A stretch of 64,000 nt of DNA from Trypanosoma brucei (taxonomy: Eukaryota). The number at the start of each line of letters is the position of its first letter. Within the stretch, counting starts at the first letter, position 1. Positions 1 to 64,000 of this stretch are shown here, in pieces. The position numbers were made by a program, and so were the translations under genes. Under the pieces are notes generated by a model. It was not told the origin of the DNA and made no database searches. It saw only the letters and a list, made by a program, of their open reading frames with translations. The stretch covers positions 800,001 through 864,000 of the forward strand of contig CP000070.1 of NCBI GenBank assembly GCA_000002445.1, given 5' to 3'.

Positions 1-1
1 T

Positions 2-280
2 GGCACTACCACCCAGTTGGATGCGCAGGTGACCGAAAAGATAGAGGAAGCTCTGAAGACAGCACGTGTGTCGCTGAATATGTTAGTTATGAACGTTGTT
101 GCGTGTGCGCAAGAGTCTGAAGCCTGTGGGAACCCTCCTACACTCAGGCAACTATTAGATCTCACCCTCACAACTATTGAGGGTGGAACGAGTGAAGTGC
201 AGAAAGTTTCAAACATGAAGTCACCTAAGTTGGTGAAGAAAAAGAAAGAGGACAAATCCTCCTGTTGTACGGTAATGTGA
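2..280 (+). CDS. 3' end of an upstream gene whose start lies beyond the window; C-terminus is a polybasic stretch followed by CaaX box (..KLVKKKKEDKSSCCTVM*), i.e. a probable prenylated protein of unknown family
   Basis: The frame is open from nt 2 with no stop, and the track start at 17 is a TTG. The stop is TGA at 278-280. The terminal CTVM fits the CaaX prenylation consensus and is preceded by KKKK. The body shows no recognisable family motif. Confidence 0.35.
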   Translation, partial: GTTTQLDAQVTEKIEEALKTARVSLNMLVMNVVACAQESEACGNPPTLRQLLDLTLTTIEGGTSEVQKVSNMKSPKLVKKKKEDKSSCCTVM

Positions 281-1916
281 AATTAACATTAGACTCTTCA
301 CTCTTTGAACAATTATTATTATTATTATTATTTCAAATTAATCGGTGCTGTTATCAGTGTCAGAAGTCGTTTTTTTTTTGCAGTTTTTTCTTCTTGGTTT
401 TCCAGCGAGCGCGATAGGGCAGTAGAGGTTTGCGTGCGTACGTTCTATCTTTCGTTTCAACATTGTGCAAAGTTTGGTGTGTTTTTTGCGGTGGGCACAA
501 CTAATATTATTCACGTTGCCGAGAGAAATTAAAGGAAATGGTTCCTGTAATCGGTAATTCTCAGCGCGGAGCGAAGTTGTGCTGCTGTCCAACTTTTACT
601 TTTTCCTTCTCCGTGTGTGGGTCTGGGTGAGTATGTTACGCAAGGTAGTGGGAATATCGATTGTGGTAAGTTGTTTTATTCTTCAATCGTTCACTTCCCA
701 CCACTATTTCGCACTCACCCGCTTACTGTCGTAGCGATGTCTTATAAAGCAGCGATCGTGTTTTTTTTTTTTTCGTACCACACTGTGACGCGAAAAATGT
801 CCTCTTTGCCGTTGTTTTTCCTTTTTTTTTTTTCAGAGTCTGCGGGAAGTCGTGGGGCGCAGTGGTGGGTTGCCTTTGAAATTTTAGAATATGAAACCGT
901 GAATCCGCGGCTTCGTTATTTTCGTACGTATACGTGTACATACGTGTACATGTCTACATATGAGAAACATCGAGTAACGTTGAATTATTCACATGTTTCT
1001 CTTGTCTCATTGGGTGTGAGAATAACGGCGCCGCGCCACAGAGTTGTCACACCTGTTATTTGTTCCGTGATGCTGCCATTTTTGGTGTGCATCCCCTCTC
1101 CCCTCCTTTCCCTCCCTTTTGTTTGTTTGTTTCATTGACTTTCGATTCGTCGTCACGCGTTTCTTTCCTTTCATCCCGTTACCTCTTCTTGCCAACATTT
1201 ACGGAAAATATCGTTGGCGTTTCGTTTCGATCGCCTTAATTTTCTTTACTTCTCGTTCCTTTTCTTTCCCTTGAATCGTGATAAGCGGTGAGCGTCACTA
1301 CAGTTTAGTTGGTGATGAAAGGAATATCATTTGACCACATTCCGCCAACTGATGTTGTGTGTTGTTTTCTTTCTTCTTTTCCTGCCGCCGCCATACTTGT
1401 GTGTAGCGGTGGGTGTTTATTTGTCTTTTCTTCGTTTTGTTTTGTTGCCGTTGTTTACATGATTTCAAACAGGTGTTGGTCGAAATGTCGTCGCCATGCA
1501 CGGAAGGGTAGGACGAGGAAAAAGGTTGTTTTGGTGGTGGAGTGGAATATTTAGTTGGACATGGGTTGGCAACTTATTTCGGTTTCTGGTAAGCTGCTAA
1601 AGAAACCAACTTCTCGTGTCGCTGCTTGCCTTTATTAGCTCTTGCCCTCTGTCACTCACCTTTTCCTGTCGTTGTGCTCTATCATTCCTATCTCTACTGT
1701 TGCTGTTAGTTTTTATTTATTCGGCTATCATCTGTTGGTAATCCGCGACGCATAGTTAAATTTTGATGTTGTTGTTTTGTGCAGTAATTTGTGTACATTT
1801 AGCGCTTGGGCTATGCTTGGACTGCTCTTTCTTTCTTTTTTTCCTCGCTTCGTATCAACATTTAAGACTTTCTGCTCGCTCTCATCATATATTATCTCGC
1901 CTAGTTTGTTTTGCAG
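281..1916 (+). promoter_or_regulatory. Intergenic region with long polypyrimidine tracts: inferred polyadenylation and trans-splice acceptor zone upstream of the dynein gene
   Basis: T-rich and CT-rich runs occur at about 360-380, 760-830, 1085-1300 and 1820-1850. Their role is inferred from known trypanosomatid mRNA processing; no site has been mapped. Confidence 0.4.
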
Positions 1917-4900
1917 ATGATGCGGCAGGAAAAGGATAAACAGTTATGTTTGACTGCCGATGAACTTCTTGCAAGTGATGTCGTTGATTGTATTTCCTCC
2001 ATGATGCGTTCCGCAACAAAACCGCAAGTGCGTGAAGCCCTACAAGGTGTTGAACACGAAAAAAATGGTACAGCATTGCACTTGGTGGTTTGTGAGTACA
2101 CACCAACACAAAACCTGAATAATGAAGAAGCGGCGACTACGACGTGTGTTGTAGCGGCCGAAGATCTTACAACTGTTTTCTTTCGTCTGATGGCTACCGT
2201 GTCGCGTGGCGTTACCTCACCAAAATATATGGGGACTGGGCCGATGACTGAAGGTTCTAAAAATGTGGATGGTGGTTCGAGTATGGAAACAGAAGGAGCG
2301 GCCGCACTCCCTAGGGTAACTCGCTGTGTATTTATTACCTCTGCCAGTGGTGGTAACAGCGCGGAAGATATACGGAACGCACCGTCTTCACCGCGCCCCG
2401 CCCCACTGACTCTGTCTCAGTTAAACGTCCATGCGATGGAAATGGATCAACCACTTGGTGATCTGCAGTCACTGCTTCAGCGTGTGTATGAACCCGTGCT
2501 ACGCCAGAGGCGTGAAGATGCGTTGCGTTACAACCTACAGGAATTTGTGAATTCTATGCAGTGTCGTTACCATTTCCTCACGCGGGTGAATCTTATGCAG
2601 TTTGTACATCCCAAGTTGTTGACTGTATGTAGCGTCAATCCTACAGCAGACCTTCATGAACTCGTCGGACTGCTCCACGAAGAAGGTGACGATGTCGATC
2701 TGGATGACGTGTTTGCTATTTGGAGCCCGTGTCGTAATTTGTTGAATGTAGCGTTCGAAGCCGATACCGCTGACGATGGAAATGCCGCAAGGCCCCAAGT
2801 CATAAATCTTAGTGAGGTTGTGGGTGGGGCTCCCCATCATGGAAGTTGTATCGGTGACAACACCAGCCGAAATCATGGCAACAATAATAATGGGGGTGTT
2901 CTCGAGGAGGTTTCGTACTGGCAGGAAGTTCGTCAGTGGATTAACCATATTCGGCGCCAGTTACGCAGTCGCGAGTGGCGCCTCGCGCATTATTTGCTCC
3001 GCCACCGTGTGCCGACGAGCTATGAAAGAGAGTACGAACTCCATAGCAAGCTTGCACATTCGTATGAACAACACGCAAAGGGAGTGCTGCAGTTGCTTCC
3101 ACATATAAATGATGTTAACGATATCACAACTTTCTTAGTAAACGCCTTGCGAATCATCGAGGCGGCTGCACGACCCGGCGCCTATCCGCGAAAGCGCTGC
3201 ACACACTTCGTGAATTGTGTTGTTCACAACATCATGGAACAATTTGTAGCGCTAGCTGATGGTTTGGACGTGTTACACATTCAGCCAGCAGAGAAGCAGT
3301 TGCAGAAGATTGGCGAAATGATGAAGGCCATTGTGGAGTTGCAGCGTTGCCTTGTGGACGGTGTGTTGTCCGCACGCATCGATCAACGGGATGTAGAGGG
3401 GACGACCGTCACTGAAACAAGAAACAGTAGTGTGGCAGGTCAGTGGTGCACGGAGGTGAAGAATCTTTCGGGCTTCGGGCGGTGTTCGTTGCTCCTCGAA
3501 CGAATGAAGCAATTGAAGGATTTTTTGAATGAGCACTTTCACTACTATCGGACGCTGGCGCAAACCTTCGCAGAGGGAGGTGGGAGTGGAAGCACCACCA
3601 CTTCTTTCTGTAGGCATCTGGCGGAAGCCTACAGCCGCTTTACAGCGGACGTTGTTGAGCGCGGTTGTTTGTGGGATGTTTCCCCTACTGGTGCGGGAAA
3701 ATACCAGCGGATTCGTGATTCATACAGTAGCCGGGTTTCCCGTATTGACGACCGACTTGCATTGCATGTAGGAATATCGCTTTCAAACGAGCAAGAAAGA
3801 GACACTTACAACGTCACCACTTCCACTGTGAAGGCAAACACGAGTACGGAGGCGAAAACCTCAGACCCAAGAAGACCAGCAAGGGGACGAGTCGACGCGC
3901 CCACAGCAGGGGGCTCCCCGCTGTATCGCGCCTACTCATGCTTCTGCGTTTTCAGGCGTGAGAAGGTATTGGCTGTCTTGGCGAGTTTTCGCACAGCTCT
4001 TCGTGAGCAGATTGACCGAGAGATTAACGACATTTGCGAGGAGTACTTTGGCAAAGAGAGTTGTCCCCACATCGTCCGTGCAACCGTAGCTCGACTTGGC
4101 GTAACGGAGGACGTTGGGCGTATGTTGTGGGAAAGATCTCTTCAACGACAGTTGGAAACTCACATGGAGCGCCGTGAGGAGATTTCGGAGCATGGCTGGC
4201 GTCAGCTACTGCTTCTCCGCACTCTTGAGCATCGCTGGTGCCTTAACGAGTCATTAGCACGTTTTTTTGGGGCCCGATTGCAAGACCTTGTTGTAGAAGG
4301 TTTTGCTGCAGGGTCAGAGGTGCACGGTACGGCATATGCACTTGCTTTCCTTAGTTTGGTGCACTCAAAGAATGAACTAAGGTGGTCGCGTGATCCTCAT
4401 ATTCAGAGCGCGCGGCAATATCTGGATGAAAATAGCCCACAATCTTTGGAGAAGGCCAGACTGCGCTTGGTTCTCCTTCGCAAGGGTTCTTCGTGGGGTA
4501 GCAAACAATCGGAGCCGTGGGACGTGCTTAACTTCCGCGATAGTATCGCGCAAAAGTTGAACGAACATGTCGAACGGTGGTGTAATATCGTGCAGAGTAA
4601 GTTTTTGCATGTGGACATGGTGGAGGAAACAATGGCAATGAAGGGACCTTTCTTAAGGTTATCATATGTAGAAAGAGGCGTTGGTACGGCCGGTGGTAAC
4701 AGTGATAAAAATAATAATTTCCATAGAAATAACGAAGGTAATATTGATGGTGTTTCCCGGGGAGAACAAGTGCTTGTGCCGAATATCCCACAGGAAATGT
4801 ATGCCTTTCTGCGTGACTTTTATACATTGGAAAGCGTACAGTTGCAGGAGAAGCACAAACAACTGTTCGGCAATATCCGCTGCTTCTTTCTGAAAAATGA

Positions 4901-7900
4901 AGCGCGTTTCCGCATAGCCAACTCCTTCAGGGATCTAACTCGCGTTTTTGAAGAGGCAGTTGGAGATGAGGAGGAACTCATGGCACATCTCATAACAGAC
5001 GAGTACGCGCAGGTGTATGGGTGTCTTGTTGACGGTGCCAAACTCACGTGGTTGGAAGAAGATAAATTGCTGGAGTTTATACAGCGTCTCTCGTGCCGCG
5101 TTTATAATTTTTGCTCGGCCGCGTCGAGTGTGCGAACGGCAGTGGATGATGTAGAGCGCATACTGCAGCAATTGCATAGCCAAACATTCGCTGCGCAAAG
5201 CATCGTGGAGAAGGTAGAAAAGTTGTGCGGAATCGTGAAGCAGTTAGGTTCCGAAGGCAGCAGCAGAGAATGGTACGTGCAACGCATTCAACCACGCCTG
5301 GATGCTGCACTGTTGCTGCAACTGCAGGCCCATCTACACCGATGGACTGTGGAATTTCTGTCAATGGGGCGTGACCCACGCTTCCTTGACCCCGCTTCCT
5401 GTACCGAAGAGTATAAGTTGCGGCCGTTGCGTATTCGCATGCGCGTACTATTTAAGGGAATTACGCTCGCCACACCAGAAGCCGCTTGCCGGTATCATTG
5501 GTTGAATATCCTCAACAATTCCTTCGCGTGGCTTCATGCGATTCCAGCTCTTCACAGCAGCTTCCGCAGATCCAACCACCAGCACCCCACCGCAACGCCT
5601 TTATTTGGTGGCGGCTCCGTCGTGGAGGTGACAGCGGAAACAGTTTATGGGAGGTTGGTGGATTGTCTGAGTTCTGAGGTGCTCGCAGAGCCCATGACCG
5701 CTATTGACAAAAGCATCCAAGAGGCCTTTGATGTGGAAAAACAGTGGAGGCGGGGTCAACAACTGTTGAACCTGGAGGTTGGAGTTCTTCAGCAAAAGCT
5801 CGGTGACGATTTAGTGAAGTGGGAAGAAGCGCTGCGCCATATTCGTGAGTTTGCAGATACATTGATGAACCATACACAACCCAGTACACTTCTTGGTGGC
5901 ATTCTCATCGTCGCCAGTGACGCACAGAAAGAGCTCGGCCGAAAATTAGACAACATGACGCAATATATTAATTCGCGCTACCGAGAGGTGGTGAGTAAGC
6001 ATCTAGAGTTGTGCCATCGTCGTATCACCGAAGAACGAACGGATGTTGAGAAATGTGACGTTATCAACAGTATCGATGACGCCTGCATGTTTATCTGTGA
6101 GCTTCCCACAATTTACACCAAATTAGAGGAAACAGGCAGGAGAATCGCTCCACTTGTTGCCGCCGAGGAGTATTTGAAGAACCAGGGCCTCTCACTACCT
6201 GACTCCGGTGTTTGTGTGAAAAAAGTGAAAGAGGAGCATCAAGCCTACAAGGATCTTATAGCACGGAAAGTGAAGGCGGTTGAACTGCGTCGACCATTCC
6301 TACGTGAAAACGCCAAACAAAAGGGGAAGGGTCTTCAGGACGATGTGGCCGAATTGGAAAAATCACTGGCAGAACTTGACAAGCAAATTCAACTGAGAGA
6401 GCGGCAAGATAAACAGCATCTGGAAGAGCTAGCGGATTCTATGCAAGAACGCTTCTACGACATACAAAAGCAAATTTTGGTGCTAGAAAAACAACATGAT
6501 AGGTTGACACTGCTGTGCAAAGTGTTGGGGATACAACCCGTAGATGAAGTAAGGTTGCAGAGTGTTGCTTCGCGCACGGAAAATCTCAGGTGGGTATTCG
6601 GCCACTTACTAGAGGTGTGCAGAAAACTAAATAGGCTGAGTCAGACTCCCTTTTCTGAGGTGGATCCGCAGCGGTTACATGAGGATATCATATCGCTGCA
6701 GGCTGAGGTGCAGGAATTTCCTCCCGGCGTTCGTGGCCACCCAGCTCATAACGAACTTGTCCAGCTTATTGAAGAGCGCCTGGCGGCTCGCTGGATTATC
6801 CACGAGTTAAGCTCAAGGGCGATGATGCCCGTTGTGCGGGCGGAGCGTCACTGGTCTCTACTTCGATCGAAGCTTGGTACGCAGTGGAAGTTGGAAGAAC
6901 TCACTGTTGGGGATATTTGGCGTAGTGATCCGATGACGCGAGCAAAGATTTACTACGAAGTGTTGGACGTGGCACGAGGTGAGCATCGCTTAGAGACGAA
7001 ACTGGAACAAATAACAGCGTTCTGGAACAATTTTGAGTTTAATACAACAATATACAAAAAGAAACACGTACTGATTCGTGGGTGGGACGCGGTGTTCGCT
7101 CAACTCTCCGATGACATCGACACTTTACAGGGCTTTCATCTTAGTCCCTTTTATAGCGCATCTCACATCGCCGCCAGTGTGACTGAATGGGAGAGTCGCC
7201 TTAATTTGCTTCTGAAAGTACTGGAGGTGCTTATGGGCGTGCAGCGAAGGTGGGTACATCTTGATGGGTTATTTAGCAGTAACGAAGATATCTATCAGCA
7301 GCTATCTAGTGAGGGAATGCAATTTGATAGAGTAACTTGGGAGTTATGGAATCTGATGCCGTATAGATCCTCACCCTTTGGTTCGACCGAGACGGCAGCT
7401 GATTTGGAGAATGTTGTGGTGAGGACGCAGGACTTTCTCGAGGAGAAGCGCCTTCTTTCATCGTTGGAACGGGTAGATGGGCAGTTAACGCGAGTACAAC
7501 GGGCCCTAAACAGATATTTAGATAGGCAGCGCCGCTTGTTTCCACGCTTCTTCTACGTCGGCGATGACGATCTGCTGGAAACGCTTGGCAACAGCAACAA
7601 CGCCACGTTGATTGCAAAGCATCTCCCGAAGATGTTCACCGCCCTCGCACGGCTTATTGTAAAGGATATGGGTGCCAACGGTCAAGGTTCCGCCGGCTCA
7701 GCTGCTGCTGATTTGCATATCGTTGGATTTGCTTGTGAGGAGGGGGAAGAAGTTGCAACGAATCGATCCATACGGTTGGAGGGCCGAGCACTCCACTTGA
7801 CACTCAATGAGGTGGAAATTGTCATGACTCAAACGTTGAGGCAGCTGACGGTATCTGCTGCAGCTTCGTTAGCTGATGCGGGATGTGTAACAACCGAGTG

Positions 7901-10900
7901 GATTGAGGCCTTCCCGCTACAAGTTGTGTGTTTGGCATTTCAGGTTTGGTGGGCGCAGCTGCAAGAACAAGCCTTAGCCACATGGAAGGCGCAGCAGAAG
8001 CGGGAACCTTCCCTTGCAGTGTCGCGGATGGTTTCACTGCTGGACCAACTCGCACTGGAAGTGACCGCCGTGGGTGTTACGCCCTCGGTACGCCGTGCTA
8101 GCGAAGAACTTATCACACTTGCTGTGTACCAGCGAGATGTGTCCCGATTGATCGAGTTGAAGAACGTTACAGCCGCGGAAGATTTTGAGTGGATGCGCAT
8201 CCTTCGCTTGTACGTCGTTGCCCCCGACACCTATTCGAAGAAAGGCGATGCAGCAACTGATGTCGGTCGTCCCAGAAAAAGCGGCGTGGTCTTGGCCAAT
8301 GAGGTCGATTATCCAGAGGTTCACTGCCGTATGGCGGACGCCTCGTTGATACACGGTTTTGAGTACATCGGATGGTATCGGAGGTTGGTGCAGACTCCTC
8401 TGACAGATCGGTGCTACCTGGCCATGACGCAGGCGCTTCACACACGCCTTGGTGGCTCTCCCGTTGGGCCAGCTGGAACGGGAAAGACGGAGACAGTTAA
8501 GTCATTGGGTGCTCAGCTTGGCCGTCATGTGGTTGTATTCAACTGCACGGACACGTTCGACTTCAGCGCCATTGGCAGAATCCTCATGGGACTCTGCCAA
8601 GTCGGTGCATGGGGTTGCTTCGATGAGTTCAACCGTCTTGAAGAATGTGTGCTTTCCGCAGTAGCACAGCAGATACGGTCGATACAAGAAGCCCTCCGAG
8701 GTGATCTGCACAGTGTCAATCTATCGCGGCAGCAGGTACCGCTGAAAACGAATGTAGCACTGTTCATAACCATGAACCCGGACTTTGCAGACCGCTCTCA
8801 GCTACCGGGAAATCTCAAGCAACTATTCCGAACTGTAACGATGGTGGCGCCAGACCGTGAAGCAATCGCTGAAGTAATGTTGTTTGCTCAGGGATTTCGA
8901 ACAGCGGAGTCGTTGTCGCGGAAGGTTGTTCCGTTATTTGACCTTTGCAGGGAGCAACTTTCACGGCAGTCACACTATGACTTTGGTCTTCGAGCGTTGA
9001 AGTCGGTCCTGGTAATTGCAGGCGAAGCGAAACACGCAGACTGTAAGAGGAACGCCGTGCACGTCCCGGAGACTGCCTCCTCCGCAACTGCGGTTGAAGA
9101 CGACAGTAATGTGAACAGCAGGGAATGTGAATTAATGTTAGGTAGTCTCATCAATAACATCGTCCCTCGCCTCATAAGTGAGGACGTAATCTTATTTTAC
9201 CCGTTGCTCCGCGATTTCTTCCCCGGTCGACCTGTTCCTGATGTATTTGAAAGTTTGTTGCGTTCAACCATTGAAGAGGTGTGCCAAGATACCCACTACA
9301 CACCCACCCCAGCCTGGGTGGAAAAAATTTACCAGCTGTACCGCACGAGGAAAACGCGGCACGGTCTCATGCTTGTCGGACCAAGTGGCACAGGTAAAAC
9401 GTCCTGCTGGAAGACGTTACTCCGTGTAATGGCCCGCCTGAGCACTCAGGAGGGTCACAACGACTTTGATGAGGGTGACCTTGCCAGCCCCTCAAGGAGA
9501 AGTCGAGGGAGGCCCCTTGAAGCGCATGCATATGTGATTGATCCCAAAGCCATGACAAAAGCAGAGCTATTTGGTGTGTTTGAGGCAACCACACGCGAAT
9601 GGAAGGACGGTATCTTCACTGACATTTTACGACGTATTGTGAATAATTCACTTGATACTAACAGTACACAGCAGCAACATTGGATTATATTTGACGGCGA
9701 TGTAGACCCGCTATGGGTGGAGAATCTCAACTCTCTTCTTGACGATTCCAAGATATATACGTTACCCAATGGTGAGCGCTTGAGTCTTCCGCCGTCCGTT
9801 CGCATTGTGTTTGAAGTGCAGGATTTGAGGTATGCAACGCCAGCGACCGTTTCGCGATGTGGAATGGTGTGGTTTAGTCATGGTACGGTACCGGTGTCAT
9901 GCTTGCTGAATCGTCATCTCACTACCTTCCTTCGTGCCCCGATGATTGACAAACGGGGTGGAAAGCGCATCGTTGAGGTGTGTGACGATCACGAGGAAAT
10001 GCAATCGCGGTTATGTGGAGGACACTTCACTCTGCACCGTGCCGCAGCCTCTTCTGGAACAACGACGTTAGCATCGACCCAAAGGGAGCTCACCACCTCC
10101 GATGGAGATGTACGCACTTCGAGAGAAAACAATAAGGCGCACGACTCGTTGACAGAAGATGCATTGAACCGTTCTGCACGGAATAGCGAAAACGTTCCCG
10201 AATCCCCGCCCCCACGGACCCCACATTCCTTCGTCAGTGCGGAGCGAGATATACTGGAGTTGCAGGTGTTTATGGTAGGTGTGTGGACCACAGCGTTTGC
10301 GAAAGGGGGACTGCTGGAGCGTGCTTTCGAGATTATTCACACTGAACGTTACCGGGGGCAAGGTATTATGGAGCACAATGACCTTCAAATACTACGTAGC
10401 GTTCAATCCCTACTGTTGGATGGAATATGGAGTATGTGGCAGGTGCGTGAGAAGTGGGGAGCGCTACCTACAGAGCGCGTCGTGAGGAGCTACGCGGAAA
10501 AGCTTCTTAACTACGCGGTATTTTGGGGTTTTGGTGCAGCACTTAACAACGAATTGCGAAGGCAGCTGCTGGATGATATCGGTTTTCAGCTTTTAGGTCA
10601 ACCCAGGGACCTCACCTTGATGGATGTCGAGCCGGATCCCGTCCACGGCACGTGGCGCACTACTCGGGAGCGGGTGCAGCCCGTTGATGTGGACCCAGAG
10701 GATGTTGGCTTCAGTGATGTGATTATTCCAACGGTGGATGCATGCCGCAACAGAACCTTGCTAGAGGCGTGGATTACTGGGGGTGACGCGGTTATTCTCT
10801 GCGGACCGCCGGGATCAGGGAAAACGATTCTGGTTACCTCATTACTACGTGACTCATTCACACACGAGTCGGTGTTTCTGAATTTTTCCAGCGGTACACG

Positions 10901-13900
10901 GCCTGAAAACATCATACGCGCTCTGGAGCAGTATTGCAGTGTCCACAACCATGCTGTGCACGGGCCGATAATGACACCAACAAGTGGCAAAAGGTTGCTA
11001 CTGTTCTGCGACGAGGTAAACCTACCCGCGCTAGATCAATACGGCACACAGCCTGTGGTGCAGTTCCTTCGACAGCTTGTTGAGCGCAAGGGATACTATC
11101 GCAGTCGTGACAATGTATGGGTAACAGTTGAAGGTGTCCAGGTTATTGGTGCATGTAACCCTCCGACGGACAAGGGTCGAGTTTCTTTGTCTCATAGGTT
11201 TCTTCGCTGGGCGCCGGTGCTGTTTGTAGATTTCCCAACTGAGGAAAGCCTACATGTTATCTACAGTTCGTACTGCCGGGCTATGCTTTCTTTCAGTAGT
11301 CGTCTCCAGCGGTACCACCCCAAATGTTTGGCAGCGGCCATGGTTGATGTTTACACCGCCTCACAAAGCCGCTTTAATACGTGGCAGCAGCCACATTATG
11401 TTTACTCGCCCCGTGAGCTAACCCGATGGATACGTGCACTGCGAGGAGCCATACTAAGCTGGAGTGACCAGCAGAGATGTGAGCTCACAGTGGAAGAACT
11501 TGTGCAACTTGCCATACATGAGGGGCTGCGCATCTTTCAAGATCGACTTGTGCAAAATGAAGAGCGAGAGTGGGCACACCGCAAGGTTGTGGAGTGCTTC
11601 GCAAGGCACTTTACAGATGTCACCAGCAGTCCCGCCCAGCCGCCACTGTTGTTTTCTTCAATTGTTAATGGTGTCTACATGAAACAAACAAAGAGTGAAC
11701 TTGTTCAGTACGTTGAGGAGAAAGTGCGCACCTTTTGCGAAGGGGAAGGGGATACCGAACTTGTCGTGTTAGACACCATGGTTGACCATGTGGTGCGTAT
11801 TGACCGTGTGCTTCGTCAACCGTCGGGTCATATGGTGCTTGTGGGGGCTTCTGGTGTGGGCAAAACAATTATTACACGCTTAGTTGCATGGATGAATGGG
11901 ATGTCGGTGTTTCGCATCGACGTGAACCGTGGTTACCAACTGGCGGACTACGAGCGTGACCTCCGCGAGGTACTCCGTCGCGCCGGTTGCGGACTGGAGC
12001 GTATCTGCTTTATATTCGATGATAGCAACGCAATGGAAACAGGCTTTCTCGAGTATATTAATGCACTTCTGCCTTCCGGTGAGATTCCTGGTTTGTTTGA
12101 TGGCGATAAGTGGGCAAAACTCATGGACGATATTCGTGCGAGTGTTGAGGAGCAACAGTCGCTCAAAGCTACTAGCGGGACCACCCAACACCTGCCCCGC
12201 GTTTTGCAGCACCACCAACACGAGCGAGAAGGAAACGAACTTCACAATTCTGCGCGTACGTCACTCTTCGACAGGAGCTCAACTATGAACCGAAGGGATT
12301 TTGGCGCACCCATGACCGGTGGAGGATATGACTTCGACCGTCATCCACTCCTGTTAAATGAAACAGCAGGTCCTATGCTGACTAGCGACTACATCGACAT
12401 TACATCAGAGCAGGTGCTTTACCGCTGGTTTGTTAACAACGTTCGGCGGAATTTACACGTTGTGTTCGTTACTGACCCGTCGACAAAAGAGTTTGCCGAC
12501 CGTGTCGTGACAAGCCCTGCTCTCTTCAACCGGTGCACCATTAACTGGTTGGGGGAGTGGGACCGGACGACTCGGGCGCAGTTGGCGCAGAAGCTCACAC
12601 AAAACATGGATGTAATGTTTTCTTGTCGTGAATCATTCTCAGGTTCAGAGGACACGTCACGGAAGGCGCTTACGGAAGCACTCAGTGCCATTCATGAGGC
12701 TACAGAGGAAGTGAACTCCACTGCTCGGCAACGGAACGCAAACTCAGGCACCTTCATAACTCCACGTCACTTTAGCGACCTTCTACAGCAGCTGAAGTTA
12801 CTCTACGAAGAAAAGAAAGGGCGTTCCATGGAGCAACTTACCCACCTGCGAAGTGGTCTTGCCAAGTTGGCCACTACATCAGAAGAGGTCGGGCAGCAGC
12901 AAACTCAGCTGCGTGAACACGAAGTTTTGTTAGATGAAAGAAGTGCGAAGGCTCAAGCAATGCTGGAGCGCATCGTGAGCGAAACGGAAAGAACGAAACA
13001 AGAAAAGCAAGAGGCTGAGCAGCTGCGACAGCAACTGAAGGAAGAAGAGGACCTCATCCTCGCCGACAGGGCGCGTGTGGAGCAGCAGCTATCGGAGGCG
13101 GCACCTGCACTACGCGAAGCCGAGGAGGGATTGAACAGCATCAAACAAGAGTATCTACGTGAAATGCGTGCATACACAACGCCACCAACCATGGTTAAAC
13201 GCGTGTTGGAGACGGTACTTGTTGTAATGGGCGAAAGGCGCGCGGGTGAATGGGACGTCATAAAACACTACGTTCGTCGTGATGATTTCATTGCCAGCGT
13301 GAAGGCGTTCCAGGCACGTGATGTCACCGAAGAAGCCGTCCAAACCGTACGTGGAATGCTGCAGGAAGATGGCTTCACATACGAGGCAGCGATGCGAGCA
13401 TCAAAGGCCGCCGGACCGTTGCTCCAGTGGGTAACTGCACAAATTAATTACGCCATCGTGTATGCTGCCGTGCAACCGCTGCGGAGTCGCATCGATCAAA
13501 TTACTATTACGCAAGGCGCGAAGCAAGCGCAGTTGGAGCGGACGGAAACGGAGATTAGCACCCTTGAAATGTCCTTGCAGCAACTCAAGGAGGATTACCA
13601 GTCGATGGCGGAGGAGATCGCCACTTGCAAGAGCACGATGGGTGTAATCGCTTCACGCTGTGACCGAGCGACCAAGCTTTTGCAACAACTTTTGGAAGAG
13701 CGGGACCGCTGGGGTGCGGAGTCGCTTGGCTTCGACTCCGAAGTTAGTGTTCTCTTAGGCAATTGCATTCTTGCAGCCGCGTCTTTGACGTACTTTGGCT
13801 ACTTTGACGAATACACACGACAGTCACTGCTACTTCCTGTCTGGGTACAGCAGTTAAAGAATTTTAAAATTCGCTGTACGGAAGAGCATTCCAGTGGCTT

Positions 13901-16900
13901 TGTGGATTACCTTGTGACACCGAGTCAGAGACTTGAATGGGAGCAGCAGGGTCTTCCAAAAGACAATCTCTGTGCGGAAAACGCAATGATTCTTCACCGT
14001 AGTCGACGATACCCCCTACTCATTGACCCCAGCGGGGTTGCCACCGCATTTCTGCAGAAGAAACACAAAGATGGAACGATGCGTACCACAAGTTTCACGA
14101 AGAGCGATTATCTCAAGCAATTGGACATGGCCATCCGGTTCGGTTACGCACTTATCATAGAAGACGCGGAGTTCATGGACCCCATTATTGGACCACTTCT
14201 AAAGAACGAGATGCGACGTGTGGGAGGGCGCACGATGACGCGACTTGGTGGCCGTGAGGTGGAAACTACTTCTTCCTTTAGTTTGATTCTCATCACGCGT
14301 GATTCGCACTATCAACCACCTCCCGGAATAGCAGGAAGGGTCTGCCTTGTTAATTTTGCCGTGACACTGTCTTCGCTTGAGTCACAGTGCCGTCATCGGT
14401 TGCTGCTTCACGAACGGGCGGATGTCGATGAGCAGCGCGCCCGCGTCCTGAAGGTTCGGGAGGAGTATTCTGTTCGTGTGCGGGTGTTAGAACAGGAACT
14501 GCTCAAGCTGATTGCGGGAAGTGAAGGAAGTATTCTTGAGAATAATACACTGACTGTTGCACTGGAGCGGCTGAAGGGGGAGACAAAGGCGTTGAAGGAG
14601 GGGATTGTAGAGAGTGATGAATTGATGCGATCCATTACCGCTGTTGAAGAACATTACAAGCCACTTGCAACAGCAGTGTCAAAAGTTTACTTTGTTCTAC
14701 GCTGCTTCTCCCAGTTGCATGGATTGTATCAGTACAGTGTGAAGTTCATCTTCCGCGTATTGAATGACGCCCTTGACCAGCTACCCCCGCCTAGCAATTC
14801 CAACGGCGCGCAGCAGGAAGAAGCGCCCGCGGAAAAAAAAGAGGAGGATGCAGCGCGACTGCAAGTACTCACGAGACATGTGTTTTATCTTCTATATCAC
14901 CGCGCGCGGCGGGGCATGTTCGCGCAGGATCATCTTGTTCTTGCCACCGCCCTGGGTAAGGCGCGTAGTGGCATCGCCGATCCCATCGGGCAACAACTAA
15001 CTATTGAAGAGTGGAATCTCTTCGAAAGTGCGTTAGGCGGGCCGGTGGCAAGCACAGGCGTGTCAATACCAGCTGAAAGTATAAAAGGTGCTGACAGGCT
15101 TGACCAACTCCCCAAGATACTGTCTGGGTGCCGTGTGTGCTCGCCGTCTTCAGCCGCGGTTCTCGCGGAGCTGCTGAAGCTACCACTGTTTGAGCAAGTG
15201 CGGGTTTCACTGAATAACCCGGAGCATGGGGAGGCATGGAGAGCATACTTTGCAGCGGTGGAGCCCTACGCCGAGACGATACCTCCCTTTTCCCGAAAAG
15301 TCAAGAATTTCAGTGCCGATGACGCCAATTGCAGCAGTGTAGGTGGAAGCCATGCTGTGGGGCCCACACGCCGTGCGTTTATAACGGCTTTGCTACTTCT
15401 GCACACCCGCCGTGACGCTTTTGTGCCCGCTGCCTCAGAGTTCCTACGACTCTTTTTTGATGGTGCAGACGTGGCAGTGGGAGACGGGCGTGGCAACTGT
15501 GGGGAAAGCGGTTATCGTGCTATCGCTGGCCATGACGGTGCTAAAGGTGGCATGGGCGACTTTGATTCCTTCTTTTCGGCGGAAGTTCTTGATCTTGTTG
15601 CAATTCAGAAGGAGTTGACTAACACAACCCCACTCATATTAGTGGCGAATGCGGGGAGTGACCCAACGGTGTCGCTGGAGGCAGTGGCGAGTGCAATGAA
15701 TGTTCAACTACATACTGCCGTTATGGGCTCTGCAGACAGTACCGAAGCAGCTGAACGGTTCCTCACGACAGCAACGGTGGATGGTGCATGGGTACTACTA
15801 AAGAATATTCACATTGACCGCGCCTTCGCCGACGTTGTTGTGAGGCACTTGCATCGCGTTTTTGCCGGGGATCAGGTACATGAGGGCTTCCGCCTCATTT
15901 TATCCATGGAGGCGAAGGCACAGCATGTGGTTGGCAACCTTGGGGAGAGAGGTTGTGGTGGAGACGTAATAAATGCACGGTCCCCGCTCGACCTTCCTGT
16001 CAGTTTGGTGGAGTCATCAATCGTTGTGGTGTACGAACCACCTCCAGGTATGAAGGCTTCTCTTCTTCAAACTATTGGATCTCTGAGGGCCCCAACCCAA
16101 CAAGCTCCTTATTCTGCCGACATGGTGCGCATTTATCTTACTGCTGCTTGGTTTCACGCAGTGGTTATGGAACGGCTCCTATATGTTCCACTGGGTTGGA
16201 GCACGCGCTATGAAATCAACGACACGGAATTCTGGCACACATTGCAAGCCGTCAACCGTTGGGTGATGACGACGGAGAGCACCTCTGGAGGAAACACTGT
16301 TGGTGATATTGAGGGAAATCAAGTCTGTAGCGCTAACCGCGAGCATTTCCCATGGTTAGCCCTTCAAACCATAATCGGCACGGCTCTCTACGGCGGTAAA
16401 TTGAGCAACGACTTTGACCAATTTCTTCTAAATTCGTTCTGCACGCAGCTGTTTAGCCCCATTATTTTTGAGGACGACAAGTTTTTCGCATTGCTGGAGG
16501 GCCTATGCGTAAATCAGAAGCTTCGACTCCCTTCCATGGACACATTGAATGACGTTTTGGCGTGGGTAAAGTCCCTGCCGGACCCGCAGCCGCTTCGTTG
16601 GGCACGGTTGCCGGCAAGCGCCTCGCGGTTAATGTTAGAAAAGCAGGCGGTTGCTATGTTGGAACGGCTTGCGATTCTGCGATTTGTTGGTGAGAAAGAA
16701 CATAGTGGCCGCAGCATTGTTGACGGTTGCGCCGCCTACTCGGAGGAGTCAACCATACCGCGCTGTCTAACCGAAATGCAGTGGGCGCAGAAGGTTCGGC
16801 TGTTTTGTTCCTCATGGCGCTCCTCGCTAGAACGACTTGTTCCCGCAGGACAGGTCGTGTCGGCACAATCAGCAGAAACGCCGTCAGGGGGGAGGAGCAG

Positions 16901-17789
16901 CGGAGCAGAACGGTGTAAAGAGGAGCCTGTTTCGGTAATGGTCGACAGGGAATATGCCTTTGCAATGGAACGCCTTCATGAGGTTCTTGATGACCTACAG
17001 GTGGTAGAAAACATTTGCTGCGGAACAGGTAAACCAACGGCAGATCAGCGTGCTCTCATCGACTGGCTGTTAAAGGACCAAATCCCGCCGATGTGGGCAC
17101 GGTCCTATTCTTCTCACACAGCAGTGGCAGAACAGTGGATGATAGATTTTGCGCGTCGGGTTTCTCATGCTTTATATCTACGCGGGGCCATACAGAGGGA
17201 GTCGGGTGGCGCTGTATGCCTCAACCTCGGTCTTCTTTTCTGGCCTGAGGCCTTCGTTACTACAACGAAGCAGCAGACAGCCCGCAGACAGAGTCAGCCA
17301 TTGGAGCAACTGCAAATTCAACTTGACCTCATGCCGGAGGAAGATGTGCGAGCACGAGCTGCTAAAGTTGTAAAGGAGGATGATGTCTGGCATATTGTGG
17401 GTCTGACGCTATTTTCAGCCTCCCTCAAGAAGTGTGACACGGCTAGTGGTGGTGCCGGCTATACGTGTGTATTACTGCCTGACTCATCCACGGCACCTTC
17501 AACGCCTGTTGGGGCGGTGATGAGGTGGAGGCCGGTTGTGTTGTCGAGAACCACCACCGCACCAGACGCTGGTTGCTGTATGGCCCCTGCAGCAAAATCA
17601 TCGGTTCTGACACGGCTAGCCTCGCGTGATAAGAATTCTAATTGCCTCATTGTACCACTATACGCGAGCGATCTACGCAGAGCACTGCTGCAAGTTGTGG
17701 AACTGAGGGTGGACATTAAAAACACGCCAATGCACGCATGGTATGAACGGGGGACATGCCTTGTAGCCTGGTCGATGGAAGCCTACTAG
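1917..17789 (+). CDS. Cytoplasmic dynein heavy chain (dynein-1-like), about 5290 aa
   Basis: Single 15.9-kb ORF whose first ATG is at 1917 (the track start at 1911 is a TTG). Four AAA+ Walker A P-loops occur in order: GPAGTGKTE near nt 8464-8490, GPSGTGKT near 9376-9400, GPPGSGKT near 10800-10825 and GASGVGKT near 11841-11867. The AAA1 context LGGSPVGPAGTGKTETVKSLG...CQVGAWGCFDEFNRLEE matches cytoplasmic dynein. A long coiled-coil stalk and C-terminal domain follow. Confidence 0.95.
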   Translation: MMRQEKDKQLCLTADELLASDVVDCISSMMRSATKPQVREALQGVEHEKNGTALHLVVCEYTPTQNLNNEEAATTTCVVAAEDLTTVFFRLMATVSRGVTSPKYMGTGPMTEGSKNVDGGSSMETEGAAALPRVTRCVFITSASGGNSAEDIRNAPSSPRPAPLTLSQLNVHAMEMDQPLGDLQSLLQRVYEPVLRQRREDALRYNLQEFVNSMQCRYHFLTRVNLMQFVHPKLLTVCSVNPTADLHELVGLLHEEGDDVDLDDVFAIWSPCRNLLNVAFEADTADDGNAARPQVINLSEVVGGAPHHGSCIGDNTSRNHGNNNNGGVLEEVSYWQEVRQWINHIRRQLRSREWRLAHYLLRHRVPTSYEREYELHSKLAHSYEQHAKGVLQLLPHINDVNDITTFLVNALRIIEAAARPGAYPRKRCTHFVNCVVHNIMEQFVALADGLDVLHIQPAEKQLQKIGEMMKAIVELQRCLVDGVLSARIDQRDVEGTTVTETRNSSVAGQWCTEVKNLSGFGRCSLLLERMKQLKDFLNEHFHYYRTLAQTFAEGGGSGSTTTSFCRHLAEAYSRFTADVVERGCLWDVSPTGAGKYQRIRDSYSSRVSRIDDRLALHVGISLSNEQERDTYNVTTSTVKANTSTEAKTSDPRRPARGRVDAPTAGGSPLYRAYSCFCVFRREKVLAVLASFRTALREQIDREINDICEEYFGKESCPHIVRATVARLGVTEDVGRMLWERSLQRQLETHMERREEISEHGWRQLLLLRTLEHRWCLNESLARFFGARLQDLVVEGFAAGSEVHGTAYALAFLSLVHSKNELRWSRDPHIQSARQYLDENSPQSLEKARLRLVLLRKGSSWGSKQSEPWDVLNFRDSIAQKLNEHVERWCNIVQSKFLHVDMVEETMAMKGPFLRLSYVERGVGTAGGNSDKNNNFHRNNEGNIDGVSRGEQVLVPNIPQEMYAFLRDFYTLESVQLQEKHKQLFGNIRCFFLKNEARFRIANSFRDLTRVFEEAVGDEEELMAHLITDEYAQVYGCLVDGAKLTWLEEDKLLEFIQRLSCRVYNFCSAASSVRTAVDDVERILQQLHSQTFAAQSIVEKVEKLCGIVKQLGSEGSSREWYVQRIQPRLDAALLLQLQAHLHRWTVEFLSMGRDPRFLDPASCTEEYKLRPLRIRMRVLFKGITLATPEAACRYHWLNILNNSFAWLHAIPALHSSFRRSNHQHPTATPLFGGGSVVEVTAETVYGRLVDCLSSEVLAEPMTAIDKSIQEAFDVEKQWRRGQQLLNLEVGVLQQKLGDDLVKWEEALRHIREFADTLMNHTQPSTLLGGILIVASDAQKELGRKLDNMTQYINSRYREVVSKHLELCHRRITEERTDVEKCDVINSIDDACMFICELPTIYTKLEETGRRIAPLVAAEEYLKNQGLSLPDSGVCVKKVKEEHQAYKDLIARKVKAVELRRPFLRENAKQKGKGLQDDVAELEKSLAELDKQIQLRERQDKQHLEELADSMQERFYDIQKQILVLEKQHDRLTLLCKVLGIQPVDEVRLQSVASRTENLRWVFGHLLEVCRKLNRLSQTPFSEVDPQRLHEDIISLQAEVQEFPPGVRGHPAHNELVQLIEERLAARWIIHELSSRAMMPVVRAERHWSLLRSKLGTQWKLEELTVGDIWRSDPMTRAKIYYEVLDVARGEHRLETKLEQITAFWNNFEFNTTIYKKKHVLIRGWDAVFAQLSDDIDTLQGFHLSPFYSASHIAASVTEWESRLNLLLKVLEVLMGVQRRWVHLDGLFSSNEDIYQQLSSEGMQFDRVTWELWNLMPYRSSPFGSTETAADLENVVVRTQDFLEEKRLLSSLERVDGQLTRVQRALNRYLDRQRRLFPRFFYVGDDDLLETLGNSNNATLIAKHLPKMFTALARLIVKDMGANGQGSAGSAAADLHIVGFACEEGEEVATNRSIRLEGRALHLTLNEVEIVMTQTLRQLTVSAAASLADAGCVTTEWIEAFPLQVVCLAFQVWWAQLQEQALATWKAQQKREPSLAVSRMVSLLDQLALEVTAVGVTPSVRRASEELITLAVYQRDVSRLIELKNVTAAEDFEWMRILRLYVVAPDTYSKKGDAATDVGRPRKSGVVLANEVDYPEVHCRMADASLIHGFEYIGWYRRLVQTPLTDRCYLAMTQALHTRLGGSPVGPAGTGKTETVKSLGAQLGRHVVVFNCTDTFDFSAIGRILMGLCQVGAWGCFDEFNRLEECVLSAVAQQIRSIQEALRGDLHSVNLSRQQVPLKTNVALFITMNPDFADRSQLPGNLKQLFRTVTMVAPDREAIAEVMLFAQGFRTAESLSRKVVPLFDLCREQLSRQSHYDFGLRALKSVLVIAGEAKHADCKRNAVHVPETASSATAVEDDSNVNSRECELMLGSLINNIVPRLISEDVILFYPLLRDFFPGRPVPDVFESLLRSTIEEVCQDTHYTPTPAWVEKIYQLYRTRKTRHGLMLVGPSGTGKTSCWKTLLRVMARLSTQEGHNDFDEGDLASPSRRSRGRPLEAHAYVIDPKAMTKAELFGVFEATTREWKDGIFTDILRRIVNNSLDTNSTQQQHWIIFDGDVDPLWVENLNSLLDDSKIYTLPNGERLSLPPSVRIVFEVQDLRYATPATVSRCGMVWFSHGTVPVSCLLNRHLTTFLRAPMIDKRGGKRIVEVCDDHEEMQSRLCGGHFTLHRAAASSGTTTLASTQRELTTSDGDVRTSRENNKAHDSLTEDALNRSARNSENVPESPPPRTPHSFVSAERDILELQVFMVGVWTTAFAKGGLLERAFEIIHTERYRGQGIMEHNDLQILRSVQSLLLDGIWSMWQVREKWGALPTERVVRSYAEKLLNYAVFWGFGAALNNELRRQLLDDIGFQLLGQPRDLTLMDVEPDPVHGTWRTTRERVQPVDVDPEDVGFSDVIIPTVDACRNRTLLEAWITGGDAVILCGPPGSGKTILVTSLLRDSFTHESVFLNFSSGTRPENIIRALEQYCSVHNHAVHGPIMTPTSGKRLLLFCDEVNLPALDQYGTQPVVQFLRQLVERKGYYRSRDNVWVTVEGVQVIGACNPPTDKGRVSLSHRFLRWAPVLFVDFPTEESLHVIYSSYCRAMLSFSSRLQRYHPKCLAAAMVDVYTASQSRFNTWQQPHYVYSPRELTRWIRALRGAILSWSDQQRCELTVEELVQLAIHEGLRIFQDRLVQNEEREWAHRKVVECFARHFTDVTSSPAQPPLLFSSIVNGVYMKQTKSELVQYVEEKVRTFCEGEGDTELVVLDTMVDHVVRIDRVLRQPSGHMVLVGASGVGKTIITRLVAWMNGMSVFRIDVNRGYQLADYERDLREVLRRAGCGLERICFIFDDSNAMETGFLEYINALLPSGEIPGLFDGDKWAKLMDDIRASVEEQQSLKATSGTTQHLPRVLQHHQHEREGNELHNSARTSLFDRSSTMNRRDFGAPMTGGGYDFDRHPLLLNETAGPMLTSDYIDITSEQVLYRWFVNNVRRNLHVVFVTDPSTKEFADRVVTSPALFNRCTINWLGEWDRTTRAQLAQKLTQNMDVMFSCRESFSGSEDTSRKALTEALSAIHEATEEVNSTARQRNANSGTFITPRHFSDLLQQLKLLYEEKKGRSMEQLTHLRSGLAKLATTSEEVGQQQTQLREHEVLLDERSAKAQAMLERIVSETERTKQEKQEAEQLRQQLKEEEDLILADRARVEQQLSEAAPALREAEEGLNSIKQEYLREMRAYTTPPTMVKRVLETVLVVMGERRAGEWDVIKHYVRRDDFIASVKAFQARDVTEEAVQTVRGMLQEDGFTYEAAMRASKAAGPLLQWVTAQINYAIVYAAVQPLRSRIDQITITQGAKQAQLERTETEISTLEMSLQQLKEDYQSMAEEIATCKSTMGVIASRCDRATKLLQQLLEERDRWGAESLGFDSEVSVLLGNCILAAASLTYFGYFDEYTRQSLLLPVWVQQLKNFKIRCTEEHSSGFVDYLVTPSQRLEWEQQGLPKDNLCAENAMILHRSRRYPLLIDPSGVATAFLQKKHKDGTMRTTSFTKSDYLKQLDMAIRFGYALIIEDAEFMDPIIGPLLKNEMRRVGGRTMTRLGGREVETTSSFSLILITRDSHYQPPPGIAGRVCLVNFAVTLSSLESQCRHRLLLHERADVDEQRARVLKVREEYSVRVRVLEQELLKLIAGSEGSILENNTLTVALERLKGETKALKEGIVESDELMRSITAVEEHYKPLATAVSKVYFVLRCFSQLHGLYQYSVKFIFRVLNDALDQLPPPSNSNGAQQEEAPAEKKEEDAARLQVLTRHVFYLLYHRARRGMFAQDHLVLATALGKARSGIADPIGQQLTIEEWNLFESALGGPVASTGVSIPAESIKGADRLDQLPKILSGCRVCSPSSAAVLAELLKLPLFEQVRVSLNNPEHGEAWRAYFAAVEPYAETIPPFSRKVKNFSADDANCSSVGGSHAVGPTRRAFITALLLLHTRRDAFVPAASEFLRLFFDGADVAVGDGRGNCGESGYRAIAGHDGAKGGMGDFDSFFSAEVLDLVAIQKELTNTTPLILVANAGSDPTVSLEAVASAMNVQLHTAVMGSADSTEAAERFLTTATVDGAWVLLKNIHIDRAFADVVVRHLHRVFAGDQVHEGFRLILSMEAKAQHVVGNLGERGCGGDVINARSPLDLPVSLVESSIVVVYEPPPGMKASLLQTIGSLRAPTQQAPYSADMVRIYLTAAWFHAVVMERLLYVPLGWSTRYEINDTEFWHTLQAVNRWVMTTESTSGGNTVGDIEGNQVCSANREHFPWLALQTIIGTALYGGKLSNDFDQFLLNSFCTQLFSPIIFEDDKFFALLEGLCVNQKLRLPSMDTLNDVLAWVKSLPDPQPLRWARLPASASRLMLEKQAVAMLERLAILRFVGEKEHSGRSIVDGCAAYSEESTIPRCLTEMQWAQKVRLFCSSWRSSLERLVPAGQVVSAQSAETPSGGRSSGAERCKEEPVSVMVDREYAFAMERLHEVLDDLQVVENICCGTGKPTADQRALIDWLLKDQIPPMWARSYSSHTAVAEQWMIDFARRVSHALYLRGAIQRESGGAVCLNLGLLFWPEAFVTTTKQQTARRQSQPLEQLQIQLDLMPEEDVRARAAKVVKEDDVWHIVGLTLFSASLKKCDTASGGAGYTCVLLPDSSTAPSTPVGAVMRWRPVVLSRTTTAPDAGCCMAPAAKSSVLTRLASRDKNSNCLIVPLYASDLRRALLQVVELRVDIKNTPMHAWYERGTCLVAWSMEAY

Positions 17790-18367
17790 CAGAAAAGGAA
17801 TGCTCTTTCTGTATATCTTTTGGGAGAGTGAGATGGTGGGCGTGCCGTAGGTGAGAGTGACTTTCGTGGAGTACCTCGGATACGAATTTAACTCGATCAA
17901 TGATTTATGTTTCCGAACCAGAAGTCGTGAGGGGGATATGAACGGGGGGTGGGAATAATTGGTACCGTCCTTTCGATCTAGATCTAACAATGGCCCGCAT
18001 ATGTAAAGTCTGAGAAACTATCATCCATTGTCACGGTGGCATGCGTTTGCGGGGATGAATAGGGCTTTTTCTTCCGTTTTTTTAAAAGTGGCAAGCGGAC
18101 GTGAGCAACCGAATAATAGAAGAAAAAGGGTTTCGCGGACGTGATTTCACATGGCTGCCTCAAATGTGGGTTAATCAAACTACAGTTGTTTAAAAACCGT
18201 AGAAGGAAGGATAGAAGTGTTGTTCTGAGCAACTCTATAATCCTTTCAACGTATCTTTTCTGCCTCTTTTCTACCCTCTTGTGTTCTCCCCCAAACGGGG
18301 GGTGTGTTGTTGAATTTAGGTATTCATAAGATCTTCGCAGACACGACCGCGGACACTAAGGAAACAA

Positions 18368-19543
18368 ATGATGAGCAGCGGGAACCAACACGAAAAGGTT
18401 CAATTGCAGCAGGGAGGCAATACCCGTGGTCGCTTCTGTTCGGTAACGATAGTGGGATCGGGTGTGTCCACGGGTGTCCCCGTCATTGGTCATCTGTCTT
18501 CTGATTGCGCCTGCGCTGAGGCCTTCCGCGATCCACAGGGTCCTGACAGAAGGAACAATGTCAGCCTCCTCATAACAGTAAGGGACGCCGAATGCACTGG
18601 TAGTGATAGTGAAGATGACAGGAACGCGAAGCACGTACTTATCGACTGCGGCAAAACATTTCGTGATGCCTACTTTCGTGTTCTTGCCAAACACAAGGTA
18701 CGCTATCTTGACGGGTTGCTACTGACGCATGACCATGCGGACGCAGCTGGCGGGGTGGATGACCTTCGTGACCTGCAGCGTGTGACCGTGGACGATGTAA
18801 GTAAGTGCTGCACGATTGAACAGTACATATCAACTTACGCTTCCGAAAAAACCATCGAGTCGCTTCGCCAACAATTTGGATATATTGTGCGAAACAGCTG
18901 GTTGATGGGACCAGCACCGAGCACTGCCGAGGAGCATGAGCTAGTTGTGAAGCGCATGAGGGAGGATCGTGAGCGGGAAGGGCAGACAGACAACATAGGT
19001 TATCGACGGAGTGCTGCACTACACCTTTACACACTGCCTGACACGTACCCATCATCCTTTTACATCCCCGGGTTCGGTGAGAATTTTCCCATGTATGCCT
19101 TACCGGTGGAGCACGGAAAAGGATACATGTCACTTGGTTTTGTATTTGGTCGTGGTGTTGCGCTTCGTAGCACCGGTGCCAGCAGTTGCAACGGATACTC
19201 CTGTGTTGTGTATCTTTCGGATGTAAGCGAAATACCACCAAATGCCATGTCCTTTCTCCGCGATCTAGTGAAAATCGATGTCCTTTTTGTCGATATGTTA
19301 TATGGCCCAGAAGTGAGTCACCCTTCGCACTACTGTATGGACGATACACTGCAACTGGTTTGCGAACTGCAGCCTGCACGCACTTACGCCATCGGCATGT
19401 ATTGTGATATAAAACACGCAGCGGGCAACCGCTTGCTAAAGGAGAGGTTGGAAGAACTACGGGGGGCGGGTAAATGCGGTGATGGCGTAATAACTGTGGA
19501 GTTGGGCTACGATGGAATGACTATGGCACTTCCTCTGTCGTGA
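18368..19543 (+). CDS. PhnP/PqqB-like metallo-beta-lactamase-fold protein
   Basis: The N-terminal motif GSGVSTGVPVIGHLSSDCACAEA resembles the GxGxxxGVPxxxCxC signature of PhnP/PqqB. A metal-binding THDHADAAGG (HxHxD) motif sits near nt 18725-18750. ATG at 18368 verified. Confidence 0.6.
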   Translation: MMSSGNQHEKVQLQQGGNTRGRFCSVTIVGSGVSTGVPVIGHLSSDCACAEAFRDPQGPDRRNNVSLLITVRDAECTGSDSEDDRNAKHVLIDCGKTFRDAYFRVLAKHKVRYLDGLLLTHDHADAAGGVDDLRDLQRVTVDDVSKCCTIEQYISTYASEKTIESLRQQFGYIVRNSWLMGPAPSTAEEHELVVKRMREDREREGQTDNIGYRRSAALHLYTLPDTYPSSFYIPGFGENFPMYALPVEHGKGYMSLGFVFGRGVALRSTGASSCNGYSCVVYLSDVSEIPPNAMSFLRDLVKIDVLFVDMLYGPEVSHPSHYCMDDTLQLVCELQPARTYAIGMYCDIKHAAGNRLLKERLEELRGAGKCGDGVITVELGYDGMTMALPLS

Positions 19544-20173
19544 GTGACGTTTGCAGAAGTTACATTTCTGTTGAATTTTTTCTACGACAGCGTGCCGTAA
19601 TGCTCTCCCTGCTGCTGCACCACTGGGGGAAGGTCCTTCGGCGTTCGAACATCTTCACTCGTTGCGACCGCGGGTTGCGTTTTTTTATTGCCGATGTTGA
19701 TCCCACCACTGATTTGCAATGTTGGGTCTCTTTTCGATTTGCATTTTATGCAGAATCCCAGACAGGTACCAACGCATTGCTTTCTCACCTCTTTAACGTT
19801 TGCCGCCCCGTTTTGACGACCTGTGTTTTTTTTTATTTGTATGTGTTTGTGTGTGGTGAGAAGCTGCGACTAAGATGGGGAGAATTAATGGAATGTTGGA
19901 GGCCATGGTAGTCCCCAATTGAAGGGAGAGGTGAGTCTTTCGTGTGTCTAATTTATTGCTGTTCCTTCCTCACTTCTCCAGCCTACCGTTAGCGTCAGGA
20001 AAACAAATGAAGAAAATGTGCTTCAAAATATGCACCTGCGGCTATTAAGACCAAGAACAAAGGTATGTGTGCGCGCCTGCCTGCGCTCCGCTGAGTGCAT
20101 GTTTTGTTCTTCTTCACCGTAGTTTCACCCTCTTTCCCCCCTGTAACATCTTCGCCTCCTAGATCCAAGCTAC

Positions 20174-21472
20174 ATGGCTTCCGTGTTCTATATTCTTGAC
20201 AGCAAAGGGTCTCCACTCATATGCCGCTCCTACAGGGGAGATGTCACCCATAACCCTCCGTCTGTCTTTCAGCGCCGAGTGCTTGACGAGGAGGAGTTCC
20301 GCATAACCCCTATTTTTGAGGAACAGGGGTATATCTATTGCTACATACGGGTGAACAACGTGTTCTTCCTGATGGTGAGCAAGTTAAACATTCTCCCACT
20401 GCAGCAATTCGCCTTCATGCGGCAATGTGTCACCGTTTTCGAAAGCTACTTCAAGCACGTGCTAGAGGAAACGATAATGGACAATTTTGTCATTGTATAT
20501 GAGCTACTGGACGAGATGTGTGATTTTGGCTTCCCGCAATACACCGAAGAGAAGTCACTCAAAAAATATATCACACAAGAGAGCCTTATTTCGTACCTGC
20601 TCCCTGAAGATAAGCTCCACGTGAAAGAGCTACCGGCAGAGGCGTCGGGTCGCGGTGGCCTCACGCCGTGGCGTCAGCCTGGTAAGTATAAGTACCGTAA
20701 AAACGAAGTCTTCCTTGATGTTATTGAGAGTGTGAACATCCTTCTCTCACCTGGCGGAGAAACGCTTTCAAGCGAAATATGTGGTCAGATTAAAATGCGT
20801 GTGCGTCTCTCCGGGATGCCGGTCCTGAAACTTGGTCTGAATGACAAGGCTACGTTTGAGATGTTGGCCTCCCGCGGGCGTGCTGTTGAGATGGAGGGCG
20901 TCAAACTGCATCAGTGCGTTAAGCTTAGTCAGTTCGAGAGTCACCGTGTTATTTCTTTCGTACCACCTGATGGGGAATTCGAGCTGATGTCTTACCGCAC
21001 GAGTAAGAAGGTGGCTCCGATGGTTACCGTGGAGTGCACCACCGTTAGTAAAAGCGCGACTCAGGTGGAGATGGCCCTAGTGGCACGCACCACGTTTCGA
21101 CGCACTCTCACCGCATCTTTCTTGGATATTCTTGTGCCGGTCCCGAGCGATGCATTCAAACCGGAGGGGCGGTGCTCGGCGGGAAAGGTTCGTCATGCAC
21201 CGGAGTCCAACTTACTTATGTGGAGTCTGCGCGAGGTAAGTGGTGGTAAGCAATTCACCTGTTCATTCAAATTCAGCCTCCCTTCCGTGCGAAGCAGTGA
21301 TCCATCCGTGTTTGCTAAGGCACCAGTACAAGTGAAATTTGAGGTCCCATACCTTACGGCATCCGGTATTCAAGTGCGGTATTTGAAGGTGGAGGAAGAG
21401 CCGAACTATCAGGCGCTGTCGTGGGTACGGTACGTCACGCAGAGCGGCGACTACCAGATTCGGACGGCGTAA
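20174..21472 (+). CDS. Clathrin adaptor complex medium (mu) subunit, most similar to AP-1 mu
   Basis: 432 aa. Clear end-to-end similarity to AP mu1, including MS..YILD.KG..LICR.YRGDV, DNFVIVYELLDEM.DFGFPQ, YRKNEVFLDVIESVN, FIPPDGEFELMSYR, and a C-terminal FEVPY.T.SGIQVRYLK...YQALSWVRY.TQSGDYQIR. Confidence 0.88.
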   Translation: MASVFYILDSKGSPLICRSYRGDVTHNPPSVFQRRVLDEEEFRITPIFEEQGYIYCYIRVNNVFFLMVSKLNILPLQQFAFMRQCVTVFESYFKHVLEETIMDNFVIVYELLDEMCDFGFPQYTEEKSLKKYITQESLISYLLPEDKLHVKELPAEASGRGGLTPWRQPGKYKYRKNEVFLDVIESVNILLSPGGETLSSEICGQIKMRVRLSGMPVLKLGLNDKATFEMLASRGRAVEMEGVKLHQCVKLSQFESHRVISFVPPDGEFELMSYRTSKKVAPMVTVECTTVSKSATQVEMALVARTTFRRTLTASFLDILVPVPSDAFKPEGRCSAGKVRHAPESNLLMWSLREVSGGKQFTCSFKFSLPSVRSSDPSVFAKAPVQVKFEVPYLTASGIQVRYLKVEEEPNYQALSWVRYVTQSGDYQIRTA

Positions 21473-22079
21473 AAAAAGTAAAGGAGCCAAAGGAAAGCAA
21501 ACAGAAAGAAGTGCGAAGGAAAGCAAAGGGATGGATAGATGCGAATTAAGGGAAAGGAAAGGGAAGTTATTATTTATTGAAATAGGAGGGTTGGCTAACG
21601 AGGAAAAGAAGTGGAATCCAGGAGGAGGCGATAGTGAAAACGCGTCTCCCCTACTCTTTCAGGATGGATGAAGTGGAGAAAAGAAAGGAAGTGCGGTGGA
21701 GACGTGTGCCTCCCAGTGTTCTCATTCGCCGAGGATTGGCCGTCGCCCTTGGCGTGATTTGTGCTGCTCGTTGCTATTGCTACTACATTTTCTCCCCCCC
21801 CCCCACACACACACACATTCTATTTCAACGCTTGCTCCATTTGCTACACTTGTGGTTTTTAATGATAAAAAGAGTGCAGGGGGTGGGGGGCGCGTGTGAT
21901 TGGAGGGAGGGGGGCACTGTATTGACACATAACGGGGTGTCCTGCCTTTACCTGTGCTACGGCCTTGTAGCTGCATCGCTGGGGCAACTGTTAACACTCT
22001 GCGTTTCTACTTTGCCCTCTGCTTTACCTTTTGTTCATTTCTTCTCTTAACTTTTTAATTGTTCTCGTCACTGTAGGGA

Positions 22080-22098
22080 CACACACACACACACACAG
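22080..22098. repeat. (AC)n microsatellite in intergenic region
   Basis: acacacacacacacacag read directly. Similar tracts are (CA)n at 37729-37749 with its copy at 40114-40134, (GT)10 at 57112-57131, and C11 followed by (CA)6 at 21795-21817. Confidence 0.9.
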
Positions 22099-22236
22099 AC
22101 AAAGAAAAAAAGAACTACGACTTAAGTTACTTCGTTGGCGGTGAGTTTTCCCACCATCACCACCCGACGCGCGTACTCACTGCAACGAGTGAAAGTGGAA
22201 GTTCACGTGTTGAACGCCCCGTTCTGCACTTCTTCG

Positions 22237-24003
22237 ATGCAGTGGAAAGAGGTATTAGATAGCGAAGATTCCATCGACAGCCCTGAGGCACCATTGCTTA
22301 GTGTCACCAGCGCCCTACTCGCATTTTCCACTGGTGAATTGCAGAGAGGTGAGGAAAGAACGCGCCACCTCGACGCTAGTGATGACTCCAACGGGGGGAC
22401 ACCGCGCTTCGACCATGAGGTGGCTGAAGGCGTCTGTTTTCTATTCACAAAAGAGGCAGGTGAAGATAACAAATTGACCTGCGGTGGGGGTGACCGCGTG
22501 GGTTGCTTCCACGATATGGAAAACCAACGCCTTCTAACAGACTTATGTCCCGGAAACGATGCAGTGGCAAGTGAATGCCAGATGGTCTGGAATGCGGGAA
22601 ATTGGGTTTCACCTTCTGGCGAGGTTGTGGATCAATCAGAGCGGTACCGTGCACTTCTGCCTCTTCAGTGGGGTGTGTGCAAGGACTCTTTCATCACATT
22701 ATCGCGGGACACAGTAACGGATAGTTTGGTGGTGATACATCGCCATCGCTACCCTCGCAGTGGACATGGATCAAATGGTGAGGAGTCACTGGGGCAGCTC
22801 CACATTCCCTTCTCTCAGCCCTGGAGAAGACGTGTGCGGAGTTTGCTAAGTCTCTCCCACACTAATTTGATGCCCGTGACCGATATCATAATGAACGAAG
22901 CAAAGCAGGAACTACTGCTTGTGCATCCGTATATGGATGGTGTGCAGCCCATTGCATCTGCGCTGCGATCGTATCCTCACCTAATATACCGCCCAATCAC
23001 GTCTCCAATGATGTGTAGCATTGTGCGTGGTTTAGTGGACGCGCTACTGTTTCTACACAAGCATGGCATAGTTCATGGTGCGCTTTCTCCGTGGACAGTG
23101 TTACTGACTACTGACAATCGCGCGCTAGTAGCGGGCCCTTCCCTTCAGAACACAACATGGCCCCTGGCCGATCTGGAATCGGTTGGTGGCAACTCGCTTC
23201 ACCCGTCCTTTCACGCACCTCTGGAAGAAAAAGATTCAATGGGGGGACATTGTTTGCCCACGGAGGCTGATGACACCTTCGCACTTGGGGTTCTCATGTT
23301 AGCCATGACTTGGGAGATGTGTGACCCTCTCTGTGTCGAATTGCACGAAAGGGCAGTGAAGTTGACGCACCGTTGCGTGGCGCATAGAATGACACTAATG
23401 GAGTTGAAGGCGAGTCTTGGGCCACTCGTTGACCCCCGAAACCAGCAAGAGAGGAAAGACCGGCAAGAGGAAGAGGGAGAGAAGTGTTCAAAAAGTTGTG
23501 GAGAGCACAACCCATTAAGTACTGTGGAGCTGGTGCCGAAACCGCAACCTCCCGTTGTCACGGGGATCCTACGTCGTACTGATTCCCCCGTTCTTTACAG
23601 AACGACGGGGCTGGATAAGTGGATGACGTCAAGGGCATCCAACATACAAAGAGTGCAGCGAGATGTCGTGGTTACGCTAAAGCCATATAACGAGGATAAG
23701 TTCGATGCTTTGTTGCGGTGGCGGGTTGTGTCCATCACCGTTTTATTTATTGTTTCGATCCGTCGTTCACTTCAGCGGGGCTGCGTGCCACTCAAGAAAA
23801 TATTTTATCACAGTAAAGAGACACCTCCGAGACCGGTGCCACGCCGCCTGCAGCAACACCGCATGACCGTCAGGCGTAGCCCCGTCTCTACCAGCCATGC
23901 GGACAGAACTCATTTACTGCTTCCAGCGCGGGTGCCGCTCACGCAAAATCCGCCACGTGGCGGTGCGCGGGAACGAGACGGAAACTCTTTGGAAGATGAT
24001 TGA
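22237..24003 (+). CDS. Protein-kinase-like protein with degenerate catalytic motifs (probable pseudokinase)
   Basis: First ATG at 22237 (the track start is a TTG). A kinase C-lobe-like segment LLFLHKHGIVHGALSPWTVLLTTDN resembles LH..GI.HRDLKP.NILL but carries HGA in place of HRD and S in place of the catalytic-loop K. No canonical Gly-loop or VAIK is recognisable. Confidence 0.5.
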   Translation: MQWKEVLDSEDSIDSPEAPLLSVTSALLAFSTGELQRGEERTRHLDASDDSNGGTPRFDHEVAEGVCFLFTKEAGEDNKLTCGGGDRVGCFHDMENQRLLTDLCPGNDAVASECQMVWNAGNWVSPSGEVVDQSERYRALLPLQWGVCKDSFITLSRDTVTDSLVVIHRHRYPRSGHGSNGEESLGQLHIPFSQPWRRRVRSLLSLSHTNLMPVTDIIMNEAKQELLLVHPYMDGVQPIASALRSYPHLIYRPITSPMMCSIVRGLVDALLFLHKHGIVHGALSPWTVLLTTDNRALVAGPSLQNTTWPLADLESVGGNSLHPSFHAPLEEKDSMGGHCLPTEADDTFALGVLMLAMTWEMCDPLCVELHERAVKLTHRCVAHRMTLMELKASLGPLVDPRNQQERKDRQEEEGEKCSKSCGEHNPLSTVELVPKPQPPVVTGILRRTDSPVLYRTTGLDKWMTSRASNIQRVQRDVVVTLKPYNEDKFDALLRWRVVSITVLFIVSIRRSLQRGCVPLKKIFYHSKETPPRPVPRRLQQHRMTVRRSPVSTSHADRTHLLLPARVPLTQNPPRGGARERDGNSLEDD

Positions 24004-24976
24004 TAGTCACAACGATGTTTCCCTCGAAGTGGGAAGGGGACACCAGGTGAGTGTCGCATCCCCAGTTGTGGATCGATACGTCGTCCCTTCTTTCCACACA
24101 AAATCAAGTGATAGCATTTCTGAATATAACTGCACCAAGCAAAGAGTTTTTTTATAAAAAATACACTCCCATGCACTTGTTATTGATGTAAGTTCGAAGA
24201 GCAATTACTGGCATTATTGTTATTATTTATTTATTCTTTTTTACTTCATACGTTGCTTGCTTTCACGTTTTTAATTTTTGTAGTGTGAGACTGCTACTTG
24301 GTTTGTTTGCGTGGGGGGGGAGCAGTTTGGTCTTCACATTCCGCACCAGTTAACTATGATGCGCCGTCTCTTCGGTAAGACAGTGCACTTCTAAGACAGG
24401 GTTTGGGAAATAAGTTCGCATTTACTCGTTTACTCGCCGCCCTCCTTTGATGCAGAAACGTGTGCATGAAAAAAAAAATACGGAGGTGTTTGGTTATCTT
24501 AATTGTCTTATTTCTTTGTGTTTCATCTGGCGATGCTGTGTGAAACAAATGGAAAGGCAATGAGTTGTTACCATTTCTCAACGTGGTTTTCATTTATTTT
24601 TTCTCATCTGGTTTTCTGTTGTTTTACACCTCTTCATTAAAAATGCTTTGGTGTTTTTCTTTCCATGGCTCCTCTATCCATATAGCACATATGTGGTGTC
24701 ATTTTGCTTATCGTTTCGAAGACGGCTGTGCTTTCTCTCCCGTTGTCGACGTGGAGAAGGGGGTACGACTTCATTACGTACATTTGCTATGTTTTACCTA
24801 AAGAGACTCTCCTAACCTTATTTTATTTGGATATATGTTTTTTCCATACTCTTCTCATCACACACTTATCCAGCGTGCGCCACAAGTGCACGTGGTTCTT
24901 TGTCTTTACGGTCCTCACACAGGGGTCTGTGATCACATTAGGCGGTTCTAGGAGCGAGAAAGCAAAAGGGGGAGAA

Positions 24977-26041
24977 ATGAAAAGCACGGTAACGATGGCA
25001 GCCTCTGTGCGATGCACGCACCGAATCCGTGCCCCGTTGGACCATCTCATCATGCGCCCTTCAGATATGGATCAGGTGGTGACATCTATCGGCACTACAG
25101 ACGCCGCTATCGTTACATGGTACATGCCACTGGCCAATCTTCAGCATATTCTTCATAGACGCTATGAGGCGGAGCAGTTTGGAGAAATTATCATTCCTCC
25201 CGTCACCACCCAAGATCCCACCACATCCGCCGATGAACAGAACAACAACCCTCTTGGCTTTGTTACGCTTGTTGCTGGGAGGAATTATCCGCAAAAGCAA
25301 ACGTGGCTTGAGCGCGTATTTGACCCCGCACCGCATTCGACACTGAGTCTCCGTGTGGCAGTGATGGACCGTGTCCACTGGCAGCGAACATCGTGGATGG
25401 CAAACTCGATCTGCCGCAGCATATGCTGGGGGCGCCTACCGCAAAAGATGTTCTCTATTAATTTAGACTGGAAAAATGCAGTCCATATCGACGCTGACTT
25501 CGATGTGGACGCGGACAGGTACAATGCACCATACAGTGTGCATGTACCGGGTTTGGGTTTCCAACTTACATTGCGCGATACCGGCCGCACTGTGCTCGAC
25601 CGCGAGACCCCTACGGTTGACGGGTTTTTAGATAATGAAAGTGCCCTACACCGTCTAGCACTCGCACGGGAGGTGAACATGCAGGGGTTAGGCGGTTGCG
25701 TGTACCGCCAAACGCTGTGGAGTGCACCGTCACTTCCCAACACAGCAAAGGTGATGCAATTTCAGCCGGGAGAATTGTTCAAGCGGTGTTTTGGAGTTGA
25801 TCCGCCGGCACACGTGGAGCCAGTGGCTGCGTGGCTTGTGCATGAGGTGGAGCAAACACTTGTGTACAAAATGGAAGGCGAGGTGGAGGATGAGAACGAG
25901 CCAAATAGTGCGACAACGTACGGTGACCGTTCTCTCACTGAGCGTGTGCAGAAAAAAGCAATGAACCGATACAATGGGTTCCGTGACGAGGTACGTGGCA
26001 AGGTGTATAGTGAACTGGATGGAAAGGAATTGCCGCGCTAG
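24977..26041 (+). CDS. Hypothetical protein (354 aa)
   Basis: Long ORF in the orientation of the transcription unit. The first ATG at 24977 is preceded by a pyrimidine-rich tract at 24800-24870; the track start at 24704 is a TTG. No recognisable motif. Confidence 0.45.
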   Translation: MKSTVTMAASVRCTHRIRAPLDHLIMRPSDMDQVVTSIGTTDAAIVTWYMPLANLQHILHRRYEAEQFGEIIIPPVTTQDPTTSADEQNNNPLGFVTLVAGRNYPQKQTWLERVFDPAPHSTLSLRVAVMDRVHWQRTSWMANSICRSICWGRLPQKMFSINLDWKNAVHIDADFDVDADRYNAPYSVHVPGLGFQLTLRDTGRTVLDRETPTVDGFLDNESALHRLALAREVNMQGLGGCVYRQTLWSAPSLPNTAKVMQFQPGELFKRCFGVDPPAHVEPVAAWLVHEVEQTLVYKMEGEVEDENEPNSATTYGDRSLTERVQKKAMNRYNGFRDEVRGKVYSELDGKELPR

Positions 26042-26400
26042 AAGCGCATATACGTCCATGAAATCCCCTCGCGCAGTACTGTCAAAAAAAAAAGTGGGTG
26101 GACAGATGACATCCACTTCACTTACATACTTAACCACGGTTGAACGTGATAAACATACCGCAACAATTCGTGGGTTACACTTGTTTTACGTAATAACACA
26201 TATCTGGTAATAGCTGGGTTTTGTATCGCCAACTTCCTTTCTTCCCTTTTTCTTCGTGATGAGGGATAGCTTCCTGGATGATGCCCAAATACGTGTGATT
26301 CTGCGCACCTTCAGTCCTTTTCGTTGCCGTTTATCCACGGTTGTTTTCCTTTTCTTTTCCTCTTTTTCCTTCTATGTTACTTCATTACAGGACGCTGGCG

Positions 26401-28248
26401 ATGGCGACCTCTCGCAAGCAGGTAGTTGGCAAATACGAACTGGGGAAGGTTTTGGCGTCAGGATACTTCGATTGCCGCACTCGTATCTGCACGCACATAG
26501 TGACAGGAGCGCAATACGTCGTACGGATATACAGTAAAAGTACTCTGGCGGAGGCGCAGTGGATGTGGGATCGCACTCGCGATGCCATCCACGTCATGCG
26601 TACGCTGCCAAAGCACGAAAATATTATTGAGATTTCAGAGCTATTTGAAACAGAATCCTCACTCTACATTCTTATGCAGCTGTTCGCACCGATGCATCTG
26701 ACGAAGATGTATACAACTGTAGGTGAATCGGGGCAACGTGAGAGAGTGCCCATACAAAGGACAAAGGCACTTTTCCTGCAAGTTGTGCGGGGTTTAAGAC
26801 ACATGCACGACTGTAGTGTGGTGCACTTGGGACTGGCACCAGACCACGTCATGGTGAATGACAGGGACCATGTGAAAATTGGCAATCTCGTCTCTTGTAA
26901 ATATGTCCCAAAAGGAACGAAGTTGTGCCGTGACATTCGTGGCACAATGCACACCGTAGCGCCGGAGGTATTACGCAACGGGGAGTATGATCCTTATCTT
27001 GCGGACTCGTGGTCCATGGGCGTATTACTCTACTTCATGTTACACAATGGACGCTACCCGCACGATGGGGCAAATACAACGAAAAATATTTTATACAATA
27101 GGATCCGCCCACCTGATCCAAAGCTACCAGCAGAGGCGCTGAACCTATTGCAGCAGCTGCTGAGCCACAATCCCGGTTCTCGAATGCGTGTGGAACAAAT
27201 TGCGGATCACCCATTCTTTGCGACAGAACATAAAGATGTCGATACAGGTAGAACGGAGCAACAAGCAGCCAGATATACTGGCGTGGTGCCGAATTTATGG
27301 GCTAGCAGGACTGCGCATATCCCAGTAGTGCTAAGGGCGCCACTTAAGGAGCGAGTTCAGTACAGTGGTAACCGAGAGGACGCAGCCGCTTACCTGATAC
27401 AAATGTGTTATAAGGCATTCAGAGGCCGCAAACGGCGCTTTAGTGACCGCTTTTTGAGCACTCAACCACGTGGATCTATAAACCGCAGCCGCAGTCAAGT
27501 GGTTGAAGTGGTATGCCCCTCTTCACGATCGCGCCGAAGGAAGAATTACCAAACTCCGCACGGTGATACAGAGGCAGCCTTCGGACAGGAGCGAACGCAC
27601 CTCAGCTCGCAACACTATCAGCAACGATGGAGCGCAGTAACAAACACAGAAATGCAGCAAGGGGAACTGGGAAGCCGGACAAGCTCAATCAACAGTGGGT
27701 TCGCAAAATGTGGAGAAGGGCCTGCAGACCCGGCCGAAGGGAGCTCTTTTTTTGGGTTTAGCGGAAGCGAGTCAGAAGGTAGTCCAATGAACGCCACACA
27801 GGGATCCCATTTCAATTTTTCTTTGAAGTCGGGAAATTTGCCTCTGACCTTGCCACCACTCAGACGACAAGGAGGTCCCTGCAAGCTCGGCTGTGACCCT
27901 ACACTCGATGCTCCTGTTGGCACCCCTCCCAACAGTACTTTCGACGGACCCGATAACGCTTCCCCCACAACCGCATCCGTTTGCAACGAAGTGGTCCGTG
28001 CCGCATCATTCCGATTGCGAGTTCCCTCGATGCTTCACTTGAAGGCTGCTGAGGCATTTTCTCGGGACCTCGATCTTAGGGGCCCCGGTTTCACTCATTT
28101 CAACACGCGAGTTGACCCCGGGAGGCGTTGCCCGGTGTGCGACAGGCCCCCCGCGCAACGAATGAATCGTAAACAACCGTACCTGAACACACCATATGAG
28201 TACAAGGAGGGGAAATTTACCATTAAAACTGTTGCGGACTCTGATTAA
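26401..28248 (+). CDS. CAMK/AMPK-like pseudokinase with IQ-like motif and S/G/P-rich C-terminal tail
   Basis: Kinase-fold order is preserved but the key residues are altered. The Gly-loop is LASGYFD, VAIK becomes VVRIY, HRDLKPEN becomes HLGLAPDH, and DFG becomes IGN. The APE motif is retained and the domain ends with ..DHPFF. An IQ-like motif follows (AAYLIQMCYKAFRGRKRRF). A pyrimidine tract and AG lie just upstream of the ATG at 26401; the track start at 26341 is a TTG and 26374 is an alternative ATG. Confidence 0.7.
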   Translation: MATSRKQVVGKYELGKVLASGYFDCRTRICTHIVTGAQYVVRIYSKSTLAEAQWMWDRTRDAIHVMRTLPKHENIIEISELFETESSLYILMQLFAPMHLTKMYTTVGESGQRERVPIQRTKALFLQVVRGLRHMHDCSVVHLGLAPDHVMVNDRDHVKIGNLVSCKYVPKGTKLCRDIRGTMHTVAPEVLRNGEYDPYLADSWSMGVLLYFMLHNGRYPHDGANTTKNILYNRIRPPDPKLPAEALNLLQQLLSHNPGSRMRVEQIADHPFFATEHKDVDTGRTEQQAARYTGVVPNLWASRTAHIPVVLRAPLKERVQYSGNREDAAAYLIQMCYKAFRGRKRRFSDRFLSTQPRGSINRSRSQVVEVVCPSSRSRRRKNYQTPHGDTEAAFGQERTHLSSQHYQQRWSAVTNTEMQQGELGSRTSSINSGFAKCGEGPADPAEGSSFFGFSGSESEGSPMNATQGSHFNFSLKSGNLPLTLPPLRRQGGPCKLGCDPTLDAPVGTPPNSTFDGPDNASPTTASVCNEVVRAASFRLRVPSMLHLKAAEAFSRDLDLRGPGFTHFNTRVDPGRRCPVCDRPPAQRMNRKQPYLNTPYEYKEGKFTIKTVADSD

Positions 28249-28976
28249 AATAGGAGTTGCAGACGGTGCACGTTTATTTGTGAATGTAAGACGCATGACG
28301 GTGCAATGCACGTCAATCTAACCAATAGCGAGTGGCGGATGCCGAGAAGAATGAAGGAGAACATGTTGTTGATGAGGGAATGCGTGTTTGCACACTCGCG
28401 TGCATGTGCCCTTTTCCCTTCCCCTGTCTTTCACACTTCATTTCTACTCTTTTCTCAAAAAAAAAAGGGGGGGTGATGGGGAGTGGAGGAAAATGTTGTG
28501 AATCATACTTTTGTACATTTAGATGTAGACGACGAGTTTTACCTTCACGCCGGCCACACTCATTGAGGGCGCGCGGTGGTTCGTCTGCCGGGTGTTTGGG
28601 GGCTAGTTCCGCCCTGTGCCTATTTTCATCCACATTCGAGATCCTTCCCTGCCCCCTCATTTCGAGTCTTGACTGTACTTACCGTCTTTCACTATGGTCA
28701 GTGAATTCCTCCCATTATGCGTATTTTTACCTCCAACATGTATTTAGATTTGTCCCCCTCCTTCTTTTTTTTTCTTTTTCTCCCCCTCTCGTTCGCTCAC
28801 GAGTGAAGGAAGGGACAAGTAAACCCCGTGGGCACAGGGTAGATACCTGCGCGCTAGCGCACTGAACTGTAAGGTAGAAAACAAGCGGCACTGTCGCTCA
28901 CTCACCCCTTCGCCCCGCTGTGGTCAGATAGAGTTGGACACATAGGCCAATAAACGCAAAGCAAGGCACGCAACCA

Positions 28977-29501
28977 ATGGCGTTTAATCGCTCTCTTATC
29001 GTCACCCTTTTCTTCACACTCTGCGACCTTATTCTGCTTTGCATCCTACCAATCTACAGTCACGGTCTTTCCGGTCACATCCTTGTAGCACTTCATGTGG
29101 GCACTTTGGTCGTTCTTGCCTCCATGATGAGCCTGTTCACCCTTCGAACCTCCTTCCTTGTCGAAGGGCGGTCCAGTAAAGCCTTGTTCCCACAGCGCGT
29201 GACCGGTCCTCTGTGGTTGCTTCATGTTGTGCTTACTCCGGCACCACTAGTGTATAAAGAATTCATAATGCCGTGGGTATACACATCGGTGGAAAGTGCA
29301 CCCCGGGCGTGGGCGGACTCCGCTTACATCACGCTTTCCGTGCTCAACATAACCACGTACGTGGCTTTCAGTGTGTCGCTGCTTTACTTTATTTTCTTCA
29401 TAGCGGAAAGACGGCTTTACAAATTTCATTGCCACATCAGCCGCACCGGAACGGCAACTGACAATGCGACGGTGGCGCTCAATTGCAATCCACTGGAATG
29501 A
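28977..29501 (+). CDS. Small hydrophobic (about 4 predicted TM) hypothetical membrane protein
   Basis: 174-aa ORF starting at ATG 28977 with several 20-residue hydrophobic stretches. A C/T-rich tract lies upstream at 28740-28800. No homology recognised, so coding status is uncertain. Confidence 0.35.
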   Translation: MAFNRSLIVTLFFTLCDLILLCILPIYSHGLSGHILVALHVGTLVVLASMMSLFTLRTSFLVEGRSSKALFPQRVTGPLWLLHVVLTPAPLVYKEFIMPWVYTSVESAPRAWADSAYITLSVLNITTYVAFSVSLLYFIFFIAERRLYKFHCHISRTGTATDNATVALNCNPLE

Positions 29502-30240
29502 CTCAGTGGAAAAAGGGGGGGAGGTCTTTTGGCCATGGGGAGTCTGAAACGGGGCAGGGCGTCGGCTTCATTTCTCAACACCGAGTTACGGGGGCCCTTG
29601 TCAAAGCACAACGGCATCAGTTGGGTGCGACCTCGCTGTTACGAAGCTTGTAACGGGGGAAAGGGGCGACCCAAGGGCAAATTTCGCGATGGGAGGTATT
29701 GCATGATTTAGGGGGAGGAAGGTTCGCTCGCAATGGGGTGCTATTTCACCCTGTTCGGCCCGATGTGAAGGAACAAACAAACCCCTTTTCTTGCACATGA
29801 GGTGCGGTAACTCAGAGGAAAACAAAGCGAGATTAATTTCTGGTGCGTTGTTGCACCCATTTCCGTCTACGCAAAAGCAGGCGGCCCTCGAGGTGAGGGG
29901 GGGGGGCAACACATCCCACTTTGCTACCGCGCCATTTGGTGTACAAATATGCCCTTCTGTAACGTTCCTGTTCCTAGCGGTGGTTCGCAATGTTTTTCCC
30001 CACCGAGTTCTAACGGTTCAGTGCCTTCAACTGTCCTGGCTCCTCACCTACCTTCCACCTTTGACACCGCGGAAACCTGTCTCGTGAAGTCCCGCTTGTC
30101 GGCACCATAACCCCTGCAATACCGAGTTCCCGTGTACCAAGGATGCTTTGTTTTTCTTTTTCTAAAAAAAAAAAGTAAAGGAAAATAACACGAGCGTGTT
30201 TGGTACCCGTTCGCGTCTCTAAGCGGGGACGGGGGCGGAA

Positions 30241-30861
30241 ATGCGAGCTGAAAAGGTGACAGTATCGCCCGCTGGTGAAGGTGCCGCGCCCCTATTTGTG
30301 TTCGGTTACGGCTCCATACTGTGGAAGCAGCAGTTCGAGTACCTCCGCGCGTTGCCATGCTGCGTTCATGGCTACAAGAGGGTTTTCTATCAGGGCAGTA
30401 CGGACCACCGTGGCGTCCCCGCCAGGCCAGGCCGCGTTGTAACACTTCTCACGTGTGGCGACCCGGAGGCATGGGTGGGTGGGGTCGCGTTTGAGCTCCC
30501 GGTAGAGGAGGAGAAGCGGGAGAAAATCCTTGCCCAACTTGACGACCGCGAGAGTGGGGGCTATGAGCGGGAGGAGGTGACACTCTATGACATCAAAACG
30601 CACGAAAGGCTTCATTTGCCGCCCGGTGCCGTATGTTTATGTTATAGAGCAACTGAAGACAATCCTGAATACCTGGGGGAGGCAAAAGATGAAGCTATCG
30701 CCGAACAGATTTTGAGCTGTGAAGGATTGAGTGGACCGAACTCGGAATATTTGTTTAAGCTTGCTGAGGCACTTCGTAAACTGGAGAGTGCTGACCAACA
30801 TGTATTTGCAGTCGAGACCGCGGCTCTCCACATCATGAAGGCGCAAAATGTTCCCGAGTGA
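30241..30861 (+). CDS. ChaC: ChaC-family gamma-glutamylcyclotransferase (glutathione-specific)
   Basis: Carries the FGYGSILWK, GYKRVFYQGSTDHRGVPARPGRVVTLL and GGVAFELP...E..GGYEREEV motifs characteristic of ChaC/ChaC2. Confidence 0.85.
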   Translation: MRAEKVTVSPAGEGAAPLFVFGYGSILWKQQFEYLRALPCCVHGYKRVFYQGSTDHRGVPARPGRVVTLLTCGDPEAWVGGVAFELPVEEEKREKILAQLDDRESGGYEREEVTLYDIKTHERLHLPPGAVCLCYRATEDNPEYLGEAKDEAIAEQILSCEGLSGPNSEYLFKLAEALRKLESADQHVFAVETAALHIMKAQNVPE

Positions 30862-31325
30862 AGCAAAGCGTGGAACGGGGGACGAGCAAAACCAAGGTAC
30901 GCAAACGCCACCGTCGAATGCCTCTGTTAACACCAATTAGACTTCTTCATGAACCCCTGCGCAAGGGTGCGCGCATCTGCCTCGCCGAAGACGCGCCTGC
31001 AACAGTTTTATCAATGAATCGATTCCTTCTTTCCTTCTATTAATTTACTTGTCTACTTTATCATACGCATGTTGTAACGATCATTTCTTTACTCCCCCAG
31101 CAGGCATCTGCTTAACCTTTCACATTCCAATAATTCCCCCCTTTCGTTTAATGGAGACTCGCAACTCTCACCCGTGGGGTAACACGTAACGGCATTCAGG
31201 GGGATGCAAAGAGGAAAACTTGTTCCGTATTAACGATGGTGTGCAATATTCTCCCCCATTATTTCAACTGAATAAAAAAAAGGAAAGGAGAGGCCCCGCA
31301 CTTCTCGGTGCCGTGTCACACCACG

Positions 31326-34019
31326 ATGGATGGACAGCGTGCAACAAAGGGAGTGGGACATGCCAGTGATTGGGCAGAACTTCGCCGCGCCCTCTTTAAT
31401 GTTCACCTGTTGCTAGCACTTCAAGAGGGCAGTGTGACACAACCACCGGGGGAAGAGAAGGTCGTAGCGAGTAGGGAGGCATCGCAACCGTTGTTGGAGC
31501 GTGGCTGTGGCATGAATCGGGTTCAGAGCGTCTCGCTCATGACGCTGGAGTTGGAAGATAGTACGGATGCGCTTCATTCCCAATGCTTAGAGAAACATGA
31601 GGAAAAGAGGGGCGTATGTCGTGCCCTTCCGCTTCCGCCGCTTCGATGGGCTGTTCCATCGCATCAGCAGCGTCTCGCGGCCTTGGAAAAGGAAAGGCGG
31701 CGGCGACAAAGGAAAAATGCCGCGGCAGAAGGGAAACTAAACATGTTGGGAAACACTCTTGGGAGTGGTGATACGCGGCAGCCGTCCTCCATTACTGGAA
31801 GTAGCGCAACTGCAAAGGTAATGGAATTGGATAAAAACGTAATGAAAGAGGATCTTCAGGATGGAACTGCGTCGCCCGCTCATTCAACTCGATCGTCCCT
31901 GACGAGAACCGGTGACCACAGCGAATGTGAGAGCTCGCAGGATACATACACAGCTGCTTTCGCGTCCGTGGACGATCACTGTCCTCGAGAGATGCCTTCG
32001 TTCCGTTTATCGTCGGGCAGTGACAATTCGGACTGTCAAACCCTGTCAAGGACGATATCTACGCTGAGTGTCAGAAAAACCTTAGCCCCTGTTCACGAGG
32101 GTCACCGCTGCGCCTCCGTTTACCGACTTCTCGGTGCCGGAAGCAGTCTCAGCGAAGATACCACCGCCCATATGGCCCAGACTGAAGTTGAGCAAATATG
32201 CTCTGGTGAAGCCGAGCCGTACACCTCATACCTCTTCTCCCCTGTCGTGCGTGTAGTGGATCTCAGTGAGGGGCGAAGCTCTCCAACGCCGCCTGGCGGG
32301 AATGAAGACCGAATGGCTCCTGACGGGGACCTTGAGATGAAGGATGGGTGTACCAGAGTGAGTTTTTCCCCAAATGGGGAATGCTACGTAGTAGGGACAA
32401 GGAGAGGTTTCTTGTGGCTCTTCACGACAGGTTCGCCGCCGGGTCAAAATAATATCTATGGTTACGGTGATGAAAAAGGCGATGGGGTTTGCCTTGACGA
32501 GGAGCCACCAGTGGAGCCCTTGAAACTTCAGGCGCACGGCGGTCCCGTTACAGACGTGACTTTTAACGACGTTGGCACACTCTTTGCTTCAGCGGGTGGG
32601 GACGCTTGTGTGATACTGTGGAATCAGCGCACGAGGTTGAAAGTCCGTCGTATCAACACAGGTGGTGGTGTGCCCACCCTCGTCCGTTTTGTGCCTGAAA
32701 ACAACAATTACCTTCTTGTTTCACTCATGCAGCACCGCCTTTTGCGGCTTTACAATACTTCAACAGGCCGCCCCGTAACGCGCAGAGGAGCCGAGATGCG
32801 GATAGAAGCGTCCACTGTGGCAGTTCACTTCTGCGCCGACCCGTTCTTATTCATTGGTGACACAAGCGGAACCGTGAGCATGTGGCGGTACTACTTAGGG
32901 TGTGAACACACATGCGCTATGTGCCCCCTTGAACCAAGGCGAAGTGGGGAATGGCGAGAGGGCCGCGCTTCTTCCCCAGCGGTCACAGGTCTTCTCCCGC
33001 ATGGAGTCGCCTCAGGTGCTTCCTCCACAAGGGGAAGCATAAAAGAAAGGTGTTGTCAGGTCCCTGCGGTAGTGGTGGAAAACCAGCCTTGCTTCGAAAA
33101 GGCGGGATCGCTTCTGCTGGAAAAGGGCACGCCGGTGGGAGCACTCGCGGTGAGCACCATGACCCAAGAGCAGCTGCGCTATCTGAAGCGAGCCCAGCGC
33201 ATTGGGTGGAAGATTCCCAAGCGAGGACTCTTCGGAAAGTTGATAGAGGGAATACTCTCTGAAGCGCTCAACCGTAACAACTCCAGCGAATCACCCGGAG
33301 AAATGGATGCCAGTGACTGCTCCAAGTTGATGTGCGCCGTGATGTTGCTCGCGTCGTTGCCGTGCGATCGGATGGCCGTTCTGTGCATTCAGGCGAAGGC
33401 AGAAGACACCCGCGAGTACACGTTGGTGCCCATGTTGGTGGTGGACCGTGCCTGCCGCATCCGGCACATGAGCACTGGGGCTGCGTTCTGCACCGACAAC
33501 GTGCGCTCCCCAACCTTCACATCCACGTGCGAGGAGGGTTTTGTTCAAATTATCGCCTGTACTGCTGCCCGCATGCTGCCGGTGGCAAAGGAAGAGACCG
33601 CGGCCACGGGCTCCTCCGCTGTGGTTACGCCGTGGGCTGTCATGGCGACACTTCCAGTCCCTTGCGGCGGCAGTCCCTCCAGCCTGGCTTGGTCGCCCGA
33701 CATGCGAATCCTTACAGCCGTGACTGAAGAAGGGATGGTTTATCAATGGCGTCGCGTCCAGCTGCACCAAGGCACTACGGTTAACGAAGACATCAATCGT
33801 GACGCCGATGATGGCCTTCGGGCTTCAACGACGAGGGATGAGGTGGATGAGTGGCGGAGGCACTTTGAGAGGGAGAAGAAACGGCAACTGCACCGCTACC
33901 GGGCGAGAAAGAATGCCGCCAACCAACTTGAGGACACATCTCGGCCATACGGCGGCCTGAATGCCGGGAGCGGGTCGCGAACAAGTGTCGTTCAAAGCCT
34001 TTGTCATGCAAGCAACTGA
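31326..34019 (+). CDS. WD40-repeat protein (897 aa)
   Basis: First ATG at 31326 (the track start is a GTG). WD-repeat signatures are present (FASAGGDACVILWN, GTVSMWRY, and LTAVTEEGMVYQWR at the C-terminus), with a Ser-rich N-terminal region. Confidence 0.75.
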   Translation: MDGQRATKGVGHASDWAELRRALFNVHLLLALQEGSVTQPPGEEKVVASREASQPLLERGCGMNRVQSVSLMTLELEDSTDALHSQCLEKHEEKRGVCRALPLPPLRWAVPSHQQRLAALEKERRRRQRKNAAAEGKLNMLGNTLGSGDTRQPSSITGSSATAKVMELDKNVMKEDLQDGTASPAHSTRSSLTRTGDHSECESSQDTYTAAFASVDDHCPREMPSFRLSSGSDNSDCQTLSRTISTLSVRKTLAPVHEGHRCASVYRLLGAGSSLSEDTTAHMAQTEVEQICSGEAEPYTSYLFSPVVRVVDLSEGRSSPTPPGGNEDRMAPDGDLEMKDGCTRVSFSPNGECYVVGTRRGFLWLFTTGSPPGQNNIYGYGDEKGDGVCLDEEPPVEPLKLQAHGGPVTDVTFNDVGTLFASAGGDACVILWNQRTRLKVRRINTGGGVPTLVRFVPENNNYLLVSLMQHRLLRLYNTSTGRPVTRRGAEMRIEASTVAVHFCADPFLFIGDTSGTVSMWRYYLGCEHTCAMCPLEPRRSGEWREGRASSPAVTGLLPHGVASGASSTRGSIKERCCQVPAVVVENQPCFEKAGSLLLEKGTPVGALAVSTMTQEQLRYLKRAQRIGWKIPKRGLFGKLIEGILSEALNRNNSSESPGEMDASDCSKLMCAVMLLASLPCDRMAVLCIQAKAEDTREYTLVPMLVVDRACRIRHMSTGAAFCTDNVRSPTFTSTCEEGFVQIIACTAARMLPVAKEETAATGSSAVVTPWAVMATLPVPCGGSPSSLAWSPDMRILTAVTEEGMVYQWRRVQLHQGTTVNEDINRDADDGLRASTTRDEVDEWRRHFEREKKRQLHRYRARKNAANQLEDTSRPYGGLNAGSGSRTSVVQSLCHASN

Positions 34020-34317
34020 TGCGCGGCGCCGCCCACGGTGTGGCACCGCTTGCGCAATGAACGCATGGCCGAAATGTGCCCTTCGTAATATACAAAAAAA
34101 ACTCAGAGGGGTGGTGTTCCCTCGTTCTCCCCTCCCCCCGTCGCACGCCAACTGCACCTACTTGCACGGAAATCGACCGCGCTCTTTCTTTCTACTGGGC
34201 GCCGACTGATTTGCACCCCCTTTTCTAAACACCCACCCTTTTCCACCACCCCGTTATTTACCCCCGGCCCCGGCGTCAGCCGCCACTCGCAGTAGGATTC
34301 TTAGGGACATCTGGAGA

Positions 34318-34809
34318 ATGCTGCGCTCAACTCTGACCTCACTGAACACGTTTCTCACAAGCTCCGTCGCCACCCCACCGATATCTGTAATTAGAACGGG
34401 GCCGAAATGGTGGGCGGATCCCGAGCGCATGGTACGGCAGAAACTCATGTACTTCACGTTAGGGGTCGATCAGCTTCCACTGCGACGAACGGCGGTCATA
34501 CAGCGAGACCTGCAACGCTTCCATATGTGCAAACCGCCTCCCCGTGTTGGGGACTCAACGGGCTACAAACGCTCCCGGGCAGCTCAACTTAACACTTGGT
34601 ATCGCCGCATCCAGTACCAGGAGTATCACATGCAGCATCTCTTCACCAGGCATGTGTGGGGACTGTTGCGTGTGTACCCGGGGAACACTACGAAGATACA
34701 AGGCAAGGCAGATGATGGCTACGTGGGGTACGATTCGGTTCCGTTCCACCGATACAATCGGGCTCCTCTCCCGTTCCCCGCACGGGAACTTTACGAGCGG
34801 AGGAAATAG
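34318..34809 (+). CDS. Hypothetical small protein (163 aa); N-terminus resembles a mitochondrial presequence (MLRSTLTSLNTFLTSS)
   Basis: ATG-initiated ORF and the last gene of the plus-strand array before the strand-switch region. No recognisable domain. Coding status is uncertain because a 109-aa ORF overlaps it in another frame. Confidence 0.35.
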   Translation: MLRSTLTSLNTFLTSSVATPPISVIRTGPKWWADPERMVRQKLMYFTLGVDQLPLRRTAVIQRDLQRFHMCKPPPRVGDSTGYKRSRAAQLNTWYRRIQYQEYHMQHLFTRHVWGLLRVYPGNTTKIQGKADDGYVGYDSVPFHRYNRAPLPFPARELYERRK

Positions 34810-36328
34810 TCGAAAGGCATGTTGTATACGGAAGGACGGAGGGAGGGAGTTACAGTGGAAGAACGTCTTTTAAGAAGTGTGAACGTTTATCGCGCGTGCT
34901 TGGGGATGAGAGAAGTTCCTTGTGCATTGTCAATTTGTCTTGTACGTGGGGATGCTGCTGTCACACGCTCTTTTTCTCCACCTTCTAAGAAAGGAGTACC
35001 ACCGATAGGATTTTAGGATGAAGGAGTGCTGGAGGTGCCTAAACGAATTAAATAGCTTAGTAATATGAGGAAGGGAAGGAACACCTTAAATGTTCACGAA
35101 TCACCACCGGGGCACAAAGCCATAGCCGCTACCCACAAATCACGCTCAACGCGCCTCTAACGACAAAGCGAAGGGGTGCTGCAAACGGCTGGCGATAAGT
35201 GGAAATCACAACTACTATTGGGGCCGGCGTTGTGGGTTTTTTCAGTGTGCTTTCGCGTTGTGATGACAATGAGTTCCACTACCATTCACCAACCATCCAC
35301 AAAAGAGGGACGATACGCGGAGTCCCAAAATGAGGAGGACTAATGCGCGATCACTCTCCTCCTCGCGTTTTCGGAAGGGGCGAGGAAAAACTACTCTCAT
35401 AGACAGTTTTCAGCGCCGTCAAACCATGCCGGCGCAGCCGCGGAAACTTCCTAAGGTAACATCTTTCCTCTCCTCCTCCCCCATTTTCCAGAGCAGCCGT
35501 GCGCCTCCTCAGTGACGAGAAGAAAAAAACACCGTCAGACATGGGAACCTCTCTTGCCCAAAGACCGATGTAGATCTGTGACCTACGGCATGCCGTTTAC
35601 CTCCACCAAAAGTGACAAAATCACACCGTGAAATCCACTTTTTTTTTTTTCGACGGCGCTAAGCTACCCCCAGAAGCCAGCCGACCCGACTGACAGACAA
35701 CCACCAGCGAAACATGACCCCTCCTCTGCATCTTAGAAGTCACCTCCATTTCCAGTGCAATTCTTACCGTGCGAGAGAACGAAAGGAACTAGGACCACCA
35801 TTTGCAAAAATGGATCGCCCAAAGCACGAACAGCTTCGACCCAGCTTGCGGGTGGGTTAGGATAGTTGCAATTCCTTCTTTTGGACTATCATCTAAAGCG
35901 CACTAAAACAAAGATTCGGGGGAAGTGAAAACCCACGTCGTGACAGGTCGTTATTAACCTTAACTCTACAACTGTCGTTGCCTTAACCAGTAGGGTTAGT
36001 CCTGTCTCCTTTTATGGTTGGCATTATTCGCTTCTTCTTTTGTTGGGTAGCTAAATTTAAAAAAAAATCTCCGGAGTTTAGCGCAGTTGGTTATTACAGT
36101 TTTCCTTTACACCCCGCTCCATTTAATTCGATTTCCTAGTGTCCGGGTGTCGCCTGCCGAACGTGCATCTGTCCCTAGCTCTCCCCCCCCCCTCTCGCTG
36201 GAAACCTATGTTAGTCTCATCCCCTTATCCCCTCCCCCGAAATGTGTTTTTATTCTCTCTTTTTCCTTCCCCCTCCGTAATATTAATCAACAATACGAAG
36301 CAGGACGGTTTCGGCGGTAACATTCCCT
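34810..36328. terminator. Convergent strand-switch region: inferred RNA pol II transcription termination zone between the plus- and minus-strand polycistronic units
   Basis: Every confident gene below 34.8 kb is on the plus strand and every one above 36.3 kb is on the minus strand. The interval has no long ORF or recognisable domain. I scanned it for a tRNA and found none. In trypanosomatids such regions are marked by base J and histone H3.V, which is established knowledge, not visible here. Confidence 0.6.
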
Positions 36329-37990
36329 TCAAAGCATTCGCAACAATAGAACTGCGGAACAAAGTGCAGCGGCACGAACACCCGAATGTGCTGCCGGATT
36401 GGACTCCGCTCTCATGACAGGTCTTCGCGCCGGTTCTGCAGAATAGTTGGATTTCAGTCGTACCTCCTCTTGTCCCCTTGAGGTGGATTCTTCGTTCACT
36501 CTCCTCGACAACTCCAAACTGTTCAGAATCTCCCCGATCAGTTCCTCGTGAAGCTGGTCATTAGTGAGTTCTGCCTCTTTGTGCCCTATGCATTTCGTCA
36601 ATTCATCCGCGGTAGTTTTTATTTTTTCCATAACCGCATTTTTTGCTTCTTCGAAACGCGCAAACAGGCGGATGACATCCCCAAATATACTCACTTTATT
36701 GGGATCTTCAGTCCACCGCACTGCACCGTAGGAAGTGACGTCACCGTACTCTCCCCCCTTTACATTTAGTTTGCCTTCCACACTTGATGCGAAATTCATC
36801 ACTCCACCACCCCACGTGAAGCTGTGACTCAATGACCCACCTTTTAATAAACCGTCTGTTGCCGTCCTCATCAAGTTGCAACCCCTGTCTTCATTTCGTT
36901 CAATGATGCTCTCCGCACCCAAGCTACTGAAGGAAATGGATGATAGCGCTTCGTGGAGTTGCAAGTTTTTCTCTGCCGACTTCGTTACATGTGAATCCTC
37001 GATTTTGTAAAGGGTTTCAGGTCCAATTGTTCCACGAAAACATTCTTGCAACTTGTCGTGCACCGCTGGCCTGCTCCCTCCCACGCTTATGCAAAACTGC
37101 GACGTCGTGCGTGCCGCCTGTGCAAATGCAAAAATCCACTCTTCCAGTCTTCCGGCTGCTAACCCAGCGGCGGCTGCTGCTAGCGCCGATGCATTCCTCA
37201 TTTCCTCTAACTCCTGCTGGAATGTAAACTCATTCTTCAATACTGTTTTCAAGAGTGTCCTGATGTCTTTACAATCTTTCTCACTAGAAGGTACGCTGTT
37301 TCGCATTACCGATAACTGCAACTGCGCGCTTTTGATCTTCAAATCTGACAGTTTCTTCATAACCGCAGCACTCCCGCTGTTTACTCTGTGTGCTACCCCT
37401 TTAAGATATGTCGATAACTCACACACTTTATTAGCGGCTGTCGCGTTTAGTGCATTCCTTTCATAATAATTTGCACGTGTTTCTTTTCCCAACAGCGCCA
37501 ACAGCACGAACCAAAACCTCATTTTGTTCTCTTTATTTAATTATACTTGAGCTTTCACCTTCGTTACTGAGTAAAAACTAAATCACTCGTGCTATTCTTG
37601 ACACAGATTACCATTGTGGTGACAGTCCGGGAGAATACATTCTCAGTCCCATTTTGCTTTGTCCTACCAAACTCTCATTATAATAAACACCACTGCCTCA
37701 CACGCGTAGGTAGCAGCTACGTCCCCCCAACACACACACACACACACAACATTCCCCTCAATTGCTCACTTGAAAACAAATAGCAACAGTAATAACACAC
37801 ACACCGCAACAAATTGTACCTCAAATACTTGTTTCCTTCCCTACATCCGAACCATCTTATCCAGCCTCCACTCGACACAGTGTTTTGAAGGGAATAAAAA
37901 CCACTTCCAGGATATTGCTAACCAACAACCCTCCTTCTCGTTAATTAACGCCCTTTTCAACCGATTCTCTTTCGGTGTAGATGATACCGA
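35773..37990. repeat. Copy A of a roughly 2.2-kb tandem duplication carrying the surface-protein gene and its flanks
   Basis: 35773-37990 and 38158-40373 are near-identical by direct reading, apart from one replaced segment of about 80-90 bp and a 1-bp difference in a C-run. They are separated by a unique spacer of about 167 bp (37991-38157). Confidence 0.9.
36329..37522 (-). CDS. GPI-anchored, alanine-rich, predicted helical surface protein resembling the VSG / haptoglobin-hemoglobin-receptor (HpHbR/GARP-type) group; copy A, intact
   Basis: 397 aa. Has an N-terminal signal peptide (MRFWFVLLALLGKETRA), six spaced Cys, Ala-rich helical segments and N-glycosylation sequons. The C-terminus is ..AAHS|GVRAAALCSAVLLLRML, a Ser followed by a 17-residue hydrophobic GPI signal. 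Family assignment is inferred from architecture only. Confidence 0.7.
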   Translation of the reverse strand: MRFWFVLLALLGKETRANYYERNALNATAANKVCELSTYLKGVAHRVNSGSAAVMKKLSDLKIKSAQLQLSVMRNSVPSSEKDCKDIRTLLKTVLKNEFTFQQELEEMRNASALAAAAAGLAAGRLEEWIFAFAQAARTTSQFCISVGGSRPAVHDKLQECFRGTIGPETLYKIEDSHVTKSAEKNLQLHEALSSISFSSLGAESIIERNEDRGCNLMRTATDGLLKGGSLSHSFTWGGGVMNFASSVEGKLNVKGGEYGDVTSYGAVRWTEDPNKVSIFGDVIRLFARFEEAKNAVMEKIKTTADELTKCIGHKEAELTNDQLHEELIGEILNSLELSRRVNEESTSRGQEEVRLKSNYSAEPARRPVMRAESNPAAHSGVRAAALCSAVLLLRML

Positions 37991-38157
37991 TCATCCCTTG
38001 CAGCTTCATACCACCCTACCCTTCATGGCAGCGCCTTGTCGCTTACTTCTAGCTCTGCGTCCGTGTATTATAACCAAGCGGTAGGTAAAACCAACAACCA
38101 CCAAAAAGATAAGAAAAATAATCCTCATTTAAAACCCCCAAAGTTGTACTTTCCTCA

Positions 38158-40373
38158 ATAAACTAGGACCACCATTTGCAAAAATGGATCGCCCAAAGGA
38201 CGAACAGCTTCGACCCAGCTTGCGGGTGGGTTAGGATAGTTGCAATTCCTTCTTTTGGACTATCATCTAAAGCGTACTAAAACAAAGATTCGGGAGAAGT
38301 GAAAACCCACGTCGTGACAGGTCGTTATTAACCTTAACTCTACAACTGTCGTTGCCTTAACCAGTAGGGTTAGTCCTGTCTCCTTTTATGGTTGGCATTA
38401 TTCGCTTCTTCTTTTGTTGGGTAGCTAAATTTAAAAAAAAAATCTCCGGAGTTTAGCGCAGTTGGTTATTACAGTTTTCCTTTACACCCCGCTCCATTTA
38501 ATTCGATTTCCTAGTGTCCGGGTGTCGCCTGCCGAACGTGCATCTGTCCCTAGCTCTCCCCCCCCCTCTCGCTGGAAACCTATGTTAGTCTCATCCCCTT
38601 ATCCCCTCCCCCGAAATGTGTTTTTATTCTCTCTTTTTCCTTCCCCCTCCGTAACATTAATCAACAATACGAAGCAGGACGGTTTCGGCGGTAACATTCC
38701 CTTCAAAGCATTCGCAACAATAGAACTGCGGAACAAAGTGCAGCGGCACGAACACCCGAATGTGCTGCCGGATTGGACTCCGCTCTCATGACAGGTCTTC
38801 GCGCCGGTTCTGCAGAATAGTTGGATTTCAGTCGTACCTCCTGTCACTTTATTCCTAACCGCCCAAACCCCGCACTGAGGTCCCACTTCACAGCAACTCC
38901 AGATAGTTTTGTATCGCCTTGAATTGCCGTTCGTGAAGCTGGTCATTAGTGAGTTCTGCCTCTTTGTGCCCTATGCATTTCGTCAATTCATCCGCGGTAG
39001 TTTTTATTTTTTCCATAACCGCATTTTTTGCTTCTTCGAAACGCGCAAACAGGCGGATGACATCCCCAAATATACTCACTTTATTGGGATCTTCAGTCCA
39101 CCGCACTGCACCGTAGGAAGTGACGTCACCGTACTCTCCCCCCTTTACATTTAGTTTGCCTTCCACACTTGATGCGAAATTCATCACTCCACCACCCCAC
39201 GTGAAGCTGTGACTCAATGACCCACCTTTTAATAAACCGTCTGTTGCCGTCCTCATCAAGTTGCAACCCCTGTCTTCATTTCGTTCAATGATGCTCTCCG
39301 CACCCAAGCTACTGAAGGAAATGGATGATAGCGCTTCGTGGAGTTGCAAGTTTTTCTCTGCCGACTTCGTTACATGTGAATCCTCGATTTTGTAAAGGGT
39401 TTCAGGTCCAATTGTTCCACGAAAACATTCTTGCAACTTGTCGTGCACCGCTGGCCTGCTCCCTCCCACGCTTATGCAAAACTGCGACGTCGTGCGTGCC
39501 GCCTGTGCAAATGCAAAAATCCACTCTTCCAGTCTTCCGGCTGCTAACCCAGCGGCGGCTGCTGCTAGCGCCGATGCATTCCTCATTTCCTCTAACTCCT
39601 GCTGGAATGTAAACTCATTCTTCAATACTGTTTTCAAGAGTGTCCTGATGTCTTTACAATCTTTCTCACTAGAAGGTACGCTGTTTCGCATTACCGATAA
39701 CTGCAACTGCGCGCTTTTGATCTTCAAATCTGACAGTTTCTTCATAACCGCAGCACTCCCGCTGTTTACTCTGTGTGCTACCCCTTTAAGATATGTCGAT
39801 AACTCACACACTTTATTAGCGGCTGTCGCGTTTAGTGCATTCCTTTCATAATAATTTGCACGTGTTTCTTTTCCCAACAGCGCCAACAGCACGAACCAAA
39901 ACCTCATTTTGTTCTCTTTATTTAATTATACTTGAGCTTTCACCTTCGTTACTGAGTAAAAACTAAATCACTCGTGCTATTCTTGACACAGATTACCATT
40001 GTGGTGACAGTCCGGGAGAATACATTCTCAGTCCCATTTTGCTTTGTCCTACCAAACTCTCATTATAATAAACACCACTGCCTCACACGCGTAGGTAGCA
40101 GCTACGTCCCCCCAACACACACACACACACACAACATTCCCCTCAATTGCTCACTTGAAAACAAATAGCAACAGTAATAACACACACACCGCAACAAATT
40201 GTACCTCAAATACTTGTTTCCTTCCCTACATCCGAACCATCTTATCCAGCCTCCACTCGACACAGTGTTTTGAAGGGAATAAAAACCACTTCCAGGATAT
40301 TGCTAACCAACAACCCTCCTTCTCGTTAATTAACGCCCTTTTCAACCGATTCTCTTTCGGTGTAGATGATACC
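38158..40373. repeat. Copy B of the roughly 2.2-kb tandem duplication
   Basis: Same alignment as copy A. Similarity ends at about 40373, where gatgataccg is followed by cgactacc rather than the atcatccc that follows it in copy A (about 37990). Confidence 0.9.
38888..39907 (-). CDS. Copy B of the surface-protein gene: same first 324 codons, then a divergent 3' segment that terminates early (..DQLHERQFKAIQNYLELL*) and lacks the GPI signal; possible pseudogene or soluble variant
   Basis: Identical to copy A from the ATG through ..LTNDQLHE. The copy-A segment at 36480-36557 is replaced in copy B by unrelated sequence at about 38869-38957, which gives a stop at 38888. The GPI-signal coding sequence is still present and intact downstream of the stop, at about 38705-38868, but is untranslated. 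Confidence 0.5.
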   Translation of the reverse strand: MRFWFVLLALLGKETRANYYERNALNATAANKVCELSTYLKGVAHRVNSGSAAVMKKLSDLKIKSAQLQLSVMRNSVPSSEKDCKDIRTLLKTVLKNEFTFQQELEEMRNASALAAAAAGLAAGRLEEWIFAFAQAARTTSQFCISVGGSRPAVHDKLQECFRGTIGPETLYKIEDSHVTKSAEKNLQLHEALSSISFSSLGAESIIERNEDRGCNLMRTATDGLLKGGSLSHSFTWGGGVMNFASSVEGKLNVKGGEYGDVTSYGAVRWTEDPNKVSIFGDVIRLFARFEEAKNAVMEKIKTTADELTKCIGHKEAELTNDQLHERQFKAIQNYLELL

Positions 40374-41228
40374 GCGACTACCGTTCGCCACAACTGTTGT
40401 GGTTGCTTCAAGTGGTGGTGAGCAAAGCGTTAAGGTATCACTACAATTTGAGGAGAACAAGAGGTCATCTTTTATTATACTGTGCGCTCCAACAGCGCTT
40501 CCTTGTACACAAATTATGTTTGCTAATTTCCTGTCCTTGAGGAGCTCCCTATTCCACAACGCGACACCAGTCTCAGTACAACTTTCCCTTCTTGAAGGTA
40601 CGTTTGCGATTGCGTCACGGGAACACGAAAGTAGCAACAACATTTTTTTTGCTTCACTCCTCCAGTGGACCTATTTGGTACTAATGCTTTTTGTTAACAC
40701 GTTGTCAAAAGGTTGCGGCATCCCATACCCCGAAGCACGCATCTGCATGATCCCCTAACCAACGGCGTACGAATAAGGCGATGCATTTGTTAACGCATGT
40801 TCGTTTGCATGTTTCCTCGCACTTCTGGGAGCGTGAGGTTGACGCGCCTCACCCGATCACTGCCGCACTATCAGCGCAGACGCAGTAACTCTAAAGGAGG
40901 AAGTGTGCCAACACATGTGTGAGGAAAGAATGGCAGTTCTTAAAGCTATGCCCCTAGTAGCTACAGTGGGGCCTCACACCTCCCGTGTGGTCAATGTTTT
41001 GTGCTTCGCTTCTGCAGTTGAATCACACTTGTCCAGTAAAAAAAAAACGGACGGAAGAAAGGAAGTAGATTGAGGACAGCACGGAGAGTGTAACAAAGAA
41101 ATTCCACAGACGTAGACACGCCTTCTTTTCAGCGCAAATCCCTCGGCAAGGGATTCCTACCTTCAGTGCATGCCCAACACAAACAATAACAAGTTACAAC
41201 ACCACCGGAAACAAAAAAAAACGTCCAC

Positions 41229-43652
41229 TCAACTCTCAACAAGAAAAACCATTTTTGCCTCAGGGGTATCTTGAATGCGAAAGTGTGCACGGTTCGCCTC
41301 AACCAATTTCAGCACTCCACCATAGTGTCGATTAGCCGCTTGCTGAACGCTAAGCGAAGCCCAGAGGAGCAGCTGCGAGGCCTCAACTCCTCGCGCCGGT
41401 ATCAAACTTCGCACCGCTTGCACGGCTTCCTCACGAGATAAAAAGTCGTTCTCTGCGAATTCCGCCTCCAAGTCGAGCGACTCACCAGAACATTCAGCTG
41501 AGACGTTAGCCTGGGAAGAGAGAGTAGAAATGGAAGGCGACCGCGCATCTCCAGACGTTCTCGGTGTAATGGGTGCCTCACCAAAAATATTGCCAGATCG
41601 CCCCCCACTAACTTTCTTCACTTTCCGCATTAAGAAAACTCCGGGCGACGTCTCTTTGCAAACGAAAAGATCAGGAAACAACTGCAAGACAGTGACGATA
41701 CGCGGTGGCAACACAGCCCGCATCGCAGGACTTGCGCACTGAAGGAAGAAGGCAGCTGTGCATGGTTCGTCATCGGGGGCCACATAGTGAAACACAACAG
41801 CCAAATCGCGCGGCGTTTGGTACGGATTCTCCTCACGGATGATGACACGTGTCGCCATATCGCCCGGTGCGGGTTCGGGCTCCTGTGAAGAAAGTGGGTC
41901 GGAGAGGTCTACGCGAGCAATGAAGTTCTCCCCAACACGAAATATGCGGGGATGACGATTCAGAATGTGCATCATCCCCTCAAAACCACCAACCATCACT
42001 TTCTCTTCTTCCGTAAGGCGAACATAGACATAGTGAGACCGATCCCACGTCGTGCATACGCGTCCCATGAGAATTATAAGACCTCGAACGTCTTCCGGAA
42101 ATTGCTCGAAGTCTTCAATGAAATGACCCTTCCAGCGGTCGCTGTTCGCCCCAATGCGCCTTCTCACAAGAGGCGTGTCCGTGTACCTTAGTTGAACTAC
42201 TTCGAATTGGGCAGGGTGATTCTTAACGCAGCCAATCAATTCGTTATGAGTTAAGTTTTTCTTTGTGTAGCGCTGCATCAGTAGGGACGAAGGAACAAAG
42301 TATCCGGGACAAACGCGCGAAACAAACTTCAGGATCGTCGCAAGCTGCTGAGACTCACCAGCCATGTTCGTAACTTCACCTTCCGCATTGAGAGGAATCA
42401 AACTATTGGCTTCCCCCTTTGCAATCTTGAGCTGTAACTGTTCGTGGGCTTCTTCGGGCGTTAGCCCATGCGCCTCAGGGTGCAACACTATGCTACGCCG
42501 GATCTCCGTCGTTCCTGCGATGCTACGGAGTTCAAAGTAGAAAGGCTGACGACGAAACCACTGCAACGTGGAGGAAATACGAATATGCTTCTTTTTTACC
42601 GCCGGTGGTAAGTTAAGGTTTCCAAAGTTTCCCCAGTTAACAGGAACGTACTTCAGGATTTCATACACATCTTCACGCGTGGGCACATTAGATGCAGCGG
42701 CCCAACCTCCATAGGCGTTCATGGAATTTGCGCCACGTGTTTGCGGCTGCGGTGACACGAAACGTGGAGGCTTTGACTCCCCAGCAAGTCGAGTGCAAAT
42801 GTACCTGTCGTGCAACACCCAGAATTCTCCCGCTGCGCGCGGCGTGCGGAGCAAACTAAGAAAGTCTCCGTACTTAACCGTATGGACAGTACCGCTGAGT
42901 TCACAAACTCGAGAGCCCTCCCGCAAGAGAAGGGAATAGGCTTCGCTGAGGGGTTTGTAATTAGGCTCATCCCTCTCACGCCGCCCAAGCACATCGTCGC
43001 GTAGGACGTCCAGGAGCTTTTCGGCGGCGCCCACCAGTCCCCTGTGCGTTCCTTCCGACGCATGCGACCCGATACGTTCGCCCGCTTCATTAACCGTCTC
43101 AGATTCGTCCTTATCGACATCAGCAAGGTAACTCTTCGGTTCGGCGGTAAGTTCCACATGACGAAGTCCATGAGCGTCCTCCACGAGCCGAAGGAGGAGG
43201 CATTTCTGCAACCATTCCTCGACACCCATTCCGCTGCCGAAGATATTGTCACGGCTTACTTTTGGCAGCTGCTCAACAAACACCTTAAGTCCTACACGAC
43301 CACTGGCATGCTGACGTGCAACTACCATTGCTGCAGCACGCTCCGCCACGGGGCGAGTATTAAAAATTGCAGTGAACTCATCTGGTGGAATTGCTTTAAA
43401 CCCGGGTTCTGAAAACGACAAAGCAAAGGGTTCATCACACCCTTCTGGTGAATCGGGTCCTGAGGATCGGAACCGCAGAGAAGCGAAGGGGCTGGCAGCG
43501 GGAATGTCACCGCGGGGTTTCCTCTTTCTTTCGTGAATAAGTTGGTGGTAGTGGACACGATTCTGGAGAATAAACTGCTGCCCTAGCAGCGAGCTGCCCC
43601 AAGGCAACGGTGTTGTGGAGAAAAGGAACTGAATTCGAAGGCGACGATGCAT
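41229..43652 (-). CDS. Conserved hypothetical protein (about 807 aa)
   Basis: Long uninterrupted minus-strand ORF. The first ATG is at 43652, since the track start at 43655 is a TTG. No motif I can name. Confidence 0.55.
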   Translation of the reverse strand: MHRRLRIQFLFSTTPLPWGSSLLGQQFILQNRVHYHQLIHERKRKPRGDIPAASPFASLRFRSSGPDSPEGCDEPFALSFSEPGFKAIPPDEFTAIFNTRPVAERAAAMVVARQHASGRVGLKVFVEQLPKVSRDNIFGSGMGVEEWLQKCLLLRLVEDAHGLRHVELTAEPKSYLADVDKDESETVNEAGERIGSHASEGTHRGLVGAAEKLLDVLRDDVLGRRERDEPNYKPLSEAYSLLLREGSRVCELSGTVHTVKYGDFLSLLRTPRAAGEFWVLHDRYICTRLAGESKPPRFVSPQPQTRGANSMNAYGGWAAASNVPTREDVYEILKYVPVNWGNFGNLNLPPAVKKKHIRISSTLQWFRRQPFYFELRSIAGTTEIRRSIVLHPEAHGLTPEEAHEQLQLKIAKGEANSLIPLNAEGEVTNMAGESQQLATILKFVSRVCPGYFVPSSLLMQRYTKKNLTHNELIGCVKNHPAQFEVVQLRYTDTPLVRRRIGANSDRWKGHFIEDFEQFPEDVRGLIILMGRVCTTWDRSHYVYVRLTEEEKVMVGGFEGMMHILNRHPRIFRVGENFIARVDLSDPLSSQEPEPAPGDMATRVIIREENPYQTPRDLAVVFHYVAPDDEPCTAAFFLQCASPAMRAVLPPRIVTVLQLFPDLFVCKETSPGVFLMRKVKKVSGGRSGNIFGEAPITPRTSGDARSPSISTLSSQANVSAECSGESLDLEAEFAENDFLSREEAVQAVRSLIPARGVEASQLLLWASLSVQQAANRHYGGVLKLVEANRAHFRIQDTPEAKMVFLVES

Positions 43653-44382
43653 CAATGCACCGTGGTCGGATCCTCGCTATAGTTGCCGTACTCCAGAAGC
43701 AAGAGATTAAAGGATGGAGAAAAAGCCCTCTAAACTCCCTTTTAGTAATTACACATTCCACTAGGAACCAGTAGTTGTGACGTTTCAGAGAGTTGTTGTG
43801 AAGATCTCCTAATCACACTTGATCATGTTACCACAGTTAAACACTAGATACTAACGTAACGGAAAGCGAGAACTGGCAAAATAAAATGGAGAACGCTGAA
43901 CGAGAGGGACAGCCCCTGCTACAGACACGACCCTTACCCTCCTCAGCGCTCGGACCTACCGCAACCTCAGTTTCTCACCAAACATACACACACAGACACA
44001 CACAGCGGTGATCGATCCTGCAGTGGCCAGTGAGCATAATCGGACAACGCACGGGTACCGCTCTTGTGAAGGGTCGCGTCACATACGAAGCTCCCCATCT
44101 CCTCCTTGCTTATGGCCCCTTCGGCCACTACAATGGCGCCGGTGCGCGACCCTCTCCGTGAGCCTGTTTGCAGCAAAGATGTCGACAGCGAGCACAACAG
44201 TTCGTACAACACCGCACCCGCGGGGGGGGGGGAACGATAATGACAACAATCTCCACATGCATTCTCTTCATCGGTGGAATTCACAGCGAATCAATTCCTG
44301 CGATGTTAATAACGAATACACCCAAAAGTACTGCGTAATCAGTGCTGTTTTTGGCATACGGAACTGATGTTTACTTCAACCC

Positions 44383-46746
44383 TCATATGGTGGTCTTCAC
44401 TTCGGATTCTTCAGTGGGTTTATCTTCCCCACCCGTGCTTTCTGCCAACAGTGCCTCGGCTGCTGCTGTGTCACGCATTATTTTTTCCCGTAGCTCAGCC
44501 TTTTGGTACTCCTCAGCCACATCACGTGGCTCCTCGTAAGTCTCATACTGCTGGAGAATGTCCCCTGTGCGGAATTGGAATTCATCCTGCATAATTACAC
44601 CGCATTCCAACCCAAGCTCGACGGAAGGGACGAGCTCCTTAAAGCGACGTAGCTCCTTAATTTGCCCCTCATACACCACAACGCGGTGGCCAAGCATATC
44701 TTCATCACCAACACCCTCATTATCACTAACGCCGTCAGTTTCTGCAGTGCCCTTGACAAGGGGCGCCTTCCGACACACACGAAAAGTGAGGTGAGCTGCG
44801 ATAATCGTTCCTTTTGTAACCCGCATACCACCAGCATTCCCGCTCTTGCCGGCTTGCGACGCGCGGAACACCTGTAGACACTCTGCCTCTGCTGTGACAC
44901 GAATTTTCGTTATCTTTGGCAGCGCTCCCACCAATGTCTCCTTTAAGGCCTCAAGTCCATGATACAGAACATTGAACCGAATCACCGTCACGTGACTGGG
45001 AACATCCAGCGTGTTGGTATCCTTACAACCACCGTACAACAAAATGCAACCAGGCTGCCCGGAACTACCAATGAGAGCAACATCATAATCCCGCAACCCA
45101 CCAACCTCAGTCACTTTTATCTCTGTGGAAATGCCTTCCAATCTAGGAATCTCATAGATGGATTTCATCAGCGCCTGCAGCATGCCGAAAGTGGCGGCCT
45201 TACACGAGAGCACAAAGGCTTGCGTGCTGTACGTACGCACAAGGTTATTATCAGGTTTACGTGCATATAACATGCCGTGCTGTTCCTGATTTAGTAACTG
45301 CAGGTAGTCTTCCCGCCGCCCTTCCGCCTGGTAAACCTCCTTCATAAAGTGATAAAACTTTTGGGCATGAGACTCGCTGCTCACCTGCAAAAGGACCGAT
45401 CCCGGCTTGGGGTGGACACGAAAACCATGCAACACTACAGGCTGCGACGGGCCGGCCTCCTGTATAATCTGGCCGTGCTCATCTAAAACCTTTCGGACCA
45501 CAGCGTACGTCATACCAGCTACAAGCACCTGACCGGCACGCACCTTACCACAACGTACAATACCCGCTACCTCAGTTGTCGTGTTAACGCCATTTGTTTC
45601 GATCACAGTTACTTCACACCTTGACGGCTCGGGCGTACTTATCTCGCAAAGTTCGGCTTGCAACGCGATGGCCTCAAGGAGCTCAGGAACACCCCGACCA
45701 TCCCGAGCGCACACCGGAACAAACTGCGTGTCGCCGCCATCCTCCTCAAGTTCCACATTGCAATCACGCAGCTGCTGCTTCACATTCTCCACCCTTGGTT
45801 GGCGGTCAATTTTGGTGCAGGCGACAACAAAAGGTATGCCTGACTTGTGTGCAAGCTCAATCACTTCTTTTGTTTGTGGTTGAACCCCATCTACAGCGGA
45901 CACGACGAGGACGATAAGGTCGTTGGCTGTGGCGCCCACCTCACGCATGGTAGTGAACGCCGCGTGGCCCGGTGTATCGATGAATGTCACGAGAGTGTCA
46001 CCAAGGGTTTTCACCTGAAACGCCCCAACATTTTGTGTGATGCCACCAGCCTCCTGGGAGGCCACATTTGTTTTTCGAAGGTAATCCAACAAGGTGGTCT
46101 TGCCGTGGTCCACATGACCCATTATGGAGACAACAGGGGGGCGTGGTACATACCGAACCTTAGCCGCTGTATACTTGATATCGTACTCACGAATGAGTCC
46201 CGCTCGGTGCAGATTGTTTGCCGTGCTTAGTGGGTCGCGGAGGTTTGTGGCTGTGGTGAAGTATTCCCTGAGTGGGTGATCCTCAAGTGCCTTCGCCGGG
46301 TCAGGACCTGGTTTTGGTCGCGCCTTTTGTTGTGGTGTCTTTTGCATTTTGCTGCGGCGTCTCATGAACTTGGCACATCGGGGGTCATCACTCCCCACCC
46401 ACAACGGCCCGGAGCGTGTGGGAATATATACAGCATCCTTCGCAAACTCATGCCAGTCGTATACTTCCCCAAGGCCCATCTCACGCCGGTCATTCTGAAT
46501 AGTCGCCTTCACGTAGTGTGCGACTGTATCCGGGTTGAATCGCCGCATGTTACCAGAGGAAGAATACCGCGGATCCACCACACCCTCCTGCCACTGCAGC
46601 CCGGGTTGGCCGCGGGAGCTCTGCGATTGCCAGCGCCGTGACGTCCAAACGGAAAATCCTGAGGGAAGGTTGGTGAAATGATGTAAGTTTGCGACACTAC
46701 CAAGTGCGGCAACGCGCCGCACACAATGGCAAAGTCCCGACTGCAT
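44383..46746 (-). CDS. Translation initiation factor IF-2, organellar (mitochondrial) type
   Basis: GTPase G1-G4 motifs are present: [14 protein letters not shown] (encoded near 46101-46127), DTPGH, and TKIDR within CTKIDRQP. The IF-2 beta-barrel and C-terminal domains follow. The track start at 46998 is a GTG, the first ATG is at 46746, and the N-terminus ([17 protein letters not shown]..) is presequence-like. Confidence 0.88.
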
Positions 46747-47492
46747 GGAAAGGGGACTGGGATTGTCTGCGCACGTAAAAGATTCCCTCTTTGTACAGTG
46801 GTGCCTTGCGACGGGGGGGGGAGGGGAAGAAAACCGAAAGGTGCAAACAAAGGTGCGGCAGTACAACGACAATATGGAGAGATTAGACAGGATGAAGGAA
46901 GGCACTGGAGGAACACGGGAAATGAGCACCGAAGTAACACCACTACGTTGTGCCCATTGGGTACTGGACAATTTCCTTCCCACCAGCAGCGCTGCCACGG
47001 TTTTGACCGAGTCAAACTAACTTTCCGGTATTCTCCTTCAGTAATCAAACCAAGAACTTTCATTTGCACACAAAAGACAAGCATCTGAATCGTTAGGCAG
47101 TATTTGCAGAATTCCAACGATGTGCACGCGCAGTGCTTGTTAACATGGGTTTGGCGTGTTAGAAAGACGCCGATCCATACCTTGTCAGGCAAAATCAACC
47201 ACAGGATGATGATTATTTCCTTTTTAGAGTGGTAGCTCGCAAGGACTAGCACCCACAACCCATGCTTTGGGTGATGCTGGGCTCACTACAATCAGAAAAG
47301 GTACAGAAGACAAGGGAAGGTAGGGGCAAAGAAAACGACAGACTTGGGAGTAACCCCAGTCGTGTGGGCCACGGTGTACAAGTTTCACCAATACAAAGCA
47401 CAGGAGGGAGGCCCATTACGCGCGCCAAATTAACCGTCACAACGACGGCGTCATTAGACACAGCAGTGACCTTCAACCCACACACCGTGTCG

Positions 47493-48614
47493 TCAACACC
47501 CATCTCCACCGCAGCACGTCTCCGTGAGGAAGGGCAACCTCCACACCCGCATCTCTCCGCCGTCTGTCCCCGTGGCCAACACGTCTCGTGCTGCGGATAC
47601 AGCCGACGCCATAACAAGTCCCTCATGAAGCTTCACTTGCCTTACCGGGTTAGAGGTGCGCAACGACCACTCAATTACCGTTGAGTCATCCGAAACCGTC
47701 AGCAGGGTATCGTCGCCAACAAATTCCAGCCCTCGCACGTAATCTTGGTGACCAGTTAAGGTCCGCGCCCCTTCCCCCAATGCCCCGCTTACGGGGTCCA
47801 AATCGACGGCAAAAATGAACTCAGAACACGCGGCGTAGAGCCAACAGCCGGAGTGTCCACCCTGTCCCTCATCCTGCACAAATTGGGTAACACGGGGGCT
47901 GTTTATGACGGCAATGTGGTTGACGGGGTTTTCGAACTCGTCGAATGAGGTCACTAGACGTTCGTCCTGCGTCCGCTGCCCGCCAAATATTGGCCCGATG
48001 TCCCACAACCGTATGGCGCAATCTTCCGAGGCTGTGAGAAGCAAATTTGGGTTCGGGGAGAGCACCAAATCGTTCACTGTACTCGTGGAAGCCATGAAGC
48101 GATCCACCAGATTCCCTGTAGAGGAAAAAGTGTCTCCCGCTCCCTCCACGGGCATACCCGACTGGCGTCGCGTGTCACCACACAAGGCAACATCGTGGAT
48201 GTAAACGGCGCCGTCATCACATGCACTGACTATGAGACAGCAGGCGCCGCCATTCACGCAGGCATTTCCGCTCCGCCTGGAAACTGGGAGCCGCAGCATT
48301 TTGTTAATTCCATCCCCAAAACCACGAATTACCGCGACCGGTTGGCTGATCTCCCGCACATCCCAGTACGCTATGGTACGGTCGTCAGATGCGGTAAGCA
48401 AACACGGCTCACTTTCTTCTATAAACAATGCGTGATTGACCGGCTCGCGGTGGTGCGTTAGTCGTGCGATATTACAACTATCCGAGGGGTTACGCAGATC
48501 CCAGAGCGCAGCTGTGTCGTCACCTGACGTAGAGCACAAGACACTGGCGTGGTGAGGAGAGAACTGAAGTGATGTAATCACTTCGGTATGTGCTTCGGGG
48601 ACAGAGAGCAGCAT
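47493..48614 (-). CDS. WD40-repeat protein (373 aa)
   Basis: Carries WD motifs LWDLRNP, IAYWDVRE, IRLWDIGP, VIEWSLR and MRVWRL. The first ATG is at 48614; the track start is a GTG. Confidence 0.75.
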   Translation of the reverse strand: MLLSVPEAHTEVITSLQFSPHHASVLCSTSGDDTAALWDLRNPSDSCNIARLTHHREPVNHALFIEESEPCLLTASDDRTIAYWDVREISQPVAVIRGFGDGINKMLRLPVSRRSGNACVNGGACCLIVSACDDGAVYIHDVALCGDTRRQSGMPVEGAGDTFSSTGNLVDRFMASTSTVNDLVLSPNPNLLLTASEDCAIRLWDIGPIFGGQRTQDERLVTSFDEFENPVNHIAVINSPRVTQFVQDEGQGGHSGCWLYAACSEFIFAVDLDPVSGALGEGARTLTGHQDYVRGLEFVGDDTLLTVSDDSTVIEWSLRTSNPVRQVKLHEGLVMASAVSAARDVLATGTDGGEMRVWRLPFLTETCCGGDGC

Positions 48615-50270
48615 TCTGCGTGTCCGTTTGCGGTAAGTTAGCAGAACGCCGTTAGGCACAGACTAAGGAGAAAGACAGCACGCTAAATGGGTTTAACGGC
48701 GACTACCCTATCGTCTCGGTGAATCTGTCCCTATCCTTTTTATTCCCCCGTTACAATATATTTGTTTATATGTCTATGTTATATTCCCTTGTCCAGCCCA
48801 GTTTCCTTTTGAGCGCAGCAAGTGTTGTGTCTAGGGGTGCAGTCAGTCTGTTAGCAGGTGAGTAAGAGCTGACAAGGAAGCATGGGGCTGCACTCCCAGT
48901 GCAAGGAAAAAAAAACAAACACATTTCATAAGGAACAAAGCACCACAACCGCCACAAGCTTCGTGAACTGGGTTGGGCGTTAGGGAACCCGAAAGCAAAG
49001 GACCCACAACCCAAGCAATGGCCCTCCCATCAATCAATGTACTCCCTTCCCTCATTTTTTACATTCCACACTAAAGTATGTGGGAAAAAGTGCTTGTAAG
49101 GTCACTGAAGTTGATCTCCACTTGGCTCTGTAGAATGGAAACGGATACCTCCACCTCGGATCGCAAAGTTATTTTCATTCCTTTCCTGCCACACACGGTG
49201 CAACGAGTATCATGTAATCAAACGAAGCATATTAGGGATGGTAACACGAACGAGTTTTCATACTGCTTAAGCGTTCGCATTTACAATATACCTCGAACGA
49301 ACAAATACCCCTCAAGTTGGAATACATAACCCTGCACTCTGTTTTGTCCAATCGGTGGTGCCACTCACGGAAGTGCACACGCACCCACTTACCTCATTCT
49401 TTCTTTCGTATTTGTGCCTGTCCTGCTCACAACCCTTCCCTCCTTCCCCATCGGCACGTGAAACAAAAGTCTGATACTCTTTTTCATTCTGTAACGCAAA
49501 CCATTGTTCTAGGCACGTACCGGCCGACAAAAAAAAAGGAAAATAATTTGCACAAGTGAAAGAGACGCTAAACAAAAGGGAAAAAAATTAAGAAAATCGA
49601 AAGATGAGGCGGGGAAAGAAACAAAATCAAATGGTGGAAACAAGGATCATTACATATGTATTACAAGGAAACCTTACGGGAAATAATGAAGAAGAAGCTG
49701 TCATGAGAGGAAAATGGAGTAGTAAATAGCACAAAGCTCCTGATGGATCTTTAACGAAGGCTTTCGCATTTATATCCGCTCCTTCAGCAATGTATAAGAT
49801 TAGCATAGTTAAAATAATAAGAAACATCCCCCTCCCTTAAAAAGGAAAAAAATAAAAATAAACAAACACAAACAAGTTTAGGACGCGATGTAATCTGTAA
49901 TTTTCTGTGCGCTGAAAAATAAGCCAAATATGGACGATGCTAATGTTGAGATACTATCATGTAAACATAAAAAGTGACTAAACCAAGTGATTGAATAACA
50001 CATTCAGCCGCGGCGTAGAACCATAGTAGTCACGGGATTCACCGTTAGACACTCTTTAACAATATGACTGCGCGTTCACAAGCGGTGGCACTGTCAGGAA
50101 AGAACCCGCCAAATAAAATATTTCCTGCGTACCATAACCAAATAGAACTACTCTCTCAGCAACTCTCAAGAAAGGAGCAATGATTCTGTTGATGTAACCT
50201 GAGGAGATCGGACGGTGTCACGACCCACACCACCTAGTACTCGGTGTGGGCATGCAGTAACAAATGCATC

Positions 50271-52793
50271 TCAAATTTCAGCGTCTTCGAGCATTAGCAG
50301 AAAAAGACCCCGAAGTTCCTCCCCGCAAGCGCGCGCTTTCGTAAGACACAGGGAAAGATTGTTCAGCTGCCGGACAACCTGCCGCCAACGGTTCTTGCGC
50401 GAATGTGCGCATGTGGTTGCTGTAACAATGGCAGCTGCAGACGCGAGCGGTGGTGATGCAGACCCTCCGCGCCTCTTTGTACGGTAGAGGTGGTGACGAT
50501 GTAGTTTAGAAGCAACCGAAGATGTCCCAGGGGTGGGTGGCCGCATATGCACTCCTCCACGCTTCATTTTAGTTTTCAGCCTCTTTTGCCCTTTCACACC
50601 CTTAGGTGATACGAACTTCCCACGTTCGCGGAATAAACCGGATGTCTCGTCAGTTTCAGTACATGCAGTGGATGGAGACGCGTTCCCTAGAGTCGCACCA
50701 ACGTCGGTGCGGATGTTGTCGGTAGGCGGTAGCAGCGAAGCATCCACGTGGTACTCACTCAACGGAGAGAGCGTGCAAAACGAATATTGTCCTGAAGGCA
50801 GGCGACCTGCCTTCTGCGTCGCGTACGCTGAATCTGTACATCCATTCAACAGAGATTCCCCGGGAAGTTGCGGCTGGTTGTCGTGTGGATCATTAGAAAC
50901 ATCTGTGTTCTGCACGTCTTGCGCCAACGGGCTTGGTTCACGATGAGCTTCGCGTGATAGGTAAAATGCCCGCGGGTTGATGAGCGGGGTCTCGTATTCG
51001 GATGCAGCGGAACCTGTAGTAGCCTGGTATGGGACCGGGGATTTGATAGGATCGAAAGAAGGGTTACGGCTTGCAGTACGTGCCGGTGCCTTCGGTGATA
51101 TTATATGTTTTTCTTGAGTCGTAAGCGCCGTTGCTTTCGGCGGTGGAGTTGCGACTTTCGTCGCTTCTGCGGTTGAGATGGCCTTTGTACGTCCCTTTGC
51201 TGTAGGACGGCGCGACGGTTGCTGCCGCGTTCCCGCGCGTTTTGCCGTAGGGCGGCGGCGCCCAGGCAAAACCGCATGCAAGTCTGCCAGTAACTTGTGG
51301 GTGTCCGACGTTACGGGAAGATGATCAGCAGCGCTGGGAGCTGTAATAACGTCGGCGAAGTTGTATGCTGCGGCTGCCTCAGTGGCACTATTGTTATCGG
51401 CGTTCCCACTACTTTTACTAACCTCGAGAAGGGCAGAAGCAGGTGTGCCTTTAAATGGTACCGTATTGTTCGTGGGACACTCCTTTCCCCTCGGCGGCCG
51501 CTCTGCAGCTGGTGGAGGTACCGAAACCGTCGCTTCTTGTAGGGAGAGTGGGACGACAAGCTGGCCACGGCGGGTCTGAGGTGCCGGTCGCCCCCGCACT
51601 CGCTTGCCTCGTTTTAGTGGAGTTTGCGGGTCTTCATCTAATGCTGTTGGGTCATCCTTTACGCATTTCTCTGTATTGAACAGATGGCCCTCGGTGGATG
51701 ATCGCCCCTTCTTGGACCGGGATTTACGGACAAGGATAGCCATATCGGAAGCTGCCGCCTCGCTTTCCCCACATACAGAAGCAGCACCCGGAATCGCCTC
51801 TGTCTCCTCCTTTTCCTTATCCCCCCCACCTCCCAGTCGAGACGGCTCACAAGCAAGCAGTTGGCTGCGCTGTACAGTAGATGCACGGGAGAATTTTGCC
51901 CCCGAAGCGTCAGACGAAAGATCCACACTCTCCAAGCGGCACAAAAGTTTTTCGTTAACCTCCACTGTCGCTCCTTTTCTTTCCGAGAGAGCGGAAGTTG
52001 TGGTGCTCAGCCCCCGGTCACTCCTTGCATGTCTCATGGGTTCGCGCTGTGTAGATCCAGTTTCTGCACTACACGACGCCCTCTGTGACAGGGACGCAGA
52101 AGCCGAAGATGGCCTTCCCGGTTTTGGGGCGCTGAGAAGAGAGACTGAAGGACAATGCGAATTATCTTTATCGCTAGCCGCTGCCCCATCCCGCAACACC
52201 GAGTTTGGACGATTACAATCTTCATCCTTGGAGTTGTCACAGCTTCCTTCTCCGTCACTCCCACAGTCAACACCGCGTGAAGAGGATTCTGTAGCGCTGA
52301 CAACTTCAGTACCGTCGGGGTTCTGTGGACAGTAACTCAGTGGGAGCACCTCTGTGATACTAACACGCGAGAGCGACCGTGTCCGCCTGCTCGCTGCTAC
52401 CACGGGGGCGATGCATTGTAGGAAGTGTGCCATGTCGTCCACGCTCAATTGCTGAACGAGAGCGCATGTCCCCTCGTACCTACCGCCATCCGCGACAGCA
52501 TGACCGTCGTCACCAGCACCGAGCTCCAGAGCAAATCCGTTGGATTCTGCCCACTTTTGTACAGTGACTCGTGGAAGCTCTATGCGCATCAACTGTTGCT
52601 CCCGCACGACACGGAAGTGAATAAGGTCATCGTAGTGAATGCGCAATGGTGTAGTGGTTTCGCCTTCAACATCCATGGCAATGAGCTCGGCACAGTGTGC
52701 GCCAAAACTGAGCTCACCACCAGCAAACTGCGCCGCAGACACGATGCATCGGAGCAACGAATAGCTTGTTAGCGACTGTGATACGCATTCCAT
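50271..52793 (-). CDS. Hypothetical protein with a roughly 150-aa ordered N-terminal region followed by a long S/A/P/T/R-rich low-complexity region (about 840 aa)
   Basis: Longest ORF in the interval and in the orientation of the transcription unit. The first ATG is at 52793; the track start is a GTG. The strong compositional bias makes the coding call moderate, and an antisense 243-aa ORF at 51604-52335 is probably spurious. Confidence 0.5.
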   Translation of the reverse strand: MECVSQSLTSYSLLRCIVSAAQFAGGELSFGAHCAELIAMDVEGETTTPLRIHYDDLIHFRVVREQQLMRIELPRVTVQKWAESNGFALELGAGDDGHAVADGGRYEGTCALVQQLSVDDMAHFLQCIAPVVAASRRTRSLSRVSITEVLPLSYCPQNPDGTEVVSATESSSRGVDCGSDGEGSCDNSKDEDCNRPNSVLRDGAAASDKDNSHCPSVSLLSAPKPGRPSSASASLSQRASCSAETGSTQREPMRHARSDRGLSTTTSALSERKGATVEVNEKLLCRLESVDLSSDASGAKFSRASTVQRSQLLACEPSRLGGGGDKEKEETEAIPGAASVCGESEAAASDMAILVRKSRSKKGRSSTEGHLFNTEKCVKDDPTALDEDPQTPLKRGKRVRGRPAPQTRRGQLVVPLSLQEATVSVPPPAAERPPRGKECPTNNTVPFKGTPASALLEVSKSSGNADNNSATEAAAAYNFADVITAPSAADHLPVTSDTHKLLADLHAVLPGRRRPTAKRAGTRQQPSRRPTAKGRTKAISTAEATKVATPPPKATALTTQEKHIISPKAPARTASRNPSFDPIKSPVPYQATTGSAASEYETPLINPRAFYLSREAHREPSPLAQDVQNTDVSNDPHDNQPQLPGESLLNGCTDSAYATQKAGRLPSGQYSFCTLSPLSEYHVDASLLPPTDNIRTDVGATLGNASPSTACTETDETSGLFRERGKFVSPKGVKGQKRLKTKMKRGGVHMRPPTPGTSSVASKLHRHHLYRTKRRGGSASPPLASAAAIVTATTCAHSRKNRWRQVVRQLNNLSLCLTKARACGEELRGLFLLMLEDAEI

Positions 52794-53859
52794 ATCGATT
52801 AATGAGTGAACGCAACTTGGCCTTCTTTCTGGGCACGAGAGCACCTACTCTTTTCTCTCAATCTGTTTGCCCGGCTGTTCTCCCCCTGCGCGTGCCCTTG
52901 AAGCCGTTCTTCCTTTTTCTCGGTAACTTCGTAAATTAACCAACACATATTGGGAAGGGAGAAACGAACATAAACAGTTGGGGGCAAGGTTACATAATTG
53001 CACACATCAGTCCATTGAACGCCGCAACAGATCCAAAAGCAGTTGAGGTTACCTACCATTTTCTCTCAATGGCTACTACCGAACTTGCCCCTGGTAAGGC
53101 ACGCTCGTGTAGTGACAATCTAAAATACACATCAGGAGGGAACGCTAGCAGGTCACAAGCCACCGAAGATGCACACGGAAGGGGATAATAACAAAAAAAA
53201 GAAAGAACAATATGAATATGGTTGTAGCTGAGCAGATGCCCGTGTGAAGGGGGATTATGAGCAAAAGAACTGTAAAATGATAGTGGCACACATTGGTTTG
53301 ACAGCGGGAGCACAAACCCACCCACTTCCACTATGTGGTAGGGGCCATCGAATTGAGTTACCCATCAGGAATCCCCATTTCCCTCCTGGCGAGCAAGAAC
53401 ACTAAAAAGCTATGCATACAGAAGTATTTCTACAGGATGAAAAGTATCATAAGGTGGTGCCCGCTTTGAGTATCACGTGCATCTCCCAAACCACTTAAAG
53501 ATTCACCGAGGTCAAAACCCCAAAGAAGGGAGAAACAATTTGGGAAAGACACATACACATAGTGAAGGGTTAAGTTTGGCCATTCCCTCAGTTGGGCGTC
53601 ATTTTACATTGTTAATCCCCCCTCCCTAATTTCCCACCCGGTGGTGTGCTATTCCCACACTAACAGGTTGCGGTGCATATTACATTGAGGTAGGCCTAAG
53701 TGACTGACCTTCAATCGCTAATTTACACATGCGCCAAGCCATAGTACGCATCGGCTTCACTTACCTTGGCATCCTTTGTGATGTATCAACCGAACGCAGC
53801 TTGGTAATCAGTACCAACAGCTCTAGGGTGTACGCCCCTCCGAAGATCTTACAGACTGT

Positions 53860-54846
53860 CTACAGAGAATCCTCTACAATATTAAGACAGTGAGAGCTCT
53901 TCTCACTCGAGGAGCGACTACGCGGCGACATGAACGTATCACTCTTGACCCTAGCGGCCGTCGACGCCAAAGCCGCTGCCTCAATCGCTCGACGCATCGC
54001 CTCAGACTCGAGTGGTTTTATGATCCTGAGCGTCAGGTTCGTCGCCAGCCGTTCACCATCAATCATAGTCTCTTCCCGACCTGCACCACCCTGCGCACCG
54101 ATGAAAGGTGACGCCTGAAGCTCCATGCGGGAGACAACACTCTTCCGCTGCTCTTCATCGCTCCAGAACTCCTCGGGGACGTCCGAAAGGCAGCGCGGTT
54201 GGCCTTGTGCGAAGGTTGCCGGAGTTTTCGCTTCCGCAGCAACACATGGCGCAACGACGAGTGATTTGGCCCACTTCCTAGACTGTGGCGCCCTCTCGCC
54301 ACCTAGCAGTGCCTGCAGCGGGAGGACAGGCATCACCTCACGCAGGTGCTCTGCCCACAGTCGTCTATCGCCTTTACGGCAATACAGCCAGTTACGGGCG
54401 AGTGTGCTGTTGCTGCTAGTGTCAACAGGTGGGGCCTCTACTTCCTCCCCTTCCCCAGATACAGATGCGTTAGTTATCTGTTTATCAGATTCTCCTGTAT
54501 TACCAGACTGCTGAGCTGCTAAAATAGTTCCAGTCTCGCTCACTTCAGGTGTCAAGGGCCCACCAGCAGAGGGGTCAGGAATCTTCGTCTGTTCGCCGCT
54601 GCCGTAAACCAGACCATCTGAAAATACAAATGCACCAGACACATTGCGACCGTTTTCCCACACACCAACATAATGACCGCCCCCACGCTCCTTGGCGAAA
54701 AAGAGGGTTCCATGCCCGTGCATGCAGCCATCCCTGTGGGCTCCGACGTACGTGTCGCCGTTGGCGAAGGTGAAAATCCCCTGCCCATCGAACCGGCGGT
54801 CATCAGAGGTTCGCTCCCCTCGGTAGCTGCAGCCCGTGTAAAACAT
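53860..54846 (-). CDS. MORN-repeat protein
   Basis: MORN-like units YRGERTSDDRRFDGQGIFTFANGDTYVGAHRDGCMHGHGTLFF..GGHYVGVWENGRNVSGAFVFSDGLVYGSG begin just after the internal ATG at 54846. The track ORF starts 28 codons further upstream, in a Cys-rich and unlikely extension. An acidic, Ser-rich C-terminal half follows. Confidence 0.7.
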   Translation of the reverse strand: MFYTGCSYRGERTSDDRRFDGQGIFTFANGDTYVGAHRDGCMHGHGTLFFAKERGGGHYVGVWENGRNVSGAFVFSDGLVYGSGEQTKIPDPSAGGPLTPEVSETGTILAAQQSGNTGESDKQITNASVSGEGEEVEAPPVDTSSNSTLARNWLYCRKGDRRLWAEHLREVMPVLPLQALLGGERAPQSRKWAKSLVVAPCVAAEAKTPATFAQGQPRCLSDVPEEFWSDEEQRKSVVSRMELQASPFIGAQGGAGREETMIDGERLATNLTLRIIKPLESEAMRRAIEAAALASTAARVKSDTFMSPRSRSSSEKSSHCLNIVEDSL

Positions 54847-55889
54847 AACTGCAGGTTGTGCTGATGCTTTTTTTTTTGTTCCTTCCTTGTATGTACAGAC
54901 CCGTATACAGGCATACATGCATATACACATTTGTATAAATCAACCACATGTAAAGGATGAAGGAAAGGGATAAATTTCCCGTTAATTTTCGGAGTATTGA
55001 GGGTGACGTGAAAAAAAATAAATCACACAGTAACGTGAAAGGGATAAAAGCACGGAAAATGAGTCGTGTGCACACTCACACTATGTCCATGTGCAGATGT
55101 GAGACTGCAAAAGACGAATCGGGCGCCTCGGAGCCTGGTACTGTCAAAAAAACTGAACTGCCTCACAGATGAGCAAATAGGTAACTCAGCCGCAAAGCAT
55201 GGAAGGGAGGGGAAGAAAATATGAGACCATGGATCTCAATCGGAACAAAGCATAGCCTTTTACAGACGCGCCTCGTGTACACAAGTCCTTTTTCTTAAGC
55301 ACATGTTACCACCCAACACATGAAAACTGTCACGGGTACTTATGCACCTGCAGTGGGCAGTGTACGCTATACCACAGTTGCAGCGACCTGTAGAGCAACA
55401 ACAATGAGGGAACGGAGAAACCACAGAACCTCCTCAGCAGAGTAACGGAAGGGAAAGGTGATCGAAATCAGGGGCAATAGGTTGTTCAAAGGCGACTAAA
55501 ACACGTACGCGGAATGCCCATATTAATATGTTGCAAGAAGGTGACGCGCCCAAGCGAGAGCTCCTCGGAAGGCGAAAGGCCAAAGGCGCCAAAGAAAGAG
55601 GAAAAAAAAGAGAAAAAGCGGGGAGAGGAAGGGGAAGAACACAAGAAAGAGGTTCGCCGCGACTCTCATTCGCACCCACGCACACAAACACCCACCCACG
55701 TGCGCGGAGGCCAGTGTGGAGATGCAAACAAAGAGTTCCCCAACTGTGTGAAACTATATACAAATATGTAAGAATCATGCATATATATATTTGCCTGTTA
55801 AAGGTGAGTTGTAGAATTGTGACAACCCTCCTGGAGGATCATAACACCATCCTCTCCCTGCAAGTGAAGGGGAACACATCACCGCATGT

Positions 55890-56294
55890 TCAACCAAATG
55901 TATTTTCCACACCATACGACACGTACAGAAAGCCATCAGGGTCTTTTGCCCTTGCGTAAATGTCTCCCAAGCAGGCACTGTTCGGCGGTAGTTCATTTCC
56001 TATAAACACAAATACGGCTTGACCCTCTTCTAGCAGCAGCCGCTGCCGCAGCGCCATCATGAACTCCATAACGGTAGCAGTTTCAGGGAGAAGAAACTTA
56101 TTACAGTCCAGCTCGCGCTGCACCTGCTGCCGTGTGGAGAAGAGCCTCACATCACGCGGTGTAGAGGCGCTAGCGGCTGAAGTGGGCTCGCAAAGGATGG
56201 GAATGTGTTTGGGGTAGCGCAAGCGCGCGGATTCTGTTTCCTTCGCGCGTTCAGCAAAACTACGTGTGTACTGGTACCGGTAGTGTGAAGGCAT
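55890..56294 (-). CDS. ATG8: ATG8-family ubiquitin-like autophagy protein (ATG8/ATG12-like), about 134 aa with an internal insertion of about 20 aa and a native C-terminal Gly
   Basis: Aligns to ATG8/GABARAP across the fold: ..SFAERAKETESARLRYPKHIPILCE.., LDCNKFLLPETATVMEFMMALRQRL.LEEGQAVFVFIGNELPPNSACLGDIY....DGFLYVSYGVENTFG*. Internal ATG at 56294. Confidence 0.8.
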   Translation of the reverse strand: MPSHYRYQYTRSFAERAKETESARLRYPKHIPILCEPTSAASASTPRDVRLFSTRQQVQRELDCNKFLLPETATVMEFMMALRQRLLLEEGQAVFVFIGNELPPNSACLGDIYARAKDPDGFLYVSYGVENTFG

Positions 56295-58887
56295 AAATGT
56301 AATGACTGTGAAACTGGTACCTCTGCAGCCCCGTAATACAGTCACTGATACTACTATTCACTTGCAATACGAAGCTCACCTTTCTTCCTTCTCCCCTTTG
56401 CCTATAATGACACACACAAAACGCACACGCGGTCCCTTGATATCTAACAACTCCCGCCAACGCCTACAAGGCTCTAATGCTCTTCGACTAGACGGTGTTT
56501 AGGGCAATGAAACGGAGGAAGGGGAACAAGCACAGATTATACCTTGTAGAGAAAGCTGCACAAACATGTTCGTATGGTCTGAAACGATAGGGAGAACAGC
56601 CAAAGCAGCTCCAAAGGGAAGGGTAGCGATGCTATTTTCTTATGCACACGCAAGAACGTGCACATGTAACGCACTCGGGTATACGTCACACAGTTTTTCT
56701 TCCGAAACGACGGGATGACCAAAGAAGAGGAGAAAGACATTCCGTCACGATGACGCCGCTGTCACCTACTTTCAAACCACTCCAAGAATGGGCAAACTAG
56801 GAACCACTACACGAACCTGCTGGTCTCAGCATTTAAAAAAAAAAAAACATCGCAGCGCATCCCCTCCCCGAGTTTCAAAGTAATCCGTGTTGCAGCCGTC
56901 ATATGCTTTCACGTTACCTTCGTATTCACCTATACCTGGTAGCGCACGCAATCGTAAGATCCGTGAAAACACACATACGACACCTTACCAGACACTGCAC
57001 GAGTCAACACAATGGCTTCCTTGTAAGCATCTAAGCACCTAAACGAACGGACATGTATTTATATTTTTTTTTATACCTACAGAACACACAAGTCAACATC
57101 AACTGCTTCACGTGTGTGTGTGTGTGTGTGTCTATGGAGGGAGCGACGACAACGATGAATAAAGAAGGAAAAAAGTTTAAGTCCACAAAAGAAAGTTTAA
57201 GTCGGAGGCCTCCACTGACACCGTTGGCTCAGCAGAGAAAGGGGTGGAGAAGGAGGAGGAATGGGTAAATGAGAGATGTAAAAAAGATCGTGACACCAAT
57301 GAAGTTATAAAAAGAGACCAGAGACGGAATACCTTGGACGCAGACCGTGTCAACATACCAACAAAAACAATTTTAAAAACAAAAAAATGAAGGTATTCTT
57401 GCCAATGAAAAGGGAGAGAACAGTGCGAAAACAGTCAACAGACAAGCACTTGGTATTCACGGACAGTGCAGAGACATTAGAGCGACCCCATCAACCGAAG
57501 GAAAAAAAAGAGAAATAGAAAAAGGGAGGCAACCGCGCGATGATCACAAAACAAAAAAAAATCTTACTCCCTCTCTCTGTTTTACAGCTTTTTCTTCTAT
57601 TTCCTATGCCCTCAGAAGCTGATCGTAGTGGTATAAATAATATACGAACAGTTAAAATGGGAAAAGGAGGAGAGTTACTTACTTTCCTCTCATCCTTCGT
57701 TTTGCTGTCGTTCCTTCTTCACTTGTGTTTCTCCCCATACGAAGCTTTCCAAACTACTTCTAAACCTTTCTCCTCGTCGTTGGCCACCGTCCGAAATTAC
57801 TTGGAAAAGAACAGCGACAAAAAAAAAATCACATATACACATACATACGTATGGACAAACGCTGGGGAAAGAGTGGCAAAAAGAAAAAAAGAAAGAAAAG
57901 TGCGACCAAAAAAAGGAAAACAAAAACCGTGGAATAAAAGCGAGACTGGGTCGCAGAACCGCGTGATATCCGCTGCCGAATATAAAACCCCTCCTTCCCC
58001 TTCGTATCAACACCTAATCGTAACTGTTAACGGTTAGGATGTTGAAAGCTTGCGAGGAAACCTGCGCGTGTGGGGTGGCATTATCTAGTAAAGGAAAAGA
58101 GTTGGGTCAACCGCAAATGCATACGTCTTATTTTTGTTGTTGTTGTTAAAGGGAAAACGGGGTTTACGCAATGAAAAAAAAATGCATACATGCGGGTGCC
58201 CACGCAGCTACTCCGTGCAGTATCGGGCAACATGGGAACGGCAGGAATGGAAAGACGCCAACCCCGTCGATACACCGTGCACTAAAAAGTGCAGTTCATC
58301 CGTAACGACAACAAGCAACAGTAAGGCAGCAGGAGCGTTAAACGCCACCATCACGGAAAAGAAGATTGCCGCCGCGTGCAAGTGGTTTGCACGACAGTAA
58401 CCCGGGAGCTTGCTGCTGCATTGGCACATGACCCTCTAAAAGAAAACAAAAACTTAACCCTCCTGTTATAGGCTCACAGAGGCTCGGTGGGCCGAAAAAT
58501 GGGGGGAATGCAAACCAAGAGACGAAAGGGAAAGACGTATATAAAGGAAAAAACGGCCGCTTCTGCCGCAGCTGCTACTCTGCGGCATCAACTATTTCAT
58601 TTGCAGTGTCTCAATGACACCTTAACTCACCGTTTTTCCTGAACTTTCTGTTTACTCTTTTTGTTCTTCCCCCGTAAATTGGATTCCCCTATAACGTGAA
58701 GACCTCCCTCCCCTCCGGTAAATACATCTTTCCTACCCCCCCCCACGCAGCTGCTTTCGCTGCACCAAACACTCCATCCACTAGCAAAGCTCTATTGAAA
58801 CAAAAATATTCGTTACATTAGACATCATTCATCGACTGTAACCTAGGTAGTGTATGAGATACCGTATCAATTACACACTGAGTGTCA

Positions 58888-61800
58888 TCAATGGTGCGCC
58901 CATGGCCCTCCCAAATGCGTTGTTGGGCAACCGGTTGCGTCGCCCTCGTCCTCATCGTCTTCACCTTCCTCAACAGAGCGCAAAAGCGATATCTCACGCA
59001 AAAGCTCCTTTGCACTCGTGGCAGAAACCTGACAACCACGAATGCGCGAGTCCAGATCCGTCATCAGTCCACCTATGTTGCGATTTAGCTCATCCACCAC
59101 ATCGTCGTGTTGTCTCCCTTTAGACTGTAATTCGACCATAAGTGCCTCTTTTTCACGCTTCAAACGCTCAAGCTGATGGCGCATCGAGCTAATGATATCT
59201 GTCCCACCCACGGCCAGATTGCTTGCAGACGGTACAGTCACCGCTGAGGTGGTGGAATTGCCAGTCTCTCCGAGATGCTCTGACGATGTCCAGGGGAGGG
59301 GAACGGGCATACCACCCTGTAGTTCCTCGATTCTGGCCTCCAGTTGTTGCATGACTGCCTCCACCTCACGCATCTCGTCGTCCTTAGCGTCTTGCAGGTC
59401 AAAGAGTTCCTGTTCACGGGCCTCCAGGGCCATCAACGCCGCCTTCTCCGCTGCTCGGGCTCCTTCAAGGACATTAACAAACTCATCGAGTTTACCAATG
59501 GTGTCAGTGTATTCAAACCCCTTCTCGTCCAACTCAAGCAACAGTGCAGCAATTTTTCTGTTAAGTGCATCAAGATCCTCTTTGTGAGTGATCTCCCGCT
59601 GTTCTAACTCTTCCCTCAGGGCAGCGTTCTCTTCGCTAAGTTTCTTAACCTCCTGTTCAAGTTCACCTACGAGATAAACGCCACTCATTAACTCTTCAAC
59701 CTTTCCACGGGCCACCTCCACGTGCGAACTTCGTGCCTTTTCAAGCATGTTGAACAGTGAGAGAAGCATCTCGTCACGGAACTTTTTGTCCCTATCTTGG
59801 GTGCAACGAAGTTCAAGTAACTCTTCCTCACGGGCAAAAAGCTCACTGCGCACCGTGCACTCAGCCTGACGAGCCTCATCCAATAGTACGACCATCTCCT
59901 CCATATTCTCCAGCATTTCGGTGTGTTCTGTGGCCCGCTCCTCAAGTTCGTCAAGTAAGTCACCTTCACGTTTCGCGCGAATACGGTCACGGTTGAGGAA
60001 CCCAACGACCAATAAGCACTGCAGCGAAGACAAAGAAGAGCGTTCAATAACCAAACGAGACAAGACCTCATCAACGAAAACACCCTGCTCATCAACCATG
60101 ACACCGCAGGCACGCCGCAAGAATGAAGACATCGTCAAATTGCCGCCACCAGCATCGTTAGTCCCAATACTACTGCCCAAAAGCAGCCGCTGCGTTTCCC
60201 TGAATGGGTAATGCTGAAGCCGTTGAGCAATTTCCGAAGGATGAATGCTTGAAGGATGGGTGACATCAAATTCAACCACACGACCACTCGGAGTGAACGT
60301 TACATTACTCACACAATCCCTGTAGACACGACATGCATTAGCAGCATCAACAACAACAGCACAACGTAACTCTTCCGGTTTATTCTTCAGCAACTCATCT
60401 AACCTCTCACCTTGAAGTTGAACACACTGAGAACTTACCATGCAATCTCCCTCCATCGAAGCCATCCACCGAGAATCATGTTTGCGCTCCTCCTCGCCGC
60501 CACGCGAAGGCTCATTCAACGCTTCCTCTAAGTCGTCCAGAGCGTTCGACATCAACACAGAAGGGCGATCATTGTGCGAAGAAGCGTCCACCACATCGAC
60601 ACCACTCCTCAGTTTTTTCAAAGCATCTACAGCTTTACGAAGCCCATCGCTCTGAGATACCAATTCATTGGTCTTGCGCTCATTCACAGCCTGCAGTTCC
60701 ATCACCTGCTCCTCCATATCACGAAGTCGTCTTTGTTGCTTGTCCAACTCATCTACCCTCAGTTCATCAGTGCCCCGCAATTGTTCATTCTGTGTCAGAA
60801 ATTCTTTCAGACGGTCACCAAGTTCCTGAAGTAGTTCGCCCTGAACAACAAGTTCATGAGATTTAATATCAAGTTCCTTCCGCAACTCGTCGTTTTCCGA
60901 AGATATCTCAGAGAGCTTCAGACGCAATTCCTTCACATCAGATAAAAGACATTCGATTTCTTTAGAATTTTCATCATCAACACTACGGAGATCGATATTT
61001 TCCCGCTTCACAAGAATCAACTCATTTTTGATAACACCAATACCATCACCGTCACCAGAAACATCCACATCAGCACTCTTCTCCTTCAAAAGATATTCAC
61101 CATCAGAATCAATTTTCATAGCACCGTCCTTCGCATCCCGAGAAACATCACGATCATCATTACGTAAAGAAAAAAGTTCGTTACTTCGTCTCAGTTCCTC
61201 ATTCTCAGTGCGTAGTTCAGCAAGTTGCTCCTCCATCTCATGAAGTTTCTCATTCTGCACATCAAGTTCACGTGCCTTGTCCCCTTCAGTATTGCGAAGC
61301 TCCTCATTCTCAGCGCGTAGTTCAGCAAGTTGCTCTTCCATCTCATGAAGTTTCTCATTCTGCACATCAAGTTCACGTGCCTTGTCACCATCAGTATTGC
61401 GAAGCTCCTCATTTTCAGCGCGTAGTTCAGCAAGTTGCTCCTCCATCTCATGAAGTTTCTCATTCTGCACATCAAGTTCACGTGCCTTGTCACCATCAGT
61501 ATTGCGAAGCTCCTCATTTTCAGCGCGTAGTTCGGCAAGTTGCTCCTCCATCTCATGAAGTTTCTCATTCTGCACATCAAGTTCACGTGCCTTGTCACCA
61601 TCAGTATTGCGAAGCTCCTCATTTTCAGCGCGTAGTTCAGCAAGTTGCTCCTCCATCTCATGAAGTTTCTCATTCTGCACATCAAGTTCACGTGCCTTGT
61701 CACCATCAGTATTGCGAAGCTCCTCATTTTCAGCGCGTAGTTCAGCAAGTTGCTCCTCCATCTCATGAAGTTTCTCATTCTGCACATCAAGTTCACGTGC

Positions 61801-64000
61801 CTTGTCACCATCAGTATTGCGAAGCTCCTCATTTTCAGCGCGTAGTTCGGCAAGTTGCTCCTCCATCTCATGAAGTTTCTCATTCTGCACATCAAGTTCA
61901 CGTGCCTTGTCACCATCAGTATTGCGAAGCTCCTCATTTTCAGCGCGTAGTTCAGCAAGTTGCTCCTCCATCTCATGAAGTTTCTCATTCTGCACATCAA
62001 GTTCACGTGCCTTGTCACCATCAGTATTGCGAAGCTCCTCATTTTCAGCGCGTAGTTCAGCAAGTTGCTCCTCCATCTCATGAAGTTTCTCATTCTGCAC
62101 ATCAAGTTCACGTGCCTTGTCACCATCAGTATTGCGAAGCTCCTCATTTTCAGCGCGTAGTTCAGCAAGTTGCTCCTCCATCTCATGAAGTTTCTCATTC
62201 TGCACATCAAGTTCACGTGCCTTGTCCCCTTCAGTATTGCGAAGCTCCTCATTTTCAGCGCGTAGTTCAGCAAGTTGCTCCTCCATCTCATGAAGTTTCT
62301 CATTCTGCACATCAAGTTCACGTGCCTTGTCACCATCAGTATTGCGAAGCTCCTCATTTTCAGCGCGTAGTTCAGCAAGTTGCTCCTCCATCTCATGAAG
62401 TTTCTCATTCTGCACATCAAGTTCACGTGCCTTGTCACCATCAGTATTGCGAAGCTCCTCATTTTCAGCGCGTAGTTCAGCAAGTTGCTCTTCCATCTCA
62501 TGAAGTTTCTCATTCTGTACATCAAGTTCACGTGCCTTGTCACCTTCAGTATTGCGAAGCTCCTCATTCTCAGCGCGTAGTTCAGCAAGTTGCTCCTCCA
62601 TCTCATGAAGTTTCTCATTCTGTACATCAAGTTCACGTGCCTTGTCACCATCAGTATTGCGAAGCTCCTCATTCTCAGCGCGTAGTTCAGCAAGTTGCTC
62701 CTCCATCTCATGAAGTTTCTCATTCTGCACATCAAGTTCACGTGCCTTGTCACCATCAGTATTGCGAAGCTCCTCATTTTCAGCGCGTAGTTCAGCAAGT
62801 TGCTCCTCCATCTCATGAAGTTTCTCATTCTGCACATCAAGTTCACGTGCCTTGTCACCATCAGTATTGCGAAGCTCCTCATTCTCAGCGCGTAGTTCAG
62901 CAAGTTGCTCCTCCATCTCATGAAGTTTCTCATTCTGCACATCAAGTTCACGTGCCTTGTCACCATCAGTATTGCGAAGCTCCTCATTCTCAGCGCGTAG
63001 TTCAGCAAGTTGCTCCTCCATCTCATGAAGTTTCTCATTCTGTACATCAAGTTCACGTGCCTTGTCACCATCAGTATTGCGAAGCTCCTCATTCTCAGCG
63101 CGTAGTTCAGCAAGTTGCTCTTCCATCTCATGAAGTTTCTCATTCTGCACATCAAGTTCACGTGCCTTGTCACCATCAGTATTGCGAAGCTCCTCATTCT
63201 CAGCGCGTAGTTCAGCAAGTTGCTCCTCCATCTCATGAAGTTTCTCGTTCTGCACATCAAGTTCACGTGCCTTGTCACCATCAGTATTGCGAAGCTCCTC
63301 ATTTTCAGCGCGTAGTTCAGCAAGTTGCTCCTCCATCTCATGAAGTTTCTCATTCTGCACATCAAGTTCACGTGCCTTGTCACCATCAGTATTGCGAAGC
63401 TCCTCATTCTCAGCGCGTAGTTCAGCAAGTTGCTCCTCCATCTCATGAAGTTTCTCATTCTGCACATCAAGTTCACGTGCCTTGTCCCCTTCAGTATTGC
63501 GAAGCTCCTCATTCTCAGTGCGTAGTCCATTTATCTTCTGTTCAAGTTCTTTTTGTAGGTAGAGAAGTTGCTGATTTCTTACTTCTAGTTCTCTTAATTT
63601 AGCGTGCTGCTCCTCTCGTATTCCTGTATTTTCGGTGCGCACTTCTCGGAGTTGTTCAACTAGTTCTTGGACTCTTCCTGATTGGACGCATAGATCGAGT
63701 GACTTTTCCACTTCGTGTTCGCGTAGCTGTTCGTTTTCTTTTTGTAGTTCGTTGGCATCTTGCTGTAGTTGTCGTAGTTGTGAATTTAGCTCCTCTATTT
63801 GATTTGTTTTACTGTTACAAATTTGCTGGAGATTGCTGTGAGATTCAGATAAAGTTCTCATCTGCCGATGTACATCCTGTATGTATTCGCTCTGCTTTTT
63901 TGCATCTACAGATATAATTTCATTATTTTTACAGAGTTCCTCATTTTCCCTAGCCAGAGTATTTAATTGGTTCTCTACAGCAGTTAGCCGCGCCTGTTGT
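58888..64000 (-). CDS. Giant coiled-coil protein with about 22 tandem 35-aa repeats (consensus ..NTDGDKARELDVQNEKLHEMEEQLAELRAENEELR..); its 5' end lies beyond the window
   Basis: Stop at 58888. The reading frame stays open through the ATG at 63861 and on to nt 64000; I checked the codons upstream of 63861 by hand. The protein is heptad-rich and E/K/L/R-dominated throughout, with a short non-coiled segment near DAANACRVYRDCVSNVTFTPSG. Confidence 0.85.
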   Translation of the reverse strand, partial: QQARLTAVENQLNTLARENEELCKNNEIISVDAKKQSEYIQDVHRQMRTLSESHSNLQQICNSKTNQIEELNSQLRQLQQDANELQKENEQLREHEVEKSLDLCVQSGRVQELVEQLREVRTENTGIREEQHAKLRELEVRNQQLLYLQKELEQKINGLRTENEELRNTEGDKARELDVQNEKLHEMEEQLAELRAENEELRNTDGDKARELDVQNEKLHEMEEQLAELRAENEELRNTDGDKARELDVQNEKLHEMEEQLAELRAENEELRNTDGDKARELDVQNEKLHEMEEQLAELRAENEELRNTDGDKARELDVQNEKLHEMEEQLAELRAENEELRNTDGDKARELDVQNEKLHEMEEQLAELRAENEELRNTDGDKARELDVQNEKLHEMEEQLAELRAENEELRNTDGDKARELDVQNEKLHEMEEQLAELRAENEELRNTDGDKARELDVQNEKLHEMEEQLAELRAENEELRNTEGDKARELDVQNEKLHEMEEQLAELRAENEELRNTDGDKARELDVQNEKLHEMEEQLAELRAENEELRNTDGDKARELDVQNEKLHEMEEQLAELRAENEELRNTEGDKARELDVQNEKLHEMEEQLAELRAENEELRNTDGDKARELDVQNEKLHEMEEQLAELRAENEELRNTDGDKARELDVQNEKLHEMEEQLAELRAENEELRNTDGDKARELDVQNEKLHEMEEQLAELRAENEELRNTDGDKARELDVQNEKLHEMEEQLAELRAENEELRNTDGDKARELDVQNEKLHEMEEQLAELRAENEELRNTDGDKARELDVQNEKLHEMEEQLAELRAENEELRNTDGDKARELDVQNEKLHEMEEQLAELRAENEELRNTDGDKARELDVQNEKLHEMEEQLAELRAENEELRNTEGDKARELDVQNEKLHEMEEQLAELRTENEELRRSNELFSLRNDDRDVSRDAKDGAMKIDSDGEYLLKEKSADVDVSGDGDGIGVIKNELILVKRENIDLRSVDDENSKEIECLLSDVKELRLKLSEISSENDELRKELDIKSHELVVQGELLQELGDRLKEFLTQNEQLRGTDELRVDELDKQQRRLRDMEEQVMELQAVNERKTNELVSQSDGLRKAVDALKKLRSGVDVVDASSHNDRPSVLMSNALDDLEEALNEPSRGGEEERKHDSRWMASMEGDCMVSSQCVQLQGERLDELLKNKPEELRCAVVVDAANACRVYRDCVSNVTFTPSGRVVEFDVTHPSSIHPSEIAQRLQHYPFRETQRLLLGSSIGTNDAGGGNLTMSSFLRRACGVMVDEQGVFVDEVLSRLVIERSSLSSLQCLLVVGFLNRDRIRAKREGDLLDELEERATEHTEMLENMEEMVVLLDEARQAECTVRSELFAREEELLELRCTQDRDKKFRDEMLLSLFNMLEKARSSHVEVARGKVEELMSGVYLVGELEQEVKKLSEENAALREELEQREITHKEDLDALNRKIAALLLELDEKGFEYTDTIGKLDEFVNVLEGARAAEKAALMALEAREQELFDLQDAKDDEMREVEAVMQQLEARIEELQGGMPVPLPWTSSEHLGETGNSTTSAVTVPSASNLAVGGTDIISSMRHQLERLKREKEALMVELQSKGRQHDDVVDELNRNIGGLMTDLDSRIRGCQVSATSAKELLREISLLRSVEEGEDDEDEGDATGCPTTHLGGPWAHH
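61195..63530. repeat. Tandem array of about 22 x 105-bp near-identical repeats, the coding repeats of the coiled-coil gene
   Basis: Measured period is 105 bp: cttgtcacca recurs at 61381 and 61486. Units differ at only a few positions, such as gtcccct vs gtcacca, cattctc vs cattttc, ttcagcaag vs ttcggcaag and ctgcac vs ctgtac. The array is open in all three frames, which produces the artefactual 776-aa plus-strand and 779-aa minus-strand ORFs. Confidence 0.95.

Follow-up and report, generated by a model that had tools for sequence, protein, structure and literature searches.

The tandem repeat on the minus strand of the window (the whole 64,000-nt stretch of DNA analysed here) is very probably the ESAG7 → ESAG6 gene pair that lies in the interior of chromosome 7 in T. 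brucei brucei TREU927 (Tb927.7.3260 and Tb927.7.3250). This pair is a known, annotated, non-telomeric copy of the genes for the two-subunit transferrin receptor rather than a new surface-protein family, and its presence at a strand-switch region of chromosome 7 was already described by Jackson et al. (2013). Both open reading frames match exactly the T. b. brucei TREU927 proteins XP_845949.1 (Tb927.7.3260) and XP_845948.1 (Tb927.7.3250), on a 2,205,233-bp record.

In sequence searches of the PDB, the 397-aa protein matched the ESAG6 chain of the solved receptor (6soy_A; E = 4.7e-180, residues 1-396 of 397 on 1-398 of 399), and the 339-aa protein matched the ESAG7 chain (6soy_B; E = 3.1e-168, residues 1-337). 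Identity to the chromosome 7 proteins was 73-80% for the solved structure (6SOY) and 72-80% for the UniRef ESAG6/ESAG7 clusters. Residues 21-243 of both proteins also matched Pfam PF00913, the VSG A-type N-terminal domain (E = 2e-10), with scores of 41.1 and 40.8 bits where the gathering threshold is 22.1; this bears out the VSG-related fold group named in a preliminary description of this DNA. This domain is common to VSGs and the chromosome 7 proteins; unlike VSGs, however, the latter are not variant antigens, have no VSG C-terminal domain, occur in low copy number and belong to a heterodimeric receptor family. No further Pfam family was found for either protein at E ≤ 0.01, and no further PDB chain at E ≤ 1e-3. 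HpHbR, GARP and BARP, the other relatives proposed earlier, are three-helix-bundle proteins of similar general architecture (signal peptide, elongated helical ectodomain, GPI anchor). Membership in that group was rejected, as the sequence searches at these thresholds gave only PF00913 and the 6SOY chains. The suggestion of a low-abundance surface receptor agrees with the family found, the ESAG6/ESAG7 transferrin receptor. In the canonical receptor, ESAG6 and ESAG7 dimerise through VSG-like helical bundles; the dimer is tethered in the flagellar pocket by one GPI anchor only and captures host transferrin, leading to iron uptake.

Self-comparison of the window by blastn revealed a head-to-tail duplication, far beyond chance and almost exactly where the preliminary description had placed it. 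Unit 1 (35787..37989, minus strand, 2203 nt) is composed of 467 nt of 5' flank, the ESAG6-type coding sequence and a 3' region, and unit 2 (38161..40374, minus strand, 2214 nt) is built in the same way around the ESAG7-type coding sequence, both being delimited by the self-comparison and a repeat search. The unduplicated spacer between them (37990..38160) also appeared in this comparison, with a length of 171 nt rather than about 167 bp. The near-identity claimed for the two copies holds over two segments, the first of 1444 nt at 100% identity (38931..40374 against 36546-37989, minus strand), which in both genes takes in the 5' UTR region and the first ~326 codons, and the second of 683 nt at 99.1% (35787-36468 against 38161-38842). 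Between these segments the copies are not equivalent: a 77-nt ESAG6-specific patch (36469..36545, minus strand) and an 88-nt ESAG7-specific patch (38843..38930, minus strand), recognised from the sequence and a three-way alignment, are counterparts in the two units and yet mutually non-homologous. The 1444-nt block is probably a gene-conversion tract. A (TG)n microsatellite lies within it ~210 nt upstream of the ATG (40115..40133, minus strand; twin at 37730-37748), and alignment showed it to be 36 nt longer in T. b. gambiense. Alternatively, the perfect identity over 1444 nt could in principle be an artefact, produced when the reference assembly was reduced to a consensus.

The patches give the two genes different ends. 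In the upstream copy the 88-nt patch encodes RQFKAIQNYLELL followed by an early stop codon, so that the ESAG7-type gene (Tb927.7.3260; 38888..39907, minus strand) codes for a 339-aa protein that has a signal peptide, a VSG-like ectodomain and no GPI signal, and that ends in RQFKAIQNYLELL. With the 77-nt patch of the downstream copy the reading frame instead runs on into the GPI-signal region, and the ESAG6-type gene (Tb927.7.3250; 36329..37522, minus strand) codes for 397 aa, of which residues 1-326 are 100% identical to those of the ESAG7-type protein and the remainder is a C-terminal extension of ESAG6 type that includes a GPI signal. Translation and alignment with the C-terminal signal of 6soy_A place Ser380, the presumed attachment residue, and the 17-residue hydrophobic signal GVRAAALCSAVLLLRML at 36332..36385 (minus strand). 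Sequence corresponding to the ESAG6 C-terminal and GPI-signal region also persists as an untranslated relic in the 3' region of the ESAG7-type gene (38703..38842, minus strand), past its stop codon, out of frame and shifted by 11 nt. A GPI signal had been ascribed to each copy, and this is correct for the downstream one only; the signal peptide and the six cysteines hold for the 397-aa protein, whose N-terminus resembles a signal sequence and which has six Cys in its mature part and one in its tail. Instead of a duplicated GPI-anchored gene, the locus thus contains the canonical arrangement of a GPI-minus gene (39907..38888) upstream of a GPI-plus gene (37522..36329), ESAG7 then ESAG6. As judged from sequence, the pair would encode the two subunits of a transferrin-receptor-type heterodimer, one soluble (339 aa) and one predicted to be GPI-anchored (397 aa).

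The pair resides on a 2.2-Mb chromosome amid core genes (a kinase, ChaC, WD40 proteins, an mS72 homologue, a GTPase and a dynein heavy chain), not directly downstream of a telomeric expression-site promoter; its placement among housekeeping genes outside the subtelomere was therefore recognised correctly. Such a promoter-linked location is what "expression-site-associated" means when taken strictly; it is no defining feature of the protein family. By the orientation of the open reading frames, the two minus-strand genes are the last before the convergent plus-strand genes, as had been noted and in agreement with Jackson et al. (2013). The convergent strand-switch (termination) zone extends from the ESAG6-type stop codon to the plus-strand mS72-like gene (34810..36328), and distances given by Schulz 2016 put an edge of the region near window position 36300. 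Scans of the whole window found no tRNA genes and no Rfam matches, leaving a termination zone without an RNA gene. The flanking genes are, on the convergent side, a 163-aa gene (34318..34809, plus strand) whose Leishmania donovani counterpart is named mitoribosomal protein mS72, and, on the upstream side, Tb927.7.3270 (41229..43655, minus strand), which codes for a conserved hypothetical protein of 807 aa and served as a synteny anchor. Between the latter gene and unit 2 lie 854 nt of unexplained DNA, and 1321 nt separate its stop codon from the ESAG7-type ATG.

Comparison with other trypanosomes showed that, in the T. brucei lineage, the pair has been inserted into a conserved convergent strand-switch region. 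In T. vivax and T. cruzi the 807-aa and 163-aa genes converge directly on each other, across gaps of 631 and 468 nt respectively, as against 6419 nt in the window; these two syntenic sites establish the insertion and are compatible with an ancestral as well as a transposed origin. The syntenic 5.3-kb gap of T. theileri is a run of N. Within T. brucei, T. b. gambiense and T. b. equiperdum IVM-t1 each carry one frameshifted ESAG6-type copy, with −1 nt and +4 nt indels in the former and a +1 nt insertion at codon 23 in the latter. At both single-copy loci the 171-nt spacer is missing and the unit-2 5' flank is joined to the unit-1 body. The T. equiperdum OVI scaffold contains both the ESAG6-type and the ESAG7-type patch, the 88-nt ESAG7 patch being 100% conserved (scaffold L009, 15027-15399). 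Assembly collapse could account in part for the single copies of gambiense and IVM-t1, and sequencing errors for their frameshifts; the IVM-t1 assembly is a long-read one.

Published transcriptome data give a mixed picture of expression. For Tb927.7.3250, sense log2 values in S2 Data of Schulz 2016 are −1.90 in wild type, −2.63 in the J null, −2.42 in the H3.V null and −1.82 in the double null, in strain 427 and confounded by multi-mapping between the two identical copies; the gene is absent from their S6 Table of >4-fold changes. In the double null, a rise of >4-fold is confined to antisense read-through into the flanking genes Tb927.7.3220 and Tb927.7.3270. According to Schulz 2016, then, termination here depends on J and H3.V, and the very low sense signal is unchanged on loss of base J or H3.V. 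This does not support the J/H3.V-sensitive expression that had been expected from the position of the genes, the signal being low in wild type and no different in either single null or the double null. The supplements of the H3.V study of Reynolds 2016 contain no mention of these genes. The reported expression values conflict (2582 RPKM in bloodstream forms in Telleria 2014 and ~0.27 in Schulz 2016); the strains differ, and the former value is confounded by cross-mapping of reads from expression-site ESAG6/7.

We compared the pair with the expression-site ESAG6/ESAG7 receptor (PDB 6SOY/6SOZ). The two share full-length homology, gene order, the signal peptide, the VSG A-type fold family and the distinction between a GPI-plus and a GPI-minus tail. 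Five of the six ectodomain cysteines align with conserved cysteines in all sequences compared, and the sixth (C311) does so in all full-length ones. Expression-site pairs are telomeric, whereas the chromosome 7 pair is internal, at a convergent strand-switch region, and has no promoter-proximal DNA. Over residues 1-326 the chromosome 7 proteins are 78-81% identical to the expression-site copies; expression-site ESAG6 copies are ~93% identical among themselves, and ESAG7 copies likewise. Sites peculiar to the chromosome 7 copies include the 77-nt and 88-nt patches, substitutions such as E35 and R138-T139-T140, and the loop 226-236.

Whether the TREU927 pair is a low-level functional or back-up receptor or a relic on its way to loss appears about evenly balanced. 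A non-functional relic, meaning a transposed copy of expression-site genes whose TREU927 reading frames simply have not broken so far, has somewhat less than an even chance of being the correct explanation. It is favoured by the frameshifts in the orthologous single copies of T. b. gambiense and IVM-t1 and by the very low sense signal, and also by the heads of the two proteins. In the region of the ligand-binding loops (residues 199-270), identity between expression-site ESAG6 and ESAG7 is only 47-50%, whereas the chromosome 7 heads are 100% identical, so that the pair does not combine one head with ESAG6-type and another with ESAG7-type hypervariable loops; according to the review by Kariuki 2019, homodimers of ESAG6 do not work as receptors. 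The N[LF]T sequon found in all expression-site ESAG6/7 compared is missing from both chromosome 7 subunits, and the NGS sequon of expression-site ESAG6 is missing from the ESAG6-type protein; both heads thus lack a sequon for head glycosylation. Against a relic, TREU927 has both reading frames unbroken (397 and 339 codons), the difference between ESAG7-type and ESAG6-type tails is kept, and the ESAG7-type patch is perfectly conserved in T. equiperdum OVI. In addition, 6 synonymous-type and 8 non-synonymous-type differences between 927 and IVM-t1 give, by our own estimate, a rough dN/dS of ~0.4, a value that hints at constraint from tiny counts.

As to the origin of the locus, an old ESAG7/ESAG6 pair homogenised by gene conversion seems more likely than a very recent duplication, because the latter would not readily explain the unduplicated spacer or the ESAG7-specific patch. 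The preliminary description had left both routes open; recent duplication now recedes and conversion is favoured. The pair would have been copied as such from an expression site, conversion would then have made the first 1444 nt of both units identical, and homologous recombination between the units would have produced the single ESAG6-type copy, now decaying, of other lineages. Regarding the number of ancestral copies, T. vivax and T. cruzi lack the insertion, and the evidence favours a pair first and a collapse later. A recent simple duplication of a single GPI-anchored gene, with one copy truncated afterwards, could account for the high identity of the two segments and for the single-copy loci of two related assemblies, but it is very unlikely. 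The truncating patch is no random mutation and encodes an ESAG7-type C-terminus (RQFKAIQNYLELL, compared with EEFEAIQKYLWFL in expression-site copies); the 171-nt spacer is unduplicated and missing from the single-copy loci; T. equiperdum OVI, too, shows the pair together with its ESAG7-type patch; and GPI-minus/GPI-plus pairs are the ancestral arrangement of the family (Jackson 2013). T. congolense Fam15 likewise forms GPI+/GPI− tandem pairs outside expression sites (Jackson 2013), a likeness drawn by description, although these pairs are subtelomeric and much more divergent (p = 0.604 among T. congolense genes).

Under the favoured reading of a pair copied from an expression site, RNA polymerase II would transcribe both genes as the last two of a polycistronic unit, and stage regulation could act through the 3' region common to both. 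A miniature Pol I expression unit with its own expression-site-type promoter is brought to mind by the usual position of ESAG6/7 directly downstream of such promoters, by the procyclin/PAG loci, which are known Pol I units in the interior of chromosomes, flanked by Pol II units that converge, and by the unexplained 854 nt upstream of unit 2 (40375-41228), but it is most improbable, since the ~640 bp that follow every expression-site promoter are absent from the whole window (blastn, word size 7, best E = 0.42, with positions 100-300 and 400-600 of the promoter-downstream alignment in Additional file 2 of Young 2008 as query, a search that covers DNA downstream of the 67-bp core promoter), the expression-site ESAG7 ChIP fragment reaches ~1.6 kb from the start site where only 1321 nt are available here, and the published sense signal is very low (Schulz 2016). 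PAG1/2/4/5 (Fam14) are also chromosome-internal relatives of ESAG6/7 at the ends of transcription units; they form a separate clade, linked to procyclin genes and transcribed by Pol I, whereas the proteins of the window are ESAG6/7 proper by sequence.

The locus is annotated and discussed in the literature, and contains nothing new in kind. It is nonetheless of practical relevance, as the reference for many RNA-seq and proteomic studies is the TREU927 core genome, which lacks expression sites, and these studies hence report "ESAG6/7" via Tb927.7.3250 and Tb927.7.3260. Such values should be read with the knowledge that the chromosome 7 copies are only ~80% identical to the expression-site copies, mutually identical over 1.4 kb, and absent or broken in other subspecies. 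It is conceivable, though improbable, that the pair constitutes a separate variant of the receptor, with its two heads identical and bearing fewer glycans, whose production from a Pol II unit would not depend on which telomeric expression site is active. If so, the variant could supply basal uptake of transferrin (or another ligand) when no ESAG-containing expression site is active, as in the period directly following transmission, in which the active site is a metacyclic one that has no ESAGs; Steverding & Overath (1996) are cited as having found ESAG6/7-derived receptor in such cells. The locus may be polymorphic among T. brucei subspecies, as an intact pair or a single pseudogene, and may exchange patches with expression-site ESAG6. 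This subspecies polymorphism and the conversion patches would be small additions to the picture of ESAG6/7 evolution.

Two genes of the transferrin receptor type make up the tandem repeat. Both open reading frames lie on the minus strand and matched the VSG A-type N-terminal domain in a profile search (Pfam PF00913, E ~2e-10), as the superfamily assignment of the preliminary description had anticipated. The 397-aa protein aligned over its full length with ESAG6 of the T. brucei transferrin receptor (6soy_A, E 4.7e-180) and the 339-aa protein with ESAG7 (6soy_B, E 3.1e-168), in keeping with the surface receptor function proposed earlier; besides PF00913 and these two 6soy chains, no Pfam family or PDB chain was matched. 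The locus is already known, since exact look-up retrieved XP_845948.1 and XP_845949.1 of T. brucei brucei TREU927 (2,205,233-bp record) and the pair was described at a strand-switch region of chromosome 7 by Jackson et al. (2013).

Self-comparison of the region showed that the head-to-tail duplication noted from the sequence is real, with repeat unit 1 (35787-37989, 2203 nt, minus strand) and repeat unit 2 (38161-40374, 2214 nt, minus strand) separated by an unduplicated spacer of 171 nt (37990-38160). A 1444-nt block of 100% identity (36546-37989 = 38931-40374) spans 467 nt 5' of the ATG and approximately the first 326 codons, and a 683-nt block is 99.1% identical (35787-36468 vs 38161-38842); between them lies a non-homologous patch of 77 nt in unit 1 (36469-36545) and 88 nt in unit 2 (38843-38930). 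The downstream, ESAG6-type frame (37522..36329, 397 aa) has a C-terminus of ...AAHS followed by GVRAAALCSAVLLLRML, whereas the upstream, ESAG7-type frame (39907..38888) stops at 339 aa because the 88-nt patch encodes RQFKAIQNYLELL and then a stop codon. DNA homologous to the GPI signal is kept in the upstream copy at 38703-38842, past the stop codon and out of frame. A product with a putative GPI anchor, earlier expected from each copy, is thus encoded by the downstream copy only, and the two copies are not equivalent.

A (TG)n microsatellite precedes each ATG (40115-40133 and 37730-37748); in T. b. gambiense it is 36 nt longer (13536-13590, approximately, in the syntenic locus L001, on chromosome 7 of DAL972), and it forms the break point when single-copy and two-copy loci are aligned. 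A 105-aa frame (40326-40643, minus strand) straddles the 5' limit of repeat unit 2, and its T. b. gambiense counterpart (L001 13008-13325) is annotated as a gene. The frame has no Pfam match and is probably a spurious intergenic call. Across the pair (36001-40000) the GC skew is strongly negative (-0.22 to -0.27) and GC content, at 0.46, is below that of the neighbours, values that fit minus-strand coding and a foreign base composition of the expression-site type.

The pair lies among core genes (dynein heavy chain, a protein kinase, ChaC, WD40 proteins, a translation-type GTPase, a 163-aa protein known as mS72 in Leishmania and an 807-aa conserved hypothetical protein) and forms the end of a minus-strand unit, followed by convergent plus-strand genes, the position originally ascribed to it. 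No tRNA genes or Rfam families were found in the window. The dynein heavy chain is one frame of ~5290 aa (1911-17789, plus strand) with DHC_N1/N2, AAA_6 to AAA_9, MT stalk and Dynein_C domains. A 1657-aa protein (58888-63861, minus strand) carries the FAZ1 conserved domain (PF23398, E 6e-23) and an array at 61196-63526 of 22 near-perfect copies (98% matches) of 105 nt (35 aa), overlapped by long frames on both strands.

In expression sites, ESAG7 lies just 3' of the Pol I promoter. Two stretches (positions 100-300 and 400-600) of the Young et al. 2008 alignment (Additional file 2), which covers ~640 bp 3' of that promoter, were searched against the entire window with a word size of 7 and gave at best a 16-nt match (E 0.42). 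The transposed block therefore came without the promoter-proximal region, the stretches searched both lying 3' of the 67-bp core promoter. We infer that the pair is transcribed by Pol II as the terminal genes of its unit.

Low, J/H3.V-sensitive expression had been predicted from the position. In the data of Schulz et al. 2016 (PMC4721952), antisense signal in the double null rose more than 4-fold at both flanking genes, Tb927.7.3220 (0.014 to 0.169) and Tb927.7.3270 (0.012 to 0.377), so that termination at the convergent site is J/H3.V-dependent. However, the sense signal of the ESAG6-type gene Tb927.7.3250 is very low and unchanged across the mutants (log2 -1.90 in wild type, -2.63 in J-null, -2.42 in H3.V-null and -1.82 in double-null), and the pair is not J/H3.V-silenced; the prediction is half borne out. 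In other studies, values for the pair's IDs are high in the bloodstream form (e.g. 2582 vs 52 RPKM in Telleria 2014) and translation is reported to be stage-regulated. Because expression sites are missing from the TREU927 core reference, reads derived from their ESAG6/7 genes have probably raised these values; pipelines that accept unique mappings will show the opposite bias and under-count the pair, the copies being identical across 1.4 kb.

Using the 807-aa flanking gene as synteny anchor, we compared the gap between the flanking convergent genes. It is 6419 nt in TREU927, with the intact pair, and 631 nt in T. vivax and 468 nt in T. cruzi, where the flanking genes adjoin directly and the pair is absent. 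In T. b. gambiense DAL972 (4073 nt) the spacer is missing and the single ESAG6-type copy is 1 nt short near codon 40 and has 4 extra nt at codon 230; T. b. equiperdum IVM-t1 (4043 nt) has one ESAG6-type copy with 1 extra nt at codon 23. No gene is called for either of these frameshifted copies (L001 13782-14978; L005, the IVM-t1 locus, 13761-14952). Within the T. brucei group, the locus thus varies in copy number and integrity. In T. equiperdum OVI, on a scaffold with gaps, ESAG6-type and ESAG7-type patches are both present, the latter 100% identical to that of the window. The syntenic region of T. theileri (L004 ~12575-17100, 5.3-kb gap) is an assembly gap filled with a long stretch of N. In the simplest history, an ESAG7/ESAG6 pair would have inserted within the T. 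brucei lineage, gene conversion would later have homogenised it, and recombination between units, which would also delete the spacer and ESAG7 patch, would have left one ESAG6-type copy in some lineages.

Differences between the TREU927 (36329-37522) and T. b. gambiense (L001 13782-14978) copies are clustered, mostly in codons 4-59, 230-235 and 325-355, with just one change in codons 60-221. The T. b. gambiense copy carries expression-site ESAG6 states in clustered patches, e.g. GSPTRHNLTWGGG and LYEEFIWETIHRLELSKRVSEQ. Clustering of this kind is what patchy conversion between telomeric ESAG6 genes and this chromosome-internal locus would be expected to produce, and it suggests that such exchange has taken place.

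The two chromosome 7 proteins are 100% identical over both residues 1-326 and loop 199-270. They share 78% and 60-61% of these residues, respectively, with expression-site ESAG6, and 80-81% and 68% with ESAG7. Expression-site ESAG6 and ESAG7 are 83-85% and 47-50% identical to each other, with about 93% and 92-94% identity within each type. A chromosome 7 heterodimer would thus have identical, ESAG7-leaning heads, unlike the differing heads of the expression-site receptor. Both chromosome 7 proteins also lack the N[LF]T sequon (alignment column 238) present in every expression-site ESAG6 and ESAG7 copy compared, and the NGS sequon of expression-site ESAG6; the head would, on these motifs, carry fewer glycans.

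Overall, the preliminary description is partly confirmed in its observation and partly supported in its interpretation, superfamily, kind of function and position standing, and equivalence of the copies and J/H3.V sensitivity not. ESAG6 homodimers are not functional receptors according to a review, and the 6 synonymous-type and 8 non-synonymous-type differences between TREU927 and IVM-t1 are too few to judge constraint. We consider it about equally probable that the two TREU927 genes make a functioning receptor independent of the expression sites and that they are a decaying relic; a specific role as a back-up receptor when the active expression site lacks ESAGs is improbable.

What the first reader, a model, noticed from the sequence alone, without database searches (positions are those of the whole stretch)
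34810..36328. Convergent strand-switch (termination) region flanked directly by surface-protein genes
Gene orientation flips here, from all plus below 34.8 kb to all minus above 36.3 kb, so two RNA pol II polycistrons must terminate in this interval of about 1.5 kb. It has no recognisable coding or tRNA content, although tRNAs often sit at such sites. The nearest genes on each side are a small possible mitochondrial protein and the surface-protein pair. In trypanosomes, genes next to termination sites are often repressed by base J and H3.V read-through control, so this arrangement may be a way to keep a surface receptor at low abundance.
Basis: partly seen in the sequence, partly recalled or inferred. 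Interest (0 to 1): 0.5.

Follow-up and report, generated by a model that had tools for sequence, protein, structure and literature searches.

The report
Known trypanosome transcription stop zone
This is an ordinary, already documented place on Trypanosoma brucei chromosome 7 where two head-on gene arrays end, next to a stray copy of the parasite's transferrin-receptor genes; published knockouts already show it is a base J/H3.V-dependent stop zone.

Summary
The window is T. brucei TREU927 chromosome 7. All credible genes are on the plus strand up to 34809 and on the minus strand from 36329. The 1.5-kb gap has no tRNA, no Rfam match and no ORF longer than 65 aa lying wholly inside it. The flanking genes are mitoribosomal protein mS72 (Tb927.7.3240 by numbering) and the chromosome-internal ESAG6/ESAG7 pair (Tb927.7.3250/3260).

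Both the arrangement and its function are already published:
- Reynolds 2016 flags Tb427.07.3260 as within 10 kb of H3.V and base J.
- Schulz 2016 shows antisense read-through into genes on both sides (Tb927.7.3220, Tb927.7.3270) when J and H3.V are both deleted.

Sense RNA of Tb927.7.3250 does not rise in any mutant, and the 1.9-fold rise of Tb427.07.3260 is not significant.

Comparative analysis shows the following:
- The strand switch is ancestral: mS72 faces the same convergent gene across 468 bp in T. cruzi and about 900 bp in Leishmania.
- The ESAG pair is a T. brucei-lineage insertion.
- In two sister genomes it is reduced to one frameshifted copy.
- 542 bp of the interval is simply the ESAG 3' flank, repeated downstream of ESAG7.

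Verdict: real, ordinary, already known.

The parts
34318..34809 (+). Last gene of the plus-strand unit: mitoribosomal small-subunit protein mS72 (Tb927.7.3240 by numbering)
   Evidence: PDB 6hiv_DY/6sg9_DY mS72, E=4e-113 over 163/163 residues. 85-89% identical orthologues across trypanosomatids. The ID is inferred from Tb927.7.3210 = kinase and Tb927.7.3220 = ChaC.
34810..36328 (.).
   Evidence: No tRNA, no Rfam family, longest ORF wholly inside 65 aa. 98-99.9% identical in three other Trypanozoon assemblies. No similarity to the T. theileri or Leishmania loci.
34810..35786 (.). Single-copy part of the interval. It is G-rich on the plus strand for about 400 bp after mS72, then C-rich. The local GC skew changes sign at about 35.1-35.3 kb.
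   Evidence: Self-BLAST shows no second copy in the window. Fine-scale skew profile. Polypyrimidine tracts on both strands.
35787..36328 (-). ESAG6 3' flank, the start of repeat unit A (35787-37989)
   Evidence: 98.9% identical to 38161-38702.
36329..37522 (-). ESAG6-like gene (Tb927.7.3250), last gene of the minus-strand unit. It has an ESAG7-type receptor head plus the ESAG6 C-terminal GPI-signal tail.
   Evidence: PF00913 E=1.8e-10. 72-73% identical to expression-site ESAG6. Alignment A2.
37523..37989 (-). 467 bp upstream of ESAG6, 100% identical to 39908-40374 upstream of ESAG7
37990..38160 (.). 171-bp spacer between the two repeat units. It is unique in the window, absent from the single-copy genomes L001 and L002, and present in L003.
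38161..38887 (-). ESAG7 3' flank, the start of repeat unit B (38161-40374). It includes a silent copy of the ESAG6 C-terminal coding sequence.
38888..39907 (-). ESAG7-like gene (Tb927.7.3260). It is identical to the ESAG6-like gene except for a patch of about 88 bp that carries the ESAG7-type C-terminus and stop.
   Evidence: 100% identical to the TREU927 ESAG protein P0001. Alignment A1.
41229..43655 (-). Conserved 808-aa gene (Tb927.7.3270), the ancestral convergent partner of mS72
   Evidence: 54% identical over 523 residues to the Leishmania 970-aa gene in the same convergent position. T. cruzi has an 802-aa gene 468 bp from mS72. Antisense RNA rises in the J/H3.V double null.

Best explanation
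This is a conventional convergent strand-switch region (a Pol II transcription termination region) of T. brucei chromosome 7. The plus-strand unit ends with the mitoribosomal gene mS72. The minus-strand unit ends with a chromosome-internal ESAG7-ESAG6 pair. The 1.5 kb between the stop codons is non-coding. It holds the two 3' UTR and downstream regions: about 1 kb of single-copy DNA plus 542 bp of ESAG 3' flank. Polymerases arriving from both sides are stopped in chromatin marked by base J and histone H3.V (shown in the literature for this locus). H4.V and the JBP3/PNUTS/Wdr82/PP1 pathway probably also take part (inferred from general knowledge, not shown here). When J and H3.V are both removed, transcription runs through into the opposite unit for at least 6-7 kb in each direction. 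The strand switch itself predates the split of Trypanosoma and Leishmania. The ESAG pair was inserted at the end of the minus-strand unit in the T. brucei lineage, probably from a telomeric expression site. It has been homogenised by gene conversion and is decaying in sister subspecies. Its position next to the stop zone reflects a tolerated insertion site, not a dosage-control device.
For: - Orientation and gene identities.
- Empty interval.
- Chromatin marks: H3.V 'Yes' and base J 'Yes' within 10 kb of Tb427.07.3260 (Reynolds 2016 S1 Table).
- Read-through: antisense RNA of Tb927.7.3220 and Tb927.7.3270 is up more than 4-fold with Q<0.05 in the J-null H3.V-null mutant (Schulz 2016 S6 Table). 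Gene IDs were mapped to the window through.
- Ancestral strand switch: ChaC-WD40-mS72 faces a convergent 802-970-aa orthologue followed by a GTPase in T. cruzi (gap 468 bp), Leishmania (gap about 900 bp) and T. theileri. None has an ESAG or a tRNA there.
- Insertion and decay: the interval between mS72 and the 808-aa gene is 6.42 kb here. It is 4.04-4.07 kb with a single frameshifted ESAG6-type copy in L001 and L002.
Against: I did not see the ChIP or J-IP tracks themselves, only the authors' yes/no flag at 10-kb resolution. The read-through signals are significant but tiny in absolute terms (0.17-0.38 RPKM). The two ESAG copies are nearly identical, and expression-site copies are similar as well. 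Unique-mapping RNA-seq therefore under-counts them and multi-mapping RNA-seq over-counts them, so 'no derepression' is weaker than it looks. Equating the Reynolds small-RNA region (chr7 831,874-841,946) with this cSSR rests on gene-number spacing only. The precise termination points, and the polymerase that transcribes the ESAG pair, are not established. The frameshift in L001 could be an assembly error.
Confidence: 0.87

Rival explanations
1. The position is a dosage-control device. Termination begins upstream of or within the ESAG pair, so J/H3.V chromatin keeps this receptor copy at a low, tunable level, as for the gene clusters at cSSR 3.3, 7.3 and 7.7 in Reynolds 2016.
For: Genes next to cSSRs are over-represented among the lowest-expressed genes (Jensen 2009, PMC2771046). 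Tb427.07.3260 is nominally 1.47-fold up with DMOG, 1.90-fold up in the H3.V KO, and goes from 86.8 to 179 RPKM in H3.V KO plus DMOG. Unique-mapping sense signal of Tb927.7.3250 is very low (log2 RPKM -1.9). The region Reynolds quantified is 10 kb wide and would cover the ESAG genes.
Against: The Reynolds change is not significant (P=0.76, 0.51 and 0.44). Tb927.7.3250 sense RNA does not rise in the J-null, H3.V-null or double mutants. Neither ID occurs in the supplementary files held for the PJW/PP1 study (Kieft 2020). The locus is a single frameshifted copy in T. b. gambiense and in L001. Both 927 subunits carry the same ESAG7-type binding loops, so a working heterodimeric receptor from this locus is doubtful.
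Confidence: 0.08
2. The ESAG7-ESAG6 pair brought its own expression-site (Pol I) promoter, or has its own Pol II start site. It would then be a separate mini-unit, as at the procyclin/PAG loci, and only one long Pol II polycistron ends here.
For: The gene order ESAG7 then ESAG6 is the order found immediately downstream of expression-site promoters (Jackson 2013; Hertz-Fowler 2008). The related PAG genes sit in a Pol I unit between two convergent Pol II polycistrons (PMC3581582). About 1.3 kb lies between Tb927.7.3270 and ESAG7.
Against: No expression-site DNA could be retrieved for comparison, so this was not tested. The unit shared by both copies extends only 467 bp upstream of the ATG. Uniquely mapped expression is very low rather than at Pol I level. 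Minus-strand read-through into ChaC appears on loss of J/H3.V, as at other cSSRs.
Confidence: 0.04
3. The strand switch is an annotation illusion: the flanking ORFs are non-coding and the real switch lies elsewhere.
For: None beyond the fact that ORF lists are purely mechanical.
Against: mS72 is a protein seen in solved mitoribosome structures. The ESAG products match known proteins. The same convergent gene order is called independently in T. cruzi, Leishmania, T. theileri and three Trypanozoon assemblies.
Confidence: 0.01

Closest known systems
T. brucei convergent strand-switch regions / Pol II transcription termination regions marked by base J, H3.V and H4.V (Siegel 2009; Reynolds 2016; Schulz 2016)
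   Same: Two convergent polycistrons meet across a short non-coding gap. H3.V and J are reported within 10 kb. Antisense read-through appears on both sides when J and H3.V are deleted. There is no Pol III gene, as at 133 of 154 annotated termination regions.
   Different: Nothing essential. Its one particular feature is that the last two genes of one unit are ESAG6/7 copies.
J/H3.V-repressed gene clusters at the ends of polycistrons (cSSR 3.3, 7.3 and 7.7 in Reynolds 2016: VSG-related, ESAG, RHS genes)
   Same: Members of a surface or expression-site gene family occupy the last positions of a unit next to J/H3.V chromatin.
   Different: Those clusters are significantly derepressed 2- to 40-fold. 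Here the change is 1.9-fold and not significant for Tb427.07.3260, and nil for Tb927.7.3250.
Telomeric bloodstream expression-site ESAG7-ESAG6 pair (transferrin receptor; PDB 6SOY)
   Same: Same gene order, PF00913 fold, 72-80% identity, an ESAG6-type GPI tail and an ESAG7-type truncated C-terminus.
   Different: The pair is chromosome-internal, between housekeeping genes. The two genes are identical except for about 88 bp, and both have ESAG7-type binding loops. In sister subspecies it is one frameshifted copy.
Procyclin/PAG loci (a Pol I unit with ESAG6/7-related PAG genes, placed between convergent Pol II units)
   Same: ESAG6/7-family genes sit at a convergent junction of Pol II polycistrons.
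   Different: No Pol I promoter is known or shown here, and there are no procyclin genes.

Membership tests
T. brucei convergent strand-switch / Pol II termination region | Protein-coding genes converge: plus-strand unit on the left, minus-strand unit on the right, non-coding gap between | tested here: met
   Gene reality is supported. The same topology is seen in seven other genomes.
T. brucei convergent strand-switch / Pol II termination region | Enrichment of base J and histone variants H3.V/H4.V | not testable with these tools
   Literature only. Reynolds 2016 S1 Table marks Tb427.07.3260 'H3.V Yes, Base J Yes', meaning within 10 kb. H4.V was not checked.
T. brucei convergent strand-switch / Pol II termination region | Read-through or antisense transcription into the opposite unit when the marks are removed | not testable with these tools
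   Literature only. Schulz 2016 S6 Table: antisense RNA of Tb927.7.3220 and Tb927.7.3270 is up in the J-null H3.V-null mutant, Q=0.022 and 0.033.
T. brucei convergent strand-switch / Pol II termination region | No transcription-start marks (H2A.Z, H4K10ac) inside | not testable with these tools
   No data were accessible.
Termination regions coinciding with Pol III genes (tRNA/snRNA subclass) | A tRNA or snRNA gene within the region | tested here: not met
   ARAGORN finds none in the window or in 7 related loci. Rfam finds none.
siRNA-producing convergent regions | Abundant 21-27-nt small RNAs from overlapping transcripts | not testable with these tools
   Reynolds 2016 S2 Table: chr7 831,874-841,946 gives 8.3 RPM in WT and 18 in the H3.V KO (not significant), against thousands of RPM at siRNA loci. 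That this region is this cSSR is inferred from gene-number spacing.
ESAG6/ESAG7 transferrin-receptor genes | VSG A-type N-terminal fold and close similarity to expression-site ESAG6/7 | tested here: met
   PF00913 E about 2e-10 for both genes. 72-80% identity to ESAG6/ESAG7 clusters.
ESAG6/ESAG7 transferrin-receptor genes | One GPI-signal-bearing subunit (ESAG6) and one truncated subunit (ESAG7) | tested here: met
   Alignments A1 and A2.
ESAG6/ESAG7 transferrin-receptor genes | Two distinct subunit-specific ligand-binding loop regions | tested here: not met
   The first 325 residues are identical in the two genes, and both have ESAG7-type loops.
ESAG6/ESAG7 transferrin-receptor genes | Telomeric position directly downstream of an expression-site Pol I promoter | tested here: not met
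   The pair is embedded between conserved housekeeping genes, at a junction that is syntenic with T. cruzi and Leishmania. Presence of a promoter was not tested.

The most novel reading that the evidence does not exclude
The chromosome-7 ESAG7-ESAG6 pair of TREU927 might be a working, Pol II-transcribed, expression-site-independent receptor. Its output would be set by how far polymerase leaks into J/H3.V/H4.V chromatin at the end of the unit. That would give a route to transferrin-receptor (or related ligand) expression that bypasses monoallelic expression-site control and varies between strains.
Probability: 0.05. Interest if true: 0.45.

Novelty: already known. Interest (0 to 1): 0.1.

Why it matters
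It matters little as a discovery. The locus, its strand-switch position, its J/H3.V marks and its read-through behaviour in knockouts are all in the literature. The practical points are the following:
1. Tb927.7.3250/3260 are routinely used as 'the' transferrin-receptor IDs in omics studies that map to the 927 reference. They are in fact a divergent, homogenised internal copy at a termination zone, so such read counts are mostly a proxy for expression-site copies.
2. The locus is a clean example of an expression-site-derived insertion at an ancient convergent junction: 468 bp in T. cruzi against 6.4 kb here.

Tried and rejected
- **Expression-site DNA.** I tried to fetch it to define the transposed segment and to look for a Pol I promoter upstream of ESAG7. 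None of the ESAG6/7 proteins (P0001, P0002, P0004, P0005, or the window's own ESAG6) is on record with a contig, and no cluster member carries a contig. Literature look-ups for the promoter sequence found nothing usable. The Pol I rival therefore stays untested.
- **T. theileri locus (L004).** It has the same topology, but a 4.5-kb run of N fills the gap, so its content is unknown.
- **Logan contigs carrying an 80%-identical mS72 (L010-L012).** They show different synteny and come from an unidentified kinetoplastid, so they were not used.
- **Conservation of the interval.** BLAST against T. theileri and Leishmania loci gave only chance hits. The Trypanozoon genomes are 98-99.9% identical everywhere, too close to reveal constraint.
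- **Kieft 2020 supplements.** They contain no occurrence of the ESAG IDs, which is a weak negative.
- **Bacterial-type promoter/terminator scan.** Not run, because it does not apply to trypanosomes.
- **Cryptic small gene or ncRNA in the gap.** No support.

Full report
**1. What is in the sequence**

The window is Trypanosoma brucei brucei TREU927 chromosome 7. [quoted passage not shown]

Long ORFs that are not nested in a longer one are all on the plus strand up to 34809. From 36329 they are all on the minus strand, apart from one unsupported ORF at 57540-58037. Cumulative GC skew peaks at about 34 kb.

The gap 34810-36328 has no tRNA and no Rfam family. No ORF wholly inside it exceeds 65 aa. 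It has no tandem repeats of note, and its base composition is ordinary.

**2. The flanking genes**

The 'small possible mitochondrial protein' is mS72, a kinetoplastid mitoribosomal small-subunit protein seen in the solved T. brucei mitoribosome (6hiv chain DY, E=4e-113).

The 'surface-protein pair' is an ESAG7-like gene (339 aa) followed by an ESAG6-like gene (397 aa). Both match PF00913 and are 72-80% identical to expression-site copies.

Gene IDs can be anchored from the literature. Tb927.7.3210 is the pseudokinase at 26341-28248. Tb927.7.3220 is the ChaC-like protein at 30241-30861. ESAG6 and ESAG7 are Tb927.7.3250 and Tb927.7.3260. By numbering, the WD40 gene is 3230, mS72 is 3240 and the 808-aa gene is 3270.

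**3. Anatomy of the interval and the ESAG block**

The two ESAG genes sit in two repeat units, 35787-37989 and 38161-40374 (97.6% identity), separated by a unique 171-bp spacer.

- The 467 bp upstream of each ATG are 100% identical.
- The coding regions differ only in a patch of about 88 bp that supplies the ESAG7-type C-terminus and stop.
- A silent copy of the ESAG6 tail and 3' flank lies downstream of the ESAG7 stop.

Only 34810-35786 is single-copy.

Local GC skew is positive for about 400 bp after mS72 and negative from about 35.25 kb onward. This suggests, weakly, that the two units' downstream regions meet near 35.1-35.3 kb.

Both proteins carry ESAG7-type residues in the variable ligand-binding loops. 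The 'ESAG6' here is therefore a mosaic, of a kind also seen in expression sites (BES7 ESAG6a; Hertz-Fowler 2008).

**4. Comparative evidence**

Exact-protein look-ups of mS72 and its relatives gave loci from other genomes.

- **Three Trypanozoon assemblies.** These are FN554970.1, which from my own knowledge is T. b. gambiense DAL972 chromosome 7, plus GCA_003543875.1 and GCA_001457755.2. They share the junction at 98-99.9% identity.
- **Copy number.** Two of them (L001, L002) hold only one ESAG6-type copy. The distance from mS72 to the 808-aa gene is 4.04-4.07 kb there, against 6.42 kb here.
- **Reading frames.** That single copy has two frameshifts in gambiense and one in L001. The gambiense copy also carries patches typical of expression-site ESAG6, which indicates ongoing gene conversion.
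- **Further out.** The order ChaC - WD40 - mS72, facing a convergent orthologue of the 808-aa gene followed by an EF-Tu-like GTPase, is conserved in T. cruzi (gap 468 bp), Leishmania (gap about 900 bp; 54% identity of the partner gene) and T. theileri (its gap is unsequenced). None of these has an ESAG or a tRNA at the junction.

The strand switch is therefore ancestral to trypanosomatids. The ESAG pair is a T. brucei-lineage insertion at the very end of the minus-strand unit. This agrees with the suggestion in Jackson 2013 of 'a secondary transposition from an ES'.

**5. What is already published about this exact junction**

- **Reynolds 2016 (PMC4721609), S1 Table**, lists Tb427.07.3260 with RPKM of 86.8 (WT), 127 (DMOG), 165 (H3.V KO) and 179 (both). 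The P values are 0.76, 0.51 and 0.44. The gene is flagged as within 10 kb of both H3.V and base J.
- **Reynolds 2016, S2 Table**, gives a chromosome-7 convergent region at 831,874-841,946 with only 8.3 small-RNA RPM in WT and 18 in the H3.V KO, not significant. siRNA-producing regions give thousands of RPM. That this is our junction is my inference from gene-number spacing.
- **Schulz 2016 (PMC4721952)** defines cSSRs from coding end to coding end and maps stranded poly(A)+ reads uniquely to Tb927v5.
  - In the J-null H3.V-null mutant, antisense RNA rises for Tb927.7.3220 (0.014 to 0.169, Q=0.022) and Tb927.7.3270 (0.012 to 0.377, Q=0.033). These genes are 6.1 and 7.4 kb from the cSSR. This is read-through across the junction in both directions.
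  - Sense RNA of Tb927.7.3250 is unchanged: log2 RPKM is -1.90 in WT, -2.63 in J-null, -2.42 in H3.V-null and -1.82 in the double mutant.
- **Staneva 2021** reports that only 20 of 154 termination regions overlap tRNA or snRNA genes. The absence of a tRNA is therefore typical.
- **Jensen 2009** had already noted that weakly expressed genes cluster next to convergent regions, and that VSG-related genes typically reside at internal strand switches.

**6. Interpretation**

The best explanation is a standard J/H3.V-marked Pol II termination region at an ancient convergent junction, with an expression-site-derived ESAG7-ESAG6 insertion as the last genes of one unit (confidence about 0.87).

- **Shown:** orientation, gene identity, absence of RNA genes, repeat anatomy, deep synteny, and copy loss with frameshifts in sister genomes.
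- **From the literature:** J/H3.V proximity, and read-through on loss of both marks.
- **Inferred:** involvement of H4.V and the PJW/PP1 pathway, the exact stop points, and Pol II as the polymerase for the ESAG pair.

The near-identity of the two copies, and their similarity to expression-site copies, make all short-read expression estimates for these genes unreliable in either direction. Several omics papers in fact use these IDs as a proxy for the expression-site receptor.

A cryptic promoter upstream of ESAG7 could not be tested because no expression-site DNA was retrievable.

**7. Verdict**

The finding is real, correctly located and largely correctly interpreted as a termination region. 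Novelty: already known. Interest: 0.1.

Noticed in passing
window 36329-37522 and 38888-39907: The ESAG6-like and ESAG7-like genes are identical for the first 325 codons and differ only in a patch of about 88 bp. Both have ESAG7-type ligand-loop residues, so the 'ESAG6' is a mosaic of an ESAG7 body and an ESAG6 GPI tail. A heterodimer from this locus would have two identical binding heads.
   Followed up: yes
window 38161-38842: Downstream of the ESAG7 stop lies a 99-100% copy of the ESAG6 C-terminal coding sequence and 3' flank (matching 35787-36468). ESAG7 here is in effect an ESAG6 unit with a small cassette that introduces the stop.
   Followed up: yes
window 37990-38160: A 171-bp spacer lies between the two ESAG repeat units. 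It is unique in the window, absent from the single-copy genomes L001 and L002, and present in L003 (98.8%). Its origin is unknown; it may be an expression-site intergenic remnant.
   Followed up: partly
L002 12012-13215 and L001 12005-13205: In T. b. gambiense the locus has a single ESAG6-type copy with two frameshifts and patches identical to expression-site ESAG6 (for example GSPTRHNLTWGGG and YEEFIWETIHRLELSKRVSEQPSLGEEEETILKSNY). In GCA_003543875.1 there is a single copy with one frameshift after the signal peptide, which could be a sequencing error.
   Followed up: partly
L003 11470-11793: The GCA_001457755.2 contig shows the first 32 bp of the repeat unit, then the 171-bp spacer, then the unit start again, and then ends. 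This is either a deleted unit or an assembly collapse at the repeat.
   Followed up: no
L008/L009 10493-10960; L005-L007 10493-about 11390: The ancestral mS72 convergent junction is only 468 bp in T. cruzi and about 900 bp (67% G+C) in Leishmania. There is no tRNA and no surface gene at either.
   Followed up: yes
window 37730-37748 and 40115-40133: An (AC)9.5 dinucleotide repeat lies about 210 bp upstream of each ESAG start codon, as part of the duplicated unit.
   Followed up: no
window 54931-58887: About 4 kb has no long minus-strand ORF, strong positive AT skew and low G+C. The only ORF of at least 160 aa is 57540-58037 on the plus strand, with no Pfam hit. This is probably a long UTR or intergenic stretch downstream of the FAZ1-domain gene.
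   Followed up: partly
window 58888-63861 (-): A 1657-aa ORF has a FAZ1 conserved domain (PF23398, E=6e-23), very negative GC skew, and long overlapping ORFs in other frames on both strands, typical of a repetitive coding region.
   Followed up: partly
window 1911-17789 (+): A 5292-aa ORF occupies a quarter of the window. It was not characterised.
   Followed up: no
L010-L012: Logan contigs from runs SRR22803242-45 encode an mS72 that is 80% identical, but with different neighbours (an alcohol dehydrogenase downstream on the same strand, no WD40 gene upstream). They come from an unidentified kinetoplastid in which this junction is not convergent.
   Followed up: no

What the first reader, a model, noticed from the sequence alone, without database searches (positions are those of the whole stretch)
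38705..38957. Segment replacement in copy B removes the GPI anchor signal but leaves its intact coding sequence stranded in the 3' UTR
Copies A and B are identical across the coding region except for one block. In A it is about 78 bp (36480-36557) and in B about 89 bp (roughly 38869-38957), with no similarity between them. The B-specific block introduces a stop, so the protein ends ..ERQFKAIQNYLELL. The sequence immediately downstream in B still encodes the complete A-type C-terminus and GPI signal (..SNYSAEPARRP..AAHSGVRAAALCSAVLLLRML) without a lesion, but it is no longer translated. This looks like a recent cassette insertion or segmental gene conversion, the kind of mosaic event known from VSG repertoires. 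It would create either a fresh pseudogene or a secreted, non-anchored isoform beside an anchored one.
Basis: seen in the sequence. Interest (0 to 1): 0.7.

Follow-up and report, generated by a model that had tools for sequence, protein, structure and literature searches.

The report
Chromosome-7 ESAG7/ESAG6 transferrin-receptor gene pair
The two near-identical genes are the already catalogued non-telomeric ESAG7/ESAG6 pair of Trypanosoma brucei; the block that removes the lipid-anchor signal from one copy is the normal tail of ESAG7, the anchor-less transferrin-receptor subunit, so this is not a fresh accident.

Summary
Two tandem minus-strand genes are 100% identical over 1444 bp. They then differ in one short island, 77 bp in A (36469-36545) and 88 bp in B (38843-38930). 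After it they are 99.1% identical over 683 bp. B stops inside the island, and the 140 nt after it are base-for-base identical to A's last 46 codons plus stop, which include the GPI signal.

The window is T. brucei TREU927 chromosome 7. A is XP_845948 (397 aa, ESAG6-type) and B is XP_845949 (339 aa, ESAG7-type). This is the published Tb927.7.3250/3260 pair at a strand-switch region.

B's tail (ERQFKAIQNYLELL*) is homologous to the tails of expression-site ESAG7 proteins (EEFEAIQKYLGSL*). ESAG7 is by design the GPI-less partner of GPI-anchored ESAG6 in the transferrin receptor. Published primers show ESAG6-like sequence directly after the ESAG7 stop in expression site BES1 too.

The island is not unrelated sequence. 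Its first 45 nt align in frame at 56% identity.

Verdict: already known, low interest. The one unusual point is that both copies share one ligand-binding body, which is more ESAG7-like than ESAG6-like.

The parts
38888..39907 (-). Copy B: ESAG7-type gene (339 aa; XP_845949.1; the ESAG7-type member of Tb927.7.3250/3260). It has a signal peptide and an A-type VSG-like domain but no GPI signal.
   Evidence: ORF. Exact match to P0001 / XP_845949.1. PF00913 at E = 2e-10.
36329..37522 (-). Copy A: ESAG6-type gene (397 aa; XP_845948.1; the ESAG6-type member of the pair) with a C-terminal hydrophobic GPI-signal-like tail.
   Evidence: ORF. Exact match to P0007. PDB 6SOY chain A (ESAG6) at E = 5e-180. 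Tail hydrophobicity.
38843..38930 (-). B-specific island (88 bp). 38888-38930 encodes the ESAG7-type tail (R)QFKAIQNYLELL plus the TGA stop. 38843-38887 is 45 nt of B-specific post-stop sequence holding two more stops in B's reading frame.
   Evidence: Boundaries, translation, homology to the BES1 ESAG7 ORF end. No second copy in the window.
36469..36545 (-). A-specific island (77 bp) encoding (E)ELIGEILNSLELSRRVNEESTSRGQ, the ESAG6-type linker between the shared body and the GPI tail.
38703..38842 (-). Stranded ESAG6-type tail in B's 3' region: 45 codons (EVRLKSNYSAEP...LLLRML) plus stop, 100% identical to A 36329-36468, out of frame with B's ORF.
36329..36468 (-). The translated counterpart in A: the last 46 codons plus stop, including the GPI signal (first codon shared with the island).
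38931..40374 (-). 100%-identical tract, B side: 977 nt of CDS plus 467 nt of 5' flank. It matches A 36546-37989.
36546..37989 (-). 100%-identical tract, A side.
38161..38842 (-). 99.1%-identical 3' tract, B side. It matches A 35787-36468 and carries six differences, all 188 nt or more beyond the island.
36002..36328 (-). 3' flank of A, homologous (about 75% identity) to the iron-responsive ESAG6 3'UTR of BES1. The same sequence follows the stranded tail in B (about 38376-38702). The BES1 poly(A) sites map to A ~36007-36027 and B ~38381-38401.
   Evidence: using the BES1 sequence from S1 File of PMC6312234. The supplement is machine-read text, so the identity figure is approximate.
34810..36328 (.). 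Convergent strand-switch region. Plus-strand genes end at 34809, and the ESAG7-to-ESAG6 pair is the last part of the minus-strand gene array. No tRNA genes.
   Evidence: [quoted passage not shown]

Best explanation
This is the non-telomeric ESAG7/ESAG6 tandem pair of Trypanosoma brucei TREU927 chromosome 7 (Tb927.7.3250/3260). The genes are paralogues of the two subunits of the trypanosome transferrin receptor.

Copy A is ESAG6-type, with a C-terminal GPI-attachment signal. Copy B is ESAG7-type. A short diverged tail brings in a stop and a frame change, so the product lacks the GPI signal and can be membrane-attached only by dimerising with the anchored partner, giving a dimer with one GPI anchor. 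The island is therefore the functional switch that defines ESAG7 versus ESAG6, not damage.

The ESAG6-type tail and the ESAG6-like 3'UTR are kept downstream of the ESAG7 stop. They would become part of the ESAG7 3'UTR if B is polyadenylated where BES1 ESAG6 is (inferred).

The perfect identity on both sides of the island is best explained by recent gene conversion between the tandem paralogues. The conversion tracts would end at the island where homology ends, and conversions that erase the island may also be selected against. On this view the island is old and the flanks are young.

Shown: the identity of the genes, the anatomy, the homology of both tails to their expression-site counterparts, and the homology of the 3'UTR. 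Inferred: the direction and timing of conversion, the inclusion of the stranded tail in the ESAG7 mRNA, and expression and function of this particular pair.

The confidence given covers the whole statement. The identity of the genes is near certain; the 'old island, young flanks' mechanism is about 0.7.
For: - Identity. Both products are exact matches to XP_845948.1 and XP_845949.1 of T. b. brucei TREU927, on a 2,205,233-bp contig. The nearest relatives are ESAG6 (72-73% identity over 100% of the query) and ESAG7 (78-80% over 83-85%). PDB 6SOY chains A and B, ESAG6 and ESAG7 of the transferrin receptor, hit at E = 5e-180 and 2e-166.
- Literature. [quoted passage not shown] It says ESAG7 is 57 aa shorter than ESAG6 and has no GPI signal. 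Here the difference is 58 aa.
- ESAG7 tail. All 15 expression-site ESAG7 proteins examined end ...EEFE(A/V)IQ(K)(Y/N)L..., and 13 of them stop after three more residues. Copy B ends ERQFKAIQNYLELL*. The DNA aligns with the BES1 ESAG7 ORF end given in PMC11858757.
- Stranded tail elsewhere. The 30 nt that PMC11858757 uses as the 3' homology arm for BES1 ESAG7 read AATGGAGTAAAGGCGAATTCAACTATACTG. This contains the ESAG6 'FNYT' codons, so the stranded ESAG6-type tail is also present in an expression-site ESAG7.
- Age of the island. The chromosome-7 tails are about equally diverged from their expression-site counterparts: E6 block 10/25, GPI tail 27/47, E7 tail 8/14 residues identical. The bodies are 78-80% identical. 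Gene order, ESAG7 upstream of ESAG6, is the same as in expression sites (PMC2567434).
- Conversion. There are 0 differences in 1444 bp on one side of the island and 0 in the first 187 bp on the other. Six differences follow in the remaining 3' flank (Fisher p = 0.001 for 0/1444 against 6/683).
- Function of one anchor. PMC5426795 shows experimentally that GPI valence sets the receptor's fate, that homodimers do not bind transferrin, and that ESAG7 carrying the ESAG6 C-terminus works together with ESAG6.
- 3'UTR. The chromosome-7 3' flank is about 75% identical to the BES1 ESAG6 3'UTR, which confers the iron-starvation response (PMC6312234). The native ESAG7 3'UTR is needed for the same response (PMC11858757).
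Against: - The two chromosome-7 genes have identical ligand-binding bodies. In expression-site pairs ESAG6 and ESAG7 differ there. At 21 diagnostic body columns the chromosome-7 body is ESAG7-like at 11, ESAG6-like at 5 and neither at 5. Because published homodimers do not bind transferrin, this pair may not form a working transferrin receptor, and 'functional switch' may not apply to this locus.
- I could not align expression-site DNA, because no trypanosome DNA collection is available in these tools. The evidence that expression-site ESAG7 genes also carry the stranded tail rests on one 30-nt primer arm.
- RNA-seq and ribosome-profiling signals reported for Tb927.7.3250/3260 could be cross-mapped reads from expression-site copies.
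- The direction of conversion is inferred, not shown.
Confidence: 0.8

Rival explanations
1. Recent patch import. A single chromosome-7 gene was duplicated recently, and a short segmental gene conversion from an unlinked ESAG7-type or ESAG6-type donor then replaced about 80 bp in one copy, creating the second isoform.
For: The flanks are identical or nearly so, as expected soon after a duplication. Mosaic ESAG6/7 genes exist in expression sites: BES7 ESAG6a in PMC2567434, and P0018 with an ESAG7-like body and an ESAG6 tail.
Against: - The island matches no known ESAG7 tail closely (8/14 aa against expression-site ESAG7), so the donor would have to be an unknown lineage as divergent as the chromosome-7 pair itself.
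- Conversion from a donor 15-25% divergent would normally co-convert flanking differences. None is seen within 1444 bp and 187 bp of the island.
- Both chromosome-7 tails share N-x-L-E-L (NSLELS and NYLELL), where expression-site ESAG7 has K-Y-L-G-S or similar. This suggests the two tails have resided together for a long time.
- The ESAG7-to-ESAG6 order matches expression sites, which fits transposition of the pair as a unit.
Confidence: 0.1
2. Assembly artefact. The tandem repeat was mis-assembled, or reads from the two copies were merged into one consensus, so that the block or the perfect identity is not real.
For: A 2.4-kb tandem unit with a 1444-bp perfectly identical stretch is the kind of region where consensus merging can hide real differences.
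Against: - The B island is a genuine ESAG7-type tail, homologous to independently sequenced genes from other strains. Mis-assembly cannot produce that.
- The two units differ at six further sites and in both islands, so the assembler did separate them.
- Both genes are in the reference annotation and in published analyses.
Confidence: 0.04
3. Decaying relic. The pair is a dead-end copy transposed from an expression site and has no function. The stranded tail and the intact ORFs persist only because conversion between the copies and limited elapsed time have not yet disrupted them.
For: - The location is at the end of a gene array at a convergent strand-switch, outside any expression site.
- Both copies share one body, which is unlike functional heterodimer subunits.
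- The GPI tail carries an Arg in its hydrophobic stretch (LLLRML against LLLGVL).
- The tails are far more diverged than the body.
Against: - Both ORFs are intact, with signal peptide and all six body cysteines, although about 20% of residues differ from expression-site copies. By inference, that much change without a stop or frameshift suggests purifying selection.
- Mean hydrophobicity of the tail (2.11) lies within the range of expression-site ESAG6 tails (1.76-2.44).
- The ESAG6/ESAG7 distinction has survived homogenisation of everything around it.
Confidence: 0.15

Closest known systems
Expression-site ESAG6/ESAG7, the heterodimeric transferrin receptor of T. brucei (PDB 6SOY/6SOZ)
   Same: Full-length homology (72-80% identity). 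Same signal peptide. Same lengths (397/339 aa here against 399-402/338-343 aa). Same ESAG6-type GPI tail and ESAG7-type short tail. Same tandem order, ESAG7 then ESAG6. Homologous 3'UTR.
   Different: The pair is not in a telomeric expression site. It lies in the chromosome core at a convergent strand-switch. The two bodies are identical to each other, whereas expression-site ESAG6 and ESAG7 bodies average 84% identity and differ at 21 diagnostic columns in the ligand-binding region. The tails are strongly diverged (40-57% identity). The post-stop part of the island appears roughly 30 nt longer than in BES1 ESAG7, judged from one primer arm.
ESAG6/ESAG7 mosaics: natural BES7 'ESAG6a' (P0018, CAQ57372) and the engineered E7^G (ESAG7 fused to the ESAG6 C-terminus)
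   Same: Copy A is likewise a largely ESAG7-like body joined to an ESAG6 tail and GPI signal.
   Different: Copy A's body is a mixture (11 ESAG7-like, 5 ESAG6-like, 5 unique diagnostic columns) rather than a clean chimera, and it sits beside an ESAG7 with the same body.
T. congolense Fam15 transferrin-receptor-like genes, GPI+/GPI- tandem pairs
   Same: Tandem pairs that combine one GPI+ and one GPI- member. The two classes look more alike within a species or locus than between, and PMC3605285 attributes this to concerted evolution.
   Different: Different species, subtelomeric location and much deeper divergence (p = 0.604). Not compared by sequence here.
Procyclin-associated genes PAG1/2/4/5 (Fam14)
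   Same: Non-telomeric relatives of ESAG6/7 in T. brucei, descended from A-type VSG.
   Different: They form a separate clade next to the procyclin loci. They did not appear among the hits to copy A.

Membership tests
ESAG6/ESAG7 transferrin-receptor family (Fam15 of Jackson et al. 2013) | Full-length sequence homology to ESAG6/ESAG7 | tested here: met
   E = 1e-163 to 1e-176 against ESAG7 and ESAG6 clusters. PDB 6SOY_A and 6SOY_B at E = 5e-180 and 2e-166.
ESAG6/ESAG7 transferrin-receptor family (Fam15 of Jackson et al. 2013) | A-type VSG N-terminal-domain homology | tested here: met
   PF00913 at 41 bits against a cut-off of 22.1, in both copies.
ESAG6/ESAG7 transferrin-receptor family (Fam15 of Jackson et al. 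2013) | ESAG6 member carries a C-terminal GPI-attachment signal | tested here: inconclusive
   Copy A's tail aligns with ESAG6 GPI tails (27/47 identical). Its last 14 residues have mean Kyte-Doolittle hydrophobicity 2.11, against 1.76-2.44 for ESAG6. No GPI predictor or experiment was available, and the tail has Arg where most ESAG6 tails have Gly (LLLRML).
ESAG6/ESAG7 transferrin-receptor family (Fam15 of Jackson et al. 2013) | ESAG7 member is about 57 aa shorter, ends in the ESAG7-type tail and has no GPI signal | tested here: met
   339 against 397 aa. The tail ERQFKAIQNYLELL* aligns with EEFEAIQKYLGSL* of expression-site ESAG7. At DNA level it aligns with the BES1 ORF end.
ESAG6/ESAG7 transferrin-receptor family (Fam15 of Jackson et al. 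2013) | Tandem GPI-/GPI+ pair, ESAG7 upstream of ESAG6 | tested here: met
   On the minus strand, B (38888-39907) precedes A (36329-37522). This is the usual expression-site order per PMC2567434.
ESAG6/ESAG7 transferrin-receptor family (Fam15 of Jackson et al. 2013) | Subunit-specific ligand-binding regions that differ between ESAG6 and ESAG7 | tested here: not met
   The bodies of A and B are 100% identical. At 21 diagnostic columns they are 11 ESAG7-like, 5 ESAG6-like and 5 neither.
ESAG6/ESAG7 transferrin-receptor family (Fam15 of Jackson et al. 2013) | Heterodimer binds host transferrin | not testable with these tools
   This needs expression and binding assays. Published homodimers do not bind transferrin (PMC5426795).
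Expression-site-associated gene in the strict sense | Located in a telomeric bloodstream expression site just downstream of its promoter | tested here: not met
   The pair is flanked by housekeeping genes (dynein heavy chain, kinase, WD40 proteins, GTPase) at a convergent strand-switch in the chromosome core. PMC3605285 describes it as lying outside the expression sites.
   No donor exists in the window, and the rest of the genome could not be searched. The segment is a diverged homologue of A's own block and of the ESAG7 tail, and both ORFs are intact. This argues against a pseudogene-forming mosaic event.

The most novel reading that the evidence does not exclude
The chromosome-7 pair could be a working, non-telomeric receptor-like dimer whose two subunits differ only in the roughly 80-bp tail island. 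If so, selection at this locus acts only on GPI valence (one anchor per dimer), while gene conversion freely homogenises the ligand-binding body. The untranslated ESAG6 tail plus ESAG6-like 3'UTR behind ESAG7 would be kept because it gives both subunit mRNAs the same iron-responsive regulation. This would be a natural experiment that separates the 'one anchor' requirement from the 'two different binding faces' requirement of the transferrin receptor.
Probability: 0.15. Interest if true: 0.4.

Novelty: already known. Interest (0 to 1): 0.15.

Why it matters
The finding matters little as a discovery. The gene pair, the missing GPI signal in ESAG7 and the role of concerted evolution in this family are all published.

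It is a clean illustration of two points:
- At the DNA level ESAG7 is not an ESAG6 with its C-terminus deleted, which is how PMC3605285 phrases it. It has a short diverged island with a stop and a frame change, and the ESAG6 tail and 3'UTR are still present downstream.
- The distinction between the two subunit types can survive complete homogenisation of everything around it.

For annotation, copy B should not be called a pseudogene, and the identical 3' regions should be expected to give identical regulation.

Tried and rejected
- Looked up the contigs encoding P0005, P0001 and both window proteins to obtain independent assemblies and expression-site DNA. Nothing was on record, so no DNA-level comparison with expression-site ESAG7/ESAG6 loci or other strains was possible. 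The other DNA collections hold phage, plasmid, E. coli, prokaryote or metagenome sequence and were not used.
- Searched the window for a second copy of the post-stop part of the island. None was found.
- Scanned for tRNA genes at the strand-switch. None was found.
- Considered a foreign or mobile cassette. Rejected because the island aligns in frame with A's block and with the ESAG7 tail.
- Considered stop-codon read-through restoring the GPI signal. Rejected because there are three in-frame stops and a frame offset.
- Considered published expression data for Tb927.7.3250/3260 as evidence that this locus is expressed. Not relied on, because reads from expression-site copies may cross-map.
- Did not run structure prediction, because the sequence match to the solved receptor is unambiguous.
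Full report
**What is in the sequence**

Two ORFs lie in tandem on the minus strand: copy A at 36329-37522 (397 aa) and copy B at 38888-39907 (339 aa). blastn of the two units gives 100% identity over 1444 bp (A 36546-37989 = B 38931-40374). This tract covers 977 nt of coding sequence and 467 nt of 5' flank. A second tract gives 99.1% identity over 683 bp (A 35787-36468 = B 38161-38842).

Between these tracts lie the only non-matching segments, 77 bp in A (36469-36545) and 88 bp in B (38843-38930).

B's reading frame runs 43 nt into its island and ends ...HERQFKAIQNYLELL*. The 140 nt after the island (38703-38842) are base-for-base identical to A's last 46 codons plus stop. They would read EVRLKSNYSAEPARRPVMRAESNPAAHSGVRAAALCSAVLLLRML*. 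In B this tail lies behind three in-frame stops and in a shifted frame, so read-through cannot restore it. All six differences between the units lie in the 3' flank, 48 nt or more beyond A's stop.

**One correction to the observation**

The blocks are not devoid of similarity. Their first 45 nt align without gaps and in frame at 25/45 identity (p = 5e-5 against shuffles). The residues are EELIGEILNSLELS in A and ERQFKAIQNYLELL in B, with 6 of 14 identical. The island is a strongly diverged homologue with indels in its second half, not a foreign cassette.

**What the genes are**

- Both products carry the A-type VSG domain (PF00913).
- A database search shows copy B is identical to a TREU927 'expression site-associated gene (ESAG) protein' on a 2,205,233-bp contig. 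The next hits are ESAG6 (72-73% identity over the full length) and ESAG7 (78-80% over 83-85%).
- The cluster look-up shows A = XP_845948.1 and B = XP_845949.1 of T. brucei brucei TREU927.
- The solved transferrin receptor (6SOY chains A and B, ESAG6 and ESAG7) matches at E = 5e-180 and 2e-166.
- Jackson et al. [quoted passage not shown] They state that ESAG7 is 57 aa shorter than ESAG6 and lacks the GPI signal.

The window agrees with that description. Plus-strand genes end at 34809, and the pair closes the minus-strand array. The neighbours are housekeeping genes: a dynein heavy chain, a kinase, WD40 proteins and a GTPase.

**What the island is**

I aligned 15 ESAG7 and 17 ESAG6 proteins from expression sites of several strains and subspecies. 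Every ESAG7 diverges from ESAG6 at the same point, after ...NDQ(L/I)YEEF. All continue E(A/V)IQK(Y/N)L, and 13 of the 15 stop three residues later. Copy B ends ERQFKAIQNYLELL*, which is the same tail with one extra residue.

At DNA level B's tail aligns well with the last 41 nt of the BES1 ESAG7 ORF, as printed in the primer table of PMC11858757. That table also gives the 3' homology arm for BES1 ESAG7. Its reverse complement is AATGGAGTAAAGGCGAATTCAACTATACTG, which contains the ESAG6 codons for 'FNYT'. An ESAG6-type tail therefore sits directly behind the ESAG7 stop in an active expression site as well. The variants ending ...GFGKME* (P0014, P0015) fit that same downstream sequence (inference).

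The island is thus the normal, family-defining ESAG7 tail, and the stranded ESAG6 tail appears to be a family feature. For expression sites the evidence is thin, resting on one 30-nt arm.

**How it most likely works**

ESAG7 is the anchor-less subunit and ESAG6 the GPI-anchored subunit of a heterodimer with one anchor. Tiengwe et al. (PMC5426795) showed the following:
- Valence decides fate. [quoted passage not shown]
- Homodimers do not bind transferrin.
- ESAG7 fused to the ESAG6 C-terminus still works together with ESAG6.

The island therefore acts as a valence switch rather than a lesion.

Downstream of A's stop, the sequence is about 75% identical to the BES1 ESAG6 3'UTR taken from the supplement of PMC6312234. 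That element confers the iron-starvation response, and the native ESAG7 3'UTR is required for the same response. B carries the same sequence behind its stranded tail. If B is polyadenylated at the equivalent site (about 38381-38401), both mRNAs would share this 3'UTR. This step is inferred.

**Which part is old and which is young**

I favour the reverse polarity, for five reasons:
- The chromosome-7 tails are all about equally and strongly diverged from their expression-site counterparts. The E6 block has 10/25 residues identical, the GPI tail 27/47 and the E7 tail 8/14. The bodies are 78-80% identical. Both tails therefore look like long-term residents.
- The two chromosome-7 tails share N-x-L-E-L, which expression-site ESAG7 tails lack.
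- The flanks carry no co-converted differences. There are 0 in 1444 bp on one side and 0 in the first 187 bp on the other, and six further out (Fisher p = 0.001 for 0/1444 against 6/683).
- The ESAG7-to-ESAG6 order is that of expression sites.
- Jackson et al. invoke concerted evolution by recombination between tandem duplicates for this family.

Recent gene conversion between the paralogues, with tracts that stop where homology stops, explains the pattern. Selection against losing the ESAG6/ESAG7 distinction may also contribute. A recent patch import from an unknown, equally divergent donor is not excluded, because the rest of the genome could not be searched.

**What is unusual about this pair**

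Expression-site ESAG6 and ESAG7 bodies are on average 84% identical. They differ consistently at 21 columns in the ligand-binding region. The chromosome-7 copies share one body, which is ESAG7-like at 11 of those columns, ESAG6-like at 5 and unique at 5. Copy A therefore resembles the natural 'ESAG6a' mosaic of BES7 (P0018; PMC2567434) and the engineered E7^G.

Whether such a dimer binds transferrin is unknown, and the published results on homodimers argue caution. Reported bloodstream-form-enriched mRNA and translation signals for Tb927.7.3250/3260 might reflect cross-mapping from expression-site copies.

**Limits**

No trypanosome DNA other than the window could be retrieved. The following remain untested: expression-site loci at DNA level, other strains, a genome-wide donor search and dN/dS. 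GPI-signal competence was judged only by alignment and hydrophobicity. The BES1 3'UTR was taken from machine-read supplement text, so the 75% figure is approximate.

**Verdict**

The feature is the known ESAG7/ESAG6 dichotomy at the known chromosome-7 pair. It is neither a new pseudogene nor a VSG-style mosaic event. Novelty: already known. Interest: low.

Noticed in passing
window 61196-63526: A 105-bp tandem repeat with 22.2 copies at 98% identity. It lies inside a 1657-aa minus-strand ORF (58888-63861) that carries a FAZ1 conserved domain (PF23398). The long ORFs in other frames and on the opposite strand here are by-products of the repeat.
   Followed up: partly
window 36546-37989 / 38931-40374 versus 35787-36468 / 38161-38842: Differences between the two gene units are unevenly spread: none in 1444 bp 5' of the island and six in 683 bp 3' of it, all 188 nt or more from the island (Fisher p = 0.001). 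This suggests conversion events of different ages on the two sides.
   Followed up: partly
window 37990-38160: A 171-bp segment lies between the end of A's 5'-flank homology and the start of B's 3'-flank homology and has no counterpart in the other unit. It is the junction of the tandem arrangement. Its origin was not examined.
   Followed up: no
window 36329-37522 and 38888-39907 (protein columns 207-269 of the alignment): Both chromosome-7 copies share one ligand-binding region that is a mixture of ESAG7-like (11), ESAG6-like (5) and unique (5) states at the 21 positions that separate expression-site ESAG6 from ESAG7. The stretch IIERNEDRGCNLMRTA is identical to that of two expression-site ESAG7 proteins (P0017, P0019).
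   Followed up: partly
window 34810-36328: A convergent strand-switch region of about 1.5 kb between the two gene arrays, with no tRNA genes. It contains homopolymer runs, for example a T run near 35640.
   Followed up: no
window 37738-37756 and about 40120-40140: A short (CA)n microsatellite in the shared 5' flank of both genes, seen in the sequence.
   Followed up: no
window 1911-17789: A 5292-aa plus-strand ORF encoding a dynein heavy chain (AAA_6, DHC_N2, microtubule-binding stalk and other domains). It is ordinary core-chromosome content.
   Followed up: partly
protein database, cluster of P0001: The 90%-identity cluster holding the two chromosome-7 proteins has only the two TREU927 members, and no T. 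b. gambiense or other-strain orthologue appeared in the search. This could reflect database coverage or real absence of the pair elsewhere.
   Followed up: no

What the first reader, a model, noticed from the sequence alone, without database searches (positions are those of the whole stretch)
58888..64000. Giant coiled-coil protein with a highly homogenised array of 22 x 35-aa repeats
The repeats are almost identical at the nucleotide level over 2.3 kb, which indicates concerted evolution by unequal crossing-over. The few variant positions recur in a patchy pattern that may reveal higher-order repeat structure. In trypanosomatids, tandem-repeat proteins of this acidic, amphipathic coiled-coil type are typically cytoskeleton- or flagellum-associated and are strongly immunodominant B-cell antigens, which makes them serodiagnostic candidates. 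The copy number seen here is probably a lower bound, because arrays of identical repeats tend to collapse in assemblies. The gene continues past the window edge.
Basis: partly seen in the sequence, partly recalled or inferred. Interest (0 to 1): 0.6.

Follow-up and report, generated by a model that had tools for sequence, protein, structure and literature searches.

The report
Known trypanosome flagellum-attachment protein FAZ10

Summary
There are 22 in-frame copies of a 105-bp (35-aa) unit at 61198..63507, with mean pairwise identity 98.2%. They sit in a minus-strand frame that is open from the stop at 58888 to the window edge.

The gene is FAZ10 (Tb927.7.3330, chromosome 7) of Trypanosoma brucei. 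Four primers published for Tb927.7.3330 match with zero mismatches, and the tagging pair abuts exactly at the stop codon. The next gene downstream is an ATG8-family gene, fitting ATG8.3 (Tb927.7.3320). The literature describes FAZ10 as 4334 aa with 52 near-identical 35-aa repeats in two coiled-coil domains. The window holds the second array and the C-terminal region.

My first call, FAZ1, rested on the Pfam FAZ1_cons hit and automatic names. It was wrong and I dropped it.

- **Strand:** settled. Seven of eight variable sites are third codon positions in this frame only.
- **Gene extent:** two other T. brucei-group assemblies show the ORF continuing upstream of the window edge.
- **Copy number:** the same array has 13, 22 or 37 units in three assemblies.
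- **Higher-order repeat:** no periodic pattern was found.
- **Antigenicity:** untested.

Novelty: already known.

The parts
58888..64000 (-). 3' 5.1 kb (last 1703 codons plus stop) of FAZ10 / Tb927.7.3330. By bookkeeping, the first complete codon in the window is residue 2632 of the 4334-aa annotated protein.
   Evidence: Open frame. Published Tb927.7.3330 primers match with 0 mismatches. 4334-1703+1 = 2632 = P2576+55+1 (preprint 10.64898/2026.05.05.722045).
63508..63999 (-). Pre-array linker of 164 aa, helical and coiled-coil-like. It contains degenerate 35-aa units at 63730..63834 and 63625..63729.
   Evidence: Unit-similarity scores are 49 and 67 against a shuffled-unit maximum of 44.
61198..63507 (-). 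Second repeat array of FAZ10: 22 x 105 bp = 22 x 35 aa (770 aa, 91 kDa, pI 4.4).
60679..60993 (-). Three contiguous degenerate 35-aa units downstream of the array, with 9-18 of 35 residues identical to the unit.
   Evidence: Scores are 54, 60 and 85 against a shuffled-unit maximum of 44.
60181..60438 (-). FAZ1_cons domain (Pfam PF23398), a small alpha/beta globular domain followed by a long helix.
   Evidence: 80.9 bits, cut-off 27.5. AF2 model (domain pLDDT 78-91). Conserved in orthologues.
58891..61197 (-). Non-repeat C-terminal region, 769 aa. The last 250 aa are the published anti-FAZ10 immunogen.
58801..58888 (+). Start of the 3' UTR. It matches the published reverse in-situ tagging primer for Tb927.7.3330.
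   Evidence: 88/88 nt.

Best explanation
The region is the 3' part of FAZ10 (Tb927.7.3330) of Trypanosoma brucei, most likely the TREU927 reference chromosome 7. [quoted passage not shown] The window holds the linker after the central region, the second of its two arrays of near-identical 35-aa repeats (22 units), and the 769-aa C-terminal region with a FAZ1_cons globular domain.

Published, not tested here:
- The protein lies in a punctate pattern along the FAZ.
- Its knock-down causes flagellum detachment and misplaced cleavage furrows.
- Its central region is a parallel dimeric coiled coil.

Inferred here:
- Each 35-aa unit is exactly five heptads, so one a/d register runs unbroken through all 22 units.
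- Leu/Met fill 6 of the 10 core positions.
- A polar N-T-D-G-D patch recurs every 5.2 nm as a weak point.
- The array therefore most likely forms a long, acidic, segmented two-stranded rod. It would be about 114 nm long if continuous, and it spaces the globular FAZ1_cons modules.

At the DNA level, unequal exchange or gene conversion keeps the array homogeneous and changes its copy number between strains. Purifying selection holds the peptide constant.
For: **Identity**
- The in-situ tagging primers Tb927.7.3330F/R and the RNAi primers printed in PMC3313915 match the window with 0 mismatches.
- The positions are 58891..58980(-), 58801..58888(+), 59914..59933(-) and 59520..59539(+).
- The forward primer ends at the last sense codon and the reverse primer starts at the stop.
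- The next gene downstream (55890..56345, -) is ATG8-family, consistent with ATG8.3 = Tb927.7.3320.
- FAZ10 is described as a 13,005-bp ORF of 4334 aa with 52 near-identical 35-aa repeats in two coiled-coil domains.
- Residue bookkeeping fits exactly.
- Pfam FAZ1_cons scores 80.9 bits.
- Orthologues exist in T. equiperdum, T. vivax and T. theileri.

**Coding strand**
- Seven of 8 variable sites are third codon positions and 6 are synonymous.
- Eight nucleotide unit types give 2 peptide types in this frame, but 8 in each of the other two stop-free frames.

**Structure**
- One heptad register stands out, with 6/10 core positions strongly hydrophobic.
- The AF2 monomer of 211 aa is all helix (pLDDT 84), with breaks only at N-T-D.

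**Turnover**
- The array has 22, 37 and 13 units in three assemblies, which share the same variant unit types in different orders.
- Degenerate units flank the array.
Against: - The coiled-coil state of the repeats themselves has not been shown.
- The 2026 preprint's IUPred analysis scores the two repeat regions as 87-97% disordered.
- The unit is very acidic, with 12 D/E against 5 K/R.
- Four of 10 core positions are polar.
- The AF2 model is a single-sequence monomer, so it cannot show pairing.
- The upstream 7.9 kb of the gene is not in the window, so the two-array layout rests on the literature and on other assemblies.
- The figure of 22 may not be the true copy number of the sequenced strain.
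Confidence: 0.93

Rival explanations
1. The gene is FAZ1 (Tb927.4.3740), the FAZ filament protein recognised by monoclonal antibody L3B2. This was my own first call.
For: Pfam names the domain FAZ1_cons. Source names of the orthologues begin 'Flagellar attachment zone...'. The size from the first ATG, 191.7 kDa, resembles the 193 kDa listed for FAZ1.
Against: - FAZ1 is reported to carry 14-residue repeats. Here self-identity is 0.99 at lag 35 and only 0.08 at lag 14.
- The primers published for Tb927.7.3330 match perfectly.
- The frame is open upstream of the first ATG and continues in other assemblies.
- The neighbour is an ATG8-family gene, fitting chromosome-7 ATG8.3.
- The domain is shared by several FAZ proteins, listed as PFAMB506 for FAZ1, 4, 6, 8 and 10, so it does not single out FAZ1.
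Confidence: 0.01
2. The repeat is read on the plus strand, or is a non-coding satellite. The long minus-strand frame would then be an accident of a stop-free unit.
For: Two other stop-free ORFs span the array: 61272..63602 (+), 776 aa, and 61191..63530 (-), 779 aa.
Against: - Both rival ORFs end within about 100 nt of the array.
- The FAZ10 frame runs 2.3 kb beyond it into a conserved, Pfam-recognised C-terminus and 0.5 kb upstream.
- Sequence variants are silent only in the FAZ10 frame.
- FAZ10 protein has been detected by mass spectrometry, antibody and C-terminal tagging.
Confidence: 0.005
3. The array as written is an assembly product, and its true length in the sequenced strain differs from 22 units. 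It could be collapsed or, less likely, inflated.
For: - The 2.3 kb of 98% identical units is longer than a Sanger read.
- The T. equiperdum OVI contig breaks inside the gene, 0.7 kb from the array.
- Other assemblies give 13 and 37 units.
- The 37-unit array includes 104-nt units that break the frame.
- The protein runs at about 2 MDa against 502 kDa predicted.
Against: - The array is present in three independent assemblies, so it is not a one- or two-unit duplication artefact.
- Ten distinct unit types in a non-periodic order argue that real, distinct copies were assembled.
- Accounting for 2 MDa by repeats alone would need roughly 360 extra 4.1-kDa units. This is my arithmetic, and giant acidic proteins commonly migrate anomalously.
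Confidence: 0.4
4. The repeat array is not a paired coiled coil. It would instead be a largely disordered or single-alpha-helix acidic spring between globular modules.
For: - IUPred scores the repeat regions as 87-97% disordered.
- The unit has a net charge of about -7.
- Four of 10 core positions are polar.
- A Gly-containing NTDGD patch recurs in every unit.
Against: - The exact five-heptad period gives one clearly best register with Leu/Met at a/d.
- COILS predicts coiled coil.
- The adjoining central region is experimentally a parallel dimer, which would hold the two arrays in register.
- There are too few K/R residues for a classical E-R/K single helix.
- IUPred is known to score charged coiled coils as disordered (my own knowledge).
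Confidence: 0.2

Closest known systems
FAZ10 (Tb927.7.3330), Trypanosoma brucei; Moreira et al. 2017, J Cell Sci (PMC5358337)
   Same: It is this gene. The 3' end, 3' UTR and RNAi amplicon are identical to the published primers. It has the 35-aa near-identical repeats, the C-terminal region and an ATG8-family gene as chromosomal neighbour.
   Different: Nothing of substance. Only the last 39% of the ORF is in the window.
FAZ1 (Tb927.4.3740), FAZ filament protein
   Same: A large repetitive FAZ protein, listed with the same conserved domain (PFAMB506, called FAZ1_cons in Pfam). It runs as a doublet attributed to allelic repeat-number variation.
   Different: It lies on chromosome 4, has 14-residue repeats and is about 193 kDa. 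It is a different gene.
ClpGM6 (T. brucei) / H49 calpain-like proteins (T. cruzi)
   Same: Giant FAZ-associated proteins with long arrays of near-identical repeats. GM6 and H49 are proven B-cell and serodiagnostic antigens (PMC3808341, PMC3214072).
   Different: They have 68-aa repeats, calpain-like domains and a flagellar-side location. Antigenicity is shown for them, not for FAZ10.
Orthologous FAZ10 proteins of T. vivax (P0003), T. theileri (P0004) and an unnamed Trypanosoma (P0002)
   Same: The C-terminal region is conserved (44-66% identity in the aligned 266 aa), with the FAZ1_cons domain and an upstream repeat array.
   Different: Repeat units differ. T. vivax has 28 aa (four heptads). 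P0002 has 39 aa with two roughly alternating variants. T. brucei has 35 aa.
NUP-1, trypanosome lamin-like protein
   Same: A very large repeat-built coiled-coil scaffold. Tb927.7.3330 was tagged alongside it in the same study (PMC3313915).
   Different: It is located in the nuclear periphery and has an unrelated sequence.

Membership tests
FAZ10 (Tb927.7.3330) | The sequence of the 3' end of the ORF and the start of the 3' UTR, as used for published in-situ tagging of Tb927.7.3330. | tested here: met
   90/90 and 88/88 nt match, abutting at the stop codon.
FAZ10 (Tb927.7.3330) | The published RNAi amplicon primers lie inside the ORF. | tested here: met
   20/20 nt each, at 59914..59933(-) and 59520..59539(+).
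FAZ10 (Tb927.7.3330) | Nearly identical 35-aa repeats within coiled-coil domains. | tested here: met
   22 units with 0.99 self-identity at lag 35. Literature description.
FAZ10 (Tb927.7.3330) | Chromosome 7 position next to Tb927.7.3320 (ATG8.3). | tested here: met
   An ATG8-family ORF lies directly downstream. The gene ID comes from PMC5349162. The same gene order is seen in T. b. gambiense chromosome 7 record FN554970.
FAZ10 (Tb927.7.3330) | Full 13,005-bp ORF with N-terminal region, two arrays (52 units in total) and a central region. | tested here: inconclusive
   Only 5.1 kb is in the window. The ORF continues upstream in L002 and L003, and the residue bookkeeping fits 4334 aa. The first array was not seen for this strain.
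FAZ10 (Tb927.7.3330) | Localisation to the flagellum attachment zone, and the detachment and furrow phenotype on knock-down. | not testable with these tools
   Published in PMC5358337.
FAZ1_cons domain proteins (Pfam PF23398) | Match to the Pfam model above the gathering score. | tested here: met
   80.9 bits against 27.5, residues 1188-1273 of the window ORF.
FAZ1 (Tb927.4.3740) | 14-residue repeat and chromosome 4 locus. | tested here: not met
   Lag-14 identity is 0.08 against 0.99 at lag 35. The primers and neighbour place the gene on chromosome 7.
Two-stranded alpha-helical coiled coil | Heptad periodicity with hydrophobic a/d positions, and predicted helix. | tested here: met
   35 = 5 x 7. 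One register has 6/10 Leu/Met at a/d. The AF2 model is all-helical.
Two-stranded alpha-helical coiled coil | Demonstrated oligomerisation of the repeat region. | not testable with these tools
   Shown only for the neighbouring central region, in preprint 10.64898/2026.05.05.722045.
Trypanosomatid tandem-repeat B-cell antigens | Recognition of the repeat by sera from infected hosts. | not testable with these tools
   No held paper reports it for FAZ10. It is shown for GM6 and H49.

The most novel reading that the evidence does not exclude
The length of the homogenised array acts as a physical spacer in the FAZ. Twenty-two units would make a rod of about 114 nm, close to the roughly 122-nm spacing of the junctional staples where FAZ10 is seen. 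The 13/22/37-unit differences between T. brucei-group genomes would then be real and would change staple geometry, or would be compensated by the other array. A related possibility is that the true arrays are much longer than in any assembly.
Probability: 0.08. Interest if true: 0.5.

Novelty: already known. Interest (0 to 1): 0.1.

Why it matters
It matters little as a discovery. FAZ10 has been named, localised, knocked down and partly modelled. The check is still useful in three ways.

1. It shows that a domain name (FAZ1_cons) and automatic protein names can point to the wrong paralogue.
2. It documents that the second FAZ10 array differs in copy number (13, 22, 37) among T. brucei-group assemblies. 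The annotated 502-kDa size should therefore not be taken at face value.
3. It shows that the repeat is exactly five heptads with a recurrent polar break. That is a concrete starting point for testing whether the repeats pair as a coiled coil.

The serodiagnostic idea remains open and is cheap to test.

Tried and rejected
1. **FAZ1 assignment.** From I first called the gene FAZ1. I even placed the window next to the chromosome-4 centromere using PMC1868937. I rejected this when two papers gave FAZ1 a 14-aa repeat. The FAZ10 description and primers then matched. The centromere remark is void.
2. **N-terminal homology search.** The 160 N-terminal residues found nothing.
3. **Exact-product look-up.** The 1657-aa ATG-started product found nothing. 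This fits that ATG not being the real start.
4. **Residue numbers in the prazosin paper.** V1637 and H1641 could not be mapped. They belong to FAZ1.
5. **Higher-order repeat test.** Mean unit difference by lag against 5000 permutations gave only lags 1 and 3 at P of about 0.03, uncorrected for 11 lags. I rejected a periodic pattern.
7. **Vaughan et al. 2008** is not held.
8. **tRNA scan** of the window found none.

Full report

Yes. Tandem Repeats Finder reports a single array at 61196..63526. It has period 105 bp, 22.2 copies, 98% matches and no indels. It is the only substantial tandem array in the window.

Translating the minus strand from 63999 gives 1703 codons without a stop, ending at the stop codon 58888..58890. 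In that frame the motif ELRNT recurs 22 times at exactly 35-aa spacing. The unit is ELRNTDGDKARELDVQNEKLHEMEEQLAELRAENE, and the array occupies 61198..63507.

The 22 units differ at only 8 nucleotide sites. There are 10 unit types. Mean pairwise identity is 98.2%.

**2. Which strand, and is it coding?**

Three stop-free frames cross the array. Two of them end within about 100 nt of it: 61272..63602 on the plus strand and 61191..63530 on the minus strand. The third continues 2.3 kb downstream and 0.5 kb upstream to the window edge.

Seven of the 8 variable sites are third codon positions of that long frame. The chance of this for one given codon position is 0.0026. Six are synonymous. The two amino-acid changes are D→E in units 1, 10, 13 and 22, and A→T in unit 22.

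Among 19 interior units, eight nucleotide types collapse to two peptide types in this frame. They give eight peptide types in each of the other two frames. The downstream part carries a Pfam domain and is conserved in other trypanosomes. The plus-strand and satellite alternatives are excluded.

**3. What gene is it?**

*A wrong turn.* The C-terminal 767 aa hit Pfam FAZ1_cons (PF23398; 80.9 bits for the whole ORF, cut-off 27.5). They also matched proteins of T. equiperdum (100% identity), T. vivax and T. theileri, whose source names begin 'Flagellar attachment zone...'. I first took this to mean FAZ1 (Tb927.4.3740).

Two papers then described FAZ1 as having a 14-residue repeat. This array has self-identity 0.99 at lag 35 and 0.08 at lag 14.

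*The correct gene.* The FAZ10 paper describes Tb927.7.3330 as follows (PMC5358337):
- a 13,005-bp ORF encoding 4334 aa
- 52 nearly identical repeats of 35 aa

The decisive evidence is a set of primers for Tb927.7.3330 printed in DuBois et al. 2012 (PMC3313915). All four match the window with no mismatch:

| Primer | Window position |
|---|---|
| Forward tagging (90 nt) | 58891..58980 (-), ending at the last sense codon |
| Reverse tagging (88 nt) | 58801..58888 (+), starting at the stop codon |
| RNAi forward | 59914..59933 (-) |
| RNAi reverse | 59520..59539 (+) |

The next gene downstream (55890..56345, -) is an ATG8-family gene. This is consistent with ATG8.3 = Tb927.7.3320 (PMC5349162). 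The gene is therefore FAZ10, not FAZ1. The shared domain is listed as PFAMB506 for FAZ1, FAZ4, FAZ6, FAZ8 and FAZ10 in PMC4827413. That explains the misleading names.

**4. Does it run past the window edge, and how much is missing?**

I used the exact ATG8.3 product to fetch two chromosome-scale T. brucei-group records:
- L002: GCA_003543875.1, record CM010678.1
- L003: T. b. gambiense DAL972, record FN554970.1

In both, the FAZ10 frame continues upstream of the residue that is first in the window. The sequence reads: a further FAZ1_cons copy, then ...RETQRLLLKLNEP, then 55 residues, then QQARLTAVE....

The 2026 preprint places the end of the central region at P2576. P2576 + 55 + 1 = 2632. Independently, 4334 - 1703 + 1 = 2632. 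The window therefore fits the TREU927 annotation exactly. It has 22 units in the second array, which implies 30 in the first. About 7.9 kb of the ORF lies beyond the window.

There is no pyrimidine tract in the 139 nt upstream of the first in-window ATG at 63861. This also argues against a start there.

**5. Copy number and repeat dynamics**

The same array has different lengths in the three assemblies:

| Assembly | Units in array 2 | Note |
|---|---|---|
| Window | 22 | |
| L002 | 37.2 (1209..5106, 98% matches) | Several 104-nt units break the frame; the gene was called in five pieces |
| L003 (T. b. gambiense) | 13 | A second array of at least 24 units lies further upstream |

The three assemblies share the same variant unit types (consensus, 99G, 45A+99G, 72A+99G). 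The orders and numbers differ. That is what unequal exchange or gene conversion produces.

Degenerate 35-aa units flank the array on both sides. Their scores are 49-85 against a shuffled maximum of 44. The homogenised array is therefore the core of an older periodic tract.

A T. equiperdum OVI contig starts inside the gene, 0.7 kb from the array. FAZ10 migrates at about 2 MDa against 502 kDa predicted. Its authors suggest more repeats than annotated and/or modification.

The number 22 cannot be verified here.

There is no periodic higher-order repeat. The 99G variant fills units 1, 3-6, 8, 9, 21 and 22, and the consensus type fills units 11-20. No lag is significant after correction.

The orthologue P0002, in contrast, shows 39-aa units of two roughly alternating variants. 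T. vivax has 28-aa units.

**6. How it most likely works**

Published results:
- FAZ10 is cytoskeletal.
- It is punctate along the FAZ at the staple-like junctions.
- It is needed for flagellum attachment and for correct placement of the cleavage furrow.

Inferred here:
- The unit is exactly five heptads, so one register persists through all 770 residues.
- In that register the a/d positions are D,L,L,L,N / L,K,Q,M,L, which makes 6 of 10 strongly hydrophobic. No other register exceeds 3.
- A single-sequence AF2 model of 211 residues is entirely helical (mean pLDDT 84). Its only breaks fall at N-T-D of two of the five ELRNTDGD motifs it contains.
- I therefore favour a segmented, strongly acidic two-stranded rod (12 D/E against 5 K/R per unit). 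It would be about 5.2 nm per unit and about 114 nm for 22 units, with a weak point in every unit. It would connect FAZ1_cons globular modules.

The main rival is a disordered or single-helix acidic spring. IUPred scores the repeats as 87-97% disordered.

**7. Known or new?**

Already known. The gene, its repeats, its localisation and its phenotype are published. Variation of repeat length and number among orthologues is shown in Fig. 1 of PMC5358337.

The modest additions here are:
- the exact five-heptad register
- the silent-site evidence for selection on the peptide
- the 13/22/37 copy numbers in three assemblies
- the near-identical duplicate of the FAZ1_cons block inside the gene

I found no test of it for FAZ10.

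**8. Verdict**

Novelty: already known. Interest: low.

Noticed in passing
L003 about 2754..3063 versus about 5811..6120 (T. b. gambiense FN554970); the C-terminal copy in the window lies around 60140..60450 (-): The FAZ1_cons block occurs at least twice inside FAZ10, once at the end of the central region and once in the C-terminal region. A 310-nt stretch is 98.7% identical between the two copies (99 of 103 aa). Homogenisation therefore also acts on a non-repeat module several kb apart.
   Followed up: partly
L002 1209..5106; L003 3736..5100: The array equivalent to 61198..63507 has 37 units in GCA_003543875.1 and 13 in T. b. gambiense DAL972. Several of the 37 are 104-nt units that break the frame, and the gene was called in five pieces. 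The same variant unit types recur in different orders.
   Followed up: partly
L003 1..2760 compared with L002 1..250: In T. b. gambiense an array of at least 24 units runs right up to about 85 aa before the central FAZ1_cons copy. In L002, non-repeat coiled coil precedes that copy. This is either a real structural difference of the central region or an assembly rearrangement between repeated modules. The called product is 4210 aa.
   Followed up: no
literature: preprint 10.64898/2026.05.05.722045 introduction versus PMC5358337: The preprint says each of the two repeat domains has 52 repeats. The 2017 paper says 52 are distributed over both. Only the second fits 4334 aa: 22 here plus 30 upstream, since 2 x 52 x 35 aa would leave too little for the other regions.
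   Followed up: yes
L001/L004 position 1 = window 60483: The T. equiperdum OVI contig CZPT02000619 begins inside FAZ10, 0.7 kb 3' of the array. Its annotated 517-aa 'protein' is only a C-terminal fragment. The contig is 99.1% identical to the window over 10.9 kb.
   Followed up: yes
window 36329..37522 (-) and 38888..39907 (-): Two ORFs with the Trypan_glycop (VSG A-type) domain sit at the inner end of the minus-strand gene cluster. They lie next to the convergent strand-switch at about 34-36 kb. No tRNA gene was found there or anywhere else in the window.
   Followed up: no
window 1911..17789 (+): A 5292-aa ORF is a dynein heavy chain (DHC_N1/N2, AAA_6-9 and MT stalk domains). It is followed by a metallo-beta-lactamase-fold protein, an AP-complex mu subunit, two protein kinases, ChaC and a WD40 protein. 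This is ordinary housekeeping context.
   Followed up: partly
P0002, P0003 (orthologues): Repeat unit length differs among species. T. vivax has 28 aa (four heptads) and T. brucei has 35 aa (five heptads). P0002 has 39 aa, which is not a multiple of seven, with two roughly alternating variants giving a pattern of about 78 aa.
   Followed up: partly
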